NCBI GenBank assembly: GCA_029838195.1
Contig: JALGVJ010000009.1
Span: forward strand, 1 to 64,000
Direction: 5' to 3'
Length of the DNA: 64,000 nucleotides
Source of the DNA: Promethearchaeota archaeon
Lineage (GTDB): Archaea > Asgardarchaeota > Lokiarchaeia > Sigyniarchaeales > SOKP01
This document shows positions 1-64,000 of this stretch, in pieces. The translations under genes and the position numbers were made by a program. Every line of letters starts with the position of its first letter. Position 1 is the stretch's first letter. The notes below the pieces were generated by a model that was given only the letters and a program-made list of their open reading frames with translations, did no database searches and was not told the origin of the DNA.

Positions 1-176
1 AATAATCCCGATCTCTTATCTCAGATCATCGTTTCCCGCCAACTTCAAGCCGATTTTATATATAAGAACCTTACTTTAATGGAGCGTGCCAGCTTACTGG
101 AACGGGGGGTTATAGCATGATATAATAAAAAAAGGGGGAATTTTATAATTTTTCATTCATTTATGAAATTACCCGG
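1..176 (+). mobile_element. Possible right end of an insertion sequence (IS1380-like terminus) interrupting the GTPase gene
   Basis: Open frame 1..120 (NNPDLL...ERGVIA*) enters from the window edge. Then ...TTATGAAATTACCCGG (161-176; CCGGGTAATTTCATAA on the minus strand) sits exactly where the GTPase similarity stops. Transposase and other end not visible. Confidence 0.3.
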
Positions 177-698
177 ATTCTCTTCTAACTTTAAAATCTC
201 GGTTATGATTTGAGTAAAGTATTCCATTGATTCATCATACCGATCCGGCGCTTGTACATCAATTACGTAGATGAGTAAATCTAAGCCGAAGAAATATTGA
301 TCGGGGGATTCTAAATATTCCCTTCGATGGTCTACTTGGCCTCCAAAATCCCAAATGTGAATCCGAGCATTTTCCGTCTTTATTTCTTGTCTATTTACAC
401 CTCGAGTGGGTTGTAATGAAGCAAGTTTTTCTATCCCTAATTTTCCGCCAAATTTGGATAAAATAGCAGTTTTTCCTGCGTTATTGAGCCCTAATACAAT
501 GATTTTCTGATCTTTTAATTCCTCCGCAACTGATTTTCGTTTAATTCTCTGAATGATAAGGCTAATCGTGATTGCTTTTTTTAATTTCTCTTCAAATTCG
601 GGGTCATTTTTTTTTATGAGGTTAATTAAAATCTTTTTCTTTTTGGAACGAGAAATTTTCTTAAAAGGATTTTCTTGATCTATTTCAGCAAATGACAA
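153..698 (-). pseudogene. Arf/Rag-like small GTPase, C-terminally truncated
   Basis: G1 GLNNAGKT, G2 PTRG, G3 WDFGGQ present. The ORF ends (EENPGNFINE*) before any G4/G5 motif. Confidence 0.7.
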
Positions 699-873
699 AA
701 CATCAAAAATATTATAATAAGAATAAGTTAAAAGAATTTTTAATGAATACTTTATTATAATTTTTTAAAATTTCATTATGAGTAGAGAAGTGGATTTTTA
801 AATTCAATTCCTTTGCGAGAATTAATTTTTGATAAGAAATATTTAATTTTTTTTTAATATTGTGTTTCCCAAA

Positions 874-1605
874 TTATTTTATTTTCAGTTTTTCTAATAA
901 GGAATCAAACTCGCTGAAATCAAAAGGTTTTAATATAAACCCATCCACTTGCGTTTCTTTTAATTTTTTCATAACTTCTGAATGTGGAATTGCGGTGATA
1001 AAGTAGATCGGGGTATCAATTGATCTTCTTTTTAATATCTTTCCCAATTCAGAGCCATCCATGTCCGGCAATAGAATATCAATTAAAATCAGTTTTGAAT
1101 TGTACTTTTCAATCTCTTCTAAACATTTTTTAGCTGTATTAACTCCTTTGCATCGCATGCCTTTTGTTTCAAAAAAATCTTTTAAGAGTAAGATGGTAGA
1201 GGCATTATCATCAACGATAAGAATGTCATAATCTTGGACTTGCGTTTCGGAACCAATGAAAATTTCATCAATTTTTCTCTCTAATTCCTTACTTTGATCA
1301 TGTATTTCTTTTATTCTAATTAATATATTAGGATCTATGTTTTCAGAATAATTCTCCAAGAGAATATGGGAGAGCCCATTTATAATGGTCAATGGTTCTT
1401 TTAATTCATGAGATACCTTATTAATATTCTTAAAAAGGGAGATCTTCAATGTATTTCCAATATAAAATTCTACAGCTTTACGGATGAATCTCGAAATGGA
1501 GGAAAAATCATTTTTATCAGCAAATTTTTGCCACTTTTTTTTAGTTTCTTCCGATACTAATAAAGTTATTCTTTCATTTTTCTTATCTTTTTTCATTTTA
1601 ATCAC
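874..1605 (-). CDS. RHH (CopG-like) - HisKA - receiver protein without HATPase domain
   Basis: N-terminal RITLLVSEETKKKW...SISRFIRKAV (ribbon-helix-helix pattern); H-box SHELKEPLTIING; REC with ILIVDD, LIDILLPDMDG, FITA, LKPF. Alternative ATG at 1596. Confidence 0.8.
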   Translation of the reverse strand: MIKMKKDKKNERITLLVSEETKKKWQKFADKNDFSSISRFIRKAVEFYIGNTLKISLFKNINKVSHELKEPLTIINGLSHILLENYSENIDPNILIRIKEIHDQSKELERKIDEIFIGSETQVQDYDILIVDDNASTILLLKDFFETKGMRCKGVNTAKKCLEEIEKYNSKLILIDILLPDMDGSELGKILKRRSIDTPIYFITAIPHSEVMKKLKETQVDGFILKPFDFSEFDSLLEKLKIK

Positions 1606-1968
1606 GAATAAGTCGGATGATTCACATGTTAATTATTTTAACTTAAGAGTAAACAATAATTTAGATCAATGGAAGATCTTTAAGTAATTCATTTTTTACC
1701 TCTTAGTGGTAATTATTTCAAATGGTTTTTTGAAATACTTCTCAAGTATTTATTTTTAAAACGTATATAATAATATCTATCGTTATTAAAATTATAAATA
1801 TTTCAATTGTGTTCCATTGATACTTATTTCATTGTAATAAATGATGAAGTGATTGATTTTTATTATAATATTTCCAATATAAATTTTTTTTTTTCCTAAT
1901 ATTTAAAAGGAAAGTCTATTATTAATAATAATAAAAAACGTTTAATAATAACGTTAAAAATCCTGACC

Positions 1969-2616
1969 ATGATGGAAGCAATTTACAACTCCTTTAAAGA
2001 CGAATTAATTAGATATCCCTTTTTAGTTATTGTTGGAAAGTATGACCAAATTTTAGGTCCACGAGCTTTATATTCTTCTATTGATATAAGAGATGAAGAA
2101 TTTATAAGAAATTTGTTGCGAGATGCATTGAATACTAAAAATAAATTTGTAATATTGGATTTTCAAAAGTTTTATGCACAAATATGTAAGATTGAAGTAG
2201 AAGATAAATCAGCTCGTGGAGGTAAACAATTATATGCGATCATTCTATTACGCCACGAAGAATATCCACTCCTTCCTATTCTTCATTTTAAAAAAATTGA
2301 GATGATGTTTCATCGCCTTGGAGCCGAACGCATACTTTCGGATGATTTAAATGGATTTAAGGAATTCATAGATCAAGTGGAAGAAATCTACATAAAAAAG
2401 GATGCTATTCTACCTTTAGAATCAATTAACCTTCAAATCCGAAGTGGCGTTAATACGATTCAAGGTTTTTGCGAACTCATTTTAGAAGAGAAACGAAAAC
2501 ATGGCAAAATTTCAGAAGAGACCGTGTTATCTTATGTTGAGTTAATGTTAGATTCTTGTAAAGATATCATTAAAGCATTAGAAGGAGATGATGTCAGCAA
2601 TTCAATTAAAAAATAA
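1969..2616 (+). CDS. uDENN/longin-like domain fused to His-less pseudo-HisKA (DHp) domain
   Basis: YDQILGPRAL and EDKSARGGKQLYAIILL resemble FLCN/SMCR8/C9orf72-type longin motifs. INLQIRSGVNTIQGFCELILE aligns with MSHELRTPLNAILGFSELLLE of the neighbouring kinase, with H>L. Confidence 0.6.
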   Translation: MMEAIYNSFKDELIRYPFLVIVGKYDQILGPRALYSSIDIRDEEFIRNLLRDALNTKNKFVILDFQKFYAQICKIEVEDKSARGGKQLYAIILLRHEEYPLLPILHFKKIEMMFHRLGAERILSDDLNGFKEFIDQVEEIYIKKDAILPLESINLQIRSGVNTIQGFCELILEEKRKHGKISEETVLSYVELMLDSCKDIIKALEGDDVSNSIKK

Positions 2617-2718
2617 AGGAAACTGGAGATACCTTTCTCGAATTCATTAAAAAATTATATCGAGATTAAAATTGTTTTCAAATTATAAAATTATTAAAAA
2701 AGGGGTCGGGAAGAGGAA

Positions 2719-3111
2719 ATGGAAAAAATCTTCATTTTAAGTAATGATGATATCACATGTAGAATTTATAGATTACTCTTGCATTTAGAAGGAGGTTATA
2801 CTATTATTGGTTATGAAAAAGATATAGCTAAGGCATTGAATTATCTTTCCACGATCGAAAGTGCTCCTGATATTATCTTTATTGATTTTAAAATGTCAAA
2901 TAGAGACGCCCTTTCATTACTTCAAAGTATAACTCAAAAATATCCGGATTTGAAAATCATGTGGATTAATCCTGATAAGAAAATTAAGGACCTTGCTTCA
3001 GAATTTAAATCATTATATTTAATCGAAGAACTGTATAAAAATCAAGATTTAATATTTTTCATAAGGGATGCTAGTAAAATGGACAAAAATGGATTAAAAA
3101 TTTCATCATGA
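2719..3111 (+). CDS. Atypical stand-alone receiver (CheY-like) domain
   Basis: PDIIFIDFKM retains the phospho-Asp; acidic pocket (ILSNDD) and KP motif are degenerate. Confidence 0.7.
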   Translation: MEKIFILSNDDITCRIYRLLLHLEGGYTIIGYEKDIAKALNYLSTIESAPDIIFIDFKMSNRDALSLLQSITQKYPDLKIMWINPDKKIKDLASEFKSLYLIEELYKNQDLIFFIRDASKMDKNGLKISS

Positions 3112-3243
3112 TAATGCGGTAATGATATTTCTTTTTCTTAAAATTACTGGATATTAACTTAAAAGTCAGAATAAAAGGAGGAGCGTGAATTATTTTTTGC
3201 TAATATATATATTATAATTTTCTCATGATATAAATAAAAGTAA

Positions 3244-5817
3244 GTGATTTATATAATGTCCTTGTTGAGAAAACTTGATAAAGAAAAAATATGGCGAGAT
3301 TTTAATTTAAAAATATTATTAATTGGAGAAAATAAGGGAGAGGTTGAAAATGTAAGGACATTATTAAAGAAAGTAGAAGACCTAAATTTCTCCATGACTC
3401 ATGTCTGTTCTTTAAATGAAGCAAGAACTCAATTAGATGAGAAAAATTTTGATATTATTCTTTTAGATTTAGGTCTAGAATCAGAAAAAGGACTTGAATT
3501 AATTAATAAAACAATCAAGTTAAAAAAAAACATTCCCATTATAGTTTTGGCAAATTTTTATGATGAAAATTTAGAACGTGCAGCAATAAAATTAGGTGTT
3601 CAGGATTATTTGATTAAGGAGCAATTAAATAGTTTCTATTTAATAAAATCAATTCATCATGGTATTGATAGAGAGAGATTAAAAAAACAAAATGAAATTT
3701 TAACAAAAAAAATTCAAGAAAACCAGCAAAAATTAAATTCTATAGTTCAGCAGAATGCTGATGGGATTCTAATAGTTGATAATAAAGGATATATTCACTT
3801 TATCAATTCTACAGCGGAATATTTATTATCAAAAGAAAAGAAGAATTGGATTGGAAAAAGATTTAATTATTCTATAGAAAAGGGAAGAACTACGGAAATT
3901 CATATCATTCATGATGATGAAACTATCACTGTTGCTGAGATTAAAGCGGTTGAATTACTATGGGAAGGAGAATTAATGAATTTAATAACACTTCGAGACA
4001 TTACAGAAATTAGAAAAACTGTACATGAAGTAAAAGAATTAGCTAAAATTTCTTCAAAATGTCCTTTCCCCATTATCAGAGTCAAACATGACAAAATTAT
4101 TTATTTAAATGATGCCGCAAAATTATGTTTTAAAGTCAATGTAGGGGAAAAAATACCTGTTTACTTTAAAGAGGGTATAAGAAAGGTAAGAGCAAGTGGC
4201 TCTATTGAAAAAATCGAAATCGAATACGATGGGCAATATTTTTTATTAATAATAAATCCCGACGATGATAAAGAAACCCTTATTATCTATGCCATGAATA
4301 TAACGGAAAAAGTATTGACCACAATTGCCTTAAAAGAATCAGAAATTAAATACCGTAGTTTAATTGAAAACTTAGATTCGGGGATTAGTTGCGTTAATAC
4401 AAACAACGTTTATACTGTCGTAAATGAAAAGGCCGCAGGGATATTGGGGGGAAAACCGGAAGATTTTATCGGTAAATCGATTTTTGAAGTACTACCTAAA
4501 GATTTAGCGGAACAAGAAAAGAGTATAAATGAAGAGATTTTTAGTAAGGGAAAGGGAATAATTTATGAAGAAATTATTAATTTAACTGAAGGAGAAAAAG
4601 TGTTTTTCATTAATAAACAACCTTTATTAGATGCTGAAGGAAAAATTGTTGGTGTACAGAATATATCCGTAGACATATCGGAAATCAAGAAATCCGAAAA
4701 AGAAGTTAAAAAGTTGGAGAAAACACTACAAGAAATGAATGCTCTAATTGAGCACGCTCCATTGGCAATATTTTTAATGGAAAAGAAAGGAAAAATCTTA
4801 CGAGCAAATGAAGCCGCTAAAGAACTCTTCGAGATGAATGATGAGATTCTCAATTACCATGTTCATGAGTTATTTGATAAGGAGTCGAAAGAGAAAATTG
4901 CAAAACACTATGATACCGATATATTTGATCTTCTTACACCGAATACGGTAGAAGCAGTAATTACTACGACTAAAGGGAAAAAGGTAGATGTAGAGATATA
5001 TTCTACAATCTTGAAAATTGCCGATAATTTAATCATCCAATCCTTCATATCCGATATTTCTGAACGGAAAGCTTTTGAACGGCATAGAGAAAAACTTTTA
5101 GATGAATTAATTACCTCCTTAGAATTCAAATCTAAATTTCTTGCGACAATGTCTCATGAATTACGTACCCCGTTGAATGCCATTTTAGGGTTCTCTGAAC
5201 TCTTATTAGAAGGTTCTTATGGAGCACTTAATAGAGAGCAAGAAGAGTACTTAAAAGACATTAGTTCAGCAGGAACTCACTTGTTAAATTTAATCAATTC
5301 CATTTTAGACATCTCAAAAATAGACGCCGGAAAATTTGAATTAAATATAGAACAAGTAAATTTATGCCGTATAATAAAAGAATCAGAAAATCTTGTACGT
5401 CCCTTGTATAGTAAGAAACATCTGAAGTTTAATATCGAGGGATTTCCTAAAGGTGCTCTTCTTTTCGTGGACCCCGTACGATTCAAACAAATTCTTTTTA
5501 ATTTACTCTCTAATGCTATAAAATTTACTCCAGAAGGGTCTATTACCCTAAAAGGAATTGAAAAAAAAGAGGTATGGGAATTTCGTGTTTCTGATACCGG
5601 TATAGGCATTGCTGAAAAAAATTTTAAAAAAATCTTTAAAGAATTTAGTCGTGTTGAAAATGAAAAAACAAGAAACATCGCGGGAGCAGGATTGGGCTTA
5701 GCGCTCACGAAAAGACTAATTCAACTTCATGGAGGAGAAATTTGGTTCGAAAGTGAATTAAATAGAGGCACGACTTTTTATTTTACCATCCCAAAAAGGA
5801 TGGGAAATGATGATTAA
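3244..5817 (+). CDS. Cytoplasmic hybrid histidine kinase (REC-PAS x4-HisKA-HATPase)
   Basis: DIILLDLGL receiver; PAS repeats ending RDITE/DISE; SHELRTPLNAILGF; NLLSNAIKFT, DTGIGI, GAGLGL; no TM segment. Confidence 0.95.
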   Translation: MIYIMSLLRKLDKEKIWRDFNLKILLIGENKGEVENVRTLLKKVEDLNFSMTHVCSLNEARTQLDEKNFDIILLDLGLESEKGLELINKTIKLKKNIPIIVLANFYDENLERAAIKLGVQDYLIKEQLNSFYLIKSIHHGIDRERLKKQNEILTKKIQENQQKLNSIVQQNADGILIVDNKGYIHFINSTAEYLLSKEKKNWIGKRFNYSIEKGRTTEIHIIHDDETITVAEIKAVELLWEGELMNLITLRDITEIRKTVHEVKELAKISSKCPFPIIRVKHDKIIYLNDAAKLCFKVNVGEKIPVYFKEGIRKVRASGSIEKIEIEYDGQYFLLIINPDDDKETLIIYAMNITEKVLTTIALKESEIKYRSLIENLDSGISCVNTNNVYTVVNEKAAGILGGKPEDFIGKSIFEVLPKDLAEQEKSINEEIFSKGKGIIYEEIINLTEGEKVFFINKQPLLDAEGKIVGVQNISVDISEIKKSEKEVKKLEKTLQEMNALIEHAPLAIFLMEKKGKILRANEAAKELFEMNDEILNYHVHELFDKESKEKIAKHYDTDIFDLLTPNTVEAVITTTKGKKVDVEIYSTILKIADNLIIQSFISDISERKAFERHREKLLDELITSLEFKSKFLATMSHELRTPLNAILGFSELLLEGSYGALNREQEEYLKDISSAGTHLLNLINSILDISKIDAGKFELNIEQVNLCRIIKESENLVRPLYSKKHLKFNIEGFPKGALLFVDPVRFKQILFNLLSNAIKFTPEGSITLKGIEKKEVWEFRVSDTGIGIAEKNFKKIFKEFSRVENEKTRNIAGAGLGLALTKRLIQLHGGEIWFESELNRGTTFYFTIPKRMGNDD

Positions 5818-5867
5818 AAATTCAAATTTATTTTAAAAATTGAGAGGGAGCCAGGAGCGATGAAAAA

Positions 5868-7874
5868 ATGGAGAAATATCAAAATTCTCACCAGCTTCAT
5901 GAAGCAGTAGAATTCTTATCGAAAAATTTAGACGAAATTGTATTAATTTTAGATAAGAATTTTATTATTGAATTTTATAATAATGGAAAACACGGGAAAG
6001 TTTTAGGATGGACGAGTAATAATTTAATTGGTACTTCCATTTTCGCTTTAATTCGAGAATTTGAAAATGCCCATAAAAATGAGAAAAAATTAAAAATAAG
6101 TTTGAATGAGGAATCCATTTCTCTGGTTCTTAAATTACAAGACAAAAAGGAAGACATTTTTACTTTAAATTTAAATGGAATTTCGCTCATGGTAAATAAA
6201 AACGAAAAAAAAGTATTGTTGATTGGCAAAATCATTCAAATAAATAAATTTAAAATTAATGAAATAAATCACCTTGAAAATGTTGAGAAACATTGGAACC
6301 AACAAATAAGAAAAACATTAGAACGAGAATTAAATAAAATGCATGTAGCTTTCGATAATGCTAAAGATCTCATGTTGATTTTAAATAGAAATGGAAAAAT
6401 TATAAATGTTAATGAAAAAGGGAAGGAAATTTTAGGATATGCAGGAGACCATCTTTTACAATTAAATCTAATGAGCCTAATCTCTCCAGAAAATAGTGAT
6501 TTGCTTAAAAAGAGTTTAGAGAATACGATAAATAATGGTACTCATGTGTTTGAAATTCCTCTCATTGATAGATATAAGAAGATTCATTTTTTTGAGATGC
6601 GCACTCTTCTCTTTTATATTAATCAAGAATTATTTATTTTAATGATAGGGAAAGATATTACAAGACAGTTTGAAGAATTATTGGAAATTAAAGAATCTGA
6701 ACTTAAATATCGCTCCATTTTAGAAAATATTAAAGAAGGGTATTATGAAATCGATTTAGATGGAAATTTTACTTTTTCAAATGATTTTCTCTTAAAGATA
6801 CTTCATTGTACAAAACAACAATTAAAAACCCAGAATATTTTTGATCTGTGTGATGATTCTCATAAAGTTTTCTTGAAAAATGCATTAGACTATGTAAAAT
6901 CGAAAAAAAGCCATTTAAAAAGCGTCCAAATTCAAGTGAACTTAATCAACGGAGCAAAAATTTTCTTAGAGCTGTCCATTGATTTGAAAATGGATGATAA
7001 TGAAAAAGTAATTGGATACCACGGCTTAATGAGAGATATAACAGAGCAGAAAAAAGCGGAAATTTTAGAAAAAAAATTCAAAGAAGAATTAGAAAAAGAA
7101 GTTGAATTACGCACAAAAGAACTTAATCAAGCTTTAGAGTTACAACAATATTTTCTAGATGAATTGGTAAAATCCTCTCAATTTAAAATGGAATTCTTAG
7201 CATCCATGTCTCATGATCTCAGAACCCCTTTAAATGCTATAATTGGATTTACCGATTTATTATTAGAACAGAGTTATGGAAAGTTAAATAAAGAACAATT
7301 AGAATTTTTAAAAGACATTAAATTTTCGGCCATGCATCAATTGGATATGATAAATAATATCTTAGATATAGCAAAAATTGAATCCGGGAAAACGACATTG
7401 AATTTAAGCTCGTTTTCTTTTAATAAGTTCATCAATCAAATGATCTCTAACTTAAAACCTCTCTGTGATGAAAAAAAATTATTTATTAAAGTAGAAGGAT
7501 TAAATAAGGAAGTGATAATTTTAGCAGATCCCATCAAATTTAAAGAAATTTTTTATAACCTTCTTAGCAATGCCATTAAATTTACTTTGAAGGGAGGAAT
7601 TACCATTATTTTTGAAGAAACTAATGATGAATGGGTTTTTAATGTAAAAGATACAGGTATTGGTATTGCCAAGGAAGATTATCCTAAAATTTTTAAAGAA
7701 TTTGAAAGAGGAAGTAATCCTTTGGTAAATTCTATTGAAGGTACAGGTCTGGGACTTTCTATAACAAAGCGGCTCGTTAACTTACACGGGGGTACTATTT
7801 CATTCAAGAGTAAAGTTGGCGAAGGAACGACTTTTACATTTACCATTCCCAAACCACCTCATAAAAAGCATTAA
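5868..7874 (+). CDS. Cytoplasmic PAS histidine kinase
   Basis: PAS repeats (KDITR, RDITE); SHDLRTPLNAIIGF; NLLSNAIKFT, DTGIGI, GTGLGL. Confidence 0.95.
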   Translation: MEKYQNSHQLHEAVEFLSKNLDEIVLILDKNFIIEFYNNGKHGKVLGWTSNNLIGTSIFALIREFENAHKNEKKLKISLNEESISLVLKLQDKKEDIFTLNLNGISLMVNKNEKKVLLIGKIIQINKFKINEINHLENVEKHWNQQIRKTLERELNKMHVAFDNAKDLMLILNRNGKIINVNEKGKEILGYAGDHLLQLNLMSLISPENSDLLKKSLENTINNGTHVFEIPLIDRYKKIHFFEMRTLLFYINQELFILMIGKDITRQFEELLEIKESELKYRSILENIKEGYYEIDLDGNFTFSNDFLLKILHCTKQQLKTQNIFDLCDDSHKVFLKNALDYVKSKKSHLKSVQIQVNLINGAKIFLELSIDLKMDDNEKVIGYHGLMRDITEQKKAEILEKKFKEELEKEVELRTKELNQALELQQYFLDELVKSSQFKMEFLASMSHDLRTPLNAIIGFTDLLLEQSYGKLNKEQLEFLKDIKFSAMHQLDMINNILDIAKIESGKTTLNLSSFSFNKFINQMISNLKPLCDEKKLFIKVEGLNKEVIILADPIKFKEIFYNLLSNAIKFTLKGGITIIFEETNDEWVFNVKDTGIGIAKEDYPKIFKEFERGSNPLVNSIEGTGLGLSITKRLVNLHGGTISFKSKVGEGTTFTFTIPKPPHKKH

Positions 7875-8101
7875 AAATCAGAAAATTTTCTATCCTCTAT
7901 TTAGCAAGTCTAGTCATGTAATGCTATACATTTCGTCCAACTTATAAAAAGGGCGAATTTAACATTACTTCTTATCTTTAGATTTACTTAAATTTAAATA
8001 GAAAAAATGGAAAGACTTAAGAAGTAACTACTTTTTATTAATATTAATTTCTTCTGTATAAGGCCGATATATCAATTCTGTGGAAAAAAAGGGTCAATTT
8101 A

Positions 8102-8733
8102 ATGACAAGTCGTAAAATTATAATGATTGGCCCTTCTGGGGAGGGAAAAACAACTATAAAGCATGTTTTTTTGAAAAAGCCAATCCACTTACTCTCTTGA
8201 AAAGCTTTTTTAATCCTACCCGGAGAATAGATACTTCCCTATATTCTTTTTTTAACCACATAATTAATATTTTCGATTTAGCAGATCAAAAAAATGAGAG
8301 CGGGTTTATTAAAGAAAAACGAGGTATTCAAGGAATCAGATACAATCTTTATCATCCATAATGTCCAAACTTCCTTAGAGAACATAATAAAATTTCTAAT
8401 ATATTTGATTAAAAAGCAAGAATTAAATAAAAATTTCTCCGATTGAAGAGGACTCCTTAAAACAGGAATTAAACATTACTTTAACTCTTGATTTATCAAA
8501 ACACAATAATAAAAGGGATACATGCCATGAGCTAAACTTACAAGAAACTAAGTTTGATTATTATATTTCAAGACTGGAACCATTAGGATTCATTAAATTC
8601 AAGAAACAAGATAATAATAAATTCTATTTTACGAAAAGAGGAGAATATTTTAGAAAAGGACGCGAAGAAGGGAAAAACCCCATTCTTCTCGAAACAGAAA
8701 AGAAAGATTTTGAGTTCTTGTATTCTTTTTTAA
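8102..8733 (+). pseudogene. Decayed Rag-like GTPase-wHTH gene
   Basis: ATG 8102 MTSRKIIMIGPSGEGKTTIKHVF, frameshift in a T-run, then EKANPLTLLKSFFNPTRR...IFDLADQ, second frameshift to EVFKESDTIF, stop. Later ELNLQETKFDYYISRLEPLGFIK...FTKRGEYF matches the wHTH of 8785..10317. Confidence 0.8.
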
Positions 8734-8784
8734 ATTTTAAAAAAATTTCAATAAGTATATGAATAAGAGATTATTGAAGAAAAT

Positions 8785-10317
8785 TCAAGTTAAATAATTT
8801 AATTGCAAGTCTTTAACTTTTTTGACTAAGTAAACTAATTCTTCATGATTTTCGTTTGTAATTGCTTTCATTAAATTTACTTTAATTTCTTTTATCTTTT
8901 CTAAAAGGAGTTCCATTTTTAACTTGATTTCATTCGATATATCATCTAATTCAGTATAAATCTTTTTTGCTTGTTTGATATCACACGTTTCCAAATTCGA
9001 TACCATGTGTTCATAGGTTTCATTTAATTTTAGCAACCATTCCCGCCCATGTTGATTAATTTCATCAAAATTTTCAAGAGAATGACTTTCCTTGAATTGG
9101 TCAAATTCTTCAGCATATATTTCAAAAAGATTCAAAAAGAACTCTTTTATTTTATTTTCTACGGATTTTAAATGAATATTGGGGTTTGTAAAAAGGGTAA
9201 TTGTATATTCACTGAAGCTGAAAATTTGCATTTTTAAATTCGAGCCCTTTAAATTAAATCCGGAAAGATCTTTGATGTTAACCTCTTTCGAAAATTTTTC
9301 TAAAGCACTAATGAACATTGGAATTAAATCAACATCAAAATCGGGTTTATTTTCAAAAAACACGTTATCATCAGACAAAAAAGATTTTAAAGCACCATCA
9401 TGGATTTCTGTGGTAAGAATCGTTATGCCATCCTTGTTTGCTATAAAATAACCAACAAAAGGAGGGATGACTTTTTCTTCAATTTCTAAGGTACTAACGC
9501 CTTCTTCTTTAGTCTTAATGAAAGATTTTAATGAAAATTCATTGATGATTCCTTTAAAATAGGTTTTCCCTTTATCTGATAACGTGATAATTTTCTCTTT
9601 TTGATCTCCAATTAAAGAAATGAATCCTAAATCTTTTAAAAATTCTAAAATTTCCTGTAATTTTTCTTTCGTTAAATTAAACCTATATTGTAATTCTCTT
9701 ATTGAAACAGCTAATTCTTGATCTACGTGATATAAGATTTCAATGGCTATTTTAAGTAAATTAAAATCAGCCTTTTCCGGAGATATTTCTTCCGTAACAC
9801 AGTGTTTTAAAATCTCAATAAAAATAGAAAATGTCTGAGTTAAATATTCCTTTTTTATACTAGTAAATGCCAATTTTACTTGCTGTTCATTTCTAATAGC
9901 ATGATTTACTTCTAATCTGAGTTGTTCCATTCTTTTCTTATCAATTAAATCAATTTTATGCATTAATAGAAAGATTATGGCGTGCGGAGATAATTTATTT
10001 CTAATTTGAATGATCTTTTTAATGAATTCTATAATCTCTCTGATATCTGTAGTTTTAGCATCAAAAACTACCATCATTACTTCAGTGTTCTGAAAAACTT
10101 GCTTATCTTCAGTTTCAAGCCATCTCTTATTTTCTTGCCCCGCAAGATCAAAAATTCCAACGTCATCTTTTAATCTTAAAATTAAGGATTCTATCCCATA
10201 AGTGGGTTTTAATGCGTGTTTCAATAATCTGACGGAATTTTCTCCTTCAAAAAATACTTTTCGTAGCGTAGTTTTTCCAGCTTCAGGGGGTCCTACAATA
10301 ACTATTTTTTTACCCAT
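8785..10317 (-). CDS. Rag/Gtr-like GTPase - winged HTH - longin-like domain - coiled coil
   Basis: GPPEAGKT, PTYG, DLAGQ, HKID, TSI; wHTH ELQYRFNLTKEKLQEILEFLKDLGFI...LSDKG; longin-like GYFIANKDG...DLIPMFISALEKFSKEV. Confidence 0.85.
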   Translation of the reverse strand: MGKKIVIVGPPEAGKTTLRKVFFEGENSVRLLKHALKPTYGIESLILRLKDDVGIFDLAGQENKRWLETEDKQVFQNTEVMMVVFDAKTTDIREIIEFIKKIIQIRNKLSPHAIIFLLMHKIDLIDKKRMEQLRLEVNHAIRNEQQVKLAFTSIKKEYLTQTFSIFIEILKHCVTEEISPEKADFNLLKIAIEILYHVDQELAVSIRELQYRFNLTKEKLQEILEFLKDLGFISLIGDQKEKIITLSDKGKTYFKGIINEFSLKSFIKTKEEGVSTLEIEEKVIPPFVGYFIANKDGITILTTEIHDGALKSFLSDDNVFFENKPDFDVDLIPMFISALEKFSKEVNIKDLSGFNLKGSNLKMQIFSFSEYTITLFTNPNIHLKSVENKIKEFFLNLFEIYAEEFDQFKESHSLENFDEINQHGREWLLKLNETYEHMVSNLETCDIKQAKKIYTELDDISNEIKLKMELLLEKIKEIKVNLMKAITNENHEELVYLVKKVKDLQLNYLT

Positions 10318-10337
10318 TATTCTTTATTTTTTTTTTT

Positions 10338-11630
10338 TTAATTATATATCGCATTAATTGTTAATTGTATTTTTCCTGCTAAATCTAATAATTCATTTGC
10401 ATTTAAAGCATCTGAAACGCAGATTAGATTTTTTAAATCATATTTAGAAATATTTAAATCATACATTATAATATTCAAGTTTTTTTTCCCGGAAATGATG
10501 AGATGTGAGATTTCATCATTATCTGTCATTTCTTTAAAGGTCTGATTTAATTGAATAATTAATTTATGTGAATGGTTTATTAAAGAAAGAGGAAAATCTG
10601 GAGTCATGGTTTGAATTACAATATTATTAAATTGATTAGTAATGAAACACATGACTTTTGGAAAGTCTTCAATGATATTATCAATAGAATCTTTTAAAGA
10701 AGCAGTCTGAATGGAGAAGCTGCTTAAGATTTCATAGAAAGAATTATAAAGTAAATATATTAAGTAGGGATAAATGCTTGTAAAATAAATTTTTATTTTA
10801 AAAAGACTTTTAATTTCTTTATATATCGATTTTAACTCTTGTTCACGAGATTCTTTATTAATTAAATCGATTTTATGAAAAAATAGAATTAATTTCGTTT
10901 TTAGATTTAATTTATCTATGATAGATTGAATGGTTTCTAGTTCTTTTATAACATCATATTTAATTGCCATCCAAGTTGGATAATCAACAATATAGATAAT
11001 GACATCAGCATTTTCAAACGCTTTTATCTGTTCTTCTGCATCATGTAATAGATAATTTAACTCTTGACCCGCAGAATCAAATACCCCTAATTCAAGATCG
11101 AACCAAGAATGAACAGATGGAATTAATCCACGGGTTGGTTCTAAAGGATCAGATAGTAATTTTTGAGGTGGCCATCCTTCAAATATTATTTTTGTGATGC
11201 TAGTTTTTCCTGTTCCAGCCCGTCCGAGAAGTAAAATTTTTTTAGATGAGGGTTTTGGTAAAATTATTTCGGCATTTTGTAAAAAAAAAGTTTTCCTCTC
11301 TTCTCCGGAGAGTTGAAATAAATTTTTAGCAAATTTTAAGAAATGTTCTTTAATTTTAAATAGATTTGGTTTTTCTTTTTCATGAAGCATTAATAATACT
11401 ATTTCATAACCAAAATCTGGCACGCGGGTTTTATCGCAATAAGAGAGGATAATTTTATTTTCATAACTAATTTCAATTAATTCTTCATCTTTTTTTACTT
11501 GTTCATAAGAATGAGTCATATAGATTTTATTTAACAACGCTAGATCAACATTAAATGTTCTTGGATACTGAAGTTCTAATACAGCCCCAATTTTAGAGTC
11601 CCAATTAAAAAGAGCAATGCCGCTTGACAT
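10338..11630 (-). CDS. Longin/uDENN-like - Rag/Gtr-like GTPase - roadblock protein
   Basis: N-terminal FNWDSKIGAVLELQYP; GRAGTGKT, PTRG, DSAGQ, HKID, TSIY; C-terminal roadblock-like domain. Confidence 0.85.
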   Translation of the reverse strand: MSSGIALFNWDSKIGAVLELQYPRTFNVDLALLNKIYMTHSYEQVKKDEELIEISYENKIILSYCDKTRVPDFGYEIVLLMLHEKEKPNLFKIKEHFLKFAKNLFQLSGEERKTFFLQNAEIILPKPSSKKILLLGRAGTGKTSITKIIFEGWPPQKLLSDPLEPTRGLIPSVHSWFDLELGVFDSAGQELNYLLHDAEEQIKAFENADVIIYIVDYPTWMAIKYDVIKELETIQSIIDKLNLKTKLILFFHKIDLINKESREQELKSIYKEIKSLFKIKIYFTSIYPYLIYLLYNSFYEILSSFSIQTASLKDSIDNIIEDFPKVMCFITNQFNNIVIQTMTPDFPLSLINHSHKLIIQLNQTFKEMTDNDEISHLIISGKKNLNIIMYDLNISKYDLKNLICVSDALNANELLDLAGKIQLTINAIYN

Positions 11631-11702
11631 TTTTTTTAATCTTTTTTTTATTTTATTTTAACCATACAATTATATTCATGTAATTTCATTAATTTAATAT
11701 TT

Positions 11703-11736
11703 TACCTATTTAAGAAATGTACCTATTTAAGAAATG
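11703..11736. repeat. Perfect 17-bp tandem direct repeat in a divergent promoter region
   Basis: TACCTATTTAAGAAATG x2 (11703-11719, 11720-11736). Confidence 0.9.
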
Positions 11737-11816
11737 CTGAGATTTATTAAGAGGGAATTTCTATTAATTTTTAAGATATTCTTATATAGAAAAAATTAAA
11801 TAGAAAGAGTGAAAAC

Positions 11817-12185
11817 ATGGGACGTAAAATATATATCATTGAAGATAATGAGAAAAATTTAAAATTATTTGTTGCTGTATTGAAAATCCTTCCAAATATC
11901 GAATTATTCACGGAAACTAGAGGAGATACCGGATTAGAATTAATAAAATCGGGAAATCCCGATTTGATCATTTTAGATATTCAACTACCAGAGAAGAGCG
12001 GGATTGATATCTGTAAAGAATTAAGGAGCATGGAAAAATTCAAGGAAATACCGATTATAGCCGTCACTTCCTTTGCCATGAAAGGAGATCGGGAGAGAAT
12101 CATGGAAGCAGGATTCACTGACTATGTATCCAAACCGATTAAAATTTCTGAATTTCGAGAATTGGTCCTTAATTTATTAAAATGA
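11817..12185 (+). CDS. Single-domain response regulator, DivK/CheY-like
   Basis: IIEDN, LIILDIQLP, AVTSFAMKGDRERIMEAG, SKPI. Confidence 0.92.
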   Translation: MGRKIYIIEDNEKNLKLFVAVLKILPNIELFTETRGDTGLELIKSGNPDLIILDIQLPEKSGIDICKELRSMEKFKEIPIIAVTSFAMKGDRERIMEAGFTDYVSKPIKISEFRELVLNLLK

Positions 12186-12330
12186 GCAGAAAGTTGTTAA
12201 TAGAAGGGGCATGGAAGTCTGAATTTTTTTAAATTTTTAACCATGATATATTTTTTTATCTTTTTTTTAACATGAACTTGAAAAGTATCAAATAACATAA
12301 TAAATATTATATAGTTGAAGTGTTGCTTAA

Positions 12331-13266
12331 TTGACAGAACAAAACTATAATGAATTAAAAAGGAAAGTTATATTAATCGGGCGTCCGGAAACGGGGAAAT
12401 CAAGCATTAAAAAAGTGGTTTTTGAGGGACAAGATCCCATGAGCCTTTTATCCGAGCCATTAGCTCCCACGAGAGGTTTTGAGCCCTCGGTTCATACTTG
12501 GTTTGATTTAACGATTGGGTTAATCGATACGTCGGGACAAGAGATTGATACATTTTTAACACGCTCTGAGGAGCAGCAATTGACTTTTCAAAATAGTGAT
12601 CTCATCATATATGTTTTTGATTATAATGGATGGCTAATTAAAAAAGAAGATATCTTTGAGGATTTGAACGTGATCGCTTCCATCCTACAAAATTTAAATA
12701 TTAATGCCAATCTTACATGTTTTTGTCATAAAATTGATCTAATAGAACAAAACATTAGAGAACAAGAGATTAGAGAAATTAAAAGTCAAATTAAAATACC
12801 GACATTTTTTACCAGTATCAAGCCAGAATTGTTATATCGATTATATGAGGCTTTTCATGAGCTTTTAACCATTTTTTCACGTGAATTTGGAAAGATAAAA
12901 AAGATCTTGGATGAGAAATTATCCGATTTTCCAAAATCATTGTTTTTCATAACTAATAAAAATAATAATATTATTGTCCAAACTTCTTCGAAAGATTTTA
13001 ATTTTAAAAACATTAATTATCTTCACTATTTAACGGCCATGTTAAATGTCACATTAGAGAAGATTCGAGCGAATGATAAGATCGACCATCTTATCTTGCA
13101 AACTCAAAAACATTATAATATCATTTTGAAATATTTAGAATTATCAGAGTATGACCTGAAGAATCTCATTTGTATTTCAGAGACCTTAAATTCAAACAAG
13201 TTGATTTGGTTAGTTGGAGAAATTTCACTTCAATTGAATAGAATGTATAAAATGGAAAACTCATGA
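12331..13266 (+). CDS. Rag/Gtr-like GTPase with C-terminal roadblock domain
   Basis: GRPETGKS, PTRG, DTSGQ, HKID, TSI; C-terminus clearly paralogous to 10338..11630 (FITN..NNIIVQT, YDLKNLIC). Confidence 0.88.
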   Translation: MTEQNYNELKRKVILIGRPETGKSSIKKVVFEGQDPMSLLSEPLAPTRGFEPSVHTWFDLTIGLIDTSGQEIDTFLTRSEEQQLTFQNSDLIIYVFDYNGWLIKKEDIFEDLNVIASILQNLNINANLTCFCHKIDLIEQNIREQEIREIKSQIKIPTFFTSIKPELLYRLYEAFHELLTIFSREFGKIKKILDEKLSDFPKSLFFITNKNNNIIVQTSSKDFNFKNINYLHYLTAMLNVTLEKIRANDKIDHLILQTQKHYNIILKYLELSEYDLKNLICISETLNSNKLIWLVGEISLQLNRMYKMENS

Positions 13267-13316
13267 AAAAACACTACCAGATGGCATTAATAGTGGGAAA
13301 CAAGGCACTCATTACA

Positions 13317-14621
13317 TTATTTTAATTTTCTTTTTAGATCCTTAAATTCTTGCATTTTTATCCGAATCAAATTTCTTTTTTCGATGAGTGAGAGCTTAGT
13401 TGAATTTAATTTTTCTTCCAATTTAGAACGAAATTCTTCAACATCCAAGTTCAAATCGAAAATATCTTTTAACAGGTCTTGTTCAGTGAATGTGCTTAAC
13501 TCCGCTACTTTTTTTTTTAACATTGGTTTCTTATACATATCAAATGTCGCGGTTCCTTGATTAATTTGGATATTCATGGGATCTAACAATCGTTCAATGA
13601 AATTTAGCAAGAAATCTTTTAAAACAGGTTTAAGATCATGAATCCATGCCAATCCATCTAATTTTTTTCGCTGTTCAATTCCTGGCGCTTGTCGTAAGAC
13701 ATTTGAGATAAGCATTTTCAGATAGCTTTCAGAATATAGCGGTTTAAAATTATCTGTTAAGCCCTCCAGAACATCTTTTGCTAAACTTTGAACTAGAACA
13801 TCTATGATCTCTGGGTATTCATAAAACATTCCAAATTTAAAATACGAATTGAGGAATTGTTCAATGGCTTTTTCCATTTCTTTATGACTAAGAGTGCCTT
13901 TTTTTATCAAGTATGTCTTGAGAACTCTTTCTAAAAGCGTGCCTCGAAAGGTGGCTTGATAATCTCCTAGTGTGCCTGAAATAGATGCCGATTGAGGTGA
14001 TTTTTTCTTTTTATCTTCTTTTCGAGAGTATAAAATATTTACATAATCTTTTACAATCACGCTTGAGAGACCAATTCTGAGAGTCATGATTTCAATTTTT
14101 AAGGGTTTATTGGTTGAAGTTTTAGGAAATTTATCATTATATTTATTTAAAATCTCTTCTAAACTCAAGGTCGCTACATAATCATTAAAGAAAATTTCAT
14201 ATAGAGCAGCAATTTCATATTCATCAACTTGTTCATTCAAAACGTCTCTCAAATAATTATCATAACGCAGAAAAAATCGAGATATGCAATCATCAATAGC
14301 CAATGCCAAATCATCGGCCGGATAATTAGCTTGTATGAGATATTTTTTATATTCAAGGCGAACTTTTTGAGCTCGCACCCATTCTAATATAAAGTCAAAA
14401 ATTCGCTTATTTAAGGCTAATTTTTTTTCAAAATATTTAAGAATTTCGAGGACTTCAAAATATGATGTACCGATGGCTTGATTCGTCAGGAATCTTGCTG
14501 CTAATTGTAATTTTGATAATTCCGGAAATTGTCGTTGCAAATATCGATAATATGTTATCAAGCGATCTTTATCAAGGGAATAAATCGGATCCTCCAATTC
14601 ATTTAAAGAAATTCTACTCAT
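13317..14621 (-). CDS. Hypothetical helical protein
   Basis: 434-aa ORF, 12 nt downstream of the 14634 ORF; no motif recognised. Confidence 0.7.
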   Translation of the reverse strand: MSRISLNELEDPIYSLDKDRLITYYRYLQRQFPELSKLQLAARFLTNQAIGTSYFEVLEILKYFEKKLALNKRIFDFILEWVRAQKVRLEYKKYLIQANYPADDLALAIDDCISRFFLRYDNYLRDVLNEQVDEYEIAALYEIFFNDYVATLSLEEILNKYNDKFPKTSTNKPLKIEIMTLRIGLSSVIVKDYVNILYSRKEDKKKKSPQSASISGTLGDYQATFRGTLLERVLKTYLIKKGTLSHKEMEKAIEQFLNSYFKFGMFYEYPEIIDVLVQSLAKDVLEGLTDNFKPLYSESYLKMLISNVLRQAPGIEQRKKLDGLAWIHDLKPVLKDFLLNFIERLLDPMNIQINQGTATFDMYKKPMLKKKVAELSTFTEQDLLKDIFDLNLDVEEFRSKLEEKLNSTKLSLIEKRNLIRIKMQEFKDLKRKLK

Positions 14622-14633
14622 GATAAGCCCATC

Positions 14634-15677
14634 CTAAGAAGTATTATCTAATAATAAACTAATATGATTTAAATCATCCTCCGTATTAATATTCCATCCT
14701 CGGGGTGAAAAATTGATATTAAAATCTTGTAAGTATTCAGTTAATGAAAGATCATTATCTAAAATATTTCTTATCTGCTTATGATAAAATCTCTTATTTC
14801 TCAATTCTCTTGAACTAGCATCATCAATGAGAGGGATTAAAAAACATCCAATACTTCTTTTAATACCCTTTTCTATTATAAAGTCCTCAAAATAAAGTAC
14901 CTCTTTTTCCTTTAAGGACAAATTTATTTGACGTATATTAATAAAAATTCCTTTTTTTTCAAAAAGAGCTAGCGTATCCTTCAATAAATTTTCATAGTAG
15001 TCCGGCAAAACCGAAAGAACATAAAAAGAAGGAATTAATTCTAAAATTCTCCTTCTCAAGGAATCTTCCGGTTCAATGGTATATAACGTAGAATGTTTTA
15101 TTCCTTGCCCTATCTTTCTTTCAGTTACAACCACGCAATAATAATTTTTTTTTTCTTTCCAATAGAGCTTCCTTGAAGAGCCAAGGTAATATTCAATTAA
15201 ATGCAGACCTCGTATTAATTCCTCCTTGATGAATTTTTCGCGGTTAAATTTCTTTCCCAACAATAATTGATTCATTTTTGTCCCTTGTAAGATGCTTGGA
15301 TGAATGTAATCCGTTATTTTTTTATAAATCTCTATTGGATCCTCAGTATAAGGCGAGCCAATTAATGCAAATAGATTTGTATTCATTCCGGGCGCCGATT
15401 CCATGGTCGAATTTAAAGCGAAAAAGGTTTGTAAAATGTCTGCTTCTTTAATTTCTTGTTGTTTTAATGAGAGAGAATATTCTATAAAATCAATTTTCCA
15501 GGCACCTTCTCTTGCTGAAGCGGCTGTTAGAAAAATAGGGCCTAAAAATTGAAAAGGAAGCATCTTTAACTGGTTCTTTTGTTCCTTCGAGAATTCTTTT
15601 TCGTGCTTGATCTCTTCAAAAATTAAATTAGATTCATCAGAAAAAAATAATGCTATAATCCAACTTGGCCTTTTCAT
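14634..15677 (-). CDS. Hypothetical protein
   Basis: 347-aa ORF, likely co-transcribed with 13317..14621; no motif recognised. Confidence 0.7.
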   Translation of the reverse strand: MKRPSWIIALFFSDESNLIFEEIKHEKEFSKEQKNQLKMLPFQFLGPIFLTAASAREGAWKIDFIEYSLSLKQQEIKEADILQTFFALNSTMESAPGMNTNLFALIGSPYTEDPIEIYKKITDYIHPSILQGTKMNQLLLGKKFNREKFIKEELIRGLHLIEYYLGSSRKLYWKEKKNYYCVVVTERKIGQGIKHSTLYTIEPEDSLRRRILELIPSFYVLSVLPDYYENLLKDTLALFEKKGIFINIRQINLSLKEKEVLYFEDFIIEKGIKRSIGCFLIPLIDDASSRELRNKRFYHKQIRNILDNDLSLTEYLQDFNINFSPRGWNINTEDDLNHISLLLDNTS

Positions 15678-15807
15678 TATTTGCGATAAAATTTTTAATG
15701 ATTTTAATTGATTTCTGCTTTTCTATTAATTCTTAAACTATAAATCACATTTCTTCCATTTAAATATTGTGGTTTCTTCCAGGAATTTTTTCTCAAGAGG
15801 GAAGAAA

Positions 15808-16197
15808 TTAAAACAAAATGAATGCTTTCAAGAGGAAGGATTCTAACTTTAATTGTTTTAATAATTGCCAATTATTAAAGAGATAATGAAAGATTTTGCC
15901 TTTTTTAAAATAAGAGAGCGTAAGATCTTCTCCTCCATGGAATTTCATGATGTCAATGAGTTTTAATAGAATTTTTATCAAATAATTCTTGAATAATAAC
16001 GGATCGCAAGAAGAAGGATCTATTTTAATAATATTAATGCCCACTTCTCTCTTGTATTTAATTTTCCGAAGTTCACGAATATTTGTTTCACTATCATTTT
16101 TCATCTCATTAAAGAATCTTTCAATATCTACATGAATTTCATCTTGTAATTCTCTTGAGAGGAAAGATTTGAATATATTGTTAACCAGATTGAACAA
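15808..16197 (-). CDS. Hypothetical protein, possibly the 3' remnant of a longer gene
   Basis: TTG start; the upstream in-frame sequence looks coding-like but has TAA/TGA stops. Confidence 0.45.
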   Translation of the reverse strand: MFNLVNNIFKSFLSRELQDEIHVDIERFFNEMKNDSETNIRELRKIKYKREVGINIIKIDPSSCDPLLFKNYLIKILLKLIDIMKFHGGEDLTLSYFKKGKIFHYLFNNWQLLKQLKLESFLLKAFILF

Positions 16198-16623
16198 TTG
16201 TCATGCATCTTGCTCGGTGCCACCCGAAAGCATTATTTAATGATTTTCATTATACGCCCGACATAGATACATCCTAATTACCTGATCTTTCTCAGGCTTC
16301 ATCATTTCACACTCTATTCCATGGATAATTAATCGTAATGATCCACCACATCGTTCGAAAACGATACAATGGGATATTATTTCATAAAAACATGAATCAT
16401 CAAATCATGAATCATATGAAATCTGTAGAATCGTGATATTTTTTTTGTTAATCAGAAAATTTGAGAGTCAATCCTTATCAACCAACCATTCCGCACTCAA
16501 TAACGCACTTATTTTTAAGAATATTTACTCATTCTATTCCATGCGTACATTAAATATTGTTCAAGAACAAAAAGAAAAGAAAAAAAATCATTCAATCATG
16601 AATTGGTCTTTCAATTTGAAAAT

Positions 16624-18027
16624 TTATAATTTAAGCTCTCTCAGAGTAAGTGTATTAGCTTCCATTTCCTCGGGCGTGATTCGATAAAGAAGGGCAAAAC
16701 ATGCCACTCCAATTAACATGATGATTATTGGAAAAACTCCAACTTGTATTCTTAATCCAATTAATTGTGCCGGCGTGTTATTTCCTCGAGGATCATATTG
16801 GAAAAATGTTTGAACAAACCAAAATATTGCTGACTGAATCGCTATTGATAATCTAGCGAAAAACATCCACGTGCCTTTATACAAGCCCTCGCGCCGTGAG
16901 CCCGTATTTATGGTAGCTTTGTCCACGACGCTGGAAAATAGGGGCATGTTCATGGTAATGACGCCGCCATCTACACAGCCCGCTGCGATGAATCCTATTA
17001 TCACAATAGGAATTCCAGCCTCACCTAAAGGGATCACTAAAAATAGAAGCATTATACTGCCAAGGACAGTACCACAAATCATTACCGTTCGCTTTATCCC
17101 GATTTTAAAAGAAAGCTTGTACCACGCCGGAGTCGTAAAGATTACGCCAAAAATGTAGAAAAGTACGAATAATTCACCGATTTTAGACATTTGGAGAATA
17201 TCTCGGACGACAAAAGGAAGGCTTGCCATTACAAGTCCCATGCATCCTGAGTAGCAAACAAAAAAGATCATGAATCCCATGAAATTTCTATCTTTTATAG
17301 CATCTTTCATGTTAGAGAAAAATGGTTCGTGTTGCTTTTTTTCTTCAATATGTATCCTTCTTTCAATTATTTCTTTATCTTCTCGAACACCCGGGATCAT
17401 CATGAGCATTGCTGCAAGTGCAATAGCGGAAATAATGATGGACATGTAAAGATATCCCTTTTCAGTTCCAAAAGCTTCAATAATTAATACAGGAACTAAC
17501 ACTCCCGTTAGAACGCCCGAAGTTTCCAAGTAGGTCGTAATTGTTCCTGCGATTCTCCTATCCTTATTATGGCGAATTTTATCGGGAAATAACGCAAAGC
17601 GGTTAATATCATAGAGAGAAAAGAACGTGTCCATTAAGCATTGGGAGAGCAGGAACCACAAAAACACGGTGGCCTGTCCTGCCTCTTCTGCTTTAGGTGC
17701 AGCATAAATAATAATTACCATGAAGCAATACGGGATGGCACCGAGCAAGATCCAGGGAAATCTTTTTCCATATTTGATGAATCGTGTGGATCGGTCGCAG
17801 AAATATCCTAAAAGAGGGTCATTAATCATGTTCCAAATCATGTAGATTATTTGTGCGATAAAATACAGAGTAATGGCGATGCCCACTTCACTTTGATAAA
17901 AAAAAGCGAGTTGTTGTGAATACATTTGCGACATCATCAGATTGACGAAATTTCCTAATTGGAATGAGGCGAGGATTTTTTTGGAGTAGCGTTTAATTTC
18001 TCCACTTGTTATTTCTTCTTTTACCAT
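16624..18027 (-). CDS. MFS transporter, GPH/MelB-like (MFS_2)
   Basis: WNMINDPLLGYFCDR, GKRFPWI, RREGLY; ~12 TM. Confidence 0.9.
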   Translation of the reverse strand: MVKEEITSGEIKRYSKKILASFQLGNFVNLMMSQMYSQQLAFFYQSEVGIAITLYFIAQIIYMIWNMINDPLLGYFCDRSTRFIKYGKRFPWILLGAIPYCFMVIIIYAAPKAEEAGQATVFLWFLLSQCLMDTFFSLYDINRFALFPDKIRHNKDRRIAGTITTYLETSGVLTGVLVPVLIIEAFGTEKGYLYMSIIISAIALAAMLMMIPGVREDKEIIERRIHIEEKKQHEPFFSNMKDAIKDRNFMGFMIFFVCYSGCMGLVMASLPFVVRDILQMSKIGELFVLFYIFGVIFTTPAWYKLSFKIGIKRTVMICGTVLGSIMLLFLVIPLGEAGIPIVIIGFIAAGCVDGGVITMNMPLFSSVVDKATINTGSRREGLYKGTWMFFARLSIAIQSAIFWFVQTFFQYDPRGNNTPAQLIGLRIQVGVFPIIIMLIGVACFALLYRITPEEMEANTLTLRELKL

Positions 18028-18334
18028 ATTAGATGCATTCTTTTTTTATTTTTTCAATGATTAATAATTACATTTTCATTAGTTTAGAAGATATTTAAAT
18101 TTTTTTAAAAATTTTATTGAAAGCGGTCAATGAAAGGCAATGGAAATGATTTGTTGATTAATATATTACATGAGTAAGAACCAGAATTATCGAATTTTCA
18201 TGCTATATTTTTCAATTTTTTACAATAATTTTTTTCATCTTTAGTTCAGAAAAAGTTAAATAAGAAAGGAGGTTCCAATATAAATAGCTAAATAGCTAAA
18301 AAATTTAAAAAATCATAATTAGAGGTGTTATTTC

Positions 18335-19069
18335 ATGGGAATTGAAGAGTTAACAGAATTGGAGATTCTTCAGGGTAGTTTCACGTTAACATTCGTGATA
18401 ATCTCCATTTTACTTGGATTAATTATTTTATTGAAATACTTATCAATAAAGAAGCGGGAATTCATTTGGGTGGGATTAACATGGATTTTTCTCAGTTCGG
18501 GGTGGTGGGGGAGCTCTTTTTCGTTTTTATCAATAGTTTTATTTAATTATCGTTTTGGAGTATTTCTTTACATTTTTATAGCAAATATTTTCATTCCGAT
18601 AGCGGTTTTGTGTTGGATGAATGCCGTGGGGATTCTCATGTATAAAGAGTGGAAGAAAAGAATTAACATTATAACGTTAATAATTTGTATTCCGTATGAA
18701 ATTGCCTTGATCGTGATGTTAATTATAGATCCATTACTATTGGGGGAGATCAAGCAGACATTCTATTATCAACCTTCCTTATTTCCCTTAATATTCCAAA
18801 TTTTTGCGCTTTTAATTACCATATCCACGGGCATTTTGTTTTCAGTTCGCTCAATGAAGTCAAATGATCCTATCGTGGTTTGGAAGGCGAGATTTTTGCT
18901 AATTGGGTTCATATCATTCACGGGAGGGGCATTTATCGACGCAACGATTACCATGACGCCATTATTATTAATCGTGATACGATTGATTCTGATTTTCAGT
19001 TCTTTAATGTATTTTTTGGGGTTTCTATTGCCTGACATGATATCTAAATTTTTAATTTCAGAAAAATGA
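18335..19069 (+). CDS. Seven-TM membrane protein of unknown function
   Basis: About seven hydrophobic segments; GAGGTG SD upstream. Confidence 0.75.
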   Translation: MGIEELTELEILQGSFTLTFVIISILLGLIILLKYLSIKKREFIWVGLTWIFLSSGWWGSSFSFLSIVLFNYRFGVFLYIFIANIFIPIAVLCWMNAVGILMYKEWKKRINIITLIICIPYEIALIVMLIIDPLLLGEIKQTFYYQPSLFPLIFQIFALLITISTGILFSVRSMKSNDPIVVWKARFLLIGFISFTGGAFIDATITMTPLLLIVIRLILIFSSLMYFLGFLLPDMISKFLISEK

Positions 19070-19287
19070 CCTATTTCACATTTAAGTTTTTTTTTTCCCT
19101 TTTAAAAATGAATTATTTTCATTTTAGGAGACATGAAGGTATTCAATAAATAATCTTTAGATTCTTCTCAAATGATATTAATAATGGTAAATTGTGGAGA
19201 AGAAAAAGAAATAAAGGTTCAAGCATGGATAGGGCTTGATACCCGAACAATAAGGAACCATGAAACAAAAAATAAAAATAAAAAAAA

Positions 19288-20394
19288 TTAAGGTTCCTCC
19301 AAAGATTCTTCAGGTTGGGCCATCTCTAATGCTGATTCTGCGGGTTTAGCTTTTTGTTCACGATCCTTTTTGATGTAAAAATTCATGCCATAGATTCCAA
19401 GGAAGAAAGTAAGGGGAATGAAGAGGAGGAAAACCACGATGCTCTTGAACAAGCTAGCTTCTATTCCAGGCAAGCCCTCCGCAAATCGATAAGAAGCCGT
19501 GCTAAACATTAACCAGAGAAGGACAGTATCCCATCCGAAGATTTTTAACTTGTTTTTAAGAAATTCAGATTGTTCTCCGAGCAGATTTCCGAAACTGTTT
19601 AATAGGAGTAATAAATTTCCGAAAAATAGAATGAGTTGAACAGCGAGAGGTTGTCCTGTTCCCGTATCTGGTTGTAGATTTGAAGAAATGGAGTACATTT
19701 GATAAGCAGCATAAATGGCAACGCCAAGGAAAAACACGCCAATCCATGTATTTAAAATGCCCCGCATATTAACGATCAAGGCGATGACGGTCAATAAAAT
19801 GATGATGATGACCAAGAACAAGGCGACACCATAAACATTAAATTGGTTTTCGTCAATCGTATACCCTAGCAAGTTAATCAGGATAAAAGCCGTTGCAAAG
19901 ATTAAGATTACCGATATAATGCATCCACCTAGAAATACACTCCATTTTGCTATTTCTTTTAGGACTTTGGGGAATTTTTCGATGGTTTCATGAACTTTTA
20001 CTCCTAATCTATAAAAAGAATAAACCGTGAAAAACGCCGTAATGATCATATAAGAGACAAAAGCTACGTAAAACAAGTAAATCCCAATGTAAACTAAAAG
20101 CACGATAAAAGGAAGGGCAATAATTAAATGGAAGATAATTCGCTTGGTGGTAAACTCATGAACTTTCTTTCGCGAGAAAAGCGAAGCAAAGAAAAAGATG
20201 AGACACACTCCCATGAGAGGTAAAAACACGATGACGCCAACCAGAGGAGGTAAGAATTCGAAAAAAATGTATCCAATCAAGGTCCAAATCGTTAATACGA
20301 GATATACTTTATTTTTTCCTTCACTTAATTTTTTTAAATTCGAAAAACTCATGATAAAGGAATAATAATATTTTTTGTATTTAAAGATTCTCAA
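19288..20394 (-). CDS. Polytopic membrane protein, unknown function
   Basis: About 10 hydrophobic segments. Confidence 0.75.
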   Translation of the reverse strand: MRIFKYKKYYYSFIMSFSNLKKLSEGKNKVYLVLTIWTLIGYIFFEFLPPLVGVIVFLPLMGVCLIFFFASLFSRKKVHEFTTKRIIFHLIIALPFIVLLVYIGIYLFYVAFVSYMIITAFFTVYSFYRLGVKVHETIEKFPKVLKEIAKWSVFLGGCIISVILIFATAFILINLLGYTIDENQFNVYGVALFLVIIIILLTVIALIVNMRGILNTWIGVFFLGVAIYAAYQMYSISSNLQPDTGTGQPLAVQLILFFGNLLLLLNSFGNLLGEQSEFLKNKLKIFGWDTVLLWLMFSTASYRFAEGLPGIEASLFKSIVVFLLFIPLTFFLGIYGMNFYIKKDREQKAKPAESALEMAQPEESLEEP

Positions 20395-20603
20395 AAATTA
20401 GGATAAAAAAGGGTTGAATAAATGAACCATATTTTAAATCGTACAAAAACCATATAAGTCTTCTCGGCAAATGTGAAGGAATTGGATCTTGTTTGTTTCA
20501 ACCATGCAAATTTTAAAGAAGGATGAGAAAATGTCCCATTTTTGGAGCAGAAAAGCAACTATCTCTCATGCCATGCTATATAAATCAATGTTAATTTATT
20601 TTC

Positions 20604-21401
20604 TTGATGGAAGAAAAGTTTTTCATTTCTAAAAGCGTGGGAGGAACTCTCAGTGCAGTTCTTTACACGACCCATGAGCCCTTTATTTTCGACGAAAAAG
20701 AAAAAGCACCCCTAATAATAATGTGTCATGGATTTACCGGGGATAAAGATGAATGGGGTCGATATCCAAGAGCCGCAAAAATCTTTAATGAGGAGGGTTT
20801 TGATGCTCTTACTTTTGATTTTTCTGGTTCCGGAGAAAACGAACGAGAAGTCGTTACCTTATCGAAACAAGTAAGAGATTTAACGGATGTCCATTCTTGG
20901 GCAAAAGAGCTCGGTTATACATGGATTGCTTTATTAGGGTTATCATTTGGTGGCTTAACGGTCTTGGTGTCTAATTTACCAGAGATTAAAACTATGGTCT
21001 TATGGGCTCCAGTTCTATATTATAGAGAAACGTTCGAGGATGAAAAATTAAATTTATTTAAAATTTTGGATAATCTACATAAACGCCCCTTAAAATTACC
21101 CTCATCAGGCGTAGGGGGAAAAATATTGGTTGATAAAAGTTTTTCTGAAGATCTCTTGAGTCTTGATATTGATTCCTTGTTAAGGGTTCATGAGATCCCC
21201 ACGATCATCATTCAAGGAACAGAAGATACTGTTGTAAAAGCTGAATCGACGAGAAGAGCATTCTCTTTACTACCTCCCGATAAAGGACATCAATTGATTG
21301 AAATAAAAGGAGCAACTCACGATTTTGATAATGCCCATTTAGAGCAATTCATAAATGTTTCGTTAGAATGGCTAAAAAGAATCCGAAGAAAAACAAAATA
21401 A
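20604..21401 (+). CDS. Alpha/beta hydrolase
   Basis: CHGFTG, DFSGSGE, GLSFGG nucleophile elbow, QGTEDTVV, GATH. Confidence 0.9.
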   Translation: MMEEKFFISKSVGGTLSAVLYTTHEPFIFDEKEKAPLIIMCHGFTGDKDEWGRYPRAAKIFNEEGFDALTFDFSGSGENEREVVTLSKQVRDLTDVHSWAKELGYTWIALLGLSFGGLTVLVSNLPEIKTMVLWAPVLYYRETFEDEKLNLFKILDNLHKRPLKLPSSGVGGKILVDKSFSEDLLSLDIDSLLRVHEIPTIIIQGTEDTVVKAESTRRAFSLLPPDKGHQLIEIKGATHDFDNAHLEQFINVSLEWLKRIRRKTK

Positions 21402-21415
21402 AATAAGAGGAGATT

Positions 21416-22645
21416 TCATGGAATCATTTTTAGATAATGAAACGCCGTAAGGGCAAAGAGCTTTGTTGTATTTATTAAATCTTCGATATATACGAATTCA
21501 TCTTCCGCATGAACATTATTATCAAATCTGGAAGATCCAATCAAGATGGTTTCGATTCCCCGTTCTTGGAACCAATGGGCATCAGTGGAGGGCAGAAAGA
21601 GTTTAAATTCCCGTTCTTCATTAAACACGCCTCTTGTTGCGCTTCGCACTGCTTGAGCAAATGGCGAGTTTTCATTAATCACTTGCGGTTCGAATACAAC
21701 GGGCATTTGAACCGTGATATCTAAGTAGGGATCTTCTTTTTTTAAATTTTCAATGTATTCCAAAATCCTTGATTTTATGCTGGCTACATCTTGTTCAGGA
21801 ATGGTGTTAATGGAACAATGTAAAAAGCACTTATCCGGAACGGTCGTGATTTTATTTCCGCCGTGAATCTCTGCCATGTTTACACTACTAACAGCAGCGT
21901 TCCAACCGGGCGGCATGGGATATTTTGTTTCCTTTTTAAGAAATTCTCGTTTTAATTCCATTAAAAAGTTTTGAATTTTTAGCATTTTTTCAATTGCATT
22001 AATTCCGGATTTCTCGTTTCGATAAGGTGGGGGTAAATCGGGAAAGCCTAACCCATGTGCTTGCTTTCCTTTTATTGTGAAAGTCACATACATGCATCCT
22101 CCGCAATATCCAAAGGGATAATCACTGGGAGCATCTCCTAACAAACATGCATCTCCTTGAATGATTTTTTTATCCAATAGATAATCAGCTCCCCTAAATC
22201 CCCCCGTTTCTTCGTCAATTACCGCCGTAAGAATGAGTTTTCCATTGATTTTTAATTTTTCTTCCAATAATGCCTTAGTCGCAAAGATTTCTGCCGTCAC
22301 GCTGGATTTATCATCGGAAGCTCCGCGCCCATAGATTCTTCCATTTACAATTTCTCCTCCAAATGGATCTTTCGTCCATCCTGAAAATGCTTCAACGGTA
22401 TCTAAATGTCCATAGAAAATTAGAGTGGGCCCTTTTCCTCCGTTTATTTCTCCTATTACATTGTCTCTTTTTATCATTGTTTTTAATCCTAAAGAGTTAA
22501 ATGCGTCCCCCGTAAATCTGGCAATCTCCTTATATTTTCGGGGAGGATTTTCAGAAGGAATTCTGACGATTTGTTGGTGGAAATCAATAATTTCATCCCG
22601 CATTTCGTCAATTCGATTTAATATTTTCTTTTCTACTTCTTTCAT
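21416..22645 (-). CDS. M20 family metallopeptidase/deacylase (ArgE/DapE-like)
   Basis: GHLDTV, GRGASDDK, DEETGG, HAEDE. Confidence 0.92.
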   Translation of the reverse strand: MKEVEKKILNRIDEMRDEIIDFHQQIVRIPSENPPRKYKEIARFTGDAFNSLGLKTMIKRDNVIGEINGGKGPTLIFYGHLDTVEAFSGWTKDPFGGEIVNGRIYGRGASDDKSSVTAEIFATKALLEEKLKINGKLILTAVIDEETGGFRGADYLLDKKIIQGDACLLGDAPSDYPFGYCGGCMYVTFTIKGKQAHGLGFPDLPPPYRNEKSGINAIEKMLKIQNFLMELKREFLKKETKYPMPPGWNAAVSSVNMAEIHGGNKITTVPDKCFLHCSINTIPEQDVASIKSRILEYIENLKKEDPYLDITVQMPVVFEPQVINENSPFAQAVRSATRGVFNEEREFKLFLPSTDAHWFQERGIETILIGSSRFDNNVHAEDEFVYIEDLINTTKLFALTAFHYLKMIP

Positions 22646-22971
22646 GATTTAATACGTTATTGTAATTTATATTTAAAGATAATTTGGTGAGAGTACATTA
22701 AAAGTTTTTGTTTATATTTTTTACCTAGTAATTTAATGAGTGGAGTGGGGAATCCTTTAATAAACTATTAGAGAAACTAATTTTTTTTCCATATTGACCA
22801 TTAATGGCAAGGTGTTTAATATCTGAGAATTTTAAGAGCAATGTCGACGTCGAAAAAGAATTATTAATCTCTCGAGAAAAGCAAAATTATCAAATTAAAA
22901 GTTGGGAAAACGACTTGCGGAAATAAAAAAAGAAAAAAGGGGGATCTTGAACAAGAATTAAATAAGTACAC

Positions 22972-24561
22972 TTACCATATAATATTTGCAATTATATTTT
23001 TAGCTTTATCCGCTTCTTTTTGCTTGAGTATCTTTTTTACGCGAAGATCATTGATGGCGTCCTCAAGAAGCGTGTCGAGGTTCTTCATTTCTATTAAATT
23101 AGCTTTTTGACTTTCATTTTCTGTTAAATCAACCATGGGGGGAAATTTATTCATTAGATCTCGAATTTTATCCCGAAAACTATCAGTTATCTTGTTATGA
23201 AGTATTTTATTTTTGTCAATCATTACCGGGAAAATGGGTGCTCGTTCGACCGTTTTTTTAGTGTCAGGATTAACAAACACGAATACAAAAATCGGAATTC
23301 CTACCACAATATTTTTTGTTTTAATTTCAATTGTATAATCATTTAGAAACTGTTGAACATTAGTTAATTCCATGTCTTTAATGGTTTCAATATTATTCAA
23401 GCACGATTGTTTTTCTTCTCGAATTAGCACCACGAGAGCTTCCATGTCTGCGACTTGACTGCTTAATTGTCCGTGTTTTTCTTCAATTTGTTTTTGTACT
23501 TCAGCTATTTTTGATTCTAGGGATGCTATCTTCTGTTTATGTACTTTTTCAATCTGATAAAGTTCTTGGTCGATGTTTTTCTTTAATTGATTTATTTCCG
23601 TTTTATATCTATCAATGGAATTGCCTAAATTTTTATATTGAATAGTAAGATTATTCATTGCTTCGTCCACTAGGAATAAATTCTTATTATTCACGGCATT
23701 TTTTAATTTTTCAAGCGCCCCGTGGATAGAATTAAGATCTCTATTTAATTCGCCAGTGCGGTCCATGATCTTATATTTTCCTGATTTAAGTAAATCATTT
23801 GGCTCTGTTTCGATTTTTTTTTCTTTTTCATTTTGAAGTTCTTTATTGAGAATTGTCAGTTGTTTCTCTTCCTCTTTCGTATCTACTTTAGAGGCTCTTA
23901 ATTCATCCGCTTCTTGTGAAATTTTTTGGATCCATGTATCGCATAAAGAACTAATCGTGTCCGCATGAGCATCCAACATTTTAATATCCTTCAAATCGAC
24001 AAAATCATGGATTTCTTGAACGATTTTAATTTGATCCACGCTTTTGGCAATGGGTTCTCCTTCCAGTACAAAATATTGTTCGTTTAATGCATTCAAATCA
24101 TACATTTCAAGAAAAAAATTCTTGAAATAATCTACCTCTTTGGAACTAAATAGGGCTTCCTGAACCACGGTATTTCTTTTATAATTCTTAACTTTAGCCA
24201 AATAATTAGAATTATAAGAGCGCAGGGCATCTAAAAAAGAGCGTGCATCAGCAGCCTTAATCACGTTTTCTGGAGGTGGAGGTGATACGTTAAACGTTCC
24301 TACATTTAATTTTTCTGCTTTATTCAATAAATAGCTACACACGCAAGCACGAGTCTCTGTTAAGGGAACGAGACGAACAGGCCAAAAACACATGGCAATT
24401 CTATTGATCTTTCCCATTTTTTTGATTTTTTTTCCATAAAGCTTAATGCATTCAATCAGAGCCATACCGATCTCGTTTAGAAGCGTTGCTTTAGAACGGG
24501 CGGCACTGGGTTCGCCTATATTAATTAAAAAAGGTATGATTTTATCAACCACTCGAATCAC
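22972..24561 (-). CDS. Long coiled-coil protein, unknown function
   Basis: Heptad-rich central ~200 aa flanked by beta-rich FWPVRLVP and VGIPIFVF segments. Confidence 0.75.
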   Translation of the reverse strand: MIRVVDKIIPFLINIGEPSAARSKATLLNEIGMALIECIKLYGKKIKKMGKINRIAMCFWPVRLVPLTETRACVCSYLLNKAEKLNVGTFNVSPPPPENVIKAADARSFLDALRSYNSNYLAKVKNYKRNTVVQEALFSSKEVDYFKNFFLEMYDLNALNEQYFVLEGEPIAKSVDQIKIVQEIHDFVDLKDIKMLDAHADTISSLCDTWIQKISQEADELRASKVDTKEEEKQLTILNKELQNEKEKKIETEPNDLLKSGKYKIMDRTGELNRDLNSIHGALEKLKNAVNNKNLFLVDEAMNNLTIQYKNLGNSIDRYKTEINQLKKNIDQELYQIEKVHKQKIASLESKIAEVQKQIEEKHGQLSSQVADMEALVVLIREEKQSCLNNIETIKDMELTNVQQFLNDYTIEIKTKNIVVGIPIFVFVFVNPDTKKTVERAPIFPVMIDKNKILHNKITDSFRDKIRDLMNKFPPMVDLTENESQKANLIEMKNLDTLLEDAINDLRVKKILKQKEADKAKNIIANIIW

Positions 24562-24711
24562 TTTAAGGATAATATAACAATTTAGGTAATGAAAATTATT
24601 AAGTTTTTGTTATTAAGAAATTTGTAAATACCATGTAATTCTAAACATTTAAATGGTTTCACGACCGAATTTTATTTAATTAAGTAATATTTTCTCAAAG
24701 ATTTCAATCTC

Positions 24712-25677
24712 TTGAAAAGGGTGTTCTTGATAAAAAAAATTTATCTTCAGATAATTTTAATGATCCTTTGCGCAGTTTTCATTGCTTGGATCATATTAAC
24801 GCCCATATTTTTTGACTTTTATTGGAATGCATTGTTAAGAGCCTTCTTCCCTCATGCAGAGCTCTTTTTTAGATATATTACCGAATTAGGAGGAACTTTA
24901 CTCTATTTGGGAATTATTTTTAGTATTTATTGGGGAATTGATAAGAAATTTGGAAAAAATCTTTTTGTCATGTATTCCCTCTCCAGCATCATTAATTATT
25001 ACGCAAAAGCACTGATTGGGAATGAACGGCCTCCTCAAGACCAATGGATTCTCATTGGAGCCGGTCATTTAGCCACACCCAGTGGCCATGCCATGAGTTC
25101 AACGGTGTTTTGGGGATATTCTGCCATGAAGATTAAAAGAACGAGCATGTGGATTTCTTCTATCATCATCATTGTTTTAGTAGGATTATCCAGAATCTAT
25201 CTGGGAGTCCATTGGTTAGGAGATGTTCTCACAGGCTGGATTTTTGGAACCCTTATATTATCTTTAGCAGTTATCGCAGAACCCAAATTCGAAAGTTTGG
25301 TTAATCGCCATGGAATTACCTTTTTTTGCGTAACACTTGCTCTCCTAGGCGTGTTCCTTACAATAATTACTGATTTTCTATATCCCTTATCTCATTTATA
25401 TAATTTTGGAGATGAGGGAGGAAAGCTCATTGGATTCAGTATTGGAATTATTCTTGAGGAAGAACTTGTTAAATTTCAGGCCCATGAAGAACATTCAAGC
25501 ACGGGAAAAATAATCATGCGGGTGTTATTGGGTTTAATTTTATTTTCCATCATGTACATTGCGTTATATTTTACTTTAGATACAAGTAATACATGGCTTA
25601 ACGCTCTCGTGTATGTCCTTTCGCTACCCTTTGGGTTCTTTATTTGGCCTTTAATTTTTAAAAAAATGAAATTGTGA
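24712..25677 (+). CDS. PAP2 family membrane phosphatase
   Basis: K..IGNERP, PSGH, SRIYLGVHWLGDV. Confidence 0.92.
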   Translation: MKRVFLIKKIYLQIILMILCAVFIAWIILTPIFFDFYWNALLRAFFPHAELFFRYITELGGTLLYLGIIFSIYWGIDKKFGKNLFVMYSLSSIINYYAKALIGNERPPQDQWILIGAGHLATPSGHAMSSTVFWGYSAMKIKRTSMWISSIIIIVLVGLSRIYLGVHWLGDVLTGWIFGTLILSLAVIAEPKFESLVNRHGITFFCVTLALLGVFLTIITDFLYPLSHLYNFGDEGGKLIGFSIGIILEEELVKFQAHEEHSSTGKIIMRVLLGLILFSIMYIALYFTLDTSNTWLNALVYVLSLPFGFFIWPLIFKKMKL

Positions 25678-25934
25678 AAAGGTTGGATGACATGAAAATC
25701 ATGAATGACGATAAGAAAAATTCTAATAATAATTATAATAATAATAAAAGTAAAATGAATGATAAGGACTATATCCTCTTATGGGGATTCATTTTTCTCA
25801 TCCTTGGATTAATTGGATTGATTCAATTAAGCTTCATGGAACAATTGTTCAGCCTCATTGTCCCTTCAATATTGTTTATTTTCATTGGAACCATTATATT
25901 TATTAGACAAGTTTTAAAATCTAAAAATAACTAG
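25674..25934 (+). CDS. Small two-TM membrane protein
   Basis: Two hydrophobic helices; overlaps the PAP2 stop; true start may be a downstream ATG. Confidence 0.55.
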   Translation: MKRLDDMKIMNDDKKNSNNNYNNNKSKMNDKDYILLWGFIFLILGLIGLIQLSFMEQLFSLIVPSILFIFIGTIIFIRQVLKSKNN

Positions 25935-25990
25935 TAAAATTTATTTCTCGTAAAAGATATAAAATACGATTTAATTATAATAAATGAGGT

Positions 25991-26830
25991 GTGTTAAATC
26001 TGTTAATTGATAAATTTCTTGAGGGAAAAGGAGCTGTAATCACAGGCGGGGCTTCTGGATTTGGTCGTGGAGTCGCTCACGCCTTTGCAGAGCACGGTGC
26101 TGATTTAGTGCTGGTTGATATTAATAAAGACTTGCTCGAAGAAACCAGCTCCGATGTTGAAAAGAAATATGGAAGAAAAGTAGTGCCGATTGTTTGCGAC
26201 GTTTCCAAATCGAATCAAGTAGAAGCTATGGCAAAACAAGCAGCCAAGGAATTAGACAACATCTTTTTCTTGTTCAACAACGCAGGAATTGCAACAGCAT
26301 ATGGTCGAAACATTTGCAGAATAAAAGAAGATGATTGGGATAAAATAATGGCCGTAAATCTAAAGGGTCAATGGTTAGTTGCCAAAGCCTTTTGGAGAAA
26401 ATTGAAAGCCAACAAATTCGAACCCATTGCGGGTAAAATCGTTTGCACGGCTTCAATCGCAGGAATGGTCGTTGACCCGAAAATTCCTTCCTATAGTATC
26501 ACAAAGGCGGGAGTGATTGCTCTAACGCAACTTCTTGCAAAAACCTTAGCACCGAAAGTCACGGCAAACGCGATCGCCCCAGGATTTCACGTTACGGGCA
26601 TTTACCTGAACAGTGAACGAGATATGAAAATAACGTATATCGATGGCAATGTAAAAACGCCTTTGAGTCGATTTGGAACAGTTCAAGACGTGGTTAATGT
26701 AGTATTATTTTTGGCATCACCGCTTTCAGATTTTATTACGGGGCATGTACTTCCTGTTGATGGGGGAATCGCTGAAGTGGGAGTTCCTCCTCATGACATT
26801 CACGACTCTATTTATGATGATGTGGAATAG
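25991..26830 (+). CDS. Classical SDR oxidoreductase
   Basis: TGGASGFG, NNAG, YSITK, NAIAPG, VDGG. Confidence 0.93.
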   Translation: MLNLLIDKFLEGKGAVITGGASGFGRGVAHAFAEHGADLVLVDINKDLLEETSSDVEKKYGRKVVPIVCDVSKSNQVEAMAKQAAKELDNIFFLFNNAGIATAYGRNICRIKEDDWDKIMAVNLKGQWLVAKAFWRKLKANKFEPIAGKIVCTASIAGMVVDPKIPSYSITKAGVIALTQLLAKTLAPKVTANAIAPGFHVTGIYLNSERDMKITYIDGNVKTPLSRFGTVQDVVNVVLFLASPLSDFITGHVLPVDGGIAEVGVPPHDIHDSIYDDVE

Positions 26831-27327
26831 AAATCAATACTGGGCTCTCGCATGGAATAAAATAATATAAATTTATTTTTTATTTTGTAATATTATTTTT
26901 CTTTTTTTTGAAAATATGGAGGTCATGCATTTTTTTGAGGGAAGCTTTTAGTAAACTAATATAATTTGGGAAAAAGAATATAATCTCTCTATTAATGAAA
27001 TATCATCTTTTTTCCATGGTAGAGAAGAAATCTCAAGCGTCCTATTTATAGGTTTGATAAACCATGATAAGAATGGAGAAGTTTATAGATTGGGGGAAAA
27101 TTTAATTTTAACACCACATTATTTAATAGGCCAATGCCAATTTCTTGATGTTCTTTTTTTTTAATTCATTTTTTAGTTAAATGTTCTATTTTTTTTTACG
27201 CCCTTAATTTTTCTATTGCGTTATCAGATTTTTTAAAATTTCTTACTATATTTATTAAATCGTAATTTTTTACGTATAATCTTAACCGCTTTACAAAAAA
27301 TTGGACAAGAAATTCAATTTATTTTAA

Positions 27328-27963
27328 TTAAAAAGTAGGCCTAACGGGGCTCATTATTTCTTCGAAACCCAATCTCGTCATGAATTTATAGGCACTTTTA
27401 TTTTCTGAGAAAACTTTGCATTTGAGCTCGCTAACGTTTTTTTTTTTAAAGAAATCCCAACTCGCGATGGCTAAAGCCGTTCCTATCCCTTGGTATCGAA
27501 ATTCAGAGAGAATTCCAATTCCGATGATATTTCCGACTTTTTCATGATTTTTTTCTACTTTTAATATAATGAATCCGACATCCTCAGAATCTTGACTTGC
27601 AATGAGGATTGTAATGTCAGGATTTTTAATGGCATTTAATAAAGTAGAATTTTGTATGGGGTTGAACGGCATGGTAGCGGTGGACCACGAAATATTATAA
27701 AGATCTCGCACAATATTTACATCTTTTTTATGAGCTTCGCGAATCTTGATGGTACTCAACACGTGCTCATATTTTTTTCGAAGGGCGGATTCAAATTCCT
27801 TAGTTATTTTATATATAGGAAGGCGCATTTCAATGAAATGACGACCATCTTTCGCATTAGTTAGTGAATTCTCAAATTCTCTAACATGATGAGTGAAGGA
27901 ATCTTTTTGTCTTTCAATCCAATTCCGGATTTTATTAAGCATTTTATCTATAGTATATTTCAT
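27328..27963 (-). CDS. GNAT acetyltransferase
   Basis: GILSEFRYQGIG, NKSAYKFMTRLGF. Confidence 0.88.
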   Translation of the reverse strand: MKYTIDKMLNKIRNWIERQKDSFTHHVREFENSLTNAKDGRHFIEMRLPIYKITKEFESALRKKYEHVLSTIKIREAHKKDVNIVRDLYNISWSTATMPFNPIQNSTLLNAIKNPDITILIASQDSEDVGFIILKVEKNHEKVGNIIGIGILSEFRYQGIGTALAIASWDFFKKKNVSELKCKVFSENKSAYKFMTRLGFEEIMSPVRPTF

Positions 27964-28129
27964 GTTTTTTATTTCGTGGCATTAAGTGAAAAATAATTTT
28001 GAATGAATAAAGTTTTGCTAATTTAATCAAAAATAAATAAAAGGTATTATTTAATTAAAATTAGAAATTTTTAATAATGGATTTAACGAAATATATACAC
28101 AAAATTATTTACTAAATTGGTGCGAAAAA

Positions 28130-28531
28130 ATGTATGAAATGTTAATGGCAATTTTTCAAATCCTTATTGGAATTGGCTTCATTGGCTTTTGGATCATGTT
28201 TTATTTCACGGAGTATAAGAGTGAAACACGGAAAATGGATGAGATCTCCTTCAAACATGAATTATCGTTTCCCCTTCCCGATTTAGGATGGATTACCCCC
28301 TGCTTGTTCATTGCGGCTATTGGACTTCTTTTAATGCAAAAATTCGGATACTTTTTTTCTGCTTTAGCAGGAGCAGGAATGATTTTTTTAGGCTTGATCG
28401 ATTTTGCGTTTGATTACCAGAACGATGTGTTCAAGAAGAAAAGCTTTGACACGTACATGGCAATTTTCATTATAGGACTTAATTTAATTTTTGGTCCAAT
28501 CTTTATTATGTATGCTTGGATGAACTTATGA
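28130..28531 (+). CDS. Four-TM membrane protein
   Basis: Hydrophobic segments; HELSFPLPD loop. Confidence 0.7.
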   Translation: MYEMLMAIFQILIGIGFIGFWIMFYFTEYKSETRKMDEISFKHELSFPLPDLGWITPCLFIAAIGLLLMQKFGYFFSALAGAGMIFLGLIDFAFDYQNDVFKKKSFDTYMAIFIIGLNLIFGPIFIMYAWMNL

Positions 28532-28576
28532 ATTTAATTTTAATTCAAAAATTCCATGTAAAGAGGCAAATAAATC

Positions 28577-29428
28577 ATGGTAAAAGAAAAATTAATCCAA
28601 AAACAACCGTTTAAAGGGAAAACGGCTATCATCTGCGGCGGTTCCTCCGGAATGGGATTGGCAATGGCGAAACTTTTTGTTCAGTATGGAGGAAACGTGT
28701 GCATCATCGCCCGAAGAGTCGATGTTTTAAATCAAGCAACGAAAGAAATTGAAAGCGTGAAAAGCGAAAATACCGAATTTGTAGAAAACATCTCCTGTGA
28801 TACCACGGATTTTGAGAAATTGAAACCGTTATTAGAAAATTTTGTTTCTCGGCACGGTGTCCCGGATTATTTATTTAATGCCGTAGGATATGCCTGCTCA
28901 AAATACGTTCAAGATTATACTCTCGAAGATTTTAAAAACAACATGAATGTGAATTATTATGGACAACTAGTTCCCATTCTCATTCTCTTACCTCATTTCA
29001 TGAAGGAAAAAAAAGGTCATATTATTAATTTCTCTTCCATGATGGGATATTTCGGGATAATGGGATACGTTGCTTATGCCCCAACGAAACATGCGATTGT
29101 TGGATTATCAGAAGCTCTTAGAAATGAATTAATTCCGTATAATATAAAAATCTCTGTGGTATATCCTCCCGATACAAATACCCCCGGATTACAAAAAGAA
29201 AACGAAACTAAGCCCGAAGAATGTAAAATGTTGTCAGAAAGCGCCAAAATGTTAGAGCCCGAAGAGGTTGCCGATGTCGTTATTGATGGCGTATTAAAAG
29301 GAAAATATAATATATTACCCGGGGAAGCAAAGATGATTTGGCGATTATTCCGCCATTTTCCACGCTTAGTACGATTTATCGTGGATAATGATTATAAGAA
29401 AGCCAGAAAAAAATTAGGTAAAGAGTGA
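28577..29428 (+). CDS. SDR oxidoreductase, KDSR/Tsc10-like subgroup
   Basis: GGSSGMG, YAPTK, EALRNEL, VVYPPDTNTPG..ENETKP. Confidence 0.8.
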   Translation: MVKEKLIQKQPFKGKTAIICGGSSGMGLAMAKLFVQYGGNVCIIARRVDVLNQATKEIESVKSENTEFVENISCDTTDFEKLKPLLENFVSRHGVPDYLFNAVGYACSKYVQDYTLEDFKNNMNVNYYGQLVPILILLPHFMKEKKGHIINFSSMMGYFGIMGYVAYAPTKHAIVGLSEALRNELIPYNIKISVVYPPDTNTPGLQKENETKPEECKMLSESAKMLEPEEVADVVIDGVLKGKYNILPGEAKMIWRLFRHFPRLVRFIVDNDYKKARKKLGKE

Positions 29429-29733
29429 ATTATTTAAATTCATTTTTTTTTTACATTTTTAACGATACAAGCTATTTCTAATACGATTGTAAATTTCACG
29501 TGATTTTTCTTGCGAAGTTATCTCTATTCACGTGAATGTGAGATCCCGATTCTTCATGGTTTTCGGGTTCTTCAATCATTCTTGTTTCTATTCTTTTAAA
29601 CCCCTTAAAAATTTGTTTTAATATCTCCATTTATTACCATTTCATTCCATGGATTTGCTAAAGAAAAGGAAAAAAACATGAAAGAGAGAAAATAAAAATA
29701 GGGAATTTTTATGGCCGATTCATCCTTAAATGT

Positions 29734-30114
29734 TCATTCCCCTTTTTTAACCGTGCCTTTAAAATGGGAAAATTGTTTAAATATGGTTGGATCGCCCTCA
29801 ATTTTAGCAAATACATTTACGGGGGTGGCTGCTATGGGTTTATCACCGCTACTTGCTGGTGTGGGGCCAAAAAAAATACAAAAGCCTTGGCCACTCATCC
29901 AATAGGCTACGTCTCCAACTTCCACCTCTTTCTGGGGATTCTCAGCATCAATTTTCACGGGTATGGAGCCATATAGCTCTTCTCCCCACCGAGATAAATC
30001 TAAATCTAAAGGGAGATTCTCCCAGATTTTTTGGCATGTTTGAGGATTTTTATCCCGTAGTAGTTTAGCTTTTACTTGCCCGATTTTTTCATTTTCAATA
30101 ATGATATAATCCAT
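29734..30114 (-). CDS. Cyclophilin-like fold protein (DUF369/TM1367-like)
   Basis: RWGEELY, GDVAYW, FCIFFGPTP, PVNVF. Confidence 0.85.
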   Translation of the reverse strand: MDYIIIENEKIGQVKAKLLRDKNPQTCQKIWENLPLDLDLSRWGEELYGSIPVKIDAENPQKEVEVGDVAYWMSGQGFCIFFGPTPASSGDKPIAATPVNVFAKIEGDPTIFKQFSHFKGTVKKGE

Positions 30115-30314
30115 GGGATCACATCCATGTTTTTTTTCTTTTATCTTTCAATAAGAGCTTTTTTCTTATTAACTTAATGAAACTTGAATTAATGGCCATG
30201 AATGTTTTTCCTTTTCTAAAAGTACAGGGGGGGAACATGAAATGATTTAAAATTTTATCTGGACAATCCAGAAAAATCTAAGGATTAAAAAAGAATTATA
30301 ATTTATCATCTTAC

Positions 30315-32447
30315 ATGGAAATTAAAAATTATGTGTTATCTAATGAATACTGGAAATTAGAAATTCACGAAAAGGAACCGGGAAAATTTATATATAAACT
30401 ATGCGATTGCGTCCACGATGTTATTTATTCAGACCAAGATTACCATTATAGTCTCATGACTTCAAAAAAAAAGGGCATGCGATATCAATATTTAGATTAT
30501 TTTGAAAAAGAAAAAGGTGCAAGACATTTAGAAAATAGAACCGTTCGCCTCGTAGGGGGAACCCAATTAATTATAGAAGGATATTTTAGCAACACTAAAA
30601 TCAAAATCACTCACGTTTTCACCCTTGAAAAAGGAGATAAATGGTTAAAGGAAAGCATTACTCTTTTGAATGAAGGAGAAAAAAAAGTGCGGTTCAGCTT
30701 AATTAATTTGGGTTTTGAAAAAATGTTATTCAAGCAACGAGAAGGGTGGCAAGATCATTTAGATGAATATACCTTAACTGCAATTCCTTCTCGTCGCTTT
30801 TATGGATATGGTGAAGATAGAAGAAAAGAGTTTTTTAGCGCCAATGACCTCTTGTTTAATGAATGGGTGGTAAAAGAAGCAAGAATGCCGGGTTTTTGTG
30901 CTGAAGGATGGGCATGGGGAAATGATAAAGGAGGCTTGTTGACGTGTAAATATAATGTTAATGAAATTGAATTCTCTCGATTTAGTAATTTTAGAAGGAA
31001 TTTGCCCGGAAGGGGTGTTGAAAATGTATCCATTATTTTTGGAGGTGCTTCTCTCTATAATGGTGACCCAGAAAGGGCAACTGAATTAAATCCTAAAGAA
31101 TCGTACGCATTTGGAATATCAAAATACGCCGCATATGAAGGAGATTTTAAAGAGGCGTATTATCTATATAGAAGCCACTTGGAACAAAACGGACATCGCT
31201 TTAAAAAAGATTATAATCCTCCTGTCCATTGGAATGAACTCTATAATTTAGGATGGGAAGCTGAAAAAACAGGATTTTTTGTAAAAGGCGAAAAATTCGA
31301 AAAATATACTCTCGAACAATTGTATCAAGAAGCAAAATTAGCAAGAGAAGTAGGTGCGGAGGCATTATATTTAGACCCGGGTTGGGATACATATTTAGGC
31401 TCCGAAATCTGGAATGAAGAAAGATTTGGCCCCTTGAGTGAATTTTCTCGGACCATTCATGAAAAATATGGTTTAAAATTGGCCTTGCATTTAATGATGA
31501 ATTTCGGGAGCGACGACGAGGAGGACTATTTTTATCTCAAATCACCTAAAGGAGTAAGAGTTGTCGCAGATCCTTACATCAATCTATATTGTGTTTGTGC
31601 GAATGAACAATGGGTAAAAGAAAAAACCCGAAGATTACTAGAACTTGCAAGAAATGAAATTGACTTCTTCATGTTTGATTTTACTGATTTCTCCTCCTTC
31701 ATGATCGATAATATTGGATGCTGTGATAAAACCCACGGTCATGAGGTTCCGATGCACAGGCAATCGCACGCAGAAGGCATCTTTAAAGTAATTCAAAACG
31801 TAAAAAAACATTTCCCACAAATACTTATAGAAGCTCATGGTAGAGGTGTAAATCATCCCTTATATTATCAACACGGACTTCCTTATAGCTTTGATGAAAA
31901 CTGGGGTTTTGAATGCATGTGGAACCCGCTACAAGATTTACTTTCTCATAAGGCATTTCAATTATATGAATATAACCTGGCTTATTCTATTCCTTTATAT
32001 TTACACATCAATGAAAATAGCGACAATGAAGAAATGTTGCAATTTTGGTGGTATGCTTCAGTGGTTCGTCATTTAGGTGTTGGTGGGTTAAAAGAACCAA
32101 CAAGTAGAAAATTCATTGCCCTTAAAAATGCCATGATTTTATATAAAAAAATAAAACGAATTCTCACGCAAGGCACGTTTTACGGAATTGATCCCACTGC
32201 CCATTTTCACTTATCTCCAAACAAAAAACAAGCCATCACGATTGCGGTTAATTTAACCAGTAGAGCCATTTTAAAAAAGATAATTTTAAATCCAACACCC
32301 CTCGAACTTGATTTCCATTCCATGACAATTAAAGATGGAACAAATAATCTCATCGAGGAAATTATCATTACTCCGAAATTAAAGGCTATAAATGAGTTCC
32401 TTTTAGAGATACATCCATTATCTCCTCGAATTATTATTTTTAATTAA
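30315..32447 (+). CDS. Glycoside hydrolase, GH36/GH-D clan-like
   Basis: YLDPGW, ERFGPL, FFMFDF barrel motifs after a beta-rich N-terminal domain. Confidence 0.6.
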   Translation: MEIKNYVLSNEYWKLEIHEKEPGKFIYKLCDCVHDVIYSDQDYHYSLMTSKKKGMRYQYLDYFEKEKGARHLENRTVRLVGGTQLIIEGYFSNTKIKITHVFTLEKGDKWLKESITLLNEGEKKVRFSLINLGFEKMLFKQREGWQDHLDEYTLTAIPSRRFYGYGEDRRKEFFSANDLLFNEWVVKEARMPGFCAEGWAWGNDKGGLLTCKYNVNEIEFSRFSNFRRNLPGRGVENVSIIFGGASLYNGDPERATELNPKESYAFGISKYAAYEGDFKEAYYLYRSHLEQNGHRFKKDYNPPVHWNELYNLGWEAEKTGFFVKGEKFEKYTLEQLYQEAKLAREVGAEALYLDPGWDTYLGSEIWNEERFGPLSEFSRTIHEKYGLKLALHLMMNFGSDDEEDYFYLKSPKGVRVVADPYINLYCVCANEQWVKEKTRRLLELARNEIDFFMFDFTDFSSFMIDNIGCCDKTHGHEVPMHRQSHAEGIFKVIQNVKKHFPQILIEAHGRGVNHPLYYQHGLPYSFDENWGFECMWNPLQDLLSHKAFQLYEYNLAYSIPLYLHINENSDNEEMLQFWWYASVVRHLGVGGLKEPTSRKFIALKNAMILYKKIKRILTQGTFYGIDPTAHFHLSPNKKQAITIAVNLTSRAILKKIILNPTPLELDFHSMTIKDGTNNLIEEIIITPKLKAINEFLLEIHPLSPRIIIFN

Positions 32448-32509
32448 TATTTAAGAGGAATTTCTATTATGGCACGTTAAATTAAAAGAAAATAGATTTT
32501 TAGGAGATG

Positions 32510-33970
32510 TTAAAAACCTAACTCTTCTAAAATCTTTTTATTTCTTGCTACTACTTCTGGTGTGAGTGGGAAAAATTTCCAGAATATAAATGTACCGGCC
32601 AATAAAATTAGTCCTGGAATGATTCCCATGAGAACTCTAATGCCTAAAAGCGCTAAAGCGAGATCGCCTCCCGTAGTGGTAAGGGTGGATACTAAGGCAT
32701 CATAACTATCAACACCTGAAGGAAACCCTGTAATTGTTTGAACCCCAGCAATGATACCTTCATCAACCGTGGCTACAAGACGTCCTAATAATACAGAAAT
32801 CCCAAGAAGAATCCCTTTTTCGTTTTTCTTGGTTGTGGCAACAAAATCATCCACTACACTTGCCTGAATGATGGTGTACATGAAAGCCCACATGCTTCCC
32901 ATTGATATCCCAAGAATAAAAGTAAGGATATACAGGTCGATTGCAGTTTGAAAAAAGCTAAGGACAATAAAAGAAAAACTAAGTGCAAATCCACCGATTG
33001 TCAAAACTTTTTTGTTGTTTTGAATTTTTTTAAGATATTTGAGCCAAAAAGGGACAGAGATCAAAGCTCCGAGTAAAAAAAACACGTAAATAAATATCTC
33101 ATCGCCAGGAGAGCCTTTAAGTAAAAAATTATTAATATATGGACCCATTGACATTAATAAACTCGTTGATATGACAAAAACGTTTAATATAATGAAATAT
33201 ATAATGAAACTCTTCTGTTTTAATACGTCCTTGATTCCTTCAAAGAACTTACTTTTCTTGTATTCTCCTGAAAAATATCTATCTATCACGATCTTATCCT
33301 CTTTTGCTCCTGGCAAAAAAAGAACTGCGCCGATAAGAGCAATTACGGCTACTGCAGCGCCCATTAATGCAAAGCTTTCTCTAGTGTTTCCTCCAACAAG
33401 AAAAAGGGGCGGAATTAACATGCCCAAGGCTACAGCAATCATATCGAAAGGTGTCCAAAACATCGTAAGTTTTTGGCGTTCCTCTTCTTCCCGAAATAAA
33501 TCGGGGCGAAGAGCCATGACATTAATTCCGACTAAAGAGCCGAATGTGTCAAAAATTATCAAGGACATCATTAGCCAGAGAAAAACAGGCCACGGATTAT
33601 CATTCTTAAGAGGCGGAGCGGAAAAAATGAGATATAAAGATAAGCACCACGGGATAATTCCTATTACAATCCAGGGAAATCTTCGACCCCATTTTTTAGT
33701 CCATCTGAAATTTCGGTCAACCAAGAAGCCAATGAGAGGGTCATCAATCGCATCATAAACTGTAAAGATTGAAAGGGCGAGAAAAATAAGCCATTGATTT
33801 AAACCTATTACCGAATAATAAAAAAAATAAAGGTAAATTCCTTGAGCCGAACTCATAATGGATACGACGATTTGAAACGTTGCATTTGAAGCATATTTCC
33901 ACGTGGGGTGTCTTGTTTGAAAAGGAGTATCATTTTCGATGGGATTACTACTGACCAGTGCATCAGACAT
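32510..33970 (-). CDS. MFS transporter, GPH/MelB-like
   Basis: DAIDDPLIGFLVDR, WGRRFPWI. Confidence 0.9.
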   Translation of the reverse strand: MSDALVSSNPIENDTPFQTRHPTWKYASNATFQIVVSIMSSAQGIYLYFFYYSVIGLNQWLIFLALSIFTVYDAIDDPLIGFLVDRNFRWTKKWGRRFPWIVIGIIPWCLSLYLIFSAPPLKNDNPWPVFLWLMMSLIIFDTFGSLVGINVMALRPDLFREEEERQKLTMFWTPFDMIAVALGMLIPPLFLVGGNTRESFALMGAAVAVIALIGAVLFLPGAKEDKIVIDRYFSGEYKKSKFFEGIKDVLKQKSFIIYFIILNVFVISTSLLMSMGPYINNFLLKGSPGDEIFIYVFFLLGALISVPFWLKYLKKIQNNKKVLTIGGFALSFSFIVLSFFQTAIDLYILTFILGISMGSMWAFMYTIIQASVVDDFVATTKKNEKGILLGISVLLGRLVATVDEGIIAGVQTITGFPSGVDSYDALVSTLTTTGGDLALALLGIRVLMGIIPGLILLAGTFIFWKFFPLTPEVVARNKKILEELGF

Positions 33971-34427
33971 TTTATTTTCCTTTTTTATAAATGCTTTATT
34001 GAAAATTTTTAATTAACTTTTTTTAATAAAAGATAATAAAAGTGGAAAGACATAAAATTTAAATTTTTGCTTTATTTTTTCTCCCTTTGAAAAATGGTTT
34101 CTGAATGATGGATATCTTCAATAATGAAGACCATTTTATCTTTTTTAAGCACGTCGTGTTCTTTTTCTTCCCCAATTAATTTATCATCTCATTTAAAAGC
34201 CACGTGACGTTAAGGTTCGTATTTAATCACGCCTTAAAATTCCTTTTGTTATTTTTTATTATAATTTTTTATAGTGATACTTTTGAATTGAATGGAAACA
34301 TTTCACGATACCAGCGATGATCGGTTAGTGCTTAAATATTGTAGTTCAATAAATAATATATTGAGGAACAAGTTATTTTATTTTAACTCATCATAAATTG
34401 TCAAAATTTTAAGAAAAACGTATAATA

Positions 34428-35243
34428 ATGATTTTAGAACAAACCGTAGAATTATTGAAAAATATCTATAAATATCGTAAAATACCCTATCCCTTGTTAC
34501 GAAGAGTAGTAATTGGATTGGGGTATACTGCCGTAGAAGTTGAAACATTTGCATTTGATCCTTTTTTAGGATTGGCTTATACCCTTCCAGAACTAATAAG
34601 AGCGCCTTCGTGTAGTAAGATCGAATTTGCGGGCAAGTTAACGGAATTACCCTTAACCACGCTTTTAGAGTGGGTGAGTTATCGTCCCAGCTTGAATAAA
34701 ATTATTGGTGTTGCAACATTAAATGCCTTGTCTCAACATGTCTTGGCAATTGAAAATCCGCACGTAAAAATTAGCCATTCTCTTTCGGAGGAATTAAATT
34801 TAAACGAGAATTCTAGACTCATTTTTATTGGTCTTATCAAACCCTTAATTCAAGAAATGAGTCAAATCACTAAAAATATCATGATCATTGAAAATAATCC
34901 CTTTAAATCAGAATTTTCTACTCCTTTTCCGTTAAAAAGAAGCATTCAAGAGGTAAATCTTAAAGATTGCATGGTAGATGCCTTGATTTGTACGGGAACA
35001 ACACTTTTAAATGACACCTTGGAATCCCTTCTTGACTCATTCAAAAATCGTGCGAACACTATTATAGTGTTAGGACCAACGGCCAGCATGGTCCCTGATA
35101 TTTTATTTGATTGGGGCGTTGACATCGTAGGTGGAATTTGCATTAAAAATACGAAGGAAACCTTAAAAATTATTGAACAAGGAGGAGGAACAAAATTGTT
35201 CCGATCGTTGGGAGAAAAATATTTCTTAAAAAAAACATATTGA
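34428..35243 (+). CDS. DUF4213/DUF364 Rossmann-like protein
   Basis: IGVATLNALSQ, TGTTLLNDT, LGPTASM, GGG. Confidence 0.8.
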   Translation: MILEQTVELLKNIYKYRKIPYPLLRRVVIGLGYTAVEVETFAFDPFLGLAYTLPELIRAPSCSKIEFAGKLTELPLTTLLEWVSYRPSLNKIIGVATLNALSQHVLAIENPHVKISHSLSEELNLNENSRLIFIGLIKPLIQEMSQITKNIMIIENNPFKSEFSTPFPLKRSIQEVNLKDCMVDALICTGTTLLNDTLESLLDSFKNRANTIIVLGPTASMVPDILFDWGVDIVGGICIKNTKETLKIIEQGGGTKLFRSLGEKYFLKKTY

Positions 35244-35332
35244 ATGATTATTAATTTTTGGAAGTTAAATTAATTTTAAACGAGTACATTATAGATTTAT
35301 AAAAAATTTCACGAGAGCAATTTAATTTTATA

Positions 35333-35878
35333 ATGAAAACCAGTCCAACTATCAAATGGAAGTTCAAGGTGGTCATCTGTGGCCCGGGGGCTGTAGGAAA
35401 AACCAGTATCATTCAGCGATTTGTCCATAATAGCTTCTCAATTAGTTATAAAATCACTATTGGGGTCGATTTTTTAACTAAAGATGTAGAATATAAAGAT
35501 GGGGAAGCTGCTCGTCTCACGATTTGGGATATTGGCGGACAAGAACGCTATAATTTTCTCCGAGAAAGCTTTTTTGAAAAATCCGATGGTGCATTATTAG
35601 TTTTTGATCTCACGAGAGAAAAAACATTCAAAGAAATTAAAAATTGGCTTGAGCAACTGAGGAAATATACTTTTGATGCCATCCCTTTCGTACTTGTCGG
35701 AAATAAATCAGATCTTTTAACGGATTTAGGCGTGGTTTTAGATAATGACGAAATAAAAAGTTTTGCTAAAAAAGAAAAGGCTTTTTATATAGAAACTTCA
35801 GCGAAAAAAAATCAAAATATTGAATTGGCCTTTTTAGAATTAACTAAAGCAATTTTAAAATCGAAATCTTCCCGATGA
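35333..35878 (+). CDS. Rab-like small GTPase
   Basis: GPGAVGKT, TIGVDF, WDIGGQERY, NKSD, ETSAK; no C-terminal Cys. Confidence 0.92.
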   Translation: MKTSPTIKWKFKVVICGPGAVGKTSIIQRFVHNSFSISYKITIGVDFLTKDVEYKDGEAARLTIWDIGGQERYNFLRESFFEKSDGALLVFDLTREKTFKEIKNWLEQLRKYTFDAIPFVLVGNKSDLLTDLGVVLDNDEIKSFAKKEKAFYIETSAKKNQNIELAFLELTKAILKSKSSR

Positions 35879-36011
35879 CTCTTTTTAATTATCATGAGCT
35901 GAGAAATGAACAATTAAATTAAAAAAAAATATATTTTATTATACTTTCTTGCTTATTTTTTACATTTTAAATATTTTTCTTGAGAATACTTATACTGATA
36001 TTGTTTCTAGT

Positions 36012-36119
36012 TTAAACGAAGAGCGTGAGAATTAACAACAAGATGAAATATATCGAGACACCGAACAGAGCAATCCAACAAATCTTTTGAATCATATTCC
36101 ATTTTTCTTCACTTATCAC
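36012..36119 (-). CDS. 35-aa single-TM microprotein (not in ORF track)
   Basis: GTG start, MISEEKWNMIQKICWIALFGVSIYFILLLILTLFV*, GAGGAG SD 6 nt upstream. Confidence 0.6.
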   Translation of the reverse strand: MISEEKWNMIQKICWIALFGVSIYFILLLILTLFV

Positions 36120-36143
36120 TTTAATCTCCTCGTACACGTAATT

Positions 36144-36284
36144 TTAAATTAGAAAATGATATCCATAGAGAATGAAGGGTAAAAGAATGAAGAATCCAAG
36201 GATGATGAGAATGATAAATTCGATAATACGCATGCTTTTTGCCTGTTCTTCTGTTAAGAATTCCTTTTTATTGTTTTCAGACAT
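36144..36284 (-). CDS. 46-aa single-TM microprotein (not in ORF track)
   Basis: MSENNKKEFLTEEQAKSMRIIEFIILIILGFFILLPFILYGYHFLI*; start overlaps the stop of 36277..37767. Confidence 0.6.
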   Translation of the reverse strand: MSENNKKEFLTEEQAKSMRIIEFIILIILGFFILLPFILYGYHFLI

Positions 36285-37767
36285 TTAATCCTCTCACCTC
36301 GTTTGCATGTTCGATTAATCCCGAAGCACTAAATCGTGCCATCCGAATTTCTGTGGCGGAATAGAATGCAAGCCCAATAATCCATGGCAAATCATGGTTC
36401 ACCGGGTTCGTGTAATAGCTAACGTATACGTCCTCTCCTAAAACTACAACGCCCGTGTATGCAGTATCTCCATTACTCGGCAAGTCAAATAGCCATACAA
36501 GTCGATCCTCCAGTAATTCATATATGGCAGTTCGCTTCTTAGCCACGTGGTTTCCCGTATCGATCCTCGGGCCTAAATGATTTCTGCCAGCGACAAAATA
36601 TCTCCCATTTACCTTAAAAATGGTTGCACCATCCATTCTGGTTTGAAATTCCGGTGCGTAAGACCACTCTTTCAAATTATTATAAGATCTAGCTATAATT
36701 GTCCCCGCATGAGGCGTTCCAAACTCATAACTACTCCAGCTACTCATTCGACCGACGCGCAAGGTGCAAATGATTTCGCCATCAGGCAAAAATTCAAAAC
36801 AAGGTTCTCCTGAAGGATACGTGTCATAAACCACGCTTATTTCGTTCCAATTAATACCATCGCGGGAGCTAATTAAAATGGTCATGTAATGATGTCCTTT
36901 TTTCCCACTTGCCATGCAATACCAGATTTTATTATCTTTAGTTAGAGGTCTTTGACGGCCAAATACCCATCCTTCTTCCCGCTTAATTCCGGTATCATGT
37001 TTCACGTTCACGTAGATTTCTTCGGGTTCTGACCACGTAACTCCATCCTTGGAAATACAATAATAAGTTTCATTCGGTCCGGGGTCAAATCTATAGTTTG
37101 GTAAGAAGTATAAAAATAGTTGTCCTTTAATTTCAGTAAGAAGGGGATCCCGCACGTCATTTTGACCAGGACCTTTAATTGCAGCAACGCGTTCCCAGCT
37201 TCCTTCTGAAGCATCTTTAGAACGAGCGATGACGATTTCACCATTTTTATCCTCTAAATGCCATTTAGAATTTTGATAAGCTAAATAGAAATAACCTTTC
37301 CAATAGTACAATTTAGTATTCGATTTATGGTGTTTTTCTAATCCATTCCCAGGGGGTAGTCCGGTAGGAGGGACGGCGGTCCACGTTTCTAACTCTAAAC
37401 TTTCATCCGTTTCGAAGGAGGGAGGCATGCGCATGTAATAATAGGTCATCAATATTCCTAATACAGCATTGAGCGTAAGAATGATAGCAAACACGCATGC
37501 CACGCTTTTCTTTAATTTTCCAATGGGAGTCTTGAAGAAGATTTTTTGGAGATACTTGTAAAGAAAAAGAAGGATTCCAACACCCATGATGAGGGCAAAA
37601 AGAATCGTGCCGAAAAGCGTTATAATGTAAGTAGTCGTTCCGAGAAAATTCAGCGTTCCCGATATACCCACGATGATGAGAAGAATGGTCCCAATAAACA
37701 TTAATTTAAGCGCTTTTTCATACTCGGGATAAAATTGATTTTTAATTGTTTCAATTAGGCTTTTCAT
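36277..37767 (-). CDS. Membrane-anchored Asp-box (BNR) beta-propeller, sialidase/GH-like
   Basis: Three N-terminal TM helices; SKDGVTW and SRDGINW Asp-boxes; DVRDP, GDTAY. Confidence 0.7.
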   Translation of the reverse strand: MKSLIETIKNQFYPEYEKALKLMFIGTILLIIVGISGTLNFLGTTTYIITLFGTILFALIMGVGILLFLYKYLQKIFFKTPIGKLKKSVACVFAIILTLNAVLGILMTYYYMRMPPSFETDESLELETWTAVPPTGLPPGNGLEKHHKSNTKLYYWKGYFYLAYQNSKWHLEDKNGEIVIARSKDASEGSWERVAAIKGPGQNDVRDPLLTEIKGQLFLYFLPNYRFDPGPNETYYCISKDGVTWSEPEEIYVNVKHDTGIKREEGWVFGRQRPLTKDNKIWYCMASGKKGHHYMTILISSRDGINWNEISVVYDTYPSGEPCFEFLPDGEIICTLRVGRMSSWSSYEFGTPHAGTIIARSYNNLKEWSYAPEFQTRMDGATIFKVNGRYFVAGRNHLGPRIDTGNHVAKKRTAIYELLEDRLVWLFDLPSNGDTAYTGVVVLGEDVYVSYYTNPVNHDLPWIIGLAFYSATEIRMARFSASGLIEHANEVRGLNV

Positions 37768-38118
37768 GGTTTAATTCCCCAATATTTATTTTAGTTTAAA
37801 GTTTTTTATTATTAGTTTGTTCATACAAGATATAAAGATTTCGTAAGTTGGTTTAATATCCTAAGAATGCTTGTAAAATATTACATGTTCAAACATGAGA
37901 TGATTTGTTCCTTGAATTATAACCCATCCTTTTTTTCCCTTTTATTATAATAATTCATTTTTCATGACATGAATTGGAATATTACGAGAAATTGGTATAA
38001 TGAATTTAAATTTATTGACAATTATTATAGAATTGAAGAACCATTAAAATTAATTTTTTAATAAAAAGCTGTTTTAGCAATATCAACTTGTTTTAGGGAA
38101 TGAATTATTTTCTCAATC

Positions 38119-40476
38119 ATGATAAGTGGAGGTATGGATTCGGAAGAAACAGGATTTTGGAATACATGGGATCCCTTGGGAATGAACCGTTTTGTTAAAT
38201 TTCCCGAATTATATGAAATTCGCATTTCGATATATAGTCCTGAATTTAAAGCCTACACGTCGAAATTTTATTTTATTCAATATAATACTCACGTTGGCAA
38301 TGTATTGAAGGTTTATGCACGCCAGAAGGATAGCAATTATTCCAAAATAGATTTGTCATTTAAGGATTTTATTTTTACAATTGAACAAGCGTGTTTCGGG
38401 TCTGAAAATCTTGTTTTAAAAATAATTCCAAGAGCGGTGATTGATCCTTTTACCATGCTATTAGTAGAAGTCTCACGAGCATGGCAACTTGATGGTGAAG
38501 TAGAATTGAGTGATGAACAGGAAATAAATTTTCCTTGTAAGAAGGGACGATTGATGATCATTCAAGCAGGGCAAGATTTTCATTCAAATGTGCATGATGG
38601 CAAATACTTGACCTTTGGCGTGTATTCTGATGAAAATTCTTTTTTTCAAGACTTACGAGACAATGGAACCTTGAATGAACAAAAAGGAAAAGGAACAATT
38701 GCAGTATTGGGATTTCAAGCTTGCTTGCCTTTAAAAATCGTGGCATGCCTTGATAATGTAAAAAAAGTAGGATCCGTGGAAGAAAGCATAGCGAAAGCGA
38801 AATTGGAACATGAGCAAAAAGCCATGAAAATAATTGGCGGAGAATTTGAGGGCTGTGCTCAAGCCATGACTTCAATTATTAATTGGGAACTGGCATGGGA
38901 TCAACTCAATGAGCGTCCTTACACTTTATTAACGAGAGAATGGGCAGATAGATACATGGTTGGGATGGGGATTGATAAAACGGCGCGTGGTCCTTGCCTC
39001 GGCTTATGGGATACGTTTTTTAATGCCCTTTTACATTCCGTTGAGGATAAAGAGCTCTCGGAATCTAACATGTTTGAAATAATGAAGGATTCTTCTCTTA
39101 TAGATGGCCAATTTCCTCCTAATTATATCGTATCCGGATTTCTTTCGGGCGATAGGAGTCAACCTCCTGTTGGTTCCTTAATAACCTGGAAAATCTTTAG
39201 AAAACATGAAAATAGGGAATTTTTAAAATGGATCTACCCCCGATTAAAAAAATGGCACGAGTGGTGGAAAAAACAAAGAGATGGAAATAAGGATAGATTA
39301 TTGGAATGGGGATCTAATGCTAAGACAAAATATCGAGGAAACGCAGCGGGAACTCTTTTTGCTGCGAAATGTGAATCTGGCATGGATAATAGTCCATTAT
39401 ATGATGATGCAAAATATGATCGCAAAATTGGAACCATGAATCTCACGGATATCGGTTTAAATTCATTGTTCACGGCAGATGCGTTATATCTTTCAAAAAT
39501 CGCTTGTGAACTTGGTTATCACACGGATAGTGATTGTTTTTTAAAAGAATGGAACGGAATGAAGAAAAAAATAAATGATTATCTATGGAATGAAAAAAAG
39601 AAAGCTTACATGGATAGATATTGGAATGGAGCTTTTAGCTCAAGACTCGCACCTACCACGTTTTATCCTTTAATCGCACGCGTGCCTACAAGGAAGAGAG
39701 CCGAAACAATCATCCATCATCATCTTTTAAATGAAAAAGAATTTTGGGGACAATACGTCATTCCCTCTATAAGTCGGAATGATAAGGCGTTTAAAGACCA
39801 ACTTTACTGGAGAGGGCGAATCTGGCCACCATTAAATTATCTTGTTTATACGGGATTAAAAGAATACGAGATGGATGAAATTGCCCATGAATTCGCAAAA
39901 AAAAGCGTCCGCTTATTCATGAACGATTGGCGTTCTAAAGGACATTGTCATGAGAATTATAACGCTATTACGGGAACGGGAGATGATGTGCCCACTCGTA
40001 TAAGGACTTACATGGAAGGCTCAGATCGATTTTATAGTTGGGGCGCTTTGCTGCCTCTCTTAGGGATAGAAGAACTTTTTGATGTTGAGATGGAGAACGG
40101 AATAAGATTTGGTAATTGTTTCTTAACACGTGAAAGCATTCTTAAAAACATCCGGCTAAGAGGCTTAAATTTAACAATTGAAGCATCGCGAAATGAAACA
40201 AGAGTATGGCGAGAAGGTTTCTTGTTTTTCCATTCCATTCCGGGAACGACTGTTCGAAATTATGATGCTAAGGAAGAGCTAGTTGTATTTAGAGCATTAG
40301 GATATGGCAAAACCCATTTTACCCTGAATGAATTTGAACCGGGCACGAGAGTTCTTGTTAGAATAGATGATAAAAAAAACAAGCAATTGAGAGCAGAAAA
40401 AGACGGAGCTATTAAGTTTTCTTCATTTCTTGACGGAAAAAACTATAAAAAGATTATAATAAAAAAAGAAAATTGA
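38119..40476 (+). CDS. GH63/MGH1-like glycoside hydrolase
   Basis: LWDTFF, RSQPP, ESGMDNSP, YWRGRIWPP, HENY. Confidence 0.85.
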   Translation: MISGGMDSEETGFWNTWDPLGMNRFVKFPELYEIRISIYSPEFKAYTSKFYFIQYNTHVGNVLKVYARQKDSNYSKIDLSFKDFIFTIEQACFGSENLVLKIIPRAVIDPFTMLLVEVSRAWQLDGEVELSDEQEINFPCKKGRLMIIQAGQDFHSNVHDGKYLTFGVYSDENSFFQDLRDNGTLNEQKGKGTIAVLGFQACLPLKIVACLDNVKKVGSVEESIAKAKLEHEQKAMKIIGGEFEGCAQAMTSIINWELAWDQLNERPYTLLTREWADRYMVGMGIDKTARGPCLGLWDTFFNALLHSVEDKELSESNMFEIMKDSSLIDGQFPPNYIVSGFLSGDRSQPPVGSLITWKIFRKHENREFLKWIYPRLKKWHEWWKKQRDGNKDRLLEWGSNAKTKYRGNAAGTLFAAKCESGMDNSPLYDDAKYDRKIGTMNLTDIGLNSLFTADALYLSKIACELGYHTDSDCFLKEWNGMKKKINDYLWNEKKKAYMDRYWNGAFSSRLAPTTFYPLIARVPTRKRAETIIHHHLLNEKEFWGQYVIPSISRNDKAFKDQLYWRGRIWPPLNYLVYTGLKEYEMDEIAHEFAKKSVRLFMNDWRSKGHCHENYNAITGTGDDVPTRIRTYMEGSDRFYSWGALLPLLGIEELFDVEMENGIRFGNCFLTRESILKNIRLRGLNLTIEASRNETRVWREGFLFFHSIPGTTVRNYDAKEELVVFRALGYGKTHFTLNEFEPGTRVLVRIDDKKNKQLRAEKDGAIKFSSFLDGKNYKKIIIKKEN

Positions 40477-40540
40477 TAATATTACTACTCCATTAATCTG
40501 TTACTTCGCTAAAAGGGAAAAAATAGGGAATTTAAAGAAA

Positions 40541-41620
40541 TTAATCAAAAGGCAGTTCCTTTGGCTCCTCTCGTGGTAGACGTTGTTCTCGGGGTAATAA
40601 CGGAGGAAATTTATCATGAGGTTCTGTCTGATACCAATACGCCGTCGAGGAAAAATCATCCGAGCGCTGATTCGCATGTCCGTGTTCGATTTTCACTTTA
40701 ATATTTTTATGAAAATAGATAGGATCTTCTACATGGAATCTGTAATAAGAGATTTTACCGGTATGCTGCTTTCCCCCAGGTAAGGTTATACCAAAATAGG
40801 GAGAAGAAAAATATTGAAGTGGGCCCCAAGACGTGCAGAAATAATCTTCCGTTCCGGTTCCGTAAAGGATTCTTTCTCCATCATCAATTTCAATATAATC
40901 ATCCCCTTCTCCGGGCCAATTTCTAAAATCAGGGCTTTTTGGCACGTATAAATTATGGATGTTTAAATTGCATCCCACGTAATGGCCTTCTCCTCTTGCT
41001 TCAAGGATTACATAGTCATCTTCATGAGTAAGATTTTTTTTCCAAAATTTATCAATGATATTCCCCTTGATCTTTTCATAGTTCACGCCTTTACAAGGGT
41101 TTTCACGACGCCATTGCGCATGGAATCTCCCGAACGAGTCATCAAGCTTTTCATATTCTTCATAATCAACGTAATAATAGCAAACCAGGTTTTTATTGGT
41201 TTCATTTTCAATTTCAATACGGGCACTTTTCGCAAAAGGCATGGGAAACCAACAATTAAAGCCCTTACCATCTTGGGGCCCCATGGAAAGCGGAAGACTC
41301 CAATAATTCACGGTTTTAGCATGTCCCACTCCAAAGAAATCGCCGATAGGAGTTTCTACCGACGGATTTTCTTCATCATCCCACCACATGCGAAGGACTA
41401 CTTCTCGTAAATAATAAGGAGCTTCTGAGGCCAATGTCATCCATAGATGTTTAATGCATCCAGCTCTTTTGATATAGCAAACTTCATGTTTTTCTCCCGG
41501 GCTCGTGGTGCTCGTGTCGATATTAGCTCCAGTTTTATCATAGCTAGAGATTCGATTTCTTTTCACATCTTTTCTAATTCGTGCTAAATTTGCTAAAGAG
41601 TGATAACCCATATCCATCAT
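40541..41620 (-). CDS. GH172 / DUF2961 glycoside hydrolase
   Basis: PSVETPIGDFFG, FPMPF, WPGEGDD, GTGTEDYF, IEHGHAN. Confidence 0.88.
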   Translation of the reverse strand: MMDMGYHSLANLARIRKDVKRNRISSYDKTGANIDTSTTSPGEKHEVCYIKRAGCIKHLWMTLASEAPYYLREVVLRMWWDDEENPSVETPIGDFFGVGHAKTVNYWSLPLSMGPQDGKGFNCWFPMPFAKSARIEIENETNKNLVCYYYVDYEEYEKLDDSFGRFHAQWRRENPCKGVNYEKIKGNIIDKFWKKNLTHEDDYVILEARGEGHYVGCNLNIHNLYVPKSPDFRNWPGEGDDYIEIDDGERILYGTGTEDYFCTSWGPLQYFSSPYFGITLPGGKQHTGKISYYRFHVEDPIYFHKNIKVKIEHGHANQRSDDFSSTAYWYQTEPHDKFPPLLPREQRLPREEPKELPFD

Positions 41621-41884
41621 GAATCACGTGATAACTAACTTTTTTTAAATTTATTTAGTAAATAACATCCATGAACTTATAAAGTTATGTAATTCGAGTA
41701 GTAGACATGCCAATCCTTCATGTAAAAATACATTGTTGAGGGGTTGAACATATTGAATGGGAAAAATACACTTTTAGCATGGCCTTAGATATCGTTGCGT
41801 GGACAATTTCATTCATGAAAATAATTTTTATTTAAGATTAATCATTTCGAGAAGATAAGTTAAAATTATTATCAAACGTGAATA

Positions 41885-43309
41885 TTGATTATCGTCAATA
41901 ATAAGGCAAAAAGCAATAAAGGAGGGATTTCTAAAAGGGAATCTAATTTAAGTCGGAAAGAGCAATTCCTTTATTCCATTGTTTTTTTTCCTAACATCAT
42001 TTTAGCAGGAATTTTTAGTCTTAATTACGTGAATTTTTTTTGGGATAATTTAAAACTTCAGCAATTATATTTTTCTATTGGATTATTAATATATACGATC
42101 GTGAATCCGCTAAATGATTTTTACTTGGGGCGATTAACGGATAAAACAAATGTAGCTCGTTGGGGGGGTCGTCGTTTAATTTACATGAAATGGGGCGGCC
42201 CCTTATGGGCATTTTTATTTTTCAGCATGTGGTTTCCGTGGAGCTATACGAATCAAGTGGTCATTTTTATTCATTTTATAACAAGTATCATTGGATTTGA
42301 CATGATGCTTTCTTTAGTTTGGATGGTATGGACGGCTGTATTGCCTGAGATGACGGAAAATATAGAAGAAAGAAACGTGATCATGTTATATTCTTATTTC
42401 ATGTCTCTTTTAGGAGCATTTCCCGTCATGATTGCTTTTTTATTGTTCGAAACGAGCTTGGTGTGGTTTCAAGCGTTTGCCGGAGTCTGTGCGGTAATTT
42501 GTGGCGTGTTATATTATATAGTAGGAGCAAATCTTAAGGAACGCCCCGAGTTATACAAGCAACAAGAGATCATTCCCTTGAAACAAGCCATTAAAGAAAT
42601 GTTCAGGTTGAAATCGTTTGTGGCAGATACCATCTATCGTTCCTTCAATCAAATTAATATTATTTTGAGCTCTTCTTTCATATTTGCATATCTCTTCATT
42701 TTAGGAGTTGATTTACTAACGGCCTCTCTCTTGTTCACGTTTAATTCCATTATTTTGGGATTTTTAGGAAATTATATCTATACAAAATTATCCATGACCC
42801 GTGACATGAGAGATTTAATCATTAGGGGGAAAATTGGTATCATTTTAATCAATCTTACTGCTTTTTTCATTATTTTATTCACGGGGTATAAGATTCTTAT
42901 TTGGATTTTTCTTTTAATCGGAACTATAATCGGAGGTTATGGTTTATTTGACTATCCTCTACTGATGTTAGTAACCGACGATGATGAAGTAATGAATGGA
43001 ACGCGTCGGGAAGGCACAATTATTGGCACGAATGTTTTCTTCATTAAAATAACAGAAAGTCTTGCGCCAATTTTGGGAACGTCAATTTTATTGTTTTTTG
43101 GCTACGTTCAAGGAGCTTCTATTCAGAGTCCGAGAGCGGAACTGGGAATTCTTTTTCTAATGACGGTTGTACCTTCCATCATTCATTTCTTTGCTCTGTT
43201 AGGGATTCTCTATTTTCCCTTGCATGGAGATTATCTTAAAGAAATGAATGAAAAACTCTTGAAAATTCATGAGGAGAAGGTAAAACTTTTTTCTTCTTCA
43301 AGTAAATAA
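41885..43309 (+). CDS. MFS transporter, GPH/MelB-like
   Basis: NPLND..LGRLTD, GTRREG; ~12 TM. Confidence 0.88.
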   Translation: MIIVNNKAKSNKGGISKRESNLSRKEQFLYSIVFFPNIILAGIFSLNYVNFFWDNLKLQQLYFSIGLLIYTIVNPLNDFYLGRLTDKTNVARWGGRRLIYMKWGGPLWAFLFFSMWFPWSYTNQVVIFIHFITSIIGFDMMLSLVWMVWTAVLPEMTENIEERNVIMLYSYFMSLLGAFPVMIAFLLFETSLVWFQAFAGVCAVICGVLYYIVGANLKERPELYKQQEIIPLKQAIKEMFRLKSFVADTIYRSFNQINIILSSSFIFAYLFILGVDLLTASLLFTFNSIILGFLGNYIYTKLSMTRDMRDLIIRGKIGIILINLTAFFIILFTGYKILIWIFLLIGTIIGGYGLFDYPLLMLVTDDDEVMNGTRREGTIIGTNVFFIKITESLAPILGTSILLFFGYVQGASIQSPRAELGILFLMTVVPSIIHFFALLGILYFPLHGDYLKEMNEKLLKIHEEKVKLFSSSSK

Positions 43310-43391
43310 AACTTTTTTAAAACAAATGAAAACCCGTACAGCAATTTTTTTAGATTTTATTAAAAACCCCTAATTCTTTCATGAAAACTTG

Positions 43392-46300
43392 TCATGTAAT
43401 CAAAATTTTAGCAATCATTTCTAAGTTAGTATAAAACTTGGATGAGTTGCGTTTTCTCATCTCATTTTTGAGGTCAGAATACCAAAAAGCGAGATCATCT
43501 AATTTTTTTTCCGCATTTAAAAGATCTTTTTCCAATACTTCAATTTGTTCCAGGAGTTTTTCAATGTCTTTTAGTTTTTTTGTTTTTTTATTTTCATCTT
43601 TTAATTTTTGAATGTTTTTCATTTGCCGTTCCGTGGGCTTCTGATTATATTTTCGTTCGAGTTTTTGTTTTAAAGATTCTATTTTGCGGATCAACACGCG
43701 TTGTTCGTGTTCGTGTATTTTTTCTTTTTTTTTAAGTTCTTGTTGGAAGATTTTTTCATTTAATCTCTTGATCTCCCGTTTCCATTCACTTGTTTTTATT
43801 TTTATGAGTTTTTTAGCTTTAATTTTTAGCGCTTGGATTGTAGCGGCATCACGTTTAAGAACAGCCCCATTTTCCTCATCTTTCAACGGGAAAATATCCT
43901 TAAAGTGTTTAATATCCAAAATGTAACCCGTAGTTAAGGGGAGTTCATTTCCGAATAGATCAATAACAATGGGAACAAATTGTTGTTCCACGATATATCC
44001 TTGAAATTTCAGGTTAAAAATGAATAAATAGAGAGCCGTATTCGTGGATATTTCTGATATAATGGAGGAGGGAAGTGCATTTTTCTTTAGCCTTAAAATG
44101 GAAATAGTTCCTTTGAAGGAATCGCTAATCAAATAATCTAACAAAGCATCAATGAGAGGATGGCCTAAAGCAAAAAAATCTAATTCTTCGCGTTTTTTGG
44201 CCAACTCTAAATCAAAAGTTCCTGTATAGGATTCCGAGAGCGCATTATTATTGAGAATCTCTAAAAAAGATTTATTCAGTGTGATATGGCTGATTAAGCT
44301 TTTTTTTTCCCCCTCTATTTCCTCCGCATTCACCTCATTTGTTAGATGACCATATTTACCCTCATTTAATTCGAAAAACAAGCTAATAAGGAGAAATAAC
44401 TCATCGTGGGTCAACTTAACTTCACCACACGCTGCGAGAGATGTTATTAAGTTGTCCATTTGAAACGATTTTTTATCAATTAATAAATCGTCTAATTGCA
44501 TTTCGAGTTCCCGCGCTCTTTTAACTTGGAATTCTAATTCTCTATTAAATTCCCGTAATTTTCTTGGTTTTTCCTTGATTTCCGAAAATACCAAATCTTG
44601 AATATTCTTTTCTATCTTTCCTAAAATTGGCTCCAAGGCGCCAATAGATTCTTCAAATAGGTGAATCCGTTTATTTAGAGCGAAAATAATATCCGTCTCA
44701 ATTGTTCCTTCGATAAAAAAATTATAAATGAAAATTTTTTTAGATTTTTGTCCAATCCGGTCTAATCTTCCAATGCGCTGTTCTAACTTCATGGGATTCC
44801 ATGGCAAGTCGAAGTTTATCAAGATTTTACAGAATTGGAAATTTCGACCTTCTCCTCCAATTTCAGTTGATAATAAGAGAGAAAAAGTTTTGCTTTTTCT
44901 AAACCTTTGCACGGCTTCGTTTTTTTCTTGAAGGGTCATCCCGCCATGAAAGACTTCGATATGATACGCCTTGTTTTGGTGCTTGAGAACCTTTTTTAAA
45001 TGGAATAAAGTATCGACGAATTGCGTGAAAACGATTACTTTTTCTTCATTATTTTGTTGATATAAGCGATGTATTAACTCTAAAAACGCCTCTGTTTTTG
45101 AATCATGGGAAATGGATGTGAGCTTCTCATGAAATTCCTTGAGGATTTTTTCTTGATTTAATAGATCCATGGTGCGACGCTGAACATCATTCGAATCAAT
45201 TATTTCAAATAGAGCTCTATCTGTCTCTAAATCTTGTTTTTCTATTTCGAAATTAAAATATTCGGGATCTTCCTTTTCAAGAATCTCCATCTCACCATGT
45301 AAATTTTTTAGCTCCCGAACATGAGCTAATCTACGTTCTAAACTCTTTAAAAAAGCTTGCTTTGAGCTAGTTAATAATTTTTGAAGCGTCGTGATCACAA
45401 ATCCTAAGCCTACATTTTGCGTGTTCAGGGCAGAATTGTAAATTTTGGCAAGATAAAGCCGGATTTCATTATAAATATCTAATTCTTTAGGGGTAGGATT
45501 CACTAAAATAGTTTTTACAATGCGTTCATTTAATAAATCCTTCGAAAACACGTTTTTTTTCCTATTTCGAATTAAAAATTGAGAGAGGGAATGGTCTTCT
45601 TCAATTTTTTTAAGTAGAGCTTTTTTAAAAACACGGTCATTTAATTTATTCAAAATCTTTTCTTTTTTTTCCGTCGCAGCGACATATTTTAAATCTTTTA
45701 ATAATTTAAGGGTATTTTTAATTTCGAACGTGTTTAATTTATTTATATCATTTATATTCGATATTAAGAGATTCATGAAGGGCATGTTTTTTCTAAAATG
45801 TTCAAAATCACTATAAGAATCGAAGGCTTCTGGATGAATTAATTCAATTAAAGAATATAATTCAAAAGGATGAAGTTGTAAGGGAGTGGCCGTAAGTAAT
45901 AATAAACCCTCGCAATTTTGGCTTATTTTTTTTGCTAAGGAATAGTTCAAGGTTTCGCGATACGCTCCCGTGGAAGAATTAGTAAGGTATCGCCTTAAAT
46001 GATGAGCCTCATCAAAAATAACGATATCCCAGGAAATTTGAGATAATAATTCAGCATATTTGGGATTTCTCGCAAATTGTAAGGAACATAATATTAAATT
46101 ATCATGATAAAAAAGATTATGATAGATTTGTAAGCTTTTTAGAGTTCCATTTTTTCCCAACTCTCTAATTTTTTTTCCATCGTAGATTTGAAAGTTGATT
46201 TGAAATTTATTGAGCATTTCAAAATGCCATTGTTTAACTAACGTTGCGGGAACGATAATCAAAATTCTTTCCGCTAAATTTCTTGCCATCATTTCTTTCA

Positions 46301-47012
46301 CATAAATTCCCGCTTCAATGGTTTTTCCAAGTCCGACTTCATCAGCCAAAATCATGCGCGCAAAATAATCCTCAGAAAGACGATGAGCCACGTTGATTTG
46401 ATGAGGCATCAAGGTTAAGCGTGAATTAGTAATGCACTTGATTTGGTAAGAAGTATAATAAGAATGAAATAATTTTGCCCAATATTTAATGAGAAAATTT
46501 TTAGAAGCATCGATCTCACCATCAAATATTTTTTCTTCCAAAGAGGGGACGTGAGTGGAATAAATTTCCGTTTCCTTGATTTGTTCTATAGTACCATTAG
46601 GAAAAAGAACTTCATAAGAGAGAATACCTTTTTGAATGAGAAATTCACTTGAGTTTATTATGCTGGGTCCTTTAATGGTCATAACCTGCTCGTTTATCTC
46701 AAAGACACGATGAATCAAGTCAATGGGGTGAACTATTCGAGTGATCTTATTTGGAAAAAGAACTTTATATTTTATCAATGTGAATGAATCTTTTTCATCC
46801 AACTTTTTAGAGGAAGGAATTTCTAATATCTTTATGATTTTTCCGATTCCCAATTCAGGATTCAAACGATAAATTACTTTATTACCTATATTGAATTCTT
46901 TTCCCCTACAATATTGGTTGAAACACTTTGAAAATATATCATCTAATTCTTTTCCGCAAAAAGGACATGCTTGTTTGGTGCTAACGTGTTGCTCCATGAG
47001 AACGTCAAGCAA
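43392..47012 (-). CDS. SNF2-family ATPase, RapA/HepA-like, with N-terminal Zn ribbon
   Basis: PHQ, LADEVGLGKT, DEAH, LLTATP, GEGRNFQ, DLPWNP, QRIGRLDRIGQ; N-terminal CPFC..CFNQYC and NPELGIGKI; C-terminal coiled coil. Likely start at ATG 46997. Confidence 0.88.
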   Translation of the reverse strand: MLDVLMEQHVSTKQACPFCGKELDDIFSKCFNQYCRGKEFNIGNKVIYRLNPELGIGKIIKILEIPSSKKLDEKDSFTLIKYKVLFPNKITRIVHPIDLIHRVFEINEQVMTIKGPSIINSSEFLIQKGILSYEVLFPNGTIEQIKETEIYSTHVPSLEEKIFDGEIDASKNFLIKYWAKLFHSYYTSYQIKCITNSRLTLMPHQINVAHRLSEDYFARMILADEVGLGKTIEAGIYVKEMMARNLAERILIIVPATLVKQWHFEMLNKFQINFQIYDGKKIRELGKNGTLKSLQIYHNLFYHDNLILCSLQFARNPKYAELLSQISWDIVIFDEAHHLRRYLTNSSTGAYRETLNYSLAKKISQNCEGLLLLTATPLQLHPFELYSLIELIHPEAFDSYSDFEHFRKNMPFMNLLISNINDINKLNTFEIKNTLKLLKDLKYVAATEKKEKILNKLNDRVFKKALLKKIEEDHSLSQFLIRNRKKNVFSKDLLNERIVKTILVNPTPKELDIYNEIRLYLAKIYNSALNTQNVGLGFVITTLQKLLTSSKQAFLKSLERRLAHVRELKNLHGEMEILEKEDPEYFNFEIEKQDLETDRALFEIIDSNDVQRRTMDLLNQEKILKEFHEKLTSISHDSKTEAFLELIHRLYQQNNEEKVIVFTQFVDTLFHLKKVLKHQNKAYHIEVFHGGMTLQEKNEAVQRFRKSKTFSLLLSTEIGGEGRNFQFCKILINFDLPWNPMKLEQRIGRLDRIGQKSKKIFIYNFFIEGTIETDIIFALNKRIHLFEESIGALEPILGKIEKNIQDLVFSEIKEKPRKLREFNRELEFQVKRARELEMQLDDLLIDKKSFQMDNLITSLAACGEVKLTHDELFLLISLFFELNEGKYGHLTNEVNAEEIEGEKKSLISHITLNKSFLEILNNNALSESYTGTFDLELAKKREELDFFALGHPLIDALLDYLISDSFKGTISILRLKKNALPSSIISEISTNTALYLFIFNLKFQGYIVEQQFVPIVIDLFGNELPLTTGYILDIKHFKDIFPLKDEENGAVLKRDAATIQALKIKAKKLIKIKTSEWKREIKRLNEKIFQQELKKKEKIHEHEQRVLIRKIESLKQKLERKYNQKPTERQMKNIQKLKDENKKTKKLKDIEKLLEQIEVLEKDLLNAEKKLDDLAFWYSDLKNEMRKRNSSKFYTNLEMIAKILIT

Positions 47013-47443
47013 TTACTAAAATTTCAGTACATGATTCCAATCCTCCAGGAGTTCATTAAATTGAACAGAAAAAGCCCGTCATGGAATATTAAACATGTTT
47101 TAATATATTTTAAAATGCAAAGCATAGAAATTTTATTATTTCATTTTAAAAAATAACATTCTCATGGTCTTTTTTTCTTCAAGATTCATGAAATTGCTTG
47201 TCAAGCTTGAATATTCTTTCATATGATTTTTAAAGATATTAATAAGTTTCATAGGAAGAAATTTTTAAAATTTTGGCTTGAAAATTCCTCAGAAAAGTCT
47301 AATTGAATGAGAAAGGAGAATTAAAACAAGTTCATGGAAAATCATAAATGTAATTAAAAATAAAACGCATGAATAATAATGATAAATTTAAACTACTCTC
47401 ATGACTTAAAATTTATCAAAAAAAAAAGATAATTAGAACCTTC

Positions 47444-48331
47444 ATGAAGCGAATCATGAATGAAATCAATATTGAACCCACATATATAGGAAAAAATGAA
47501 GGATTAGTCTTCAAGGTTCCAAAAGAATTATTCTCCATGAGCGCCGGACCCGTAGAAAAATTAGATAAGGAGGTTGCTAAAGAATTTGGAAAATATATCA
47601 GGGGAACCTTTAAGGGCTTTCAAGAAGCCCGCAAGACTAAATATGGAAATGAAAAAAATACCCGAACAGATACTACACCCGAATTTTGGAAAGAATTTGA
47701 AAAAAAAGCAAGAAGCATGAATGTGGATTTAATTGGATACACACCCATTCTCGAAAATTTTATATTTAAAGATTTAAAAGTGTATGGAAAAAATGCCATC
47801 GTGTTGGGAATGGAAATGAAATGGGATAAGATTAAAACCGCCCCCAGTGCGATCTGTGAAATAGAATGCTTTAGAGTATATAAAATGCTTGGAGATATCA
47901 CGATTGAACTTACAGAATATTTAAAAGAAAAAGGTTATAAAAGTGAAGCGCATCATCCTTTTGGAGGTAAAATGTTGTTTCCACCTCATGCGGTGGCAGC
48001 TAATCTGGGAATTAAAGGGCGTAATGGATTAGTCATCACGCCCGAATTTGGCCCTCGCCAGCGGTGGAGCATGATTTCCACTGATGCTGACATCCCCGTC
48101 CCGATAGATCGTGATTTTACCGCACTCGAAGAATTTTGTAAAACTTGCGGGGCTTGCGTGAGAAACTGTAAAGGAGGCGCTGCATATGAAGAACCGATCG
48201 AAAAGCTACCTGGATCAGGAGTGATCACGCATATAGAACGGGCCAAATGCATTCAAAGCCTTTTAAAAAACAACTATTGCTCTGTCTGCTTGAAAATATG
48301 CCCTCATTCGAAACCTAAAGAAACTCAATAA
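47444..48331 (+). CDS. QueG/reductive dehalogenase-like cobalamin and 2x[4Fe-4S] protein
   Basis: AVAANLGIKGRNGLVITPEFGPR; CKTCGACVRNC and C...CSVCLKICP. Confidence 0.8.
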   Translation: MKRIMNEINIEPTYIGKNEGLVFKVPKELFSMSAGPVEKLDKEVAKEFGKYIRGTFKGFQEARKTKYGNEKNTRTDTTPEFWKEFEKKARSMNVDLIGYTPILENFIFKDLKVYGKNAIVLGMEMKWDKIKTAPSAICEIECFRVYKMLGDITIELTEYLKEKGYKSEAHHPFGGKMLFPPHAVAANLGIKGRNGLVITPEFGPRQRWSMISTDADIPVPIDRDFTALEEFCKTCGACVRNCKGGAAYEEPIEKLPGSGVITHIERAKCIQSLLKNNYCSVCLKICPHSKPKETQ

Positions 48332-48460
48332 TTTTAACTTTTTTTTTAAAATATCATTCGCATTCTACGAATTCATGAAAGAGAAATTATCATTCCTTGA
48401 AATTAACATTAAATTATAAGAATGGAAATAGAATATTAAAAAAAAGGAGATTTATTAATT

Positions 48461-49810
48461 TTACTTTTTTTCCCATTCAAAATCAAGCTGAATGAATTTT
48501 TTTGCATAAAAAAAAGCCACGAGCAATATTAACGAGCAAATTGGTCCCCATAATACATAGCCAAGCGAAAACGTGGAGGATTTAACAGTAATTTCCGGTA
48601 ATTCTAAAATGCTCCCCATGATCATTAAACCAATAGCTTGAAAGATGTTAAGCGGAATGCTCGGAAATCCTCGATACGTGCCCGCTTTTAATTCTCCCGT
48701 AGTTTTTTCATCATCCTCGCTAATATCGGGAATCATTATTGATTGAAAAATAAACCACCCACTCATAATTCCTGCCATTCCTAATAAAAACAAAATTCCA
48801 AAAATTACCGCAGAAATAGCGGGAATTAGCGAGAGTAGGGTCAATGGAAGAAAAATAACCGCTGCTAACAAATCATACAAGAGACTTTTTTTTTTACCAA
48901 ATCTCCTGATCAAGCTCCTCCATAAAAATAAAAAGACGAGGATTCCAATAATAAAGATGGCCGCTGCAGCTATATAAGTAGTTGCCTCTAATTTTAAAAC
49001 TACCTCTGTGAAAAGCAAAATGAGAGAACCAATTTGTGTCCACGCTAGACTTGCAATGCCAATCATTAATGTCACTAATAGGAAATTCTTGTTCTTGAGC
49101 ACTACTTTTAAATAATCCACCATTGTTGAAGTTATGGGAAAATGGGGCTCTGTTGGTATGAATATGGCCGCAAAATAATAAAGAATCAAAACAATGAGTC
49201 CAAAAATGACAACGGTATAAGAAAAATTAGGAGGAATCCATGTAGGATTTTCTTTTATTTGATCAATGAAACTGGTTAAAATAACCATGGAAAAAACGGC
49301 CATTACGGCTGTACCAGCAAAGGAAAAAGTTTGTTCGAATTGAGCTGCTTTTGGGCGATCTTCGACGCGAAATTGCTCGGCCATCCACGCCCCAGATACA
49401 GTAGTAATTCCGTAAGCAAAATTGAAAATTTGATAAAAAATTAATAACCATGTAAAAATAGCTGTTTGATTTTCTAAGGGAAGGAAAAGGGTTGGAAGTA
49501 ATAGCAACACAAATGAAAAAGATAACACGGGAGTCAAGATGATCAAATACGGCTTGCGGCGGCCCCATCGCGTATATTTTGCATCACTAATCCATCCCAA
49601 GAAAAATTGGGAAAATGCGATCATGAGTTTCCCCATGCTTAAGGCGAACCCCACTAAAAACGGAGAGATTTGATAAGCAAGGATATAGAGCGTCGCTAAT
49701 GCCATGTCTGCAAAGCCCATCATGATAGAGGTTCCAAATTTAGGAAGGGAAAAAAAGAGGAAAGTACGCAAGGCGGGTTTAGGGCGTTCAATAATTACTT
49801 TTTCATTCAT
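48461..49810 (-). CDS. MFS transporter, GPH/MelB-like
   Basis: GWISD, WGRRKPY, DDEKTTGELKAG. Confidence 0.88.
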   Translation of the reverse strand: MNEKVIIERPKPALRTFLFFSLPKFGTSIMMGFADMALATLYILAYQISPFLVGFALSMGKLMIAFSQFFLGWISDAKYTRWGRRKPYLIILTPVLSFSFVLLLLPTLFLPLENQTAIFTWLLIFYQIFNFAYGITTVSGAWMAEQFRVEDRPKAAQFEQTFSFAGTAVMAVFSMVILTSFIDQIKENPTWIPPNFSYTVVIFGLIVLILYYFAAIFIPTEPHFPITSTMVDYLKVVLKNKNFLLVTLMIGIASLAWTQIGSLILLFTEVVLKLEATTYIAAAAIFIIGILVFLFLWRSLIRRFGKKKSLLYDLLAAVIFLPLTLLSLIPAISAVIFGILFLLGMAGIMSGWFIFQSIMIPDISEDDEKTTGELKAGTYRGFPSIPLNIFQAIGLMIMGSILELPEITVKSSTFSLGYVLWGPICSLILLVAFFYAKKFIQLDFEWEKK

Positions 49811-50215
49811 TTTATATAAACTCCTAATATTACTTGAATAATAAATAAGTGAATCAAATATATATGTATTAAGGTGAAAGATGAAACTTATGTTCTTATA
49901 GAATTTTCATGAATCAAGGAGAAATTGCAAATGAATCGAAAAGATTTATATTCACCAGAGGAGTATATAAAAATATAAATGTAGCTTGCTCCTTTTTGAA
50001 AGAGAGCCTGATGCTTTCATTATTGAGAAAAAAATAATTTATTGAACATGCTTGTTTTAAAAATTAAAAATGAAAAAAATCGTAAATCCTTAATTAATTC
50101 CTTGCATTTGATCTAATTACTTATACTTATTAATATAAGAATTAATCATATAAATATCAAACAATTTATTACATTATACACTACATTTAATCAAAAATAA
50201 AACGAAACTAAAATC

Positions 50216-52168
50216 GTGATAAACATGAGTAAAGCAAAAGAAATTCCAATTCCAGAAGAGGTCAAGGGGTATTCACAGCTACGATTGGACGTAGATTTAA
50301 CGAACGAAAAAATTACCAAATCGCAGATCTCGAAGGAGTTTCTTCGTGATTGGATTGGTGGATACGGTTTTGGAGCAAAAATTCTCTGGGACGAATTAGA
50401 ACCGGGAGTTGATCCGTTAGGCCCTGAAAACGTATTCGTATATGCACATGGCCCCTTTCCTACGACTCTCTTACCGACCAGCTCAAAATACGGAGTATTT
50501 GCTAAGTCTCCTTTAACCGGTTTTTTTGGCATGGCGATATCTTCAGGAAGCGTGGCAGCTCAAGCGAGGCGCGCTGGAGTTAACTTGATTGTATTTAAGG
50601 GCAAGGCTCCTGAACCCGTCTACATGGTGGTGGATGATGATGACTATTACTTAGTTCCTTGTGAAAAGACGTTGTGGGGCAAGGGTTGCTGGGAAACGGA
50701 AGAAATTCTAAGACACGAATTCCAAGATCAACGATTAGCAGTAATGTCAATCGGTCCAGCAGGAGAAAGAATGAGTAGAATTGCATGCATCACGAATGAT
50801 AGAAACCGACAAGCGGGTCGCACGGGCATGGGCGCTGTCATGGGCTCTAAAAACTTAAAAGCGATATGTTTTAGAGGAACTAAAGGTGTTCAAGTAGCTC
50901 ATCCCGCCGAATTTTACAAATTGGCGAAGAAATTAATTAAAGTGGCGAATGGTCCTGCTACTGCTAAATATCGTGATCAAGGTACTCCTGCGGGTTTGAC
51001 GAGTTATAATAAATTAGGGATGATGCCCATTTTCAATCATCGAGAAGGTACGTGGGAAAAGATCACGGAAGGACCCATTACAGGCGAGATTTTGAATGAA
51101 GAATGGGTGGTGAAAAAAGTAGCCTGTTCTCAATGTAGCATAGCATGTGATCATCTTGCCCGCGTTCCTAAGAGCCATCCTGATTACCCTAATTTAATAG
51201 CAAGCGTGGATATTGAGTTAGTCTATGGCTTTGGTACGGCTTGTGGAAATTGGGATTGGCCGACTATCTTCAAGTGCATTACATTATGCGATAATTTAGG
51301 CATTGATGCGATTTCCGGAGGAGTCACCGCTGCCATGGCGTGTGATTTGTATGAAGAAGGCATTATAACAAAAGAGGATTTAGGATATGAGTTGCCCTTT
51401 GGTTCCACGCACAATCTCGTACGGTTCACGGAGGAGATGATCATGGGCAAGGGTTTTGCGGGTAAGATTTTTGGTGATGGAACGAAAATGGCGGGTGTTC
51501 GATTAGAAGAAATGGGCCGTAAAAATGCAAGTTATCATGCCATGCAAATCAAGGGCTTAGAAATGCCCGCATTTGACATCCATGGCATGACATCTTTTGC
51601 AGTGGGAGAAAGTGTTGCAGTTAGAGGAGCGTGCCATTTGAGAAATGGTGCTTATGGACTGGATGCAAAAGGAACCTTTGATCGATTTTCCTATGATAAA
51701 CCGCTTGAGAGAGGAAAAGCAATCATGGATATTGAAAATATCTATGCTATTATTGATTCCTATATCATTTGTAAATTTACTCGTGGAATCTATGAAAACG
51801 ATGCGGAGATGGCAAAAGTATATGAATTGGTCACTGGCATTCCTGTCACGGACGAATTTATTATAAAAAGAGGAGCAGCAATTGTCAACCTTTCGAAATG
51901 CTTTAACATTCGAGAAGGATGGACGAGAGCCGATGATCATCCACCTCAACGATTCTTCAAGGAAGCTCACACGAAAGGACCGGCTAAAGGATTTACCCTG
52001 GATGAAAAAGGTTTTCAGACCCTTTTGAGCGGGTATTATGAAGCTCGCGGATGGGATCCGGAGACGGGCATTCCAAAGGAAGAAACTCTAAGAGATCTAG
52101 GATTAGATTTTGTAATTGGAAAATTAGAACCAAAAGCAGCAAAACCTAAAAAAGGAGGAAAGAAATAA
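50216..52168 (+). CDS. aor: Tungsten-dependent aldehyde:ferredoxin oxidoreductase family protein
   Basis: KSPLTG, IGPAGE, GRTGMGAVMGSKNLKA, CSQCSIAC, CDNLGIDAIS, RGACH, ICKF, YYEARGWD. Likely start at ATG 50225. Confidence 0.93.
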   Translation: MINMSKAKEIPIPEEVKGYSQLRLDVDLTNEKITKSQISKEFLRDWIGGYGFGAKILWDELEPGVDPLGPENVFVYAHGPFPTTLLPTSSKYGVFAKSPLTGFFGMAISSGSVAAQARRAGVNLIVFKGKAPEPVYMVVDDDDYYLVPCEKTLWGKGCWETEEILRHEFQDQRLAVMSIGPAGERMSRIACITNDRNRQAGRTGMGAVMGSKNLKAICFRGTKGVQVAHPAEFYKLAKKLIKVANGPATAKYRDQGTPAGLTSYNKLGMMPIFNHREGTWEKITEGPITGEILNEEWVVKKVACSQCSIACDHLARVPKSHPDYPNLIASVDIELVYGFGTACGNWDWPTIFKCITLCDNLGIDAISGGVTAAMACDLYEEGIITKEDLGYELPFGSTHNLVRFTEEMIMGKGFAGKIFGDGTKMAGVRLEEMGRKNASYHAMQIKGLEMPAFDIHGMTSFAVGESVAVRGACHLRNGAYGLDAKGTFDRFSYDKPLERGKAIMDIENIYAIIDSYIICKFTRGIYENDAEMAKVYELVTGIPVTDEFIIKRGAAIVNLSKCFNIREGWTRADDHPPQRFFKEAHTKGPAKGFTLDEKGFQTLLSGYYEARGWDPETGIPKEETLRDLGLDFVIGKLEPKAAKPKKGGKK

Positions 52169-52738
52169 ATGTCAGCTTCAACAAAAAAGTCCGTGGTAAA
52201 ACGCAGGGGAGGAAAAATGCATCAATTCATTTGCGTGGATGCCAATCTCTGCACGGGTTGCGAAACTTGCGAATCGGTATGCTCTTTTGTACACGATGGG
52301 GAATTTAATCCCATAAATACACGCATTCATAGAGTTCGCATTGAACCCGTTTTGAACATAGCACTTGCTTGTCAAAAATGTGAAGATGCTCCCTGCGTTC
52401 GTTCTTGTCCTGAAAAGGCACTGGAGAAAGATGAAGAAACGGGATCCATTATAGTAATAGAAGACAAGTGCAATGGTTGTGCCTTTTGCGTGAGAGCTTG
52501 CGATTTTGGCGTGATTTCTTTACACATAGATTCCCAAAAAGCGTTGGTATGCGATCTCTGTGAAAACATGAAAGAAGAATTCATCGACCCCGAAAAAGGG
52601 GTGCCGGAGCCTCAATGCATTGAAGTATGTCCAAAAGAAGCCATTTCATTAAAGAACGTGGAGCAAATTGGAGAAGAAACCCGTTTCGATGCTGTAAAAA
52701 GACTGTTTGCTGACATTATTGCGGATTATGAAAGCTAA
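52169..52738 (+). CDS. 4x[4Fe-4S] electron-transfer subunit (DmsB/AorA-like)
   Basis: CTGCETCESVC, CQKCEDAPCVRSCP, CNGCAFCVRAC, CDLC...CIEVCP; abuts aor. Confidence 0.92.
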   Translation: MSASTKKSVVKRRGGKMHQFICVDANLCTGCETCESVCSFVHDGEFNPINTRIHRVRIEPVLNIALACQKCEDAPCVRSCPEKALEKDEETGSIIVIEDKCNGCAFCVRACDFGVISLHIDSQKALVCDLCENMKEEFIDPEKGVPEPQCIEVCPKEAISLKNVEQIGEETRFDAVKRLFADIIADYES

Positions 52739-53228
52739 CTTCAGACCCCATCCTTATTTTATTCTTTTTTTTCCTTAATTTCGGATTCTGAAATGGGAAA
52801 ATGAGGTTTTTTAAGAAGCTTTTTTGAATTGAAAAATTTGATGTCATGCTAGCATTTTTAATAAATAAACAAACGAGAAAAAATTCATGAAATTTCCTCA
52901 ACAATATCATTTAATTTTTCTAATGACCCTTTCTTTTTTCAATCATTAAAGAGAGCTCAAATCCGAACAATAGAATATCAACACGAGACTAAGTTAAAGC
53001 TCTCTTTCTTAAAAGGGATTGACCACCAATTGAACGCTCCAACCATTACAAAACCCATTTTGGATGAAAACTTTATCCCTTTTATCCCCATTTTTTACTT
53101 CATTCTACTTCAACAACTATCAGTTTTAGAACACCAACCTCCGCTTCATTGTCAAAAACAGCAAAAAAAATTTTAAAAGAAAAAAATGAATAGATTGTAA
53201 ATCCCTCATCCAACCGAAATGAATTATT

Positions 53229-53290
53229 TATTCCATGATAAAAGGTCTATTACATCATCTATTCCATGATAAAAGGTCTATTACATCATC
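53229..53290. repeat. Perfect 31-bp tandem duplication
   Basis: TATTCCATGATAAAAGGTCTATTACATCATC x2. Confidence 0.92.
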
Positions 53291-53336
53291 GTTCTAAAAA
53301 TTCTTCAAAAATTATCATTGAAATTTTTAATATAGC

Positions 53337-53864
53337 TCAACTCCGGTTTTTCTTAAACACCTTTCTCAGCCAACTTAAAAAACCCGTTCTGTTGGTTTGA
53401 AACGTGTTTAGAAATTTTAACGTTTTCGTATTATTCGGACACCCTTCACATTCCTCGTGCCCCCCGCAGTTCTTCCGTGCCAAATTCATATCGAGCAAGA
53501 CTTGCTTGAAATCATCAAATTGCGAAACCTCCCCATCAAACGCCTCCAAGGTTGAATCATATTTGCTCGTAAAAATCCCCGCAATCCTTCGAATTTTAAA
53601 ATTAATATCACTCGGATCTTCCCCGCCATCCGAAATGAACACGTGAAGCAAATCAGGCCTCCTCTCATCCCTGTAAAAATAAAAATTATACTCCTCAAGA
53701 TTAATCGATTTAATCGTAGACCCGGTTAACTCCTTCGAAAAATTTTGTAAAGCACATAAAAACCCTGTCAATAACTCCTCATTCGACCCTAATGAATGAC
53801 ACTCACCAAAATGTAATTTTATCAAGGGAACCCCATCCTTGATGATGAATATATTCCGAATCAT
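53337..53864 (-). CDS. Longin-domain protein with C-terminal Cys/His motif
   Basis: MIRNIFIIKDGVPL...ELLTGFLCALQNFSKEL...FDGEVSQFDDF; CGGHEECEGC; amphipathic FLSWLRKVFKK tail. Confidence 0.75.
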   Translation of the reverse strand: MIRNIFIIKDGVPLIKLHFGECHSLGSNEELLTGFLCALQNFSKELTGSTIKSINLEEYNFYFYRDERRPDLLHVFISDGGEDPSDINFKIRRIAGIFTSKYDSTLEAFDGEVSQFDDFKQVLLDMNLARKNCGGHEECEGCPNNTKTLKFLNTFQTNRTGFLSWLRKVFKKNRS

Positions 53865-54471
53865 GACTTAAGCATTTTAAAATTCATTCTATAAGAAAAT
53901 TCATATCCCTTAATTTTTAAATCTTATTTTCATGAAATATAATCCACTCTCATCCGTTCCTCCCATCCCTTGCGCACACCACCTCTCTCACCAAAAAACC
54001 AAGTAAAGATTCCCTCTCTGTAATACACTCATCCAAATTTTATTCTATACACGTCTTCCCTATCGATGATTTCTATTTATTAAAATTCTTTCTAACCCTA
54101 ATAAACCATATCTTTTACCAGCCCCCATTATCCTTGTAAATACGACACTCGCTTCCCTCCACGTGATTTCTAAATTAACCCCCCCAATTTATCACCCGCC
54201 TAATTTCAAATCTTAGGTCTATCCTTTCTTCCCTCATCTCCCCCCTCCAGCCAACACCCTCTCAGCATGACATTATCTTCCTCTTCAAACCATTGGTGTT
54301 TCCCAATTTGACAAAAAAATTAAGAAAAATTAAATATCCTAAAATAAAATCCTATAAGAATTAATATTAAATTAAATTGTTAATTGTTTAAATTATATAA
54401 TACGTTTTAATAACACATGAATTAAAGATCCTATATATTAGGAGGTATCAAGATAAAAAAGGTGAGAAAAT

Positions 54472-56433
54472 TTGTCTGATAATCAGACCACGGGTAAACC
54501 TACGGTGGGAGTTTTCGTATGCCGCTGAGGGATTAACATCGCTGGGATCTTAGATGTTCCACGCATGGTTATAGAATTAAACAAGTTAGAAGGCGTGAAA
54601 GCGTTCGAATATATTAGCATGTGTACGGAGGGAGGCGCTACCTATATTAAGGAGCAGATAGCTGAGAGCAAGCTCGAGCGCATCGTCGTGGCGGCTTGCA
54701 CGCCCCGCACCCATCAACCAGTCTTTCATGCTATTTTAAAGGAAGCTGGTTTGCCACCTCGATATTTGGAGTTCGTTAACATACGAGAGCATTGTAGTTT
54801 TGTCCATCAAGCACTTGAAATTCGAGAGAAGGCATTTAATAAAGCCTTGGAATTAATTAAAGCGGGGATTGCTCGAGCCCGATTTTTAGAGGATGTTCCC
54901 ACGAAGACGGTCAAGGTGAATCAAGCAGCTTTAGTGGTTGGGGGAGGCATTGCGGGCTTATCGGCTGCCATTGACTTGGGGGATGCAGGATTTAAGGTGT
55001 ATTTGGTGGAGAAGAATACGACGATCGGTGGGAGAATGTCTCAGCTCGACCGCACCTTTCCGACCGATGATTGTAGCATATGAATATTAGGCCCGAAGAT
55101 GCTCGAGGCGAATCGCCATCCCAACATAGAAATCTTAAGCTATTCAGAAGTCATTGAAGTAAATGGATATATTGGAAATTTTAATGTTAAGATAAAGCGT
55201 AAATCTCGCTACGTGGATGAGACAAAATGCACAGGTTGTGGAAGCTGTACGGATGCATGTCCCATTTACGTGCCCAATTACTTTGATGAGTATCTTTCGG
55301 CCCGTAAAGTGATTGATATTGCTTTTGCTCAAGCAGTACCAGCGGTTAGAAACATTGAGCGTCATTCGTGCGTGGAATGCTTCGCATGTGTGGATGCTTG
55401 TGAGCAATCTGCAATAGATTTTAGCATTCAAGACAAGATCATGGAGGTAGAAGTTGGAACCATCATTATAGCAACAGGTTGGGACTTATACGAAGGAGAA
55501 GATTATGGATATGGCATTTATGATAACGTCATTAATCAAATTCAATTGGAGCGAATCTTGGCACCTAATGGACCCACATTGGGCCATTTAAAGCGTCCTT
55601 CTGATGGAAAAAGGCCGAAGCGTATCTTGTTTATCAATTGCGTGGGCTCACGAGATATCAATAAAAACCCTTGGTGCAGCGTGGTGTGTTGTAATTTATC
55701 CTTGAAGAATTCCAAGCTCATCAAGTCAGAGCATCCCGATTCGGAAATCGTGTGTGTTTACATAGACATGCGTTGTGCCGGAAAAGATTATGAGGAGTAT
55801 TACCGGCGATCTCGCGATGCGGGTATTATTTTCGTAAAGGGTATCGTGGGTAAAATTGAGGAAGATCCAGAAACAAAGAACTTGCGCGTTTGGTTTGAGC
55901 CGGTTGGAGCAGATACGGTGATAAGCAAGGAATTTGACATGGTGGTACTATCCTCATCATCGTTGCCCTCGAAGGGAACGAGGGAAATAGCAGAAGTACT
56001 TAACATGGAGCGGAGTCCTGACGGATTTTTAAAAGAATATCATGCACGATTAGACCCGATAAGTACTAAAGTATATGGCATTTATATTTGCGGCTCATCT
56101 CAAGGACAGAAGGAAATCGATAAAGCAGTGAGTCAAGCAAAGGGAGCCGCCTCTAGTGCGGCAATTCCCATGAAAAAGGGAGAGTTTACCATTGAATTAA
56201 TTCGAGCTACACCGTCAGATGAGCGATGTGCAAAATGCTATAAATGCATAGAGATCTGTCCATTTAGTGCAATCTCTGTGAATGAAACTGGAAATCTAGT
56301 AGTTGATTTAATTGCGTGCCGAGGATGCGGAACTTGCGCAGCTATTTGTCCTTCGAAAGCGATTGATTTAATTTATTATCGAGATCTACAATACATGAAT
56401 TTGATAGATGAATTACTTCCCATGGAAGATTAA
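54472..56433 (+). CDS. hdrA: Heterodisulfide reductase subunit A, selenoprotein with 2 Sec (653 aa)
   Basis: TTG 54472 with GGTGA SD. In-frame TGA at 54526 (VGVFVCR-U-GINIA) and 55081 (FPTDDCSI-U-ILGPKM), both at conserved HdrA Cys positions, join track ORFs 54565..55083 and 55099..56433. GGGIAG FAD motif, NIREHC, CVGSRD, ferredoxin motifs. Confidence 0.93.
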
Positions 56434-56446
56434 AGAGGTTAAAAAA

Positions 56447-56893
56447 ATGTCGGAAATGGATGATATTAAGATTTTGGCTTTCCTCTGTTGGAAATGAGGA
56501 TATGGGTCGGCAGACATGGCAGGAACCATTCGTGCGCAATATCCCACGTCGATTCGGCCTGTTTTAGTTCCATGTACGGGTAGGGTAGGAGCAGACGATG
56601 TCATGCGGGCGTTTGGAAGAGGAGCAGATGGCGTGATGATTGTAGGATGATATCCTCATGAATGTGACTATGAAATCGGGAATTTTTTCGCTTATCGTCA
56701 GGTGGAATATTTAAAAGAAGTAATGAGGGCTGTTGGACTTAGTGAAGAGAGGCTCATGATGGGCTTCTGTTCGGCAGCAGAAGGAGAGAAGTTTCAGAGA
56801 ACGGCCACGGAATTTGACAAGCGAATTAGAGAATTAGGGCCGAGTCCGTTGAGAACAAAAAGCGGCACCTCCAAAAAAAAAGCAAAAGTATAA
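56447..56893 (+). CDS. mvhD: MvhD/VhuD [2Fe-2S] subunit, selenoprotein with 2 Sec (148 aa)
   Basis: ATG 56447 MSEMDDIKILAFLCWK-U(56495)-GYGSADMAG...VPCTGRV...GADGVMIVG-U(56648)-YPHECDY...CSAAEG...LGPSP. Confidence 0.93.
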
Positions 56894-56897
56894 AAAA

Positions 56898-56967
56898 CGT
56901 GTTAGCTGATGATGCTGGGTTGGAAATATTAGAACCTAGTGGAGGAAATGGTTGCACCATTAACACG
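56898..56967 (+). promoter_or_regulatory. Eukaryote-like SECIS element
   Basis: Helix I CGTGTTA(56898-904)/TAACACG(56961-967); core ATGAT(56909-913)/GGAG(56941-944); helix II GCTGGGTT/AACCTAGT; apical AAA 11 nt from the core; lies immediately after the mvhD stop. Confidence 0.88.
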
Positions 56968-57078
56968 CCTTTAATCATTAAAAAAATATAAAGATTTAAG
57001 ACACGTATTAGAAAAAATAAAGAGAGAACAACTTGAAGTTTTAAAACAAATTAAATAGAAATTTTAAAAAAAAATAAC

Positions 57079-58263
57079 TTGTTCCATTTAATAATTAAAA
57101 ATAACTATTCAAGTGGGAAATACATGGATGCAATTGCTGAATATCTGATCAAGATAAAGGATTTTCAAGAATTATTATCTACTCTTTTAGAGCAGAAAGT
57201 AGTAGATAAGGTACTTGGCGCAAAATTGAAGGTTGATAAAAAATCGGGGGGAATTAACCGTTTTACGGTCGTACCAGAAGCGGTTTCTGATCCCAATGGA
57301 GTGTCAGGTTTTCCCTTGACGGCGCTTTTAGCCTATGGATATGCCCGAACGGATTCTGCGGCAAAGTACGTGCACAAATCACTTCAAGGAGCGAAGGAAG
57401 AAAAAATAGGTATTATTGCGAGACCCTGTGATACGCGGGCGCTCATTGAATTGGCTAAATTAAAACAAGTAAATTTGGAAAACATTTTCATCATTGCATT
57501 TGAAGACAGGGGCACGGTTCCGAAGGCTTCCAGAGAGATCAAGAAAATAAAGGATGTGGATCCTTCGAAAATCGTAAAAGAGAAAGTAGAAGATGGTGGC
57601 CTCCTCGTTCAGTTAGAGGATGGTACTACTAAACTGTTGAATCTCACGATTGCGGAGAATTGCTTGCGATGTTATCGGAAAAAACCGGTCATGGCAGATT
57701 TATCCATTAGCGATTTGGGAATTCCTATAGAATCCGATGAAATTATCTTAAAAGTATATTCTGAAAAAGGAAATGATGTGTTAGAAAAATCGGGAATACA
57801 GAAAAATCCAATTTCGGATCAAGTGAAAAATGCTCACGAAACTAAATATAAAGAAATCATTGAAAAAGCACGGGAAAAGCGAGCAAAAGATTTGGAGGAA
57901 TGGGCAAATCTTCCTCAAGAAAAAAAGATCGAACTCTTGAAAAAATGTACTGCTTGCGGAACATGTATTCGTGGATGTCCTGTTTGTTATTGCGTGGATT
58001 GCATATTAATGAAGAAAAGAAAAGAAAAGTCAATCGATACTGTGAGTTATCAATTAACCCGCATAGCACATGATGCAGATCGATGCGTGGAATGTGGAAA
58101 TTGTGATAATAATTGTCCAATGAACATTCCTCTTTCCTTATACTTTCAATCGTTAAATGATGCCTTCAAGGAAAAGTTTGACTATGAACCCGGCATGTCT
58201 ATAGAAGATATTCCTTTTCGATCCGGGATGGCAATAAAGAAAATGGAATTAGAAAAAGCATGA
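57079..58263 (+). CDS. FdhB/FrhB-family (F420-interacting) subunit with C-terminal 2x[4Fe-4S]
   Basis: ARPCDTRALIELAK, NCLRC, ADLSI, CTACGTCIRGCPVCYCVDC, CVECGNCDNNCP. Likely start at ATG 57124. Confidence 0.82.
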   Translation: MFHLIIKNNYSSGKYMDAIAEYLIKIKDFQELLSTLLEQKVVDKVLGAKLKVDKKSGGINRFTVVPEAVSDPNGVSGFPLTALLAYGYARTDSAAKYVHKSLQGAKEEKIGIIARPCDTRALIELAKLKQVNLENIFIIAFEDRGTVPKASREIKKIKDVDPSKIVKEKVEDGGLLVQLEDGTTKLLNLTIAENCLRCYRKKPVMADLSISDLGIPIESDEIILKVYSEKGNDVLEKSGIQKNPISDQVKNAHETKYKEIIEKAREKRAKDLEEWANLPQEKKIELLKKCTACGTCIRGCPVCYCVDCILMKKRKEKSIDTVSYQLTRIAHDADRCVECGNCDNNCPMNIPLSLYFQSLNDAFKEKFDYEPGMSIEDIPFRSGMAIKKMELEKA

Positions 58264-58354
58264 CGTTTTTTTTTAATTTTTTTTCATTCATGCGAAAAAT
58301 TAAAATAGAAAGATTAAAATAAAATTAAATAAAACACAAGGCTAAATAAAAAAA

Positions 58355-59128
58355 ATGAGTCTTCCCTCAAAAAAAGCAATTCAAGTGGATGAAAATATCA
58401 CGGATTATCAATATAAGATGCTAAACTTAGAAATGGTGCTCCGATACGACGATACCAAATGCCTAGAATGTGGATTTTGCCACAGAGTCTGTCCCGTGAC
58501 CACGCAAATAGTAGACGGAAAAGAAGTACCTTTGAAAAGAACTGCGATCGGCACGCCCGAGCAAATGAATATCAAATCTGATAAGAAGACCGTCGTGGAT
58601 TTAGACAAATGCATTTGGTGTGGCTCTTGCACGTGGATCTGCCCAGGGTATACGCTAGAATTATTCATTGATGGACAAAAAAAGTTATTATTGGTGGAGA
58701 ATGGATCTCTTCCCGAATTTGAGGAAGAAATACGAGAATTAGAAGATGGCAGGAAAGTTAGGAAAGTGGTGGAAGGGAGTATTAAGATCACGTGCAATGA
58801 AACAGATGAAAAGATAATTGAAAATTTTGTCGACGAGTGTGCCGTGGGTGCCATGAGTAGAAAAGAAAAAGACATTGAAGTAGATATAAACAAGTGTATT
58901 TTATGTTTTAAATGCACAGAAGCTTCAAAGAATTATGAAAACATCAGCGTGGAAGTCCATAGGGATCGCTTTAAACAGGTAAAGGGCGAACCGGGATCCG
59001 TATGGAATGGTATCATGTTGCGGGTATTAGGAAAAGAAGGTAAGATTAAGGGCATTATTAGTCGCACTCAAAATAAACTTGCGGATGCTGTAATGCGGCT
59101 ATTAGGAAGAGAATTTATTGAAGAGTAA
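58355..59128 (+). CDS. Polyferredoxin / 4Fe-4S protein
   Basis: CLECGFCHRVCP, CIWCGSCTWICP, CILCFKC. Confidence 0.85.
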   Translation: MSLPSKKAIQVDENITDYQYKMLNLEMVLRYDDTKCLECGFCHRVCPVTTQIVDGKEVPLKRTAIGTPEQMNIKSDKKTVVDLDKCIWCGSCTWICPGYTLELFIDGQKKLLLVENGSLPEFEEEIRELEDGRKVRKVVEGSIKITCNETDEKIIENFVDECAVGAMSRKEKDIEVDINKCILCFKCTEASKNYENISVEVHRDRFKQVKGEPGSVWNGIMLRVLGKEGKIKGIISRTQNKLADAVMRLLGREFIEE

Positions 59129-59181
59129 AAAATTTCTACATTTTTTCATTCTTATTTTTTTATTTGAAATTTTAGAATGTC

Positions 59182-59772
59182 TTAACTTTTTACCCTGTTT
59201 CTATACAAGGTAGGGTCAATAGCTTTTAACATTTTGTCCACGTCTAGAGGGAGATTTAAAAATTCCATGATTCGTTTAATTTGAGGGATGGGGTCCTGAA
59301 TCATATCGGAGTAATTTACTTTGAGAACCTCGATATTTTCATTTTCGTCCATCCATAGCTCAACGTTATTTAGTTCTTTATTGAAAATTTCGATCATCTC
59401 AGGAGGATAGCCATTTTCTTCTTCACCGAGCATTTTTTGTTGCGATCGCATTATTTCTTCCATGTTTCTGTTCATGAAGATGATTTTATAGTTAAATTCC
59501 ATGGGGAGATGTTTTAATAAGTGAGATATGACTTTTACGACCTTTCCTCGTGCTTCTCTAATGATGGAATTATCCTTATCCAATCTTTTTATGGCGTCTA
59601 ATTCATAATATCCTTTGGGATTGCTGTGATCTGCTTGGCGTTTATGATCCGATAAGATTTCCAATCCACCAGCTTCTAGCACCTGCATCATCATACTTGT
59701 ACCCGATCTGGGAAGACCTGAAACGATGATAATGGTATTCTCTAATATCTTATGCATGTTTTGGTCATTCAT
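59182..59772 (-). CDS. Sulfotransferase family protein
   Basis: VSGLPRSGTSMMMQ PAPS loop, NPKGYYE. Confidence 0.85.
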   Translation of the reverse strand: MNDQNMHKILENTIIIVSGLPRSGTSMMMQVLEAGGLEILSDHKRQADHSNPKGYYELDAIKRLDKDNSIIREARGKVVKVISHLLKHLPMEFNYKIIFMNRNMEEIMRSQQKMLGEEENGYPPEMIEIFNKELNNVELWMDENENIEVLKVNYSDMIQDPIPQIKRIMEFLNLPLDVDKMLKAIDPTLYRNRVKS

Positions 59773-60163
59773 GATATAGTTCTAACATATTTGGTTAACT
59801 TAGATGAAATGGCAATCCATTTCAAGAATTTATTATAATAGTGGAAAATCATTCTAATATTTTTAACTTTTTTACTTCCATCATTTCAGAGTTTTCATGA
59901 ATTTCCCGCTAATTTTAAGAGGGTATCACTCCCACCAATTATTTTGTTATTTTAGCAATTTTAAGAATTGAAAAAAGAAAGAGATAATTCACTGGCGCCC
60001 TAATCACGTTAAAAGTGAAATTTTTTATGAAATTTATTGAAATTTTTTAAGATCTTTTTTAAAATCATACTTAGGAGAGTTGAGAAATTTTTCAAATTCA
60101 AGAATGGTAAATGGCATTTAAATAGCATAAAATGATAGAGTGTTTAATAAAAAGTTTGCTAAG

Positions 60164-60286
60164 ATGGGATTTCTTTATATTTGTATTAAATGTGGACGTC
60201 CTCATGACGTATTTCACATGAGTTCCGGAGAAATAAAAATTCGATGCATGTGTCGTTCTTGTCTCGAAAGTAAACAGCATTTTTAG
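60164..60286 (+). CDS. 40-aa zinc-finger microprotein (not in ORF track)
   Basis: MGFLYICIKCGRPHDVFHMSSGEIKIRCMCRSCLESKQHF*; two CxxC knuckles. Confidence 0.6.
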   Translation: MGFLYICIKCGRPHDVFHMSSGEIKIRCMCRSCLESKQHF

Positions 60287-60743
60287 AATGAGGTGAGATA
60301 TAATACGATAAGAATTTACAAGCTAATTTCAAATTTTAATTATTTTTTCTCTTCTCGTCTAAAACTTTTTCTCTTATTTTGATGATTTTAAAAACACGAG
60401 TTAAGTTAAAGAATAGCTTCTATGATTTCTTATAAAGTGTTATTATCATGCCTAAATAAATTAAGTGGTTGATAAAACATCCAAAAAATAAAATTTGAAA
60501 TTAATCTCAGACCCTATTATTTAGCAACATGAATAAATGGAGCACAATCATCAGTTTCTTAAAAAAAAAAAGATGAGTTAGAAACATAAAGAGAAGATTG
60601 ATTTAAAATTTAACCAGTAAGTGAGAAATTTTCTCAGTGTACTCATTTATGGAAAAACTAAAAAATTAATAAATTAACCTTCACATTCTAGACTTGATAT
60701 CTTCGATATTAAAAATTCATAATAAAAAAGAAAAGCGAAGAGA

Positions 60744-61757
60744 GTGAAAATAATGAAGAAAGTTATGATAAACGGGTTCGGGAGAATTGGACGCAATTTT
60801 TTTAGAGCAGTATGGCAGAATTGGAAAAATGACATCGAAATTGTGTATATAAATGATCTGTTTGAACCAAAATATCTGGCGTACGTGTTGAAATATGATA
60901 CAGTATTTGGAAGATTCGCGGGAAGCATTGAAGCTAAAGAAAAATCATTGATAATTGATGGCAAAGAAATTCCTGTTACTGCTGAGAGAGATCCTGCTAA
61001 TTTACCACATTCTGAAAATAATATTGATGTGGCAGTAGAATCCACGGGTTTTTTTGTTAAAAGAGATGGAGCCAAGAAGCATTTGGATGCTGGAGCTAAA
61101 AAAGTATTGATCTCTGCTCCTGCTGTCGATCCGGACATCACGGTTGTTCTTGGATGTAATGATGACAAACTGACAGATGAACATAAAATCATATCAAACG
61201 CTTCTTGTACGACTAATTGTTTGGCACCAGTAGTAAAGGTTTTGAACGATAATTTTGGAATTTCTCACGGTATAATGACGACCATTCATTCTTTAACCGG
61301 AAATCAAAAACCAGTCGATACAGCAATGGCAGGGGCTCCTATTAAGATGACTAGGGGGCGTGCTGCCGCTGCTAATTTAGTGCCAACTTCTACGGGAGCT
61401 GCTAAAGCAATTGGGCTTGTTTTCCCTGAATTGCAAGGAAGATTGGATGGCATTGCTATTCGTGCTCCTACTCTCGACGGAAGCGTGGTGGATGGTAAAT
61501 TCGTGTTAAATAAGGCTGTATCTGCGGCAGAGGTTAATGAGAAAATGAAACAGGCAGCAGAAGGTCCTTTAAAAGGTATTTTAGAATACACGGAAGATCC
61601 CATTGTAAGTTCTGATATTATTGGTAATCCCGCCAGTTCTATTTTCTGTGGAATATTTACTAATTGCATTGACAATCTCTGTTCAGTTCTAAGCTGGTAT
61701 GATAATGAATGGGGGTATTCTAACCGATTGGCAGAATTAATTGTAAAAAAATTATAA
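60744..61757 (+). CDS. gap: Class I (bacterial/eukaryotic type) glyceraldehyde-3-phosphate dehydrogenase
   Basis: INGFGRIGR, ESTG, SNASCTTNCLAP, PTSTGAAKA, WYDNEWGYS. Likely start at ATG 60753. Confidence 0.95.
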   Translation: MKIMKKVMINGFGRIGRNFFRAVWQNWKNDIEIVYINDLFEPKYLAYVLKYDTVFGRFAGSIEAKEKSLIIDGKEIPVTAERDPANLPHSENNIDVAVESTGFFVKRDGAKKHLDAGAKKVLISAPAVDPDITVVLGCNDDKLTDEHKIISNASCTTNCLAPVVKVLNDNFGISHGIMTTIHSLTGNQKPVDTAMAGAPIKMTRGRAAAANLVPTSTGAAKAIGLVFPELQGRLDGIAIRAPTLDGSVVDGKFVLNKAVSAAEVNEKMKQAAEGPLKGILEYTEDPIVSSDIIGNPASSIFCGIFTNCIDNLCSVLSWYDNEWGYSNRLAELIVKKL

Positions 61758-61850
61758 TATCATTAATTCTTTTTTTTCCTTTTCCTATTTTTCTTATTAT
61801 CAATTTCTAAAGAGATTTATCCCTTGCGTTATCTAAATGACATATTTTGA

Positions 61851-62129
61851 TTGAAATCGAGCTTCTTGCTCTTATATTTTTTCCATTCTAACAAGAGATG
61901 TTCTAGTCTAAAGTTAGATACATTGATAATTCACGTGGAAAAAGCTCATGTAGAGCATGAAGGAGCGTATCAAGCAATTAATAATTTATTTTTGAAACAT
62001 TGTTGTAAGGAAGGAGTTAAATACGTGAATGGAGAGCAAGATTTAGGAATTTCGGGAATTAGAAAAGCCAAACTTTCTTATAAACCACATCACATGGTTA
62101 AAAAATACATTATTTATAAAAAATCGTGA
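61851..62129 (+). pseudogene. C-terminal fragment of a DUF2156 (lysyl-PG synthase-like GNAT) protein
   Basis: IHVEKA...GAYQAIN...VNGEQDLGISGIRKAKLSYKP; the N-terminal two-thirds is absent. Confidence 0.7.
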
Positions 62130-62265
62130 AAATATCCTTATGAACGGATGATCTCTTCATTCTAAAACATTTATATGCTACGATTTAGATGTTTATCATG
62201 GAGATTAAAAATTAATCTAAGAAGAATTTATATTTATAAAAAAATACGGGGTATCTTGAGAAATC

Positions 62266-64000
62266 ATGAATGATCAAGAAATGCCGGAAAAAGAATCAAG
62301 CGAACCTGTCGGCAGGTTAACCGGAAAGACTACAACCCATTCGGCTACCATGCTAATTAAAGACCCAAAGGTGGGTAAGAATAATTATTTTGTATTATAT
62401 GGGCATGAGGGTAAAGAAGGCGAGCAAGAGTACTATATATTAACCGTTGAGGATATTTGGAATGATTCAGAAGGAATTAAAGCGAACGTAAAAATAATAG
62501 GAAATCGGCCTAATCGGCCTTTTGATATAGGCTCTGATGTATACCTCGCAACAGATGAACAAATTAAAAAAATATTGGGGATCGATAATCCTCCGAATCA
62601 ATCAGTCTCCTTGGGTACTCTTTTAGGGTATGATTTTAATGTTAATCTTTTAGTTAAAAAAATAGGGCGGGTTTTCATCACGGGCAAGTCCGGATCAGGA
62701 AAGAGCTACACGATGGGTGTATTATGTGAAGAATTCCTTCAAAAAGGCATACCCATCGTGATATTAGACCGTCATGGAGAGTATGGGAGTTTGAAAGTAT
62801 CAAGTGATGAATTAACACCTCTTGAAAAGGAGGAAAAGCAAGAAGTCGAGGTGGGAGAAAGGGATGAATCCGGACTCTGTCCTTGGTGTGGTTCTTCCAT
62901 TCCATTAGATGCCAAAATTTGTGAATTTTGTGGAAAAGAGCTCGTAGCGGAATTCGATAAAACATCCAACGAAGGCCAAACGCAAGAAGCCATCCACGAA
63001 AAAACGTCAGAAAAAAGGGGGTCCACCCCTCAAAAAGAAGCTTTAGAAAGTCCTTTTGTGAATAGTATCATTGAATATGCAGATCTAAAAAAGAATCGGG
63101 GTGGAGATATTGATCTTGAATATCTTTTTTCACTAGACGTGAAGGATATCGTGGCTCCCAGATTATGTACAATTGTGAACTTGCGTGGATTAGACTTGGA
63201 AGTTCAAGAACAAATCGCCGGTAAGCTTCTCAAAAAATTATATCAAGCTAGCACGGAAGGAAAAATCCCGCCATTCTACTTATTTTTAGATGAAGCCCAT
63301 TTATTTGCCGGGAAAAAAACCAGCGAAACTTCAGAAATAGTAAAACTTTTTGCTCAAGAGGGGCGAAAATTTGGTGCAAATATTATCATTGGAACTCAGA
63401 GACCCCAGCTTCTCGATACCACGATTCGAGCTCAAGCCGGAACGTGGATAGTCCATAATTTGTCGGATGTTAGAGATATCGATATCACGATTTCCAGTGC
63501 GGAAGATTTGAGTAAAGAACATAAAAACGATATTTCGGGTCTGGATAAAGGACAGGCAATTATTAGCGGAGAAGCGGTTTCCGGGATCCCTCTATTAGTG
63601 CAAGTGAGAAGAAGAAAAACTAAACACGGAGGAACTGGATTTAATCCATTGGATTTTCTTTCGGAAGAGACCATTGAAGAGCTTCAAAAGAGAAAAGAAA
63701 GGATATTAGCGAAAAAATCTTCAGAAGAATTACAAGTAGGTCGCACGATGTTTGAAGAAATGCAAAAGCCCCGGACTGTTGAAGAATCCTTGGAAGAAAT
63801 CGCTCAATTGAAAGTAAGATTGAAGGAATTGGAAGAAGAAAATGACATGCTAAAAGCAAAATGTAATGAATTAGAACGGAAAACGCCCGCCGGATCCATT
63901 AGTTCCAGGGCAGAAAACGAAAAAATAAAGGAATTACAGACCCAGATAAAAGTATGGCAAGAAAAATATAATCATTTAAAAAAATCCATGGAAACCTCGG
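62266..64000 (+). CDS. HerA/FtsK-family (DUF87) ATPase with Zn-ribbon insert and coiled-coil tail; partial
   Basis: ATG 62266, open to the window end (missed by track). HAS-like N-terminus, GKSGSGKS, LDRHGEY, CPWC..CEFC, LDEAH, EGRKFG, TQRP, KHGG. Confidence 0.88.
   Translation, partial: MNDQEMPEKESSEPVGRLTGKTTTHSATMLIKDPKVGKNNYFVLYGHEGKEGEQEYYILTVEDIWNDSEGIKANVKIIGNRPNRPFDIGSDVYLATDEQIKKILGIDNPPNQSVSLGTLLGYDFNVNLLVKKIGRVFITGKSGSGKSYTMGVLCEEFLQKGIPIVILDRHGEYGSLKVSSDELTPLEKEEKQEVEVGERDESGLCPWCGSSIPLDAKICEFCGKELVAEFDKTSNEGQTQEAIHEKTSEKRGSTPQKEALESPFVNSIIEYADLKKNRGGDIDLEYLFSLDVKDIVAPRLCTIVNLRGLDLEVQEQIAGKLLKKLYQASTEGKIPPFYLFLDEAHLFAGKKTSETSEIVKLFAQEGRKFGANIIIGTQRPQLLDTTIRAQAGTWIVHNLSDVRDIDITISSAEDLSKEHKNDISGLDKGQAIISGEAVSGIPLLVQVRRRKTKHGGTGFNPLDFLSEETIEELQKRKERILAKKSSEELQVGRTMFEEMQKPRTVEESLEEIAQLKVRLKELEEENDMLKAKCNELERKTPAGSISSRAENEKIKELQTQIKVWQEKYNHLKKSMETS

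Follow-up and report, generated by a model that had tools for sequence, protein, structure and literature searches.

The window analyzed here is a 64,000-nucleotide stretch of DNA from a Loki-type Asgard archaeon, in which positions 153-13266 carry only two-component genes and Rag/Arf-like GTPase genes, the kinases and receivers being bacterial-style and the GTPases eukaryote-like Rag proteins. Domain searches and an ORF check bore out the first-pass annotation on this gene content, and no further credible open reading frame was found in the stretch. The island comprises two soluble PAS kinases, two receivers, one HisKA-receiver protein, one protein joining a longin domain to a DHp hairpin that lacks the histidine (hereafter the adaptor), three intact Rag-like GTPases, and two further GTPases that are broken:

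1-174, no strand assigned: terminus of a repetitive mobile element that inserted into a GTPase gene (terminal inverted repeat 142-174)
153-698, minus strand: Arf/Rag-like GTPase gene, N-terminal half only, G1-G3 (Arf 76 bits, Gtr1_RagA 56 bits)
874-1605, minus strand: HisKA-receiver protein without an ATPase domain (HisKA 25.4 bits, Response_reg 75.6 bits)
1969-2616, plus strand: adaptor, 215 aa, longin plus His-less DHp hairpin (Folliculin 17.4 bits, cut-off 23.3)
2719-3111, plus strand: degenerate stand-alone receiver (28.8 bits, below the cut-off of 30.2)
3244-5817, plus strand: soluble hybrid sensor kinase, 857 aa, REC-PAS-PAS-HisKA-HATPase_c by domain search
5868-7874, plus strand: soluble sensor kinase, 668 aa, PAS-PAS-HisKA-HATPase_c by domain search
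8099-8759, plus strand: pseudogene of a Rag gene of ~300 aa with G domain and winged helix (G+wHTH), in pieces in three frames
8785-10317, minus strand: Rag-like GTPase, 510 aa (Gtr1_RagA 66 bits)
10338-11630, minus strand: Rag-like GTPase, 430 aa (Gtr1_RagA 79 bits)
11817-12185, plus strand: intact DivK/CheY-like single-domain receiver (83 bits; D54, T84, K106)
12331-13266, plus strand: Rag-like GTPase, 311 aa (Gtr1_RagA 72.5 bits)

All island products look soluble, with a maximum 19-residue hydropathy of at most 1.27 against 2.7-3.6 for neighboring membrane proteins, and many of them are paralogues (repeat families D1, D2, I1, and I2).

The two broken GTPase genes have different histories. 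The G domain of 153-698 ends past G3, the real gene portion stops at ~175, and homology to its relatives (415-496 aa) ends at the residues LKLEENP. Its missing C-terminal half was found on contig C34 (C34:103-675), where the product shares 66% identity with residues 238-424 in the orthologue from the sister species G001. An 8-bp target duplication, GGATTCTC (on the gene strand GAGAATCC), lies at 175-182, GAGAATCC borders both junctions of the element, and the 33-nt terminus of the element recurs at C34:82-115 and C39:36327-36357. Logan contig depth was 6-18 in bin 1-300 compared to 0-0.6 in bin 301-600. The gene at 153-698 is split by an inserted repeat element, and the island carries on over C34, where six more two-component genes continue it past the element. 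The second broken gene, 8099-8759, has internal stops and lacks ~70 codons (residues ~121-191, including G4/G5); a Logan contig from run X1 matches 7692-8399 with zero differences, and a G+wHTH Rag is intact at the equivalent position in G001. By sequence comparison it is a degenerated version of the wHTH-Rag gene, which in at least eight genera directly trails the longin (adaptor) gene.

The assignment of the GTPases to the Rag family was borne out by Pfam (66-79 bits to Gtr1_RagA for the three intact proteins, with readable HKID and TSI motifs), by PDB sequence search and by fold. The 510-aa protein consists of a G domain (1-177), a winged helix (185-260), a longin/roadblock-like alpha/beta domain (287-411) and a coiled coil (417-508), and its top PDB sequence matches are Gtr1/RagA. 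A fold search with its AF2 model (pLDDT 71.7) returned 14 eukaryotic Rag/Gtr chains and one Asgard RagA-like GTPase (8yl2_B) as the top 15, with Z scores of 19-22.6 for Rag/Gtr-type chains versus at most 18.7 for Arl. The 430-aa Rag carries an N-terminal domain of ~125 aa without an assigned fold and a C-terminal domain of ~135 aa; its gene is co-directional with the 510-aa gene and sits 20 bp upstream of it, and the order of this pair is kept in three related loci (L022, L025, and L031) and in locus L036 of G001. The 311-aa Rag, a paralogue of the 430-aa protein minus its N-terminal domain, matched RagA with an E value of 4e-13 in the PDB sequence search, in which the Gtr1 alignment reached residue 253; among the loci compared it is confined to the source genus, with a 65% identical orthologue in G001.

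On the two-component side, the hybrid kinase 3244-5817 has orthologues of 41-57% identity in all 12 of the longer related loci, and the second kinase gene starts 50 bp downstream of it. The intact receiver gene 11817-12185 is divergent from the 430-aa Rag gene and its product is 57-75% identical across genera. The degenerate receiver 2719-3111 retains the phospho-Asp position and has lost the conserved Thr and Lys; relatives at 27-36% identity occur in three related loci (L021, L023, and L034). The HisKA-receiver protein keeps the DHp histidine in the motif SHELKEPL, and its orthologues in G001, G011, and G026 are 40-60% identical. Its N terminus has a conserved ribbon-helix-helix-like pattern, and RHH_1 matches one of four orthologues. 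Casting this region and the winged helix as DNA-binding outputs, as had been done initially, overstated the case: RHH_1 is sub-threshold (E 0.012) and the net charge of the winged helix is near neutral.

Between these two classes stands the adaptor, with a longin domain at residues 15-148 and a DHp hairpin at 149-205, in which Leu155 occupies the phospho-His position. The first-pass annotation listed it as a longin-pseudo-HisKA protein and, in the proposed pathway, spoke of a longin/DENN adaptor; the AF2 model (pLDDT 86.5) and an hhalign comparison of the hairpin with the genome's own HisKA profile (E 2.6e-5) support the longin and the His-less DHp, and the protein has no DENN domain, its C terminus being the DHp hairpin. 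Searching PDB sequences with the adaptor family profile yielded zero relatives. By fold, the longin is closest to NPRL2 (Z 12.1, rmsd 2.9, 132 aligned), followed by a Loki longin (11.4) and FLCN (10.7), in agreement with an Atlas search. The alignment shows an invariant G30-P31 where strand 2 begins and, in the beta4-beta5 loop, an R83 that is present in at least 90% of sequences and absent only from a divergent paralogue. The adaptor is a covalent fusion of a longin that looks GAP-type to a kinase dimerization hairpin lacking its histidine. The longin might instead be a nucleotide-exchange factor or a passive Rag platform (as in Ragulator, Mon1-Ccz1, TRAPP, or MglB-like proteins), leaving the two-component link unchanged. 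Exchange factors or platforms make up most of the longin/roadblock modules (PMC3747258, PMC12290439), generic longins score ~10 in the same fold comparison, a margin of only ~2 Z units below the GAP longins, and the Folliculin match stays below its Pfam cut-off (17.4-18 bits vs 23.3). Against this, the invariant GP motif is reported as specific to GAP longins and absent from FNIP2, NPRL3, adaptins, TRAPP, and DENND longins (PMC12290439), and together with the conserved Arg83 it makes a non-GAP role unlikely in our view.

A contact across the two classes is predicted between the adaptor and the DivK-like receiver. The adaptor dimer with receiver 11817-12185 scored 0.70, and the best control, from a set containing no other receivers, scored 0.00. 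Among 80 solved complexes 58 attained the 0.70 mark, and among 110 mismatched pairs 2 did. At least 75% of contacts were common to three runs, with a partner pLDDT of at least 84. The predicted interface sets adaptor DHp residues 154-173 and 192-196 against helix 1 and the beta5-alpha5 loop of the receiver, and involves the invariant adaptor residues R158, T163, I164, G166, and F167 and the nearly invariant N162. This is the textbook docking mode of kinases and response regulators, and likeness to solved complexes may be a sufficient explanation for the predicted pass.

A gene order unique to this genome, named in the first-pass annotation as grounds for rejecting a coupled system, is not what the comparison returned, as gene content is conserved across genera. 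Single-copy adaptor orthologues (49-76% identity) occur in 27 of 61 relatives. Across 12 loci with at least 10 kb of context from ~10 genera, which as related genomes are non-independent samples, the adaptor is accompanied by g05/g06-type PAS kinases (12/12), g01-type GTPases (10/12), g10-type receivers, 430-type Rags, and G+wHTH Rags (9/12 each), and 510-type Rags (7/12). In 10 genomes of eight genera the G+wHTH Rag follows the adaptor on the same strand at a distance of no more than ~100 bp, in four further genomes it is no more than 11 kb away, and it is present in 14 of 27 adaptor-bearing genomes versus 3 of 34 adaptor-less ones. In five other genomes from five genera, 6 of 19, 4 of 16, 4 of 15, 5 of 21, and 2 of 19 Gtr1_RagA matches fall inside the 20 kb around the adaptor. 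In two genomes from genus g9 the adaptor and kinases are retained, but no Rag of the 430 or 510 type occurs within 20 kb.

Could such a block be a hot spot of duplicating, co-regulated signaling genes, with kinases and GTPases working in separate pathways? Paralogues as numerous as these could have arisen in place, and internal gene order is shuffled between genera. In the source genome, 5 of the 15 strong Rag-like genes have a two-component gene no more than 3 kb away (expected 0.5), four of the five inside the island, so that the within-genome statistics depend on essentially one cluster; for small GTPases taken together there is no genome-wide enrichment (5 of 64 vs 2.1 expected, p ~0.06; outside the island 1 vs 1.8). 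On the other hand, island members are kept at 40-60% protein identity over ~10 genera, and the flanking genes (13317-20394) had zero matches in the 12 related loci, same genus excepted; this recurrence of families across genera, with differing flanks, is the deciding evidence that the block did not arise by chance from copy number. The adaptor itself covalently joins a GTPase-regulator fold to a two-component fold, receiver docking is predicted, and the genome holds an independent cassette of a second architecture (C72:88019-90133), in which an ArsR protein and an Arf/Rag-like GTPase accompany a direct receiver-longin fusion whose longin-like domain bears the motifs WDDVYGP and KRG. Mere co-location thus seems improbable to us. 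We lean instead, with a little more than even confidence, toward a lineage-specific yet conserved Lokiarchaeia (Promethearchaeia) signaling neighborhood in which a His-Asp phosphorelay is functionally coupled to Rag GTPases via a dedicated adaptor.

Under such coupling, an intracellular cue would be sensed by the soluble PAS kinases (3244-7874, plus others on C34), which would phosphorylate the single-domain receiver 11817-12185 and probably also the HisKA-receiver protein. The receiver would then dock on the adaptor, at helix 1 of its dead DHp, and because this hairpin cannot exchange phosphate, binding rather than phosphotransfer would be the signal. Docking would alter the action of the dimeric longin module on a neighboring Rag-like GTPase, most likely that of a GTPase-activating protein, with Arg83 next to the GP motif. 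The first target in most relatives would be the co-operonic G+wHTH Rag; as this gene is dead in the source genome, targets there would be its 510-aa paralogue or the 430- and 311-aa Rags. The source genome and a sister genus have kept the adaptor (87% and 76% relatives) though the co-operonic Rag is displaced, and in the source dead, so the essential partner may be something else. Possible GTPase outputs include roadblock-mediated dimers, and the winged helix may be a DNA binder or a scaffold. The wiring could also run in reverse, the dead DHp sequestering the receiver or forming mixed dimers with kinase DHp domains while the nucleotide state of the longin-bound Rag sets phosphorelay flux. A His-less DHp is limited to binding, the predicted placement puts the receiver active site on the Leu155 position, and the HisKA-receiver protein and several kinases offer additional DHp partners; yet a longin acting as a mere sensor of GTPase state would hardly explain the GP motif and conserved Arg, and the C72 fusion suggests flow from receiver to longin, leaving reverse wiring only a small chance.

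The earlier statement that Rag/His-Asp coupling had not been described was too strong, as longin-two-component fusions and the idea itself are in print and the system recurs in other genomes. Liu et al. reported many fusions of NPRL2-like longins with two-component domains in Asgard archaea (10.1101/2020.10.19.343400, section 10, Fig. 5c) and proposed growth control centered on two-component systems and eukaryote-like regulators, and Asgard longins with a GP motif and Arg finger have been described with Rag or Arf GTPases raised as possible partners (PMC12290439). The adaptor likewise joins a GAP-type-looking longin to a two-component module and invites the same surmise, namely two-component input into folliculin/GATOR1-like regulators whose partners may be Rag or Arf GTPases. 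Unlike the fusions of Liu et al., its module is a His-less DHp hairpin rather than a receiver or full kinase, and unlike the proteins of either study it sits in a conserved neighborhood with defined Rag paralogues, PAS kinases, and a DivK-like receiver, in a family restricted to two families of one order; we did not find its gene context and partner assignment in the searchable literature.

Eukaryotic GAP longins act as heterodimers with a second longin subunit. The adaptor shares with GATOR1 (NPRL2-NPRL3-DEPDC5) and FLCN-FNIP the longin fold (Z 10.3-12.1), the GP motif, a conserved Arg in a longin loop (R83 being the putative counterpart of FLCN R164/NPRL2 R78), and Rag-family GTPases encoded alongside, with non-significant homology at the sequence level. 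Unlike those systems, the island is without a DENN domain, second longin subunit, TOR kinase, Ragulator, or lysosome, and the input to its adaptor would be His-Asp signaling. A precursor of Rag nutrient signaling, as suggested initially, is unlikely for an adaptor carried by 30 genomes in a phylum-wide sample of 301, all of them in two families of one order.

Actinobacterial conservons (CvnA-D, MfpB-D; PMC13343842, PMC13621833, PMC4316618) also bring together, at operon level, a sensor of histidine-kinase type, a small GTPase of the Ras superfamily, and a regulator of the longin/roadblock class, and coupling between these parts has been described (PMC13343842, PMC4316618). Their parts are the membrane protein CvnA, a stand-alone MglB-type roadblock, a DUF742 protein, and an MglA-like GTPase, whereas in the island soluble PAS kinases and true receivers accompany Rag-type GTPases and the longin-DHp fusion, and a contig-wide domain search found no Robl_LC7 gene. 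The GTPases also resemble the Asgard Rag-like proteins (Tran et al., PMC10933270; PDB 8yl2 'LokiRagO'; PDB 8yqg Loki Roadblock-Longin), which have G domains of the same kind with HKxD and TSI, and among which longin/roadblock fusions and adjacent paralogue pairs also occur; the 510-aa Rag adds a winged helix and coiled coil. Asgard GTPase genes were reported to lie generally outside operons with regulators, their role unknown (PMC10933270), whereas the island Rags have constant neighbors in a regulator-like longin and in two-component genes. The conserved block and its adaptor give testable partner candidates for orphan Rag GTPases.

Every credible gene between positions 153 and 13266, the stretch that we call the island, encodes either a two-component part or a small GTPase, as the first-pass annotation had stated; that observation is confirmed and also extended, and the interpretation built on it is partly supported. 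Combining an ORF listing with Pfam matches gives the following genes.

153-698, - strand: Arf/Rag-like GTPase with G1-G3 only
874-1605, - strand: HisKA-REC protein with an intact H-box (SHELKEPL)
1969-2616, + strand: 215-aa protein with a weak Folliculin match
2719-3111, + strand: receiver, degenerate
3244-5817, + strand: REC-PAS-PAS-HisKA-HATPase kinase
5868-7874, + strand: PAS-PAS-HisKA-HATPase kinase
8099-8759, + strand: GTPase relic, frameshifted
8785-10317, - strand: GTPase of Gtr1_RagA type, 510 aa
10338-11630, - strand: GTPase of Gtr1_RagA type, 430 aa
11817-12185, + strand: CheY/DivK-like receiver, intact
12331-13266, + strand: GTPase of Gtr1_RagA type, 311 aa

All of the products look soluble, GC content over the island is about 28%, and the relatives of its proteins carry the labels Promethearchaeota, Promethearchaeia or Lokiarchaeota MAGs; the host genome amounts to 4.5 Mb in 94 contigs, and the window is the first 64 kb of one of these, C84. 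Adjoining the island at 13317-16197(-) are three ORFs of 434, 347 and 129 aa that match no Pfam family and have conserved counterparts (50-63%) in the sister species G001 alone, whose version of the third has 281 aa, and beyond them lies an MFS transporter gene. Direct and inverted repeat scans of 1-13400 for shared operators returned paralogy and AT-rich noise only. A T-rich 26-mer, TGAYATWTTTTTTWATCTTTTTTTTA, at 11625-11650 (the start of the 430-aa GTPase gene) has an 88% identical copy at 12244-12269, 5' of the 311-aa GTPase gene, a recurrence that may be chance in AT-rich DNA, and neither Rfam nor ARAGORN found a match in the contig start (1-400).

As read from the sequence, the two-component genes have the makings of a classical phosphorelay. 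The island kinases carry the H-boxes SHELRTPL and SHDLRTPL together with HATPase_c domains scoring about 100 bits, and the receiver pocket (acidic residues, phospho-Asp, Thr/Ser and Lys) is intact in 11817-12185 and 874-1605 and degenerate in 2719-3111. For the N-terminus of 874-1605, an RHH domain had been proposed; the conserved pattern is there, but the Pfam RHH match stays under threshold and we set that reading aside. Three paralogues of this protein, likewise HisKA-receiver proteins lacking an ATPase domain, lie elsewhere in the genome: a convergent pair whose ends are about 215 bp apart (C23:47829-48362(+) and C23:48576-49103(-)), and C92:109824-110339(+), in which Gln replaces the His (ISQKLKRPL).

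Rag-like identity, and with it the HKID and TSI signatures reported earlier for the three intact GTPases, is borne out by Pfam, by PDB sequence searches and by motifs, and for the 510-aa protein also by fold. Gtr1_RagA matches reach 66-79 bits (curated cut-off 22), the best PDB sequence matches are RagA/Gtr1 (E 4e-13 and 3e-12), and HKIDL and FTSI can be read in all three, aligned to HKMD and TSIWD of RagA. The hallmarks of Rag/Gtr proteins are HKxD replacing NKxD in G4 and TSI in G5. The 510-aa model (pLDDT 71.7) comprises a G domain, a winged helix, a longin/roadblock-like domain and a coiled coil; its top 15 chains by fold are 14 eukaryotic Rag/Gtr proteins and one Asgard RagA-like GTPase (8yl2_B) at Z 19-22.6, against Z of at most 18.7 for Arl, Arf and Rab. 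Rag/Gtr proteins are obligate heterodimers of two paralogues, dimerised through a C-terminal roadblock domain. The alpha/beta domain at 287-411 of the 510-aa protein aligns with the Gtr1 C-terminal domain, in a superposition of 267 residues over 1-404 with an rmsd of 18.5. In the 430- and 311-aa proteins, where we checked for a C-terminal roadblock region, Pfam left the C-terminal domain blank, hhalign to the genome's Robl_LC7 profile gave a probability of 1%, and only in the phmmer comparison with Gtr1 does the aligned stretch extend as far as residue 253. The N-terminal domain of the 430-aa protein was rejected both as a longin (hhalign against the longin of the 215-aa protein, probability 0.3%) and as a roadblock (against the genome's roadblock profile, 0.1%), so that neither terminal domain of this protein could be placed in a family. 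The genes for the 430- and 510-aa proteins are 20 bp apart, and the pair, a candidate heterodimer by this adjacency, is side by side also in G001 and at three further loci (L022, L025 and L031). Searched by feature in the ESM Atlas, the last 336 residues of the 510-aa protein matched only an unnamed Promethearchaeota cluster (0.78). Winged-helix net charge ranges from -4 to +6 in 510-type proteins, that of the 510-aa protein itself being near neutral, and the C-terminal region of the relatives of about 295 aa ranges from -1 to +9; such charges would neither support nor exclude DNA binding.

Two further GTPase genes are broken, each in its own way. The relic at 8099-8759, spread over three frames and interrupted by stops, matches a Rag family of about 300 aa made up of a G domain and a winged helix (hereafter wHTH-Rag), and relative to the intact G001 orthologue it lacks residues ~121-191 (G4/G5). 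An assembly slip is unlikely because a Logan contig from run X1 reproduces 7692-8399 exactly. Among the sequencing runs listed for the stretch none was of RNA, and those of DNA give only short Logan contigs of low depth. G001 is colinear from its intact wHTH-Rag gene through the 510-, 430-, receiver- and 311-type genes and the three ORFs of 13317-16197. The GTPase gene at 153-698, whose homology to relatives of 415-496 aa ends at ...LKLEENP, is not simply truncated: it was split by an inserted mobile element, and this insertion also accounts for the contig break at the start of the window. Positions 1-174 make up an end of a repeat, and inverted copies of the 33-nt terminus of this repeat are found where another contig, C34, starts and on C39. 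The element (sites at window 1-182, C34:1-123 and C39:36251-36450) has terminal inverted repeats of about 33 nt (GGGTAATTTCAYAAATGAATGAA..AATTATAAA) and an 8-bp target duplication, GAGAATCC, at both junctions; the assembly holds the element's two ends only. C34:103-675 encodes the missing 190 residues, with 66% identity to the G001 orthologue, and removing the element brings the two halves of the GTPase into frame. Because this C-terminal half is followed on C34 by the orthologue of the kinase that adjoins the same GTPase in G001, the island goes on into C34, which adds six more two-component genes up to ~11.5 kb. In order, C34:103-11525 holds the GTPase C-terminal half, a 732-aa kinase, a receiver, a 376-aa kinase, four unassigned ORFs, a receiver, a hybrid kinase-receiver, a double receiver and a 432-aa kinase. 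Another contig, C83, was dropped as the one abutting the window start, the true neighbour being C34; its 3882 bases hold three receiver matches, one kinase ATPase match and a few small unassigned ORFs.

The 215-aa protein, which we term the adaptor, had been described as a longin-pseudo-HisKA protein and, in the proposed pathway, as a longin/DENN adaptor; the longin fold and the His-less DHp hairpin hold, but a C-terminal DENN domain is missing and the C-terminus is the hairpin. Its family has 295 members, all annotated as hypothetical and lacking any Pfam domain. An AlphaFold model from a 29-sequence alignment (pLDDT 86.5) predicts a longin fold for residues 15-148, followed by a helical hairpin at 149-205. 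The best structural match of the longin is NPRL2 of GATOR1 (9v0j_A; Z 12.1, rmsd 2.9, 132 aligned), ahead of a Loki longin (8yqg_B, Z 11.4), Npr2 and FLCN (Z 10.3-11, with FLCN in 6nzd_H at 10.7) and generic longins (about 10), and an Atlas search agrees. The family profile had no meaningful match among PDB sequences (best E 0.13), and Pfam Folliculin scores 17.4-18 bits, under its cut-off of 23.3, with no NPR2 match. L29-G30-P31 is invariant in the 29 sequences and strand 2 of the model begins at residue 30; in GAP-type longins (FLCN, NPRL2, SMCR8 and C9orf72) the second strand opens with a GP motif, reported as specific to them and lying beside their arginine finger (PMC12290439). R83, which belongs to an A-R-G motif and is kept in at least 90% of adaptor sequences, lies in the beta4-beta5 loop between strands 68-78 and 86-96 and is a candidate counterpart of the arginine finger of FLCN (R164) and NPRL2 (R78).

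The hairpin, modelled as helices 149-178 and 183-205, is homologous to HisKA, with an hhalign probability of 75% (E 2.6e-5, 57 columns) against 16 HisKA segments of the same genome; Pfam HisKA alone gives E 0.12. Leu155 occupies the phospho-His position, and nearly all of the 29 members have Leu or Met there, His being retained only in P0112 and in a divergent paralogue. The latter (L034:1902-2528, on G043:C133; 32% identity) keeps the phospho-His (SHHVRAE) and lacks A-R-G, opposite to the main family on both counts, and may represent a step that links a true HisKA protein with the dead hairpin.

Whether kinases and Rag-like GTPases lie together by chance was judged within the genome and across relatives, and the case for linkage is weak in the former and strong in the latter. 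The genome has 21 receiver matches, ~23 kinase ATPase matches, ~64 small GTPases and 15 strong Rag-like genes; five of the Rag-like genes have a two-component gene no more than 3 kb away, where 0.5 would be expected, but four of these five form one cluster, which makes the permutation test unpersuasive alone, and small GTPases as a class show no enrichment near two-component genes. Across genomes, adjacency exceeds what copy number would give: the 20 kb around the adaptor gene, about 0.5% of a genome, holds 2-6 of the 15-21 Gtr1_RagA matches in five genomes from five genera. Single-copy adaptor orthologues occur in 27 of 61 relatives. We fetched 14 loci around such orthologues, 12 of which had enough context for neighbour counts, and the same families recur at these longer loci: PAS kinases in 12/12, the GTPase type of 153-698 in 10/12, the DivK-like receiver, the 430-type Rag and wHTH-Rag in 9/12 each, and the 510-type Rag in 7/12. 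Gene order is shuffled among them, and the window's flank genes found no match in fetched loci outside its own genus. In 10 genomes, which represent 8 genera, a wHTH-Rag gene lies within about 100 bp after the longin gene. Kin genomes are not independent, yet a block whose proteins are kept at 40-60% identity while the flanks are lost has the look of a functional neighbourhood.

Contact across the two classes was approached by complex prediction with two adaptor copies and the DivK-like receiver (alignments A1 and A4). For this one set of partners a contact is predicted, with a score of 0.70, the highest value among three controls being 0.00. Of 80 solved complexes, 58 reach the 0.70 mark, and among 110 mismatched pairs 2 do. 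The runs have at least 75% of contacts in common, with partner pLDDT of at least 84, and place helix 1 and the beta5-alpha5 loop of the receiver on DHp residues 154-173, where the predicted adaptor contact residues are the family's invariant ones. Docking of a receiver on a DHp helix is the canonical kinase-regulator mode, and because of this the pass may stem from likeness to solved complexes; the prediction shows compatibility, not binding. At C72:88019-90133 of the same genome an ArsR gene and an Arf/Rag-like GTPase gene accompany a receiver with a longin-like C-terminal half that bears WDDVYGP and KRG, motifs that align weakly (E 0.0026) with the GP and Arg motifs of the adaptor. This receiver-longin is of the published type, and the cassette (L035, G000:C72:86000-91000; genes at 2020-2931(-), 3233-3760(-) and 3799-4134(-)) supports a flow in the order receiver, longin, GTPase. 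Its GTPase has 175 aa, and a kinase gene is not adjacent on this side.

The island had been put forward as undescribed, which is true in part: fusions of longins with two-component domains and the idea of coupling are already in print (Liu et al., 10.1101/2020.10.19.343400), but the conserved neighbourhood, the His-less DHp fusion and the co-operonic Rag partner were not found in any of the papers searched. The literature search also returned no paper on Asgard small GTPases together with histidine kinases and response regulators, and no publication for the deposited LokiRag structures. Asgard Rag-like GTPases have been described, their role unknown and their genes mostly outside operons (Tran et al., PMC10933270), and PMC12290439 poses the question of the GTPase targets of GAP-type Asgard longins. 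A bacterial analogue under study is the conservon (PMC13343842, PMC4316618). In the actinobacterial conservon a sensor kinase-like protein (CvnA) shares an operon with an MglB-type roadblock, an MglA-like GTPase and a DUF742 protein, whereas the island has no Robl_LC7 or DUF742 match in Pfam, Rag-type GTPases, and soluble PAS kinases with cognate receivers.

We consider it unlikely that the island functions as a prokaryotic equivalent of the Rag-GATOR1/FLCN switch, in which a phospho-receiver would gate a dimeric longin GAP (Arg83), this would set the nucleotide state of paired Rag-like GTPases, and the winged helices would give a transcriptional or scaffolding output. Were this reading true, Rag GTPases and GAP-type longins would have been paired in regulation before there were eukaryotes, under the control of His-Asp signalling and not of TOR. 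The proposal that it is a precursor of Rag nutrient signalling is unlikely for this adaptor: among 301 genomes drawn from the whole phylum it was found in 30, all from two families of one order, which marks it as a lineage-specific variant rather than the ancestor of the eukaryotic system.

Asgard archaea carry GTPases of Rag-, Arf- and Rab-like kinds and longin/roadblock proteins by the dozen, their genes usually scattered and the proteins hence orphan (PMC10933270). The conserved block names candidates, namely the longin adaptor, the co-operonic wHTH-Rag, two to three more Rag paralogues, one receiver and two PAS kinases, which all look soluble and are of a size that suits in vitro reconstitution, and the main value of the finding is this short list of testable protein pairs. 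Were the coupling false, the block would still illustrate cleanly how a pseudo-kinase hairpin can be put to new use as a docking module; were it true, it would show how a eukaryote-type GTPase switch came to be wired to prokaryotic sensing.

Follow-up and report, generated by a model that had tools for sequence, protein, structure and literature searches.

A longin protein with a histidine-less kinase hairpin, encoded among Rag-like GTPase and PAS kinase genes in Lokiarchaeia

The locus and its gene neighbourhood

The stretch of DNA analysed here (the window, 64,000 nucleotides) corresponds to positions 1 to 64,000 of contig JALGVJ010000009.1 from a Promethearchaeota archaeon (assembly GCA_029838195.1). 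Near its beginning lies a gene for a small protein made up of two parts: (i) an N-terminal domain modelled as a longin; and (ii) a C-terminal helical hairpin related to the dimerisation and phosphotransfer (DHp) domain of histidine kinases (Table 1). The reading frame is open and its translation is that given in the original prediction, including the quoted strings YDQILGP (residues 25-31), DKSARGGKQLY (residues 79-89) and INLQIRSGVNTIQGFCELILE (residues 153-173); the string with which the last of these had been aligned, MSHELRTPLNAILGFSELLLE, was read in the translation of the neighbouring kinase (3244-5817). The true start of the gene may be the second methionine, at position 1972.

Table 1. 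Genes and features of the longin locus, in coordinates of the window
Feature	Position	Strand	Basis
RHH-HisKA (His present)-REC protein, no ATPase domain, divergent from the longin gene	874..1605	-	Pfam
Longin/pseudo-DHp protein gene (P0001)	1969..2616	+	Open ORF, 215-aa translation
Longin domain, NPRL2/FLCN class, residues 16-143	2014..2397	+	AF2, Foldseek, VIA-align
GP motif Y25-D26-Q-I-L-G30-P31, beta1-beta2 loop, after an aromatic-Asp pair	2041..2061	+	Conservation, NPRL2 register
Candidate arginine finger, D79-K-S-A-R83-G84, beta4-beta5 loop	2203..2220	+	Invariance, FLCN parallel
Pseudo-DHp hairpin, residues 144-205 (helices 144-178 and 183-205), HisKA homologue	2398..2583	+	hhalign, PDB, model
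Codon of Leu155, at the phospho-accepting His position	2431..2433	+	Profile alignment column
Divergent stand-alone receiver, 130 aa, in the usual slot of the ~295-aa Rag	2719..3111	+	Response_reg 28.8 bits, cut-off 30.2
REC-PAS-PAS-PAS-HisKA-HATPase_c hybrid kinase, conserved cluster member	3244..5817	+	Pfam
PAS-HisKA-HATPase_c kinase, conserved cluster member	5868..7874	+	MSHDLRTPLN H-box, iterative genome search
Pseudogene of a ~295-aa RagA-type GTPase with winged helix	about 8093..8756	+	tblastn with intact orthologues
510-aa Rag-like GTPase, then winged helix, long C-terminal region and predicted coiled-coil tail	8785..10317	-	Pfam
430-aa Rag-like GTPase paralogue, conserved cluster member	10338..11630	-	Gtr1_RagA 79 bits

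Homologues of the protein (295 sequences with 59-87% identity) were found in Promethearchaeota/Lokiarchaeia, every one of them named hypothetical. The family is single-copy, a second copy being absent from the source genome, and it is present in 23 of the 201 sampled genomes of the phylum, all 23 belonging to one order. Across the family, little or no variation is seen at the residues K24, Y25, D26, G30, P31, D79, A82, R83, G84, R158 and N162-F167. A search by word index returned no longer fused forms, which is a weak negative since the same search missed the PAS fusions of the family (388-391 aa) that were found by exhaustive search. A feature-based search of a protein atlas returned the family's own cluster together with a weak HisKA lead (0.87). 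Small shares were observed in four DNA metagenome runs, with no RNA run among those listed. As regards the AT-rich spacer upstream of the longin gene, its inverted repeats are unremarkable, and the pair of AACGTT sites at 1937-1956 is absent upstream of every orthologue examined.

The genes around the longin gene belong to two groups, namely two-component signalling proteins and Rag-like GTPases. In the divergently oriented RHH-HisKA-REC protein, Pfam recognises a receiver (Response_reg, 75.6 bits), a HisKA domain (25.4 bits) and, weakly, RHH_1; an orthologue with 43% identity occurs in the related locus L002. The 130-aa receiver has the acceptor Asp aligned and has lost the conserved Thr/Ser and Lys positions, and no close orthologue of it was found in related loci. 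Orthologues of the hybrid kinase (43-48% identity) adjoin the longin gene in L001, L002 and L003, the same three loci in which the second PAS kinase has orthologues. Altogether, three of the nine HisKA domains of this genome lie within 6 kb of the longin gene. Regarding the GTPases, the ~295-aa Rag gene is frameshifted here, with its pieces in three frames and interrupted by in-frame stops (tblastn E down to 3e-13), and no intact orthologue of it exists elsewhere in this genome, a point missed in the original prediction. The 510-aa Rag-like GTPase matches Gtr1_RagA (66 bits) and, weakly, HTH_45; orthologues of full length occur close to the longin gene in L001, L005, L007 and L009-L012, and its family and the longin family have contigs in common. 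Its 430-aa paralogue is 54% identical to a gene of ~440 aa that occupies the same cluster position in L009.

From these comparisons a recurring cluster emerges: longin-pseudo-DHp gene, ~295-aa Rag, two PAS kinases, ~512-aa Rag and ~438-aa Rag. In 10 of 20 genomes the ~295-aa Rag (RagA-type, with winged helix) begins no more than 46 nt downstream of the longin gene and shares its strand; a RagA-type GTPase with winged helix also adjoins a longin relative with 36% identity, and a PAS-fused relative with 29% identity lies divergently beside an orthologue of the 510-aa Rag. Within the taxonomic family, each of the 19 genomes that carry the longin gene has genes of the 510-aa Rag family, as against 4 of the 20 that lack it; these counts overstate independence because the compared genomes are close kin. 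In the genome studied here the ~295-aa Rag is broken yet the longin gene is intact; therefore, either the pairing is not obligatory or another Rag paralogue serves. The conserved cluster and the joint presence and absence with Rag-like GTPases and PAS kinases make the role of kinase-GTPase adaptor plausible, lending it strong, if indirect, support.

The longin domain and its two motifs

The N-terminal domain had been predicted to be a longin, and the AF2 model (pLDDT 81) bears this out: it has the order beta-beta-alpha-beta-beta-beta-alpha-alpha, with secondary structure over residues 19-142. When the model was searched with Foldseek, chains of GATOR1 and FLCN came out as best matches (E 5e-5 to 2e-4). 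With VIA-align, NPRL2 reached Z 13.4 (rmsd 2.7 over 131 residues) and FLCN Z 11.7, while generic longins scored lower (Z 8-10). Shape matches in the ESM Atlas were to NPRL2, Npr2p, C9orf72 and a Heimdall cluster labelled Folliculin. At the level of sequence the likeness is fainter. Pfam Folliculin matches all 31 members below the cut-off (best E 3.8e-5), and for the 215-aa protein the match (PF11704) covers residues 63-114 with 17.4 bits versus a cut-off of 23.3; no match to Pfam NPR2 was reported for this protein. Searches of PDB sequences with profiles of the whole family and of the longin domain missed FLCN and NPRL2, and returned chance rows (CheY, MIF, S3Ae). Judging by its model, the N-terminal domain is a longin of the NPRL2/FLCN/C9orf72 class, with a GP motif and a conserved arginine in an FLCN-like D..ARG loop.

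In longin GAPs, a loop of the longin domain carries the catalytic arginine finger: R164 in FLCN, R78 in NPRL2 and R147 in SMCR8. The ARG motif of the Lokiarchaeial protein parallels D160-S-L-A-R164-G of human FLCN, a sequence checked in the PDB chain; a likeness to FLCN had been proposed, and motif and loop position make Arg83 a candidate counterpart of FLCN R164. All 31 Lokiarchaeial members compared have D79, A82, R83 and G84; the arginine is missing in P0129 and P0132, two relatives that retain the histidine of the hairpin. In the other motif, D26 and G30 never vary and P31 hardly does, down to relatives with 27-40% identity. In the AF2 model G30-P31 stand at the start of strand 30-36, and the LGP of NPRL2 (G20-P21), checked in the PDB chain sequence, fits the VIA register, in which model residue 16 corresponds to chain residue 6. 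PMC12290439 describes the GP motif as a specific feature of GAP longins and W33-D34 as indispensable in C9orf72. The combination of GP motif and arginine finger has been reported for Asgard longins as well (PMC12290439).

The C-terminal hairpin

The C-terminal domain is a His-less HisKA/DHp hairpin. This identification, already made in the original prediction, was obtained by profile-profile comparison: 22 diverse C-terminal hairpins aligned against 23 Asgard HisKA domains gave an hhalign score of 41.8 (Prob 95.3%, P 2.2e-8). The column-shuffled null scored 10.1 +/- 2.2, with a maximum of 19.5, and the likeness is not due to chance because none of 200 shuffles attained the real score. The best PDB sequence match of the hairpin is a histidine-kinase DHp (7n0e_A, E 0.027), and in an HMM search of its own genome the hairpin alone had kinase H-boxes as best non-self matches (E 0.015-0.8). 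Pfam HisKA scores 13.2 bits, below its cut-off, and 14 of the 22 hairpins match it at E < 1. The isolated hairpin is modelled with pLDDT 89.5, and its top Foldseek rows are mostly the DHp hairpins of HK853, SrrB, EnvZ and KinB (rmsd 1.4-2.4 A; 1.4-1.8 A for the HK853 rows), at E > 0.3. The protein stops 10 residues past the hairpin, and no match to HATPase_c was reported in it.

The profile alignment places Leu155 in the column of the phospho-accepting histidine, as the pairwise H-box alignment had suggested. Among 140 family hairpins this column holds L in 95, M in 32, F in 5, H in 4, I in 2 and V in 1, so that Leu or Met stands in place of the histidine in 127 of them. The four members that keep it are P0129 (SHHVR), P0132 (SHKIR), P0108 and P0140. 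Compared with the HisKA (PF00512) DHp, for instance that of HK853, both the two-helix hairpin and the H-box register R-x-x-[LIV]-N-x-I-x-G-F-x-E-L are kept; on the other hand, HisKA has a phospho-His and a helix-1 Pro where the family has Leu/Met and Gly, and histidine kinases carry sensor or ATPase domains, in whose stead the Asgard protein has an N-terminal longin.

Possible function and relation to known systems

Growth decisions of eukaryotic cells pass through Rag GTPases, and it is the longin-domain GAPs GATOR1 and folliculin that switch these off. Asgard archaea possess both Rag-like GTPases and GAP-type longins, and the GTPase partner of the latter has been left open (PMC12290439). The present family offers a concrete and testable pairing: a single-copy longin gene with, in many genomes, a RagA-type GTPase gene directly after it. 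Furthermore, PAS histidine kinases always accompany the longin gene, and the tail of the protein is itself a disarmed kinase hairpin. With small soluble proteins, it could thus be tested (i) whether the longin GAP mechanism predates eukaryotes; and (ii) whether Rag signalling was first wired to bacterial-style phosphorelays, as proposed in general terms in the text of Liu et al. (bioRxiv 10.1101/2020.10.19.343400).

The reading that we prefer, with a probability of about 0.5, is that of a signalling protein with two domains, confined to a single order of Lokiarchaeia: a longin that, as a dimer, is a candidate Rag GAP, and a pseudo-DHp coupled to a phosphorelay. The C-terminal domain derives from a histidine kinase, namely from its HisKA dimerisation/phosphotransfer hairpin; the histidine is lost, and an ATPase domain is absent. 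Hairpins of two chains would pair into a four-helix bundle and set two longin domains side by side, in the manner of FLCN-FNIP2 or NPRL2-NPRL3; a homodimer is likely because a second longin subunit is not evident. Such a dimer would act on the co-encoded Rag-like GTPases, most probably as a GAP by means of Arg83. The pseudo-DHp has an exposed face that is highly conserved, and this may dock a receiver or a kinase of the adjacent PAS-kinase phosphorelay, and docking would couple phosphorylation state to Rag nucleotide state, presumably with the signal flowing from the former to the latter. A complex predicted for two copies of the protein with the 510-aa Rag GTPase domain, GTP and Mg scored 0.28, run without controls, versus a mark of 0.32; given its linkage to the longin gene, the ~295-aa Rag of a relative would be the better partner for such a model.

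The signal might also run from GTPase to phosphorelay, with the protein as a modulator of kinases: the pseudo-DHp would mix with or cap the DHp of the PAS kinases or of the RHH-HisKA-REC protein, or sequester receivers, while the longin, as an effector-type sensor, would bind a Rag-like GTPase in one nucleotide state and the arginine would serve for binding, not for catalysis. This seems unlikely to us, even if several observations agree with it. The invariance of the helix-1 residues near the lost histidine (R158, N162-F167) goes beyond the needs of a plain dimer; kinases directly flank the gene, with no adjacent Rag, in L002/L019, L004 and L020; the longin gene survives here despite the broken ~295-aa Rag; and the His-retaining, Arg-lacking relatives sit in pure runs of kinases and receivers. 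Against it, the GP and Arg combination does not vary within the main clade, and PMC12290439 reports it to be specific to GAP longins. Moreover, it is with a Rag gene, rather than with a kinase, that the longin gene has its tightest linkage.

Most longin domains are parts of GEFs or scaffolds, not GAPs, and longin and roadblock modules serve in this way in TRAPP, Mon1-Ccz1, DENN and Ragulator. The longin dimer could be a platform or exchange factor for Rag-like GTPases, the hairpin serving for dimerisation only and having no link to a phosphorelay. The generic longins that match well (Z 8-10) include those of DENN-family, Fuzzy-Inturned and MON1-CCZ1 GEFs, and fusions to longin or roadblock domains are common among Asgard GTPases (PMC10933270). 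We nevertheless consider the proposal quite improbable: NPRL2 and FLCN outscore the GEF longins by 2-4 Z units, conservation extends to both the GP and the Arg motif, and the persistence of two PAS kinases in the cluster speaks against a hairpin unrelated to phosphorelays. Far harder to sustain is the notion of a superficial likeness, that is, of an ordinary alpha/beta domain followed by a coiled coil, without specific relation to GAP longins or histidine kinases. It can appeal to Pfam matches that all lie below their gathering cut-offs and to the high Foldseek E values of the isolated hairpin. It is contradicted by the hhalign result with its shuffle control, by His-bearing relatives that read SH[HK][VI]R, by the VIA-align and Atlas matches, in which two structure libraries agree on NPRL2/FLCN/C9orf72, and by the strong conservation, and it was rejected as extremely improbable.

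Returning to the preferred reading of a phosphorelay-coupled candidate Rag GAP, a more ambitious version of it can be framed, which we regard as rather doubtful. The cluster would then be a prokaryotic precursor of the Rag-GATOR1/FLCN axis of nutrient signalling. In it, a homodimeric longin GAP would act on the winged-helix Rag-like GTPases and would be switched by a histidine-kinase phosphorelay, its His-less DHp reading the phosphorylation state of a receiver. The aromatic-Asp pair of C9orf72 type and the arginine of FLCN/SMCR8 type, together in one chain, would represent the state prior to duplication, before heterodimers arose, and the relatives that bear the His but lack the Arg would record how a phosphotransfer protein turned into a GTPase regulator.

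With the eukaryotic longin GAPs (NPRL2 in GATOR1, acting on RagA/B; FLCN-FNIP2, acting on RagC/D; SMCR8 and C9orf72, acting on Arf) the family shares the fold and the GP motif, with FLCN also an arginine in a D..ARG loop, as well as an association with Gtr1/RagA-family GTPases, here by gene linkage. It differs from them in three respects: (i) the kinase hairpin stands where they have a DENN or the NPRL2 C-terminal domain; (ii) C9orf72-like aromatic-Asp and SMCR8/FLCN-like Arg are found in a single chain; and (iii) sequence similarity to eukaryotic FLCN and NPRL2 is below Pfam cut-offs.

The general class has already been published (Liu et al., 2020; Traffic 2025, PMC12290439). The text of Liu et al. 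reports fusions of NPRL2-like longins to two-component domains in Asgard archaea, and the 215-aa protein, with both in one chain, fits that description; of the predicted union of longin and kinase helices, both domains stand, and such a union is not new in itself. The longins of these two sources, NPRL2-like and FLCN/SMCR8-type, come from the phylum of the present family, fall in its longin class and carry its GP and Arg motifs, and the idea of eukaryote-type regulators plugged into two-component signalling is common to both (for Liu et al., as set out in the text). In PMC12290439 and in the text of Liu et al., leaving aside Fig. 5c, the fused part is not described as a His-less DHp, nor is a conserved cluster with Rag-like GTPases described; the exact architecture may already be drawn in that figure.

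Regarding the separate parts, partial parallels exist in bacteria. DHp-only phosphotransferases such as Spo0B and ChpT are, like the Asgard protein, devoid of a working ATPase domain. In Caulobacter, the pseudokinase DivL has Tyr where the His would be and binds DivK~P via its DHp; by analogy, a kinase-derived DHp without phospho-acceptor could read the state of a receiver instead of phosphorylating it, although DivL retains a CA domain as well as PAS sensors and has no sequence relation to the Asgard protein beyond HisKA. In the MglB/MglA pair, a homodimeric module of the Roadblock/longin superfamily regulates a Ras-like GTPase encoded nearby; MglB, however, is a roadblock and not a longin, with neither an arginine finger of FLCN type nor a kinase-derived domain.

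The longin domain and its motifs

In an AlphaFold2 model computed from the family alignment (mean pLDDT 81), the N-terminal part of the protein follows the longin order: a helix at residues 2-15 and then strand-strand-helix-strand-strand-strand-helix-helix across residues 19-142. When it was compared with the PDB by Foldseek, as the original prediction had proposed for FLCN, SMCR8 and NPRL2, GATOR1 and FLCN chains came out on top (E 5e-5 to 2e-4), together with the Lokiarchaeial longin structure 8yqg. By VIA-align, the following similarities can be distinguished: (i) GATOR1 chains from entries holding NPRL2 (Z 13.4, rmsd 2.7 Å, 131 residues); (ii) 8yqg (Z 12.3); (iii) FLCN in the active GAP complex 8dhb (Z 11.7); and (iv) generic longins, such as sigma-adaptins, VAMP7, Sec22 and DENN proteins (Z 8-10). 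An independent shape search of the ESM Atlas returned NPRL2, Npr2p, C9orf72 and a Heimdallarchaeial cluster partly labelled Folliculin. The longin fold claimed from the sequence is borne out by the secondary-structure order of the model, with NPRL2 and FLCN among the best of the VIA-align Z values listed. Since each of the 31 aligned members matches Pfam Folliculin under the gathering score, and profile searches of PDB sequences did not reach FLCN or NPRL2, the relation to these two proteins is structural and motif-level, not clean sequence-family membership.

The GP motif opens the second longin strand and is reported to be specific to the GAP longins C9orf72, SMCR8, FLCN and NPRL2; some Asgard longins of the FLCN/SMCR8 type carry both this motif and an arginine finger, and the question of their GTPase has been raised (PMC12290439). 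Here, G30-P31 lies at the start of strand 30-36 of the model, and G30 is invariant down to relatives at 27-40% identity. Its counterpart in NPRL2, G20-P21 (LGP), was verified in the PDB chain sequence, and the offset of 10 equals that of the VIA alignment start (model residue 16 to chain residue 6). Y25-D26 and G30-P31 match exactly the spacing of W33-D34 and G38-P39 in C9orf72 (numbering of PMC12290439). In turn, R83, in the beta4-beta5 loop within the string D-K-S-A-R-G, parallels by motif and loop position R164 of human FLCN (D160-S-L-A-R164-G). Judged by these motifs, a single chain carries elements of the C9orf72 type (Y25-D26) and of the FLCN/SMCR8 type (the R83 string), which suits a homodimer. 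In the 31-sequence alignment, the invariant or nearly invariant columns are K24, Y25, D26, G30, P31, D79, A82, R83, G84, R158 and N162-F167; the strings quoted in the original prediction all stand where it placed them, in such columns.

The C-terminal hairpin

Two long helices (144-178 and 183-205) close the model, and no ATPase domain follows them. Modelled alone, this hairpin reaches a pLDDT of 89.5. With hhalign, the hairpin profile of 31 close members matched the nine HisKA domains of this genome with a probability of 74% (P 2.9e-5), and 22 diverse hairpins matched 23 Asgard HisKA domains with 95.3% (P 2.2e-8, score 41.8, 54 columns covering both helices); 200 column-shuffled queries scored 10.1 ± 2.2, with a maximum of 19.5. 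The best PDB sequence match of the profile is 7n0e_A, a 60-residue kinase DHp (E 0.027), and Pfam HisKA is found in 14 of the 22 hairpins at E < 1. Foldseek with the isolated hairpin places mostly the DHp domains of HK853, SrrB, an EnvZ chimera and KinB on top (rmsd 1.4-2.4 Å), with non-significant E-values.

In every alignment, Leu155 occupies the phospho-His column, as the original prediction had read it. Across 140 family hairpins, this column holds L (95), M (32), F (5), H (4), I (2) and V (1). The canonical H-box string is SHELR, to which two of the four His-keeping proteins come close: P0129 (SHHVR) and P0132 (SHKIR). Given these relatives, the descent of the hairpin from a real H-box can be regarded as settled. 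Both P0129 and P0132 (about 33% identity) lack the longin-loop Arg, and His-bearing/Arg-lacking versus His-lacking/Arg-bearing forms thus appear to exist. The split is not clean, since P0108, a member of the main clade, has His at the column, yet keeps the ARG string in the longin loop.

Gene neighbourhood and candidate mechanism

Beyond the same-strand run headed by the longin gene, and up to 13.3 kb, there are three Rag-like GTPases and another receiver. The genome contains only nine HisKA domains, three of them within 6 kb of the longin gene; the first 13 kb of the contig hold four of its 21 receiver matches and five of its 37 Gtr1_RagA-type matches. The divergent RHH-HisKA-REC gene encodes a protein that could be a DNA-binding phosphotransfer protein.

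Features in the window and in related loci
Feature	Location	Strand	Remarks
GTPase ORF, Arf/Rag-like	153-698	-	181 aa only
RHH-HisKA-REC	874-1605	-	His present; without ATPase domain; divergent from longin gene; orthologue in locus L002
AACGTT palindromes	1937-1956		two, 14 bp apart; 13-32 nt 5' of start codon
Longin-pseudoDHp	1969-2616	+	open frame, 215 codons; head of same-strand run
Weak receiver	2719-3111	+	130 aa; under Pfam cut-off
REC-PAS-kinase	3244-5817	+	third of run
PAS-kinase	5868-7874	+	fourth of run
Remnant of RagA-type GTPase with winged helix (Rag~295)	about 8093-8756	+	three frames, in-frame stops, matches to intact orthologues
Split ~510-aa Rag orthologue	L016 13835-15345 (genome G141)		two ORFs, several stops
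P0129	L004 1911-2528		run of receivers and hybrid kinases; no GTPase on 6.4-kb contig
P0134	L005 2549-3724		N-terminal PAS form (388-391 aa)
P0136-like gene	L021 683-1849		N-terminal PAS form (388-391 aa)
Second longin family, examples	G049:C5:49999-50235; G177:C30:30275-30514		ORFs of ~350 aa

The gene set of the cluster is found again in 20 other genomes and on several contigs from metagenomes. Its commonest order is longin-pseudoDHp, a Rag-like GTPase of ~295 aa (Rag~295) and two PAS kinases, and then, on the opposite strand, Rag paralogues of ~512 and ~438 aa. According to ORF calls, in 10 of the 20 genomes the Rag~295 gene shares the strand of the longin gene and follows it after no more than 46 nt, and it likewise adjoins the 36%-identical longin relative in L007; its protein matches Pfam Gtr1_RagA over the cut-off and ends in a winged helix (HTH_45, 27.5 bits). 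Genes of the family of the 510-aa Rag-like GTPase (E 1e-40) occur in 19 of 19 longin-carrying genomes of the taxonomic family and in four of 20 without the longin gene (full length in two of the four), counts that are not independent because the genomes are kin. The pattern is nonetheless what gain or loss of an entire module would produce. In strain MK-D1, small GTPase genes are generally outside operons with longin or roadblock genes (PMC10933270).

This genome is an exception, as it has no intact Rag~295 orthologue. In the remnant, the P-loop is still legible, and the usual slot is taken by the weak receiver, for which no close orthologue was found in related clusters. Of the conserved positions of this receiver, the acceptor Asp is retained whereas Thr/Ser and Lys are not, and it may, in consequence, be a pseudo-receiver. 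The split orthologue in L016 indicates that Rag genes of the cluster decay repeatedly. The longin gene has stayed intact, with 87% identity to the closest relative, and is hence still under constraint; here it perhaps works with the kinases or with those Rag paralogues that are left. The GTPase ORF at the contig start also looks truncated, its 65%-identical orthologue in L001 having 415 aa.

In the best-supported model, the hairpin would pair GAP-type longins into a dimer that would act as a GAP on the co-encoded Rag-like GTPases, and a receiver or kinase from the neighbouring phosphorelay would dock on a face of the pseudo-DHp. What has been observed is the fold, the homology, the missing His, the conserved motifs and the linkage of the genes, whereas dimerisation, GAP activity, docking and the direction in which the signal runs are inferred; the original observation is confirmed, its interpretation is partly supported and the function itself is unproven. 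The main alternative reverses the flow: the protein would modulate kinases, with its longin domain as the sensor of a GTPase, a reading favoured somewhat by the kinases that directly flank the gene in some genomes and by the fact that it has survived here although Rag~295 has decayed. The protein could also be a GEF or scaffold, since most longins are not GAPs.

The general class to which a longin GAP of this kind would belong is already known from the Asgard GAP-type motifs (PMC12290439) and from the many NPRL2-like longin fusions with two-component domains in Asgard archaea, for which a growth regulation centred on two-component systems with eukaryote-like regulators was proposed (Liu et al., bioRxiv 10.1101/2020.10.19.343400). 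Full-text literature searches combining Asgard, Rag GTPase and histidine kinase returned nothing further. The apparently new elements are (i) the His-less fused DHp; (ii) its His-bearing/Arg-lacking relatives; and (iii) the conserved longin-Rag-kinase cluster. The family offers a concrete, testable archaeal longin-Rag pairing.

Family extent and divergent relatives

For the longin-pseudoDHp protein, 295 homologues of ~212-230 aa are detectable (59-87% identity in the best 120 of the 295), every name given by their sources being 'hypothetical protein', and are assigned to Promethearchaeota/Lokiarchaeia. When 1.8 billion cluster representatives were searched exhaustively with HMMER, only 27 matched, so the family is narrow; NCBI labels one representative (45%-identical) Hodarchaeota and another Bathyarchaeota. 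Among 201 sampled genomes of the phylum, 23 carry the family, always as one full-length copy: this genome, 20 of the 40 others of its taxonomic family and, from the same order, two of three genomes of a sister family. No match (E 1e-5) was found in any of the 158 other sampled genomes.

Two representatives of 388-391 aa have a PAS domain and an extra weak His-less H-box-like helix ahead of the longin-hairpin unit; these PAS-fused relatives adjoin, divergently, a 472-475-aa orthologue of the 510-aa Rag. In L005, the PAS-fused relative also adjoins a gene with Cas_NE0113 and Cas_APE2256 Pfam matches. Most genomes of the taxonomic family, those without the longin-pseudoDHp family included, also encode a second, distant family of longins, whose ORFs match the longin profile over its first 80 positions (E 1e-4 to 1e-6). 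After a Gly/Ala-rich N-terminus, the protein P0141 (556 aa, on a 4-kb metagenomic contig) is made up of six tandem HisKA-like hairpins, and Phe takes the place of the phospho-His in all of them (SF[KN][LI]R). The stretch around the longin gene has 28% G+C, and the AACGTT pair 5' of it recurs neither elsewhere in the window, nor in shuffles, nor upstream of any of the 22 orthologues examined.
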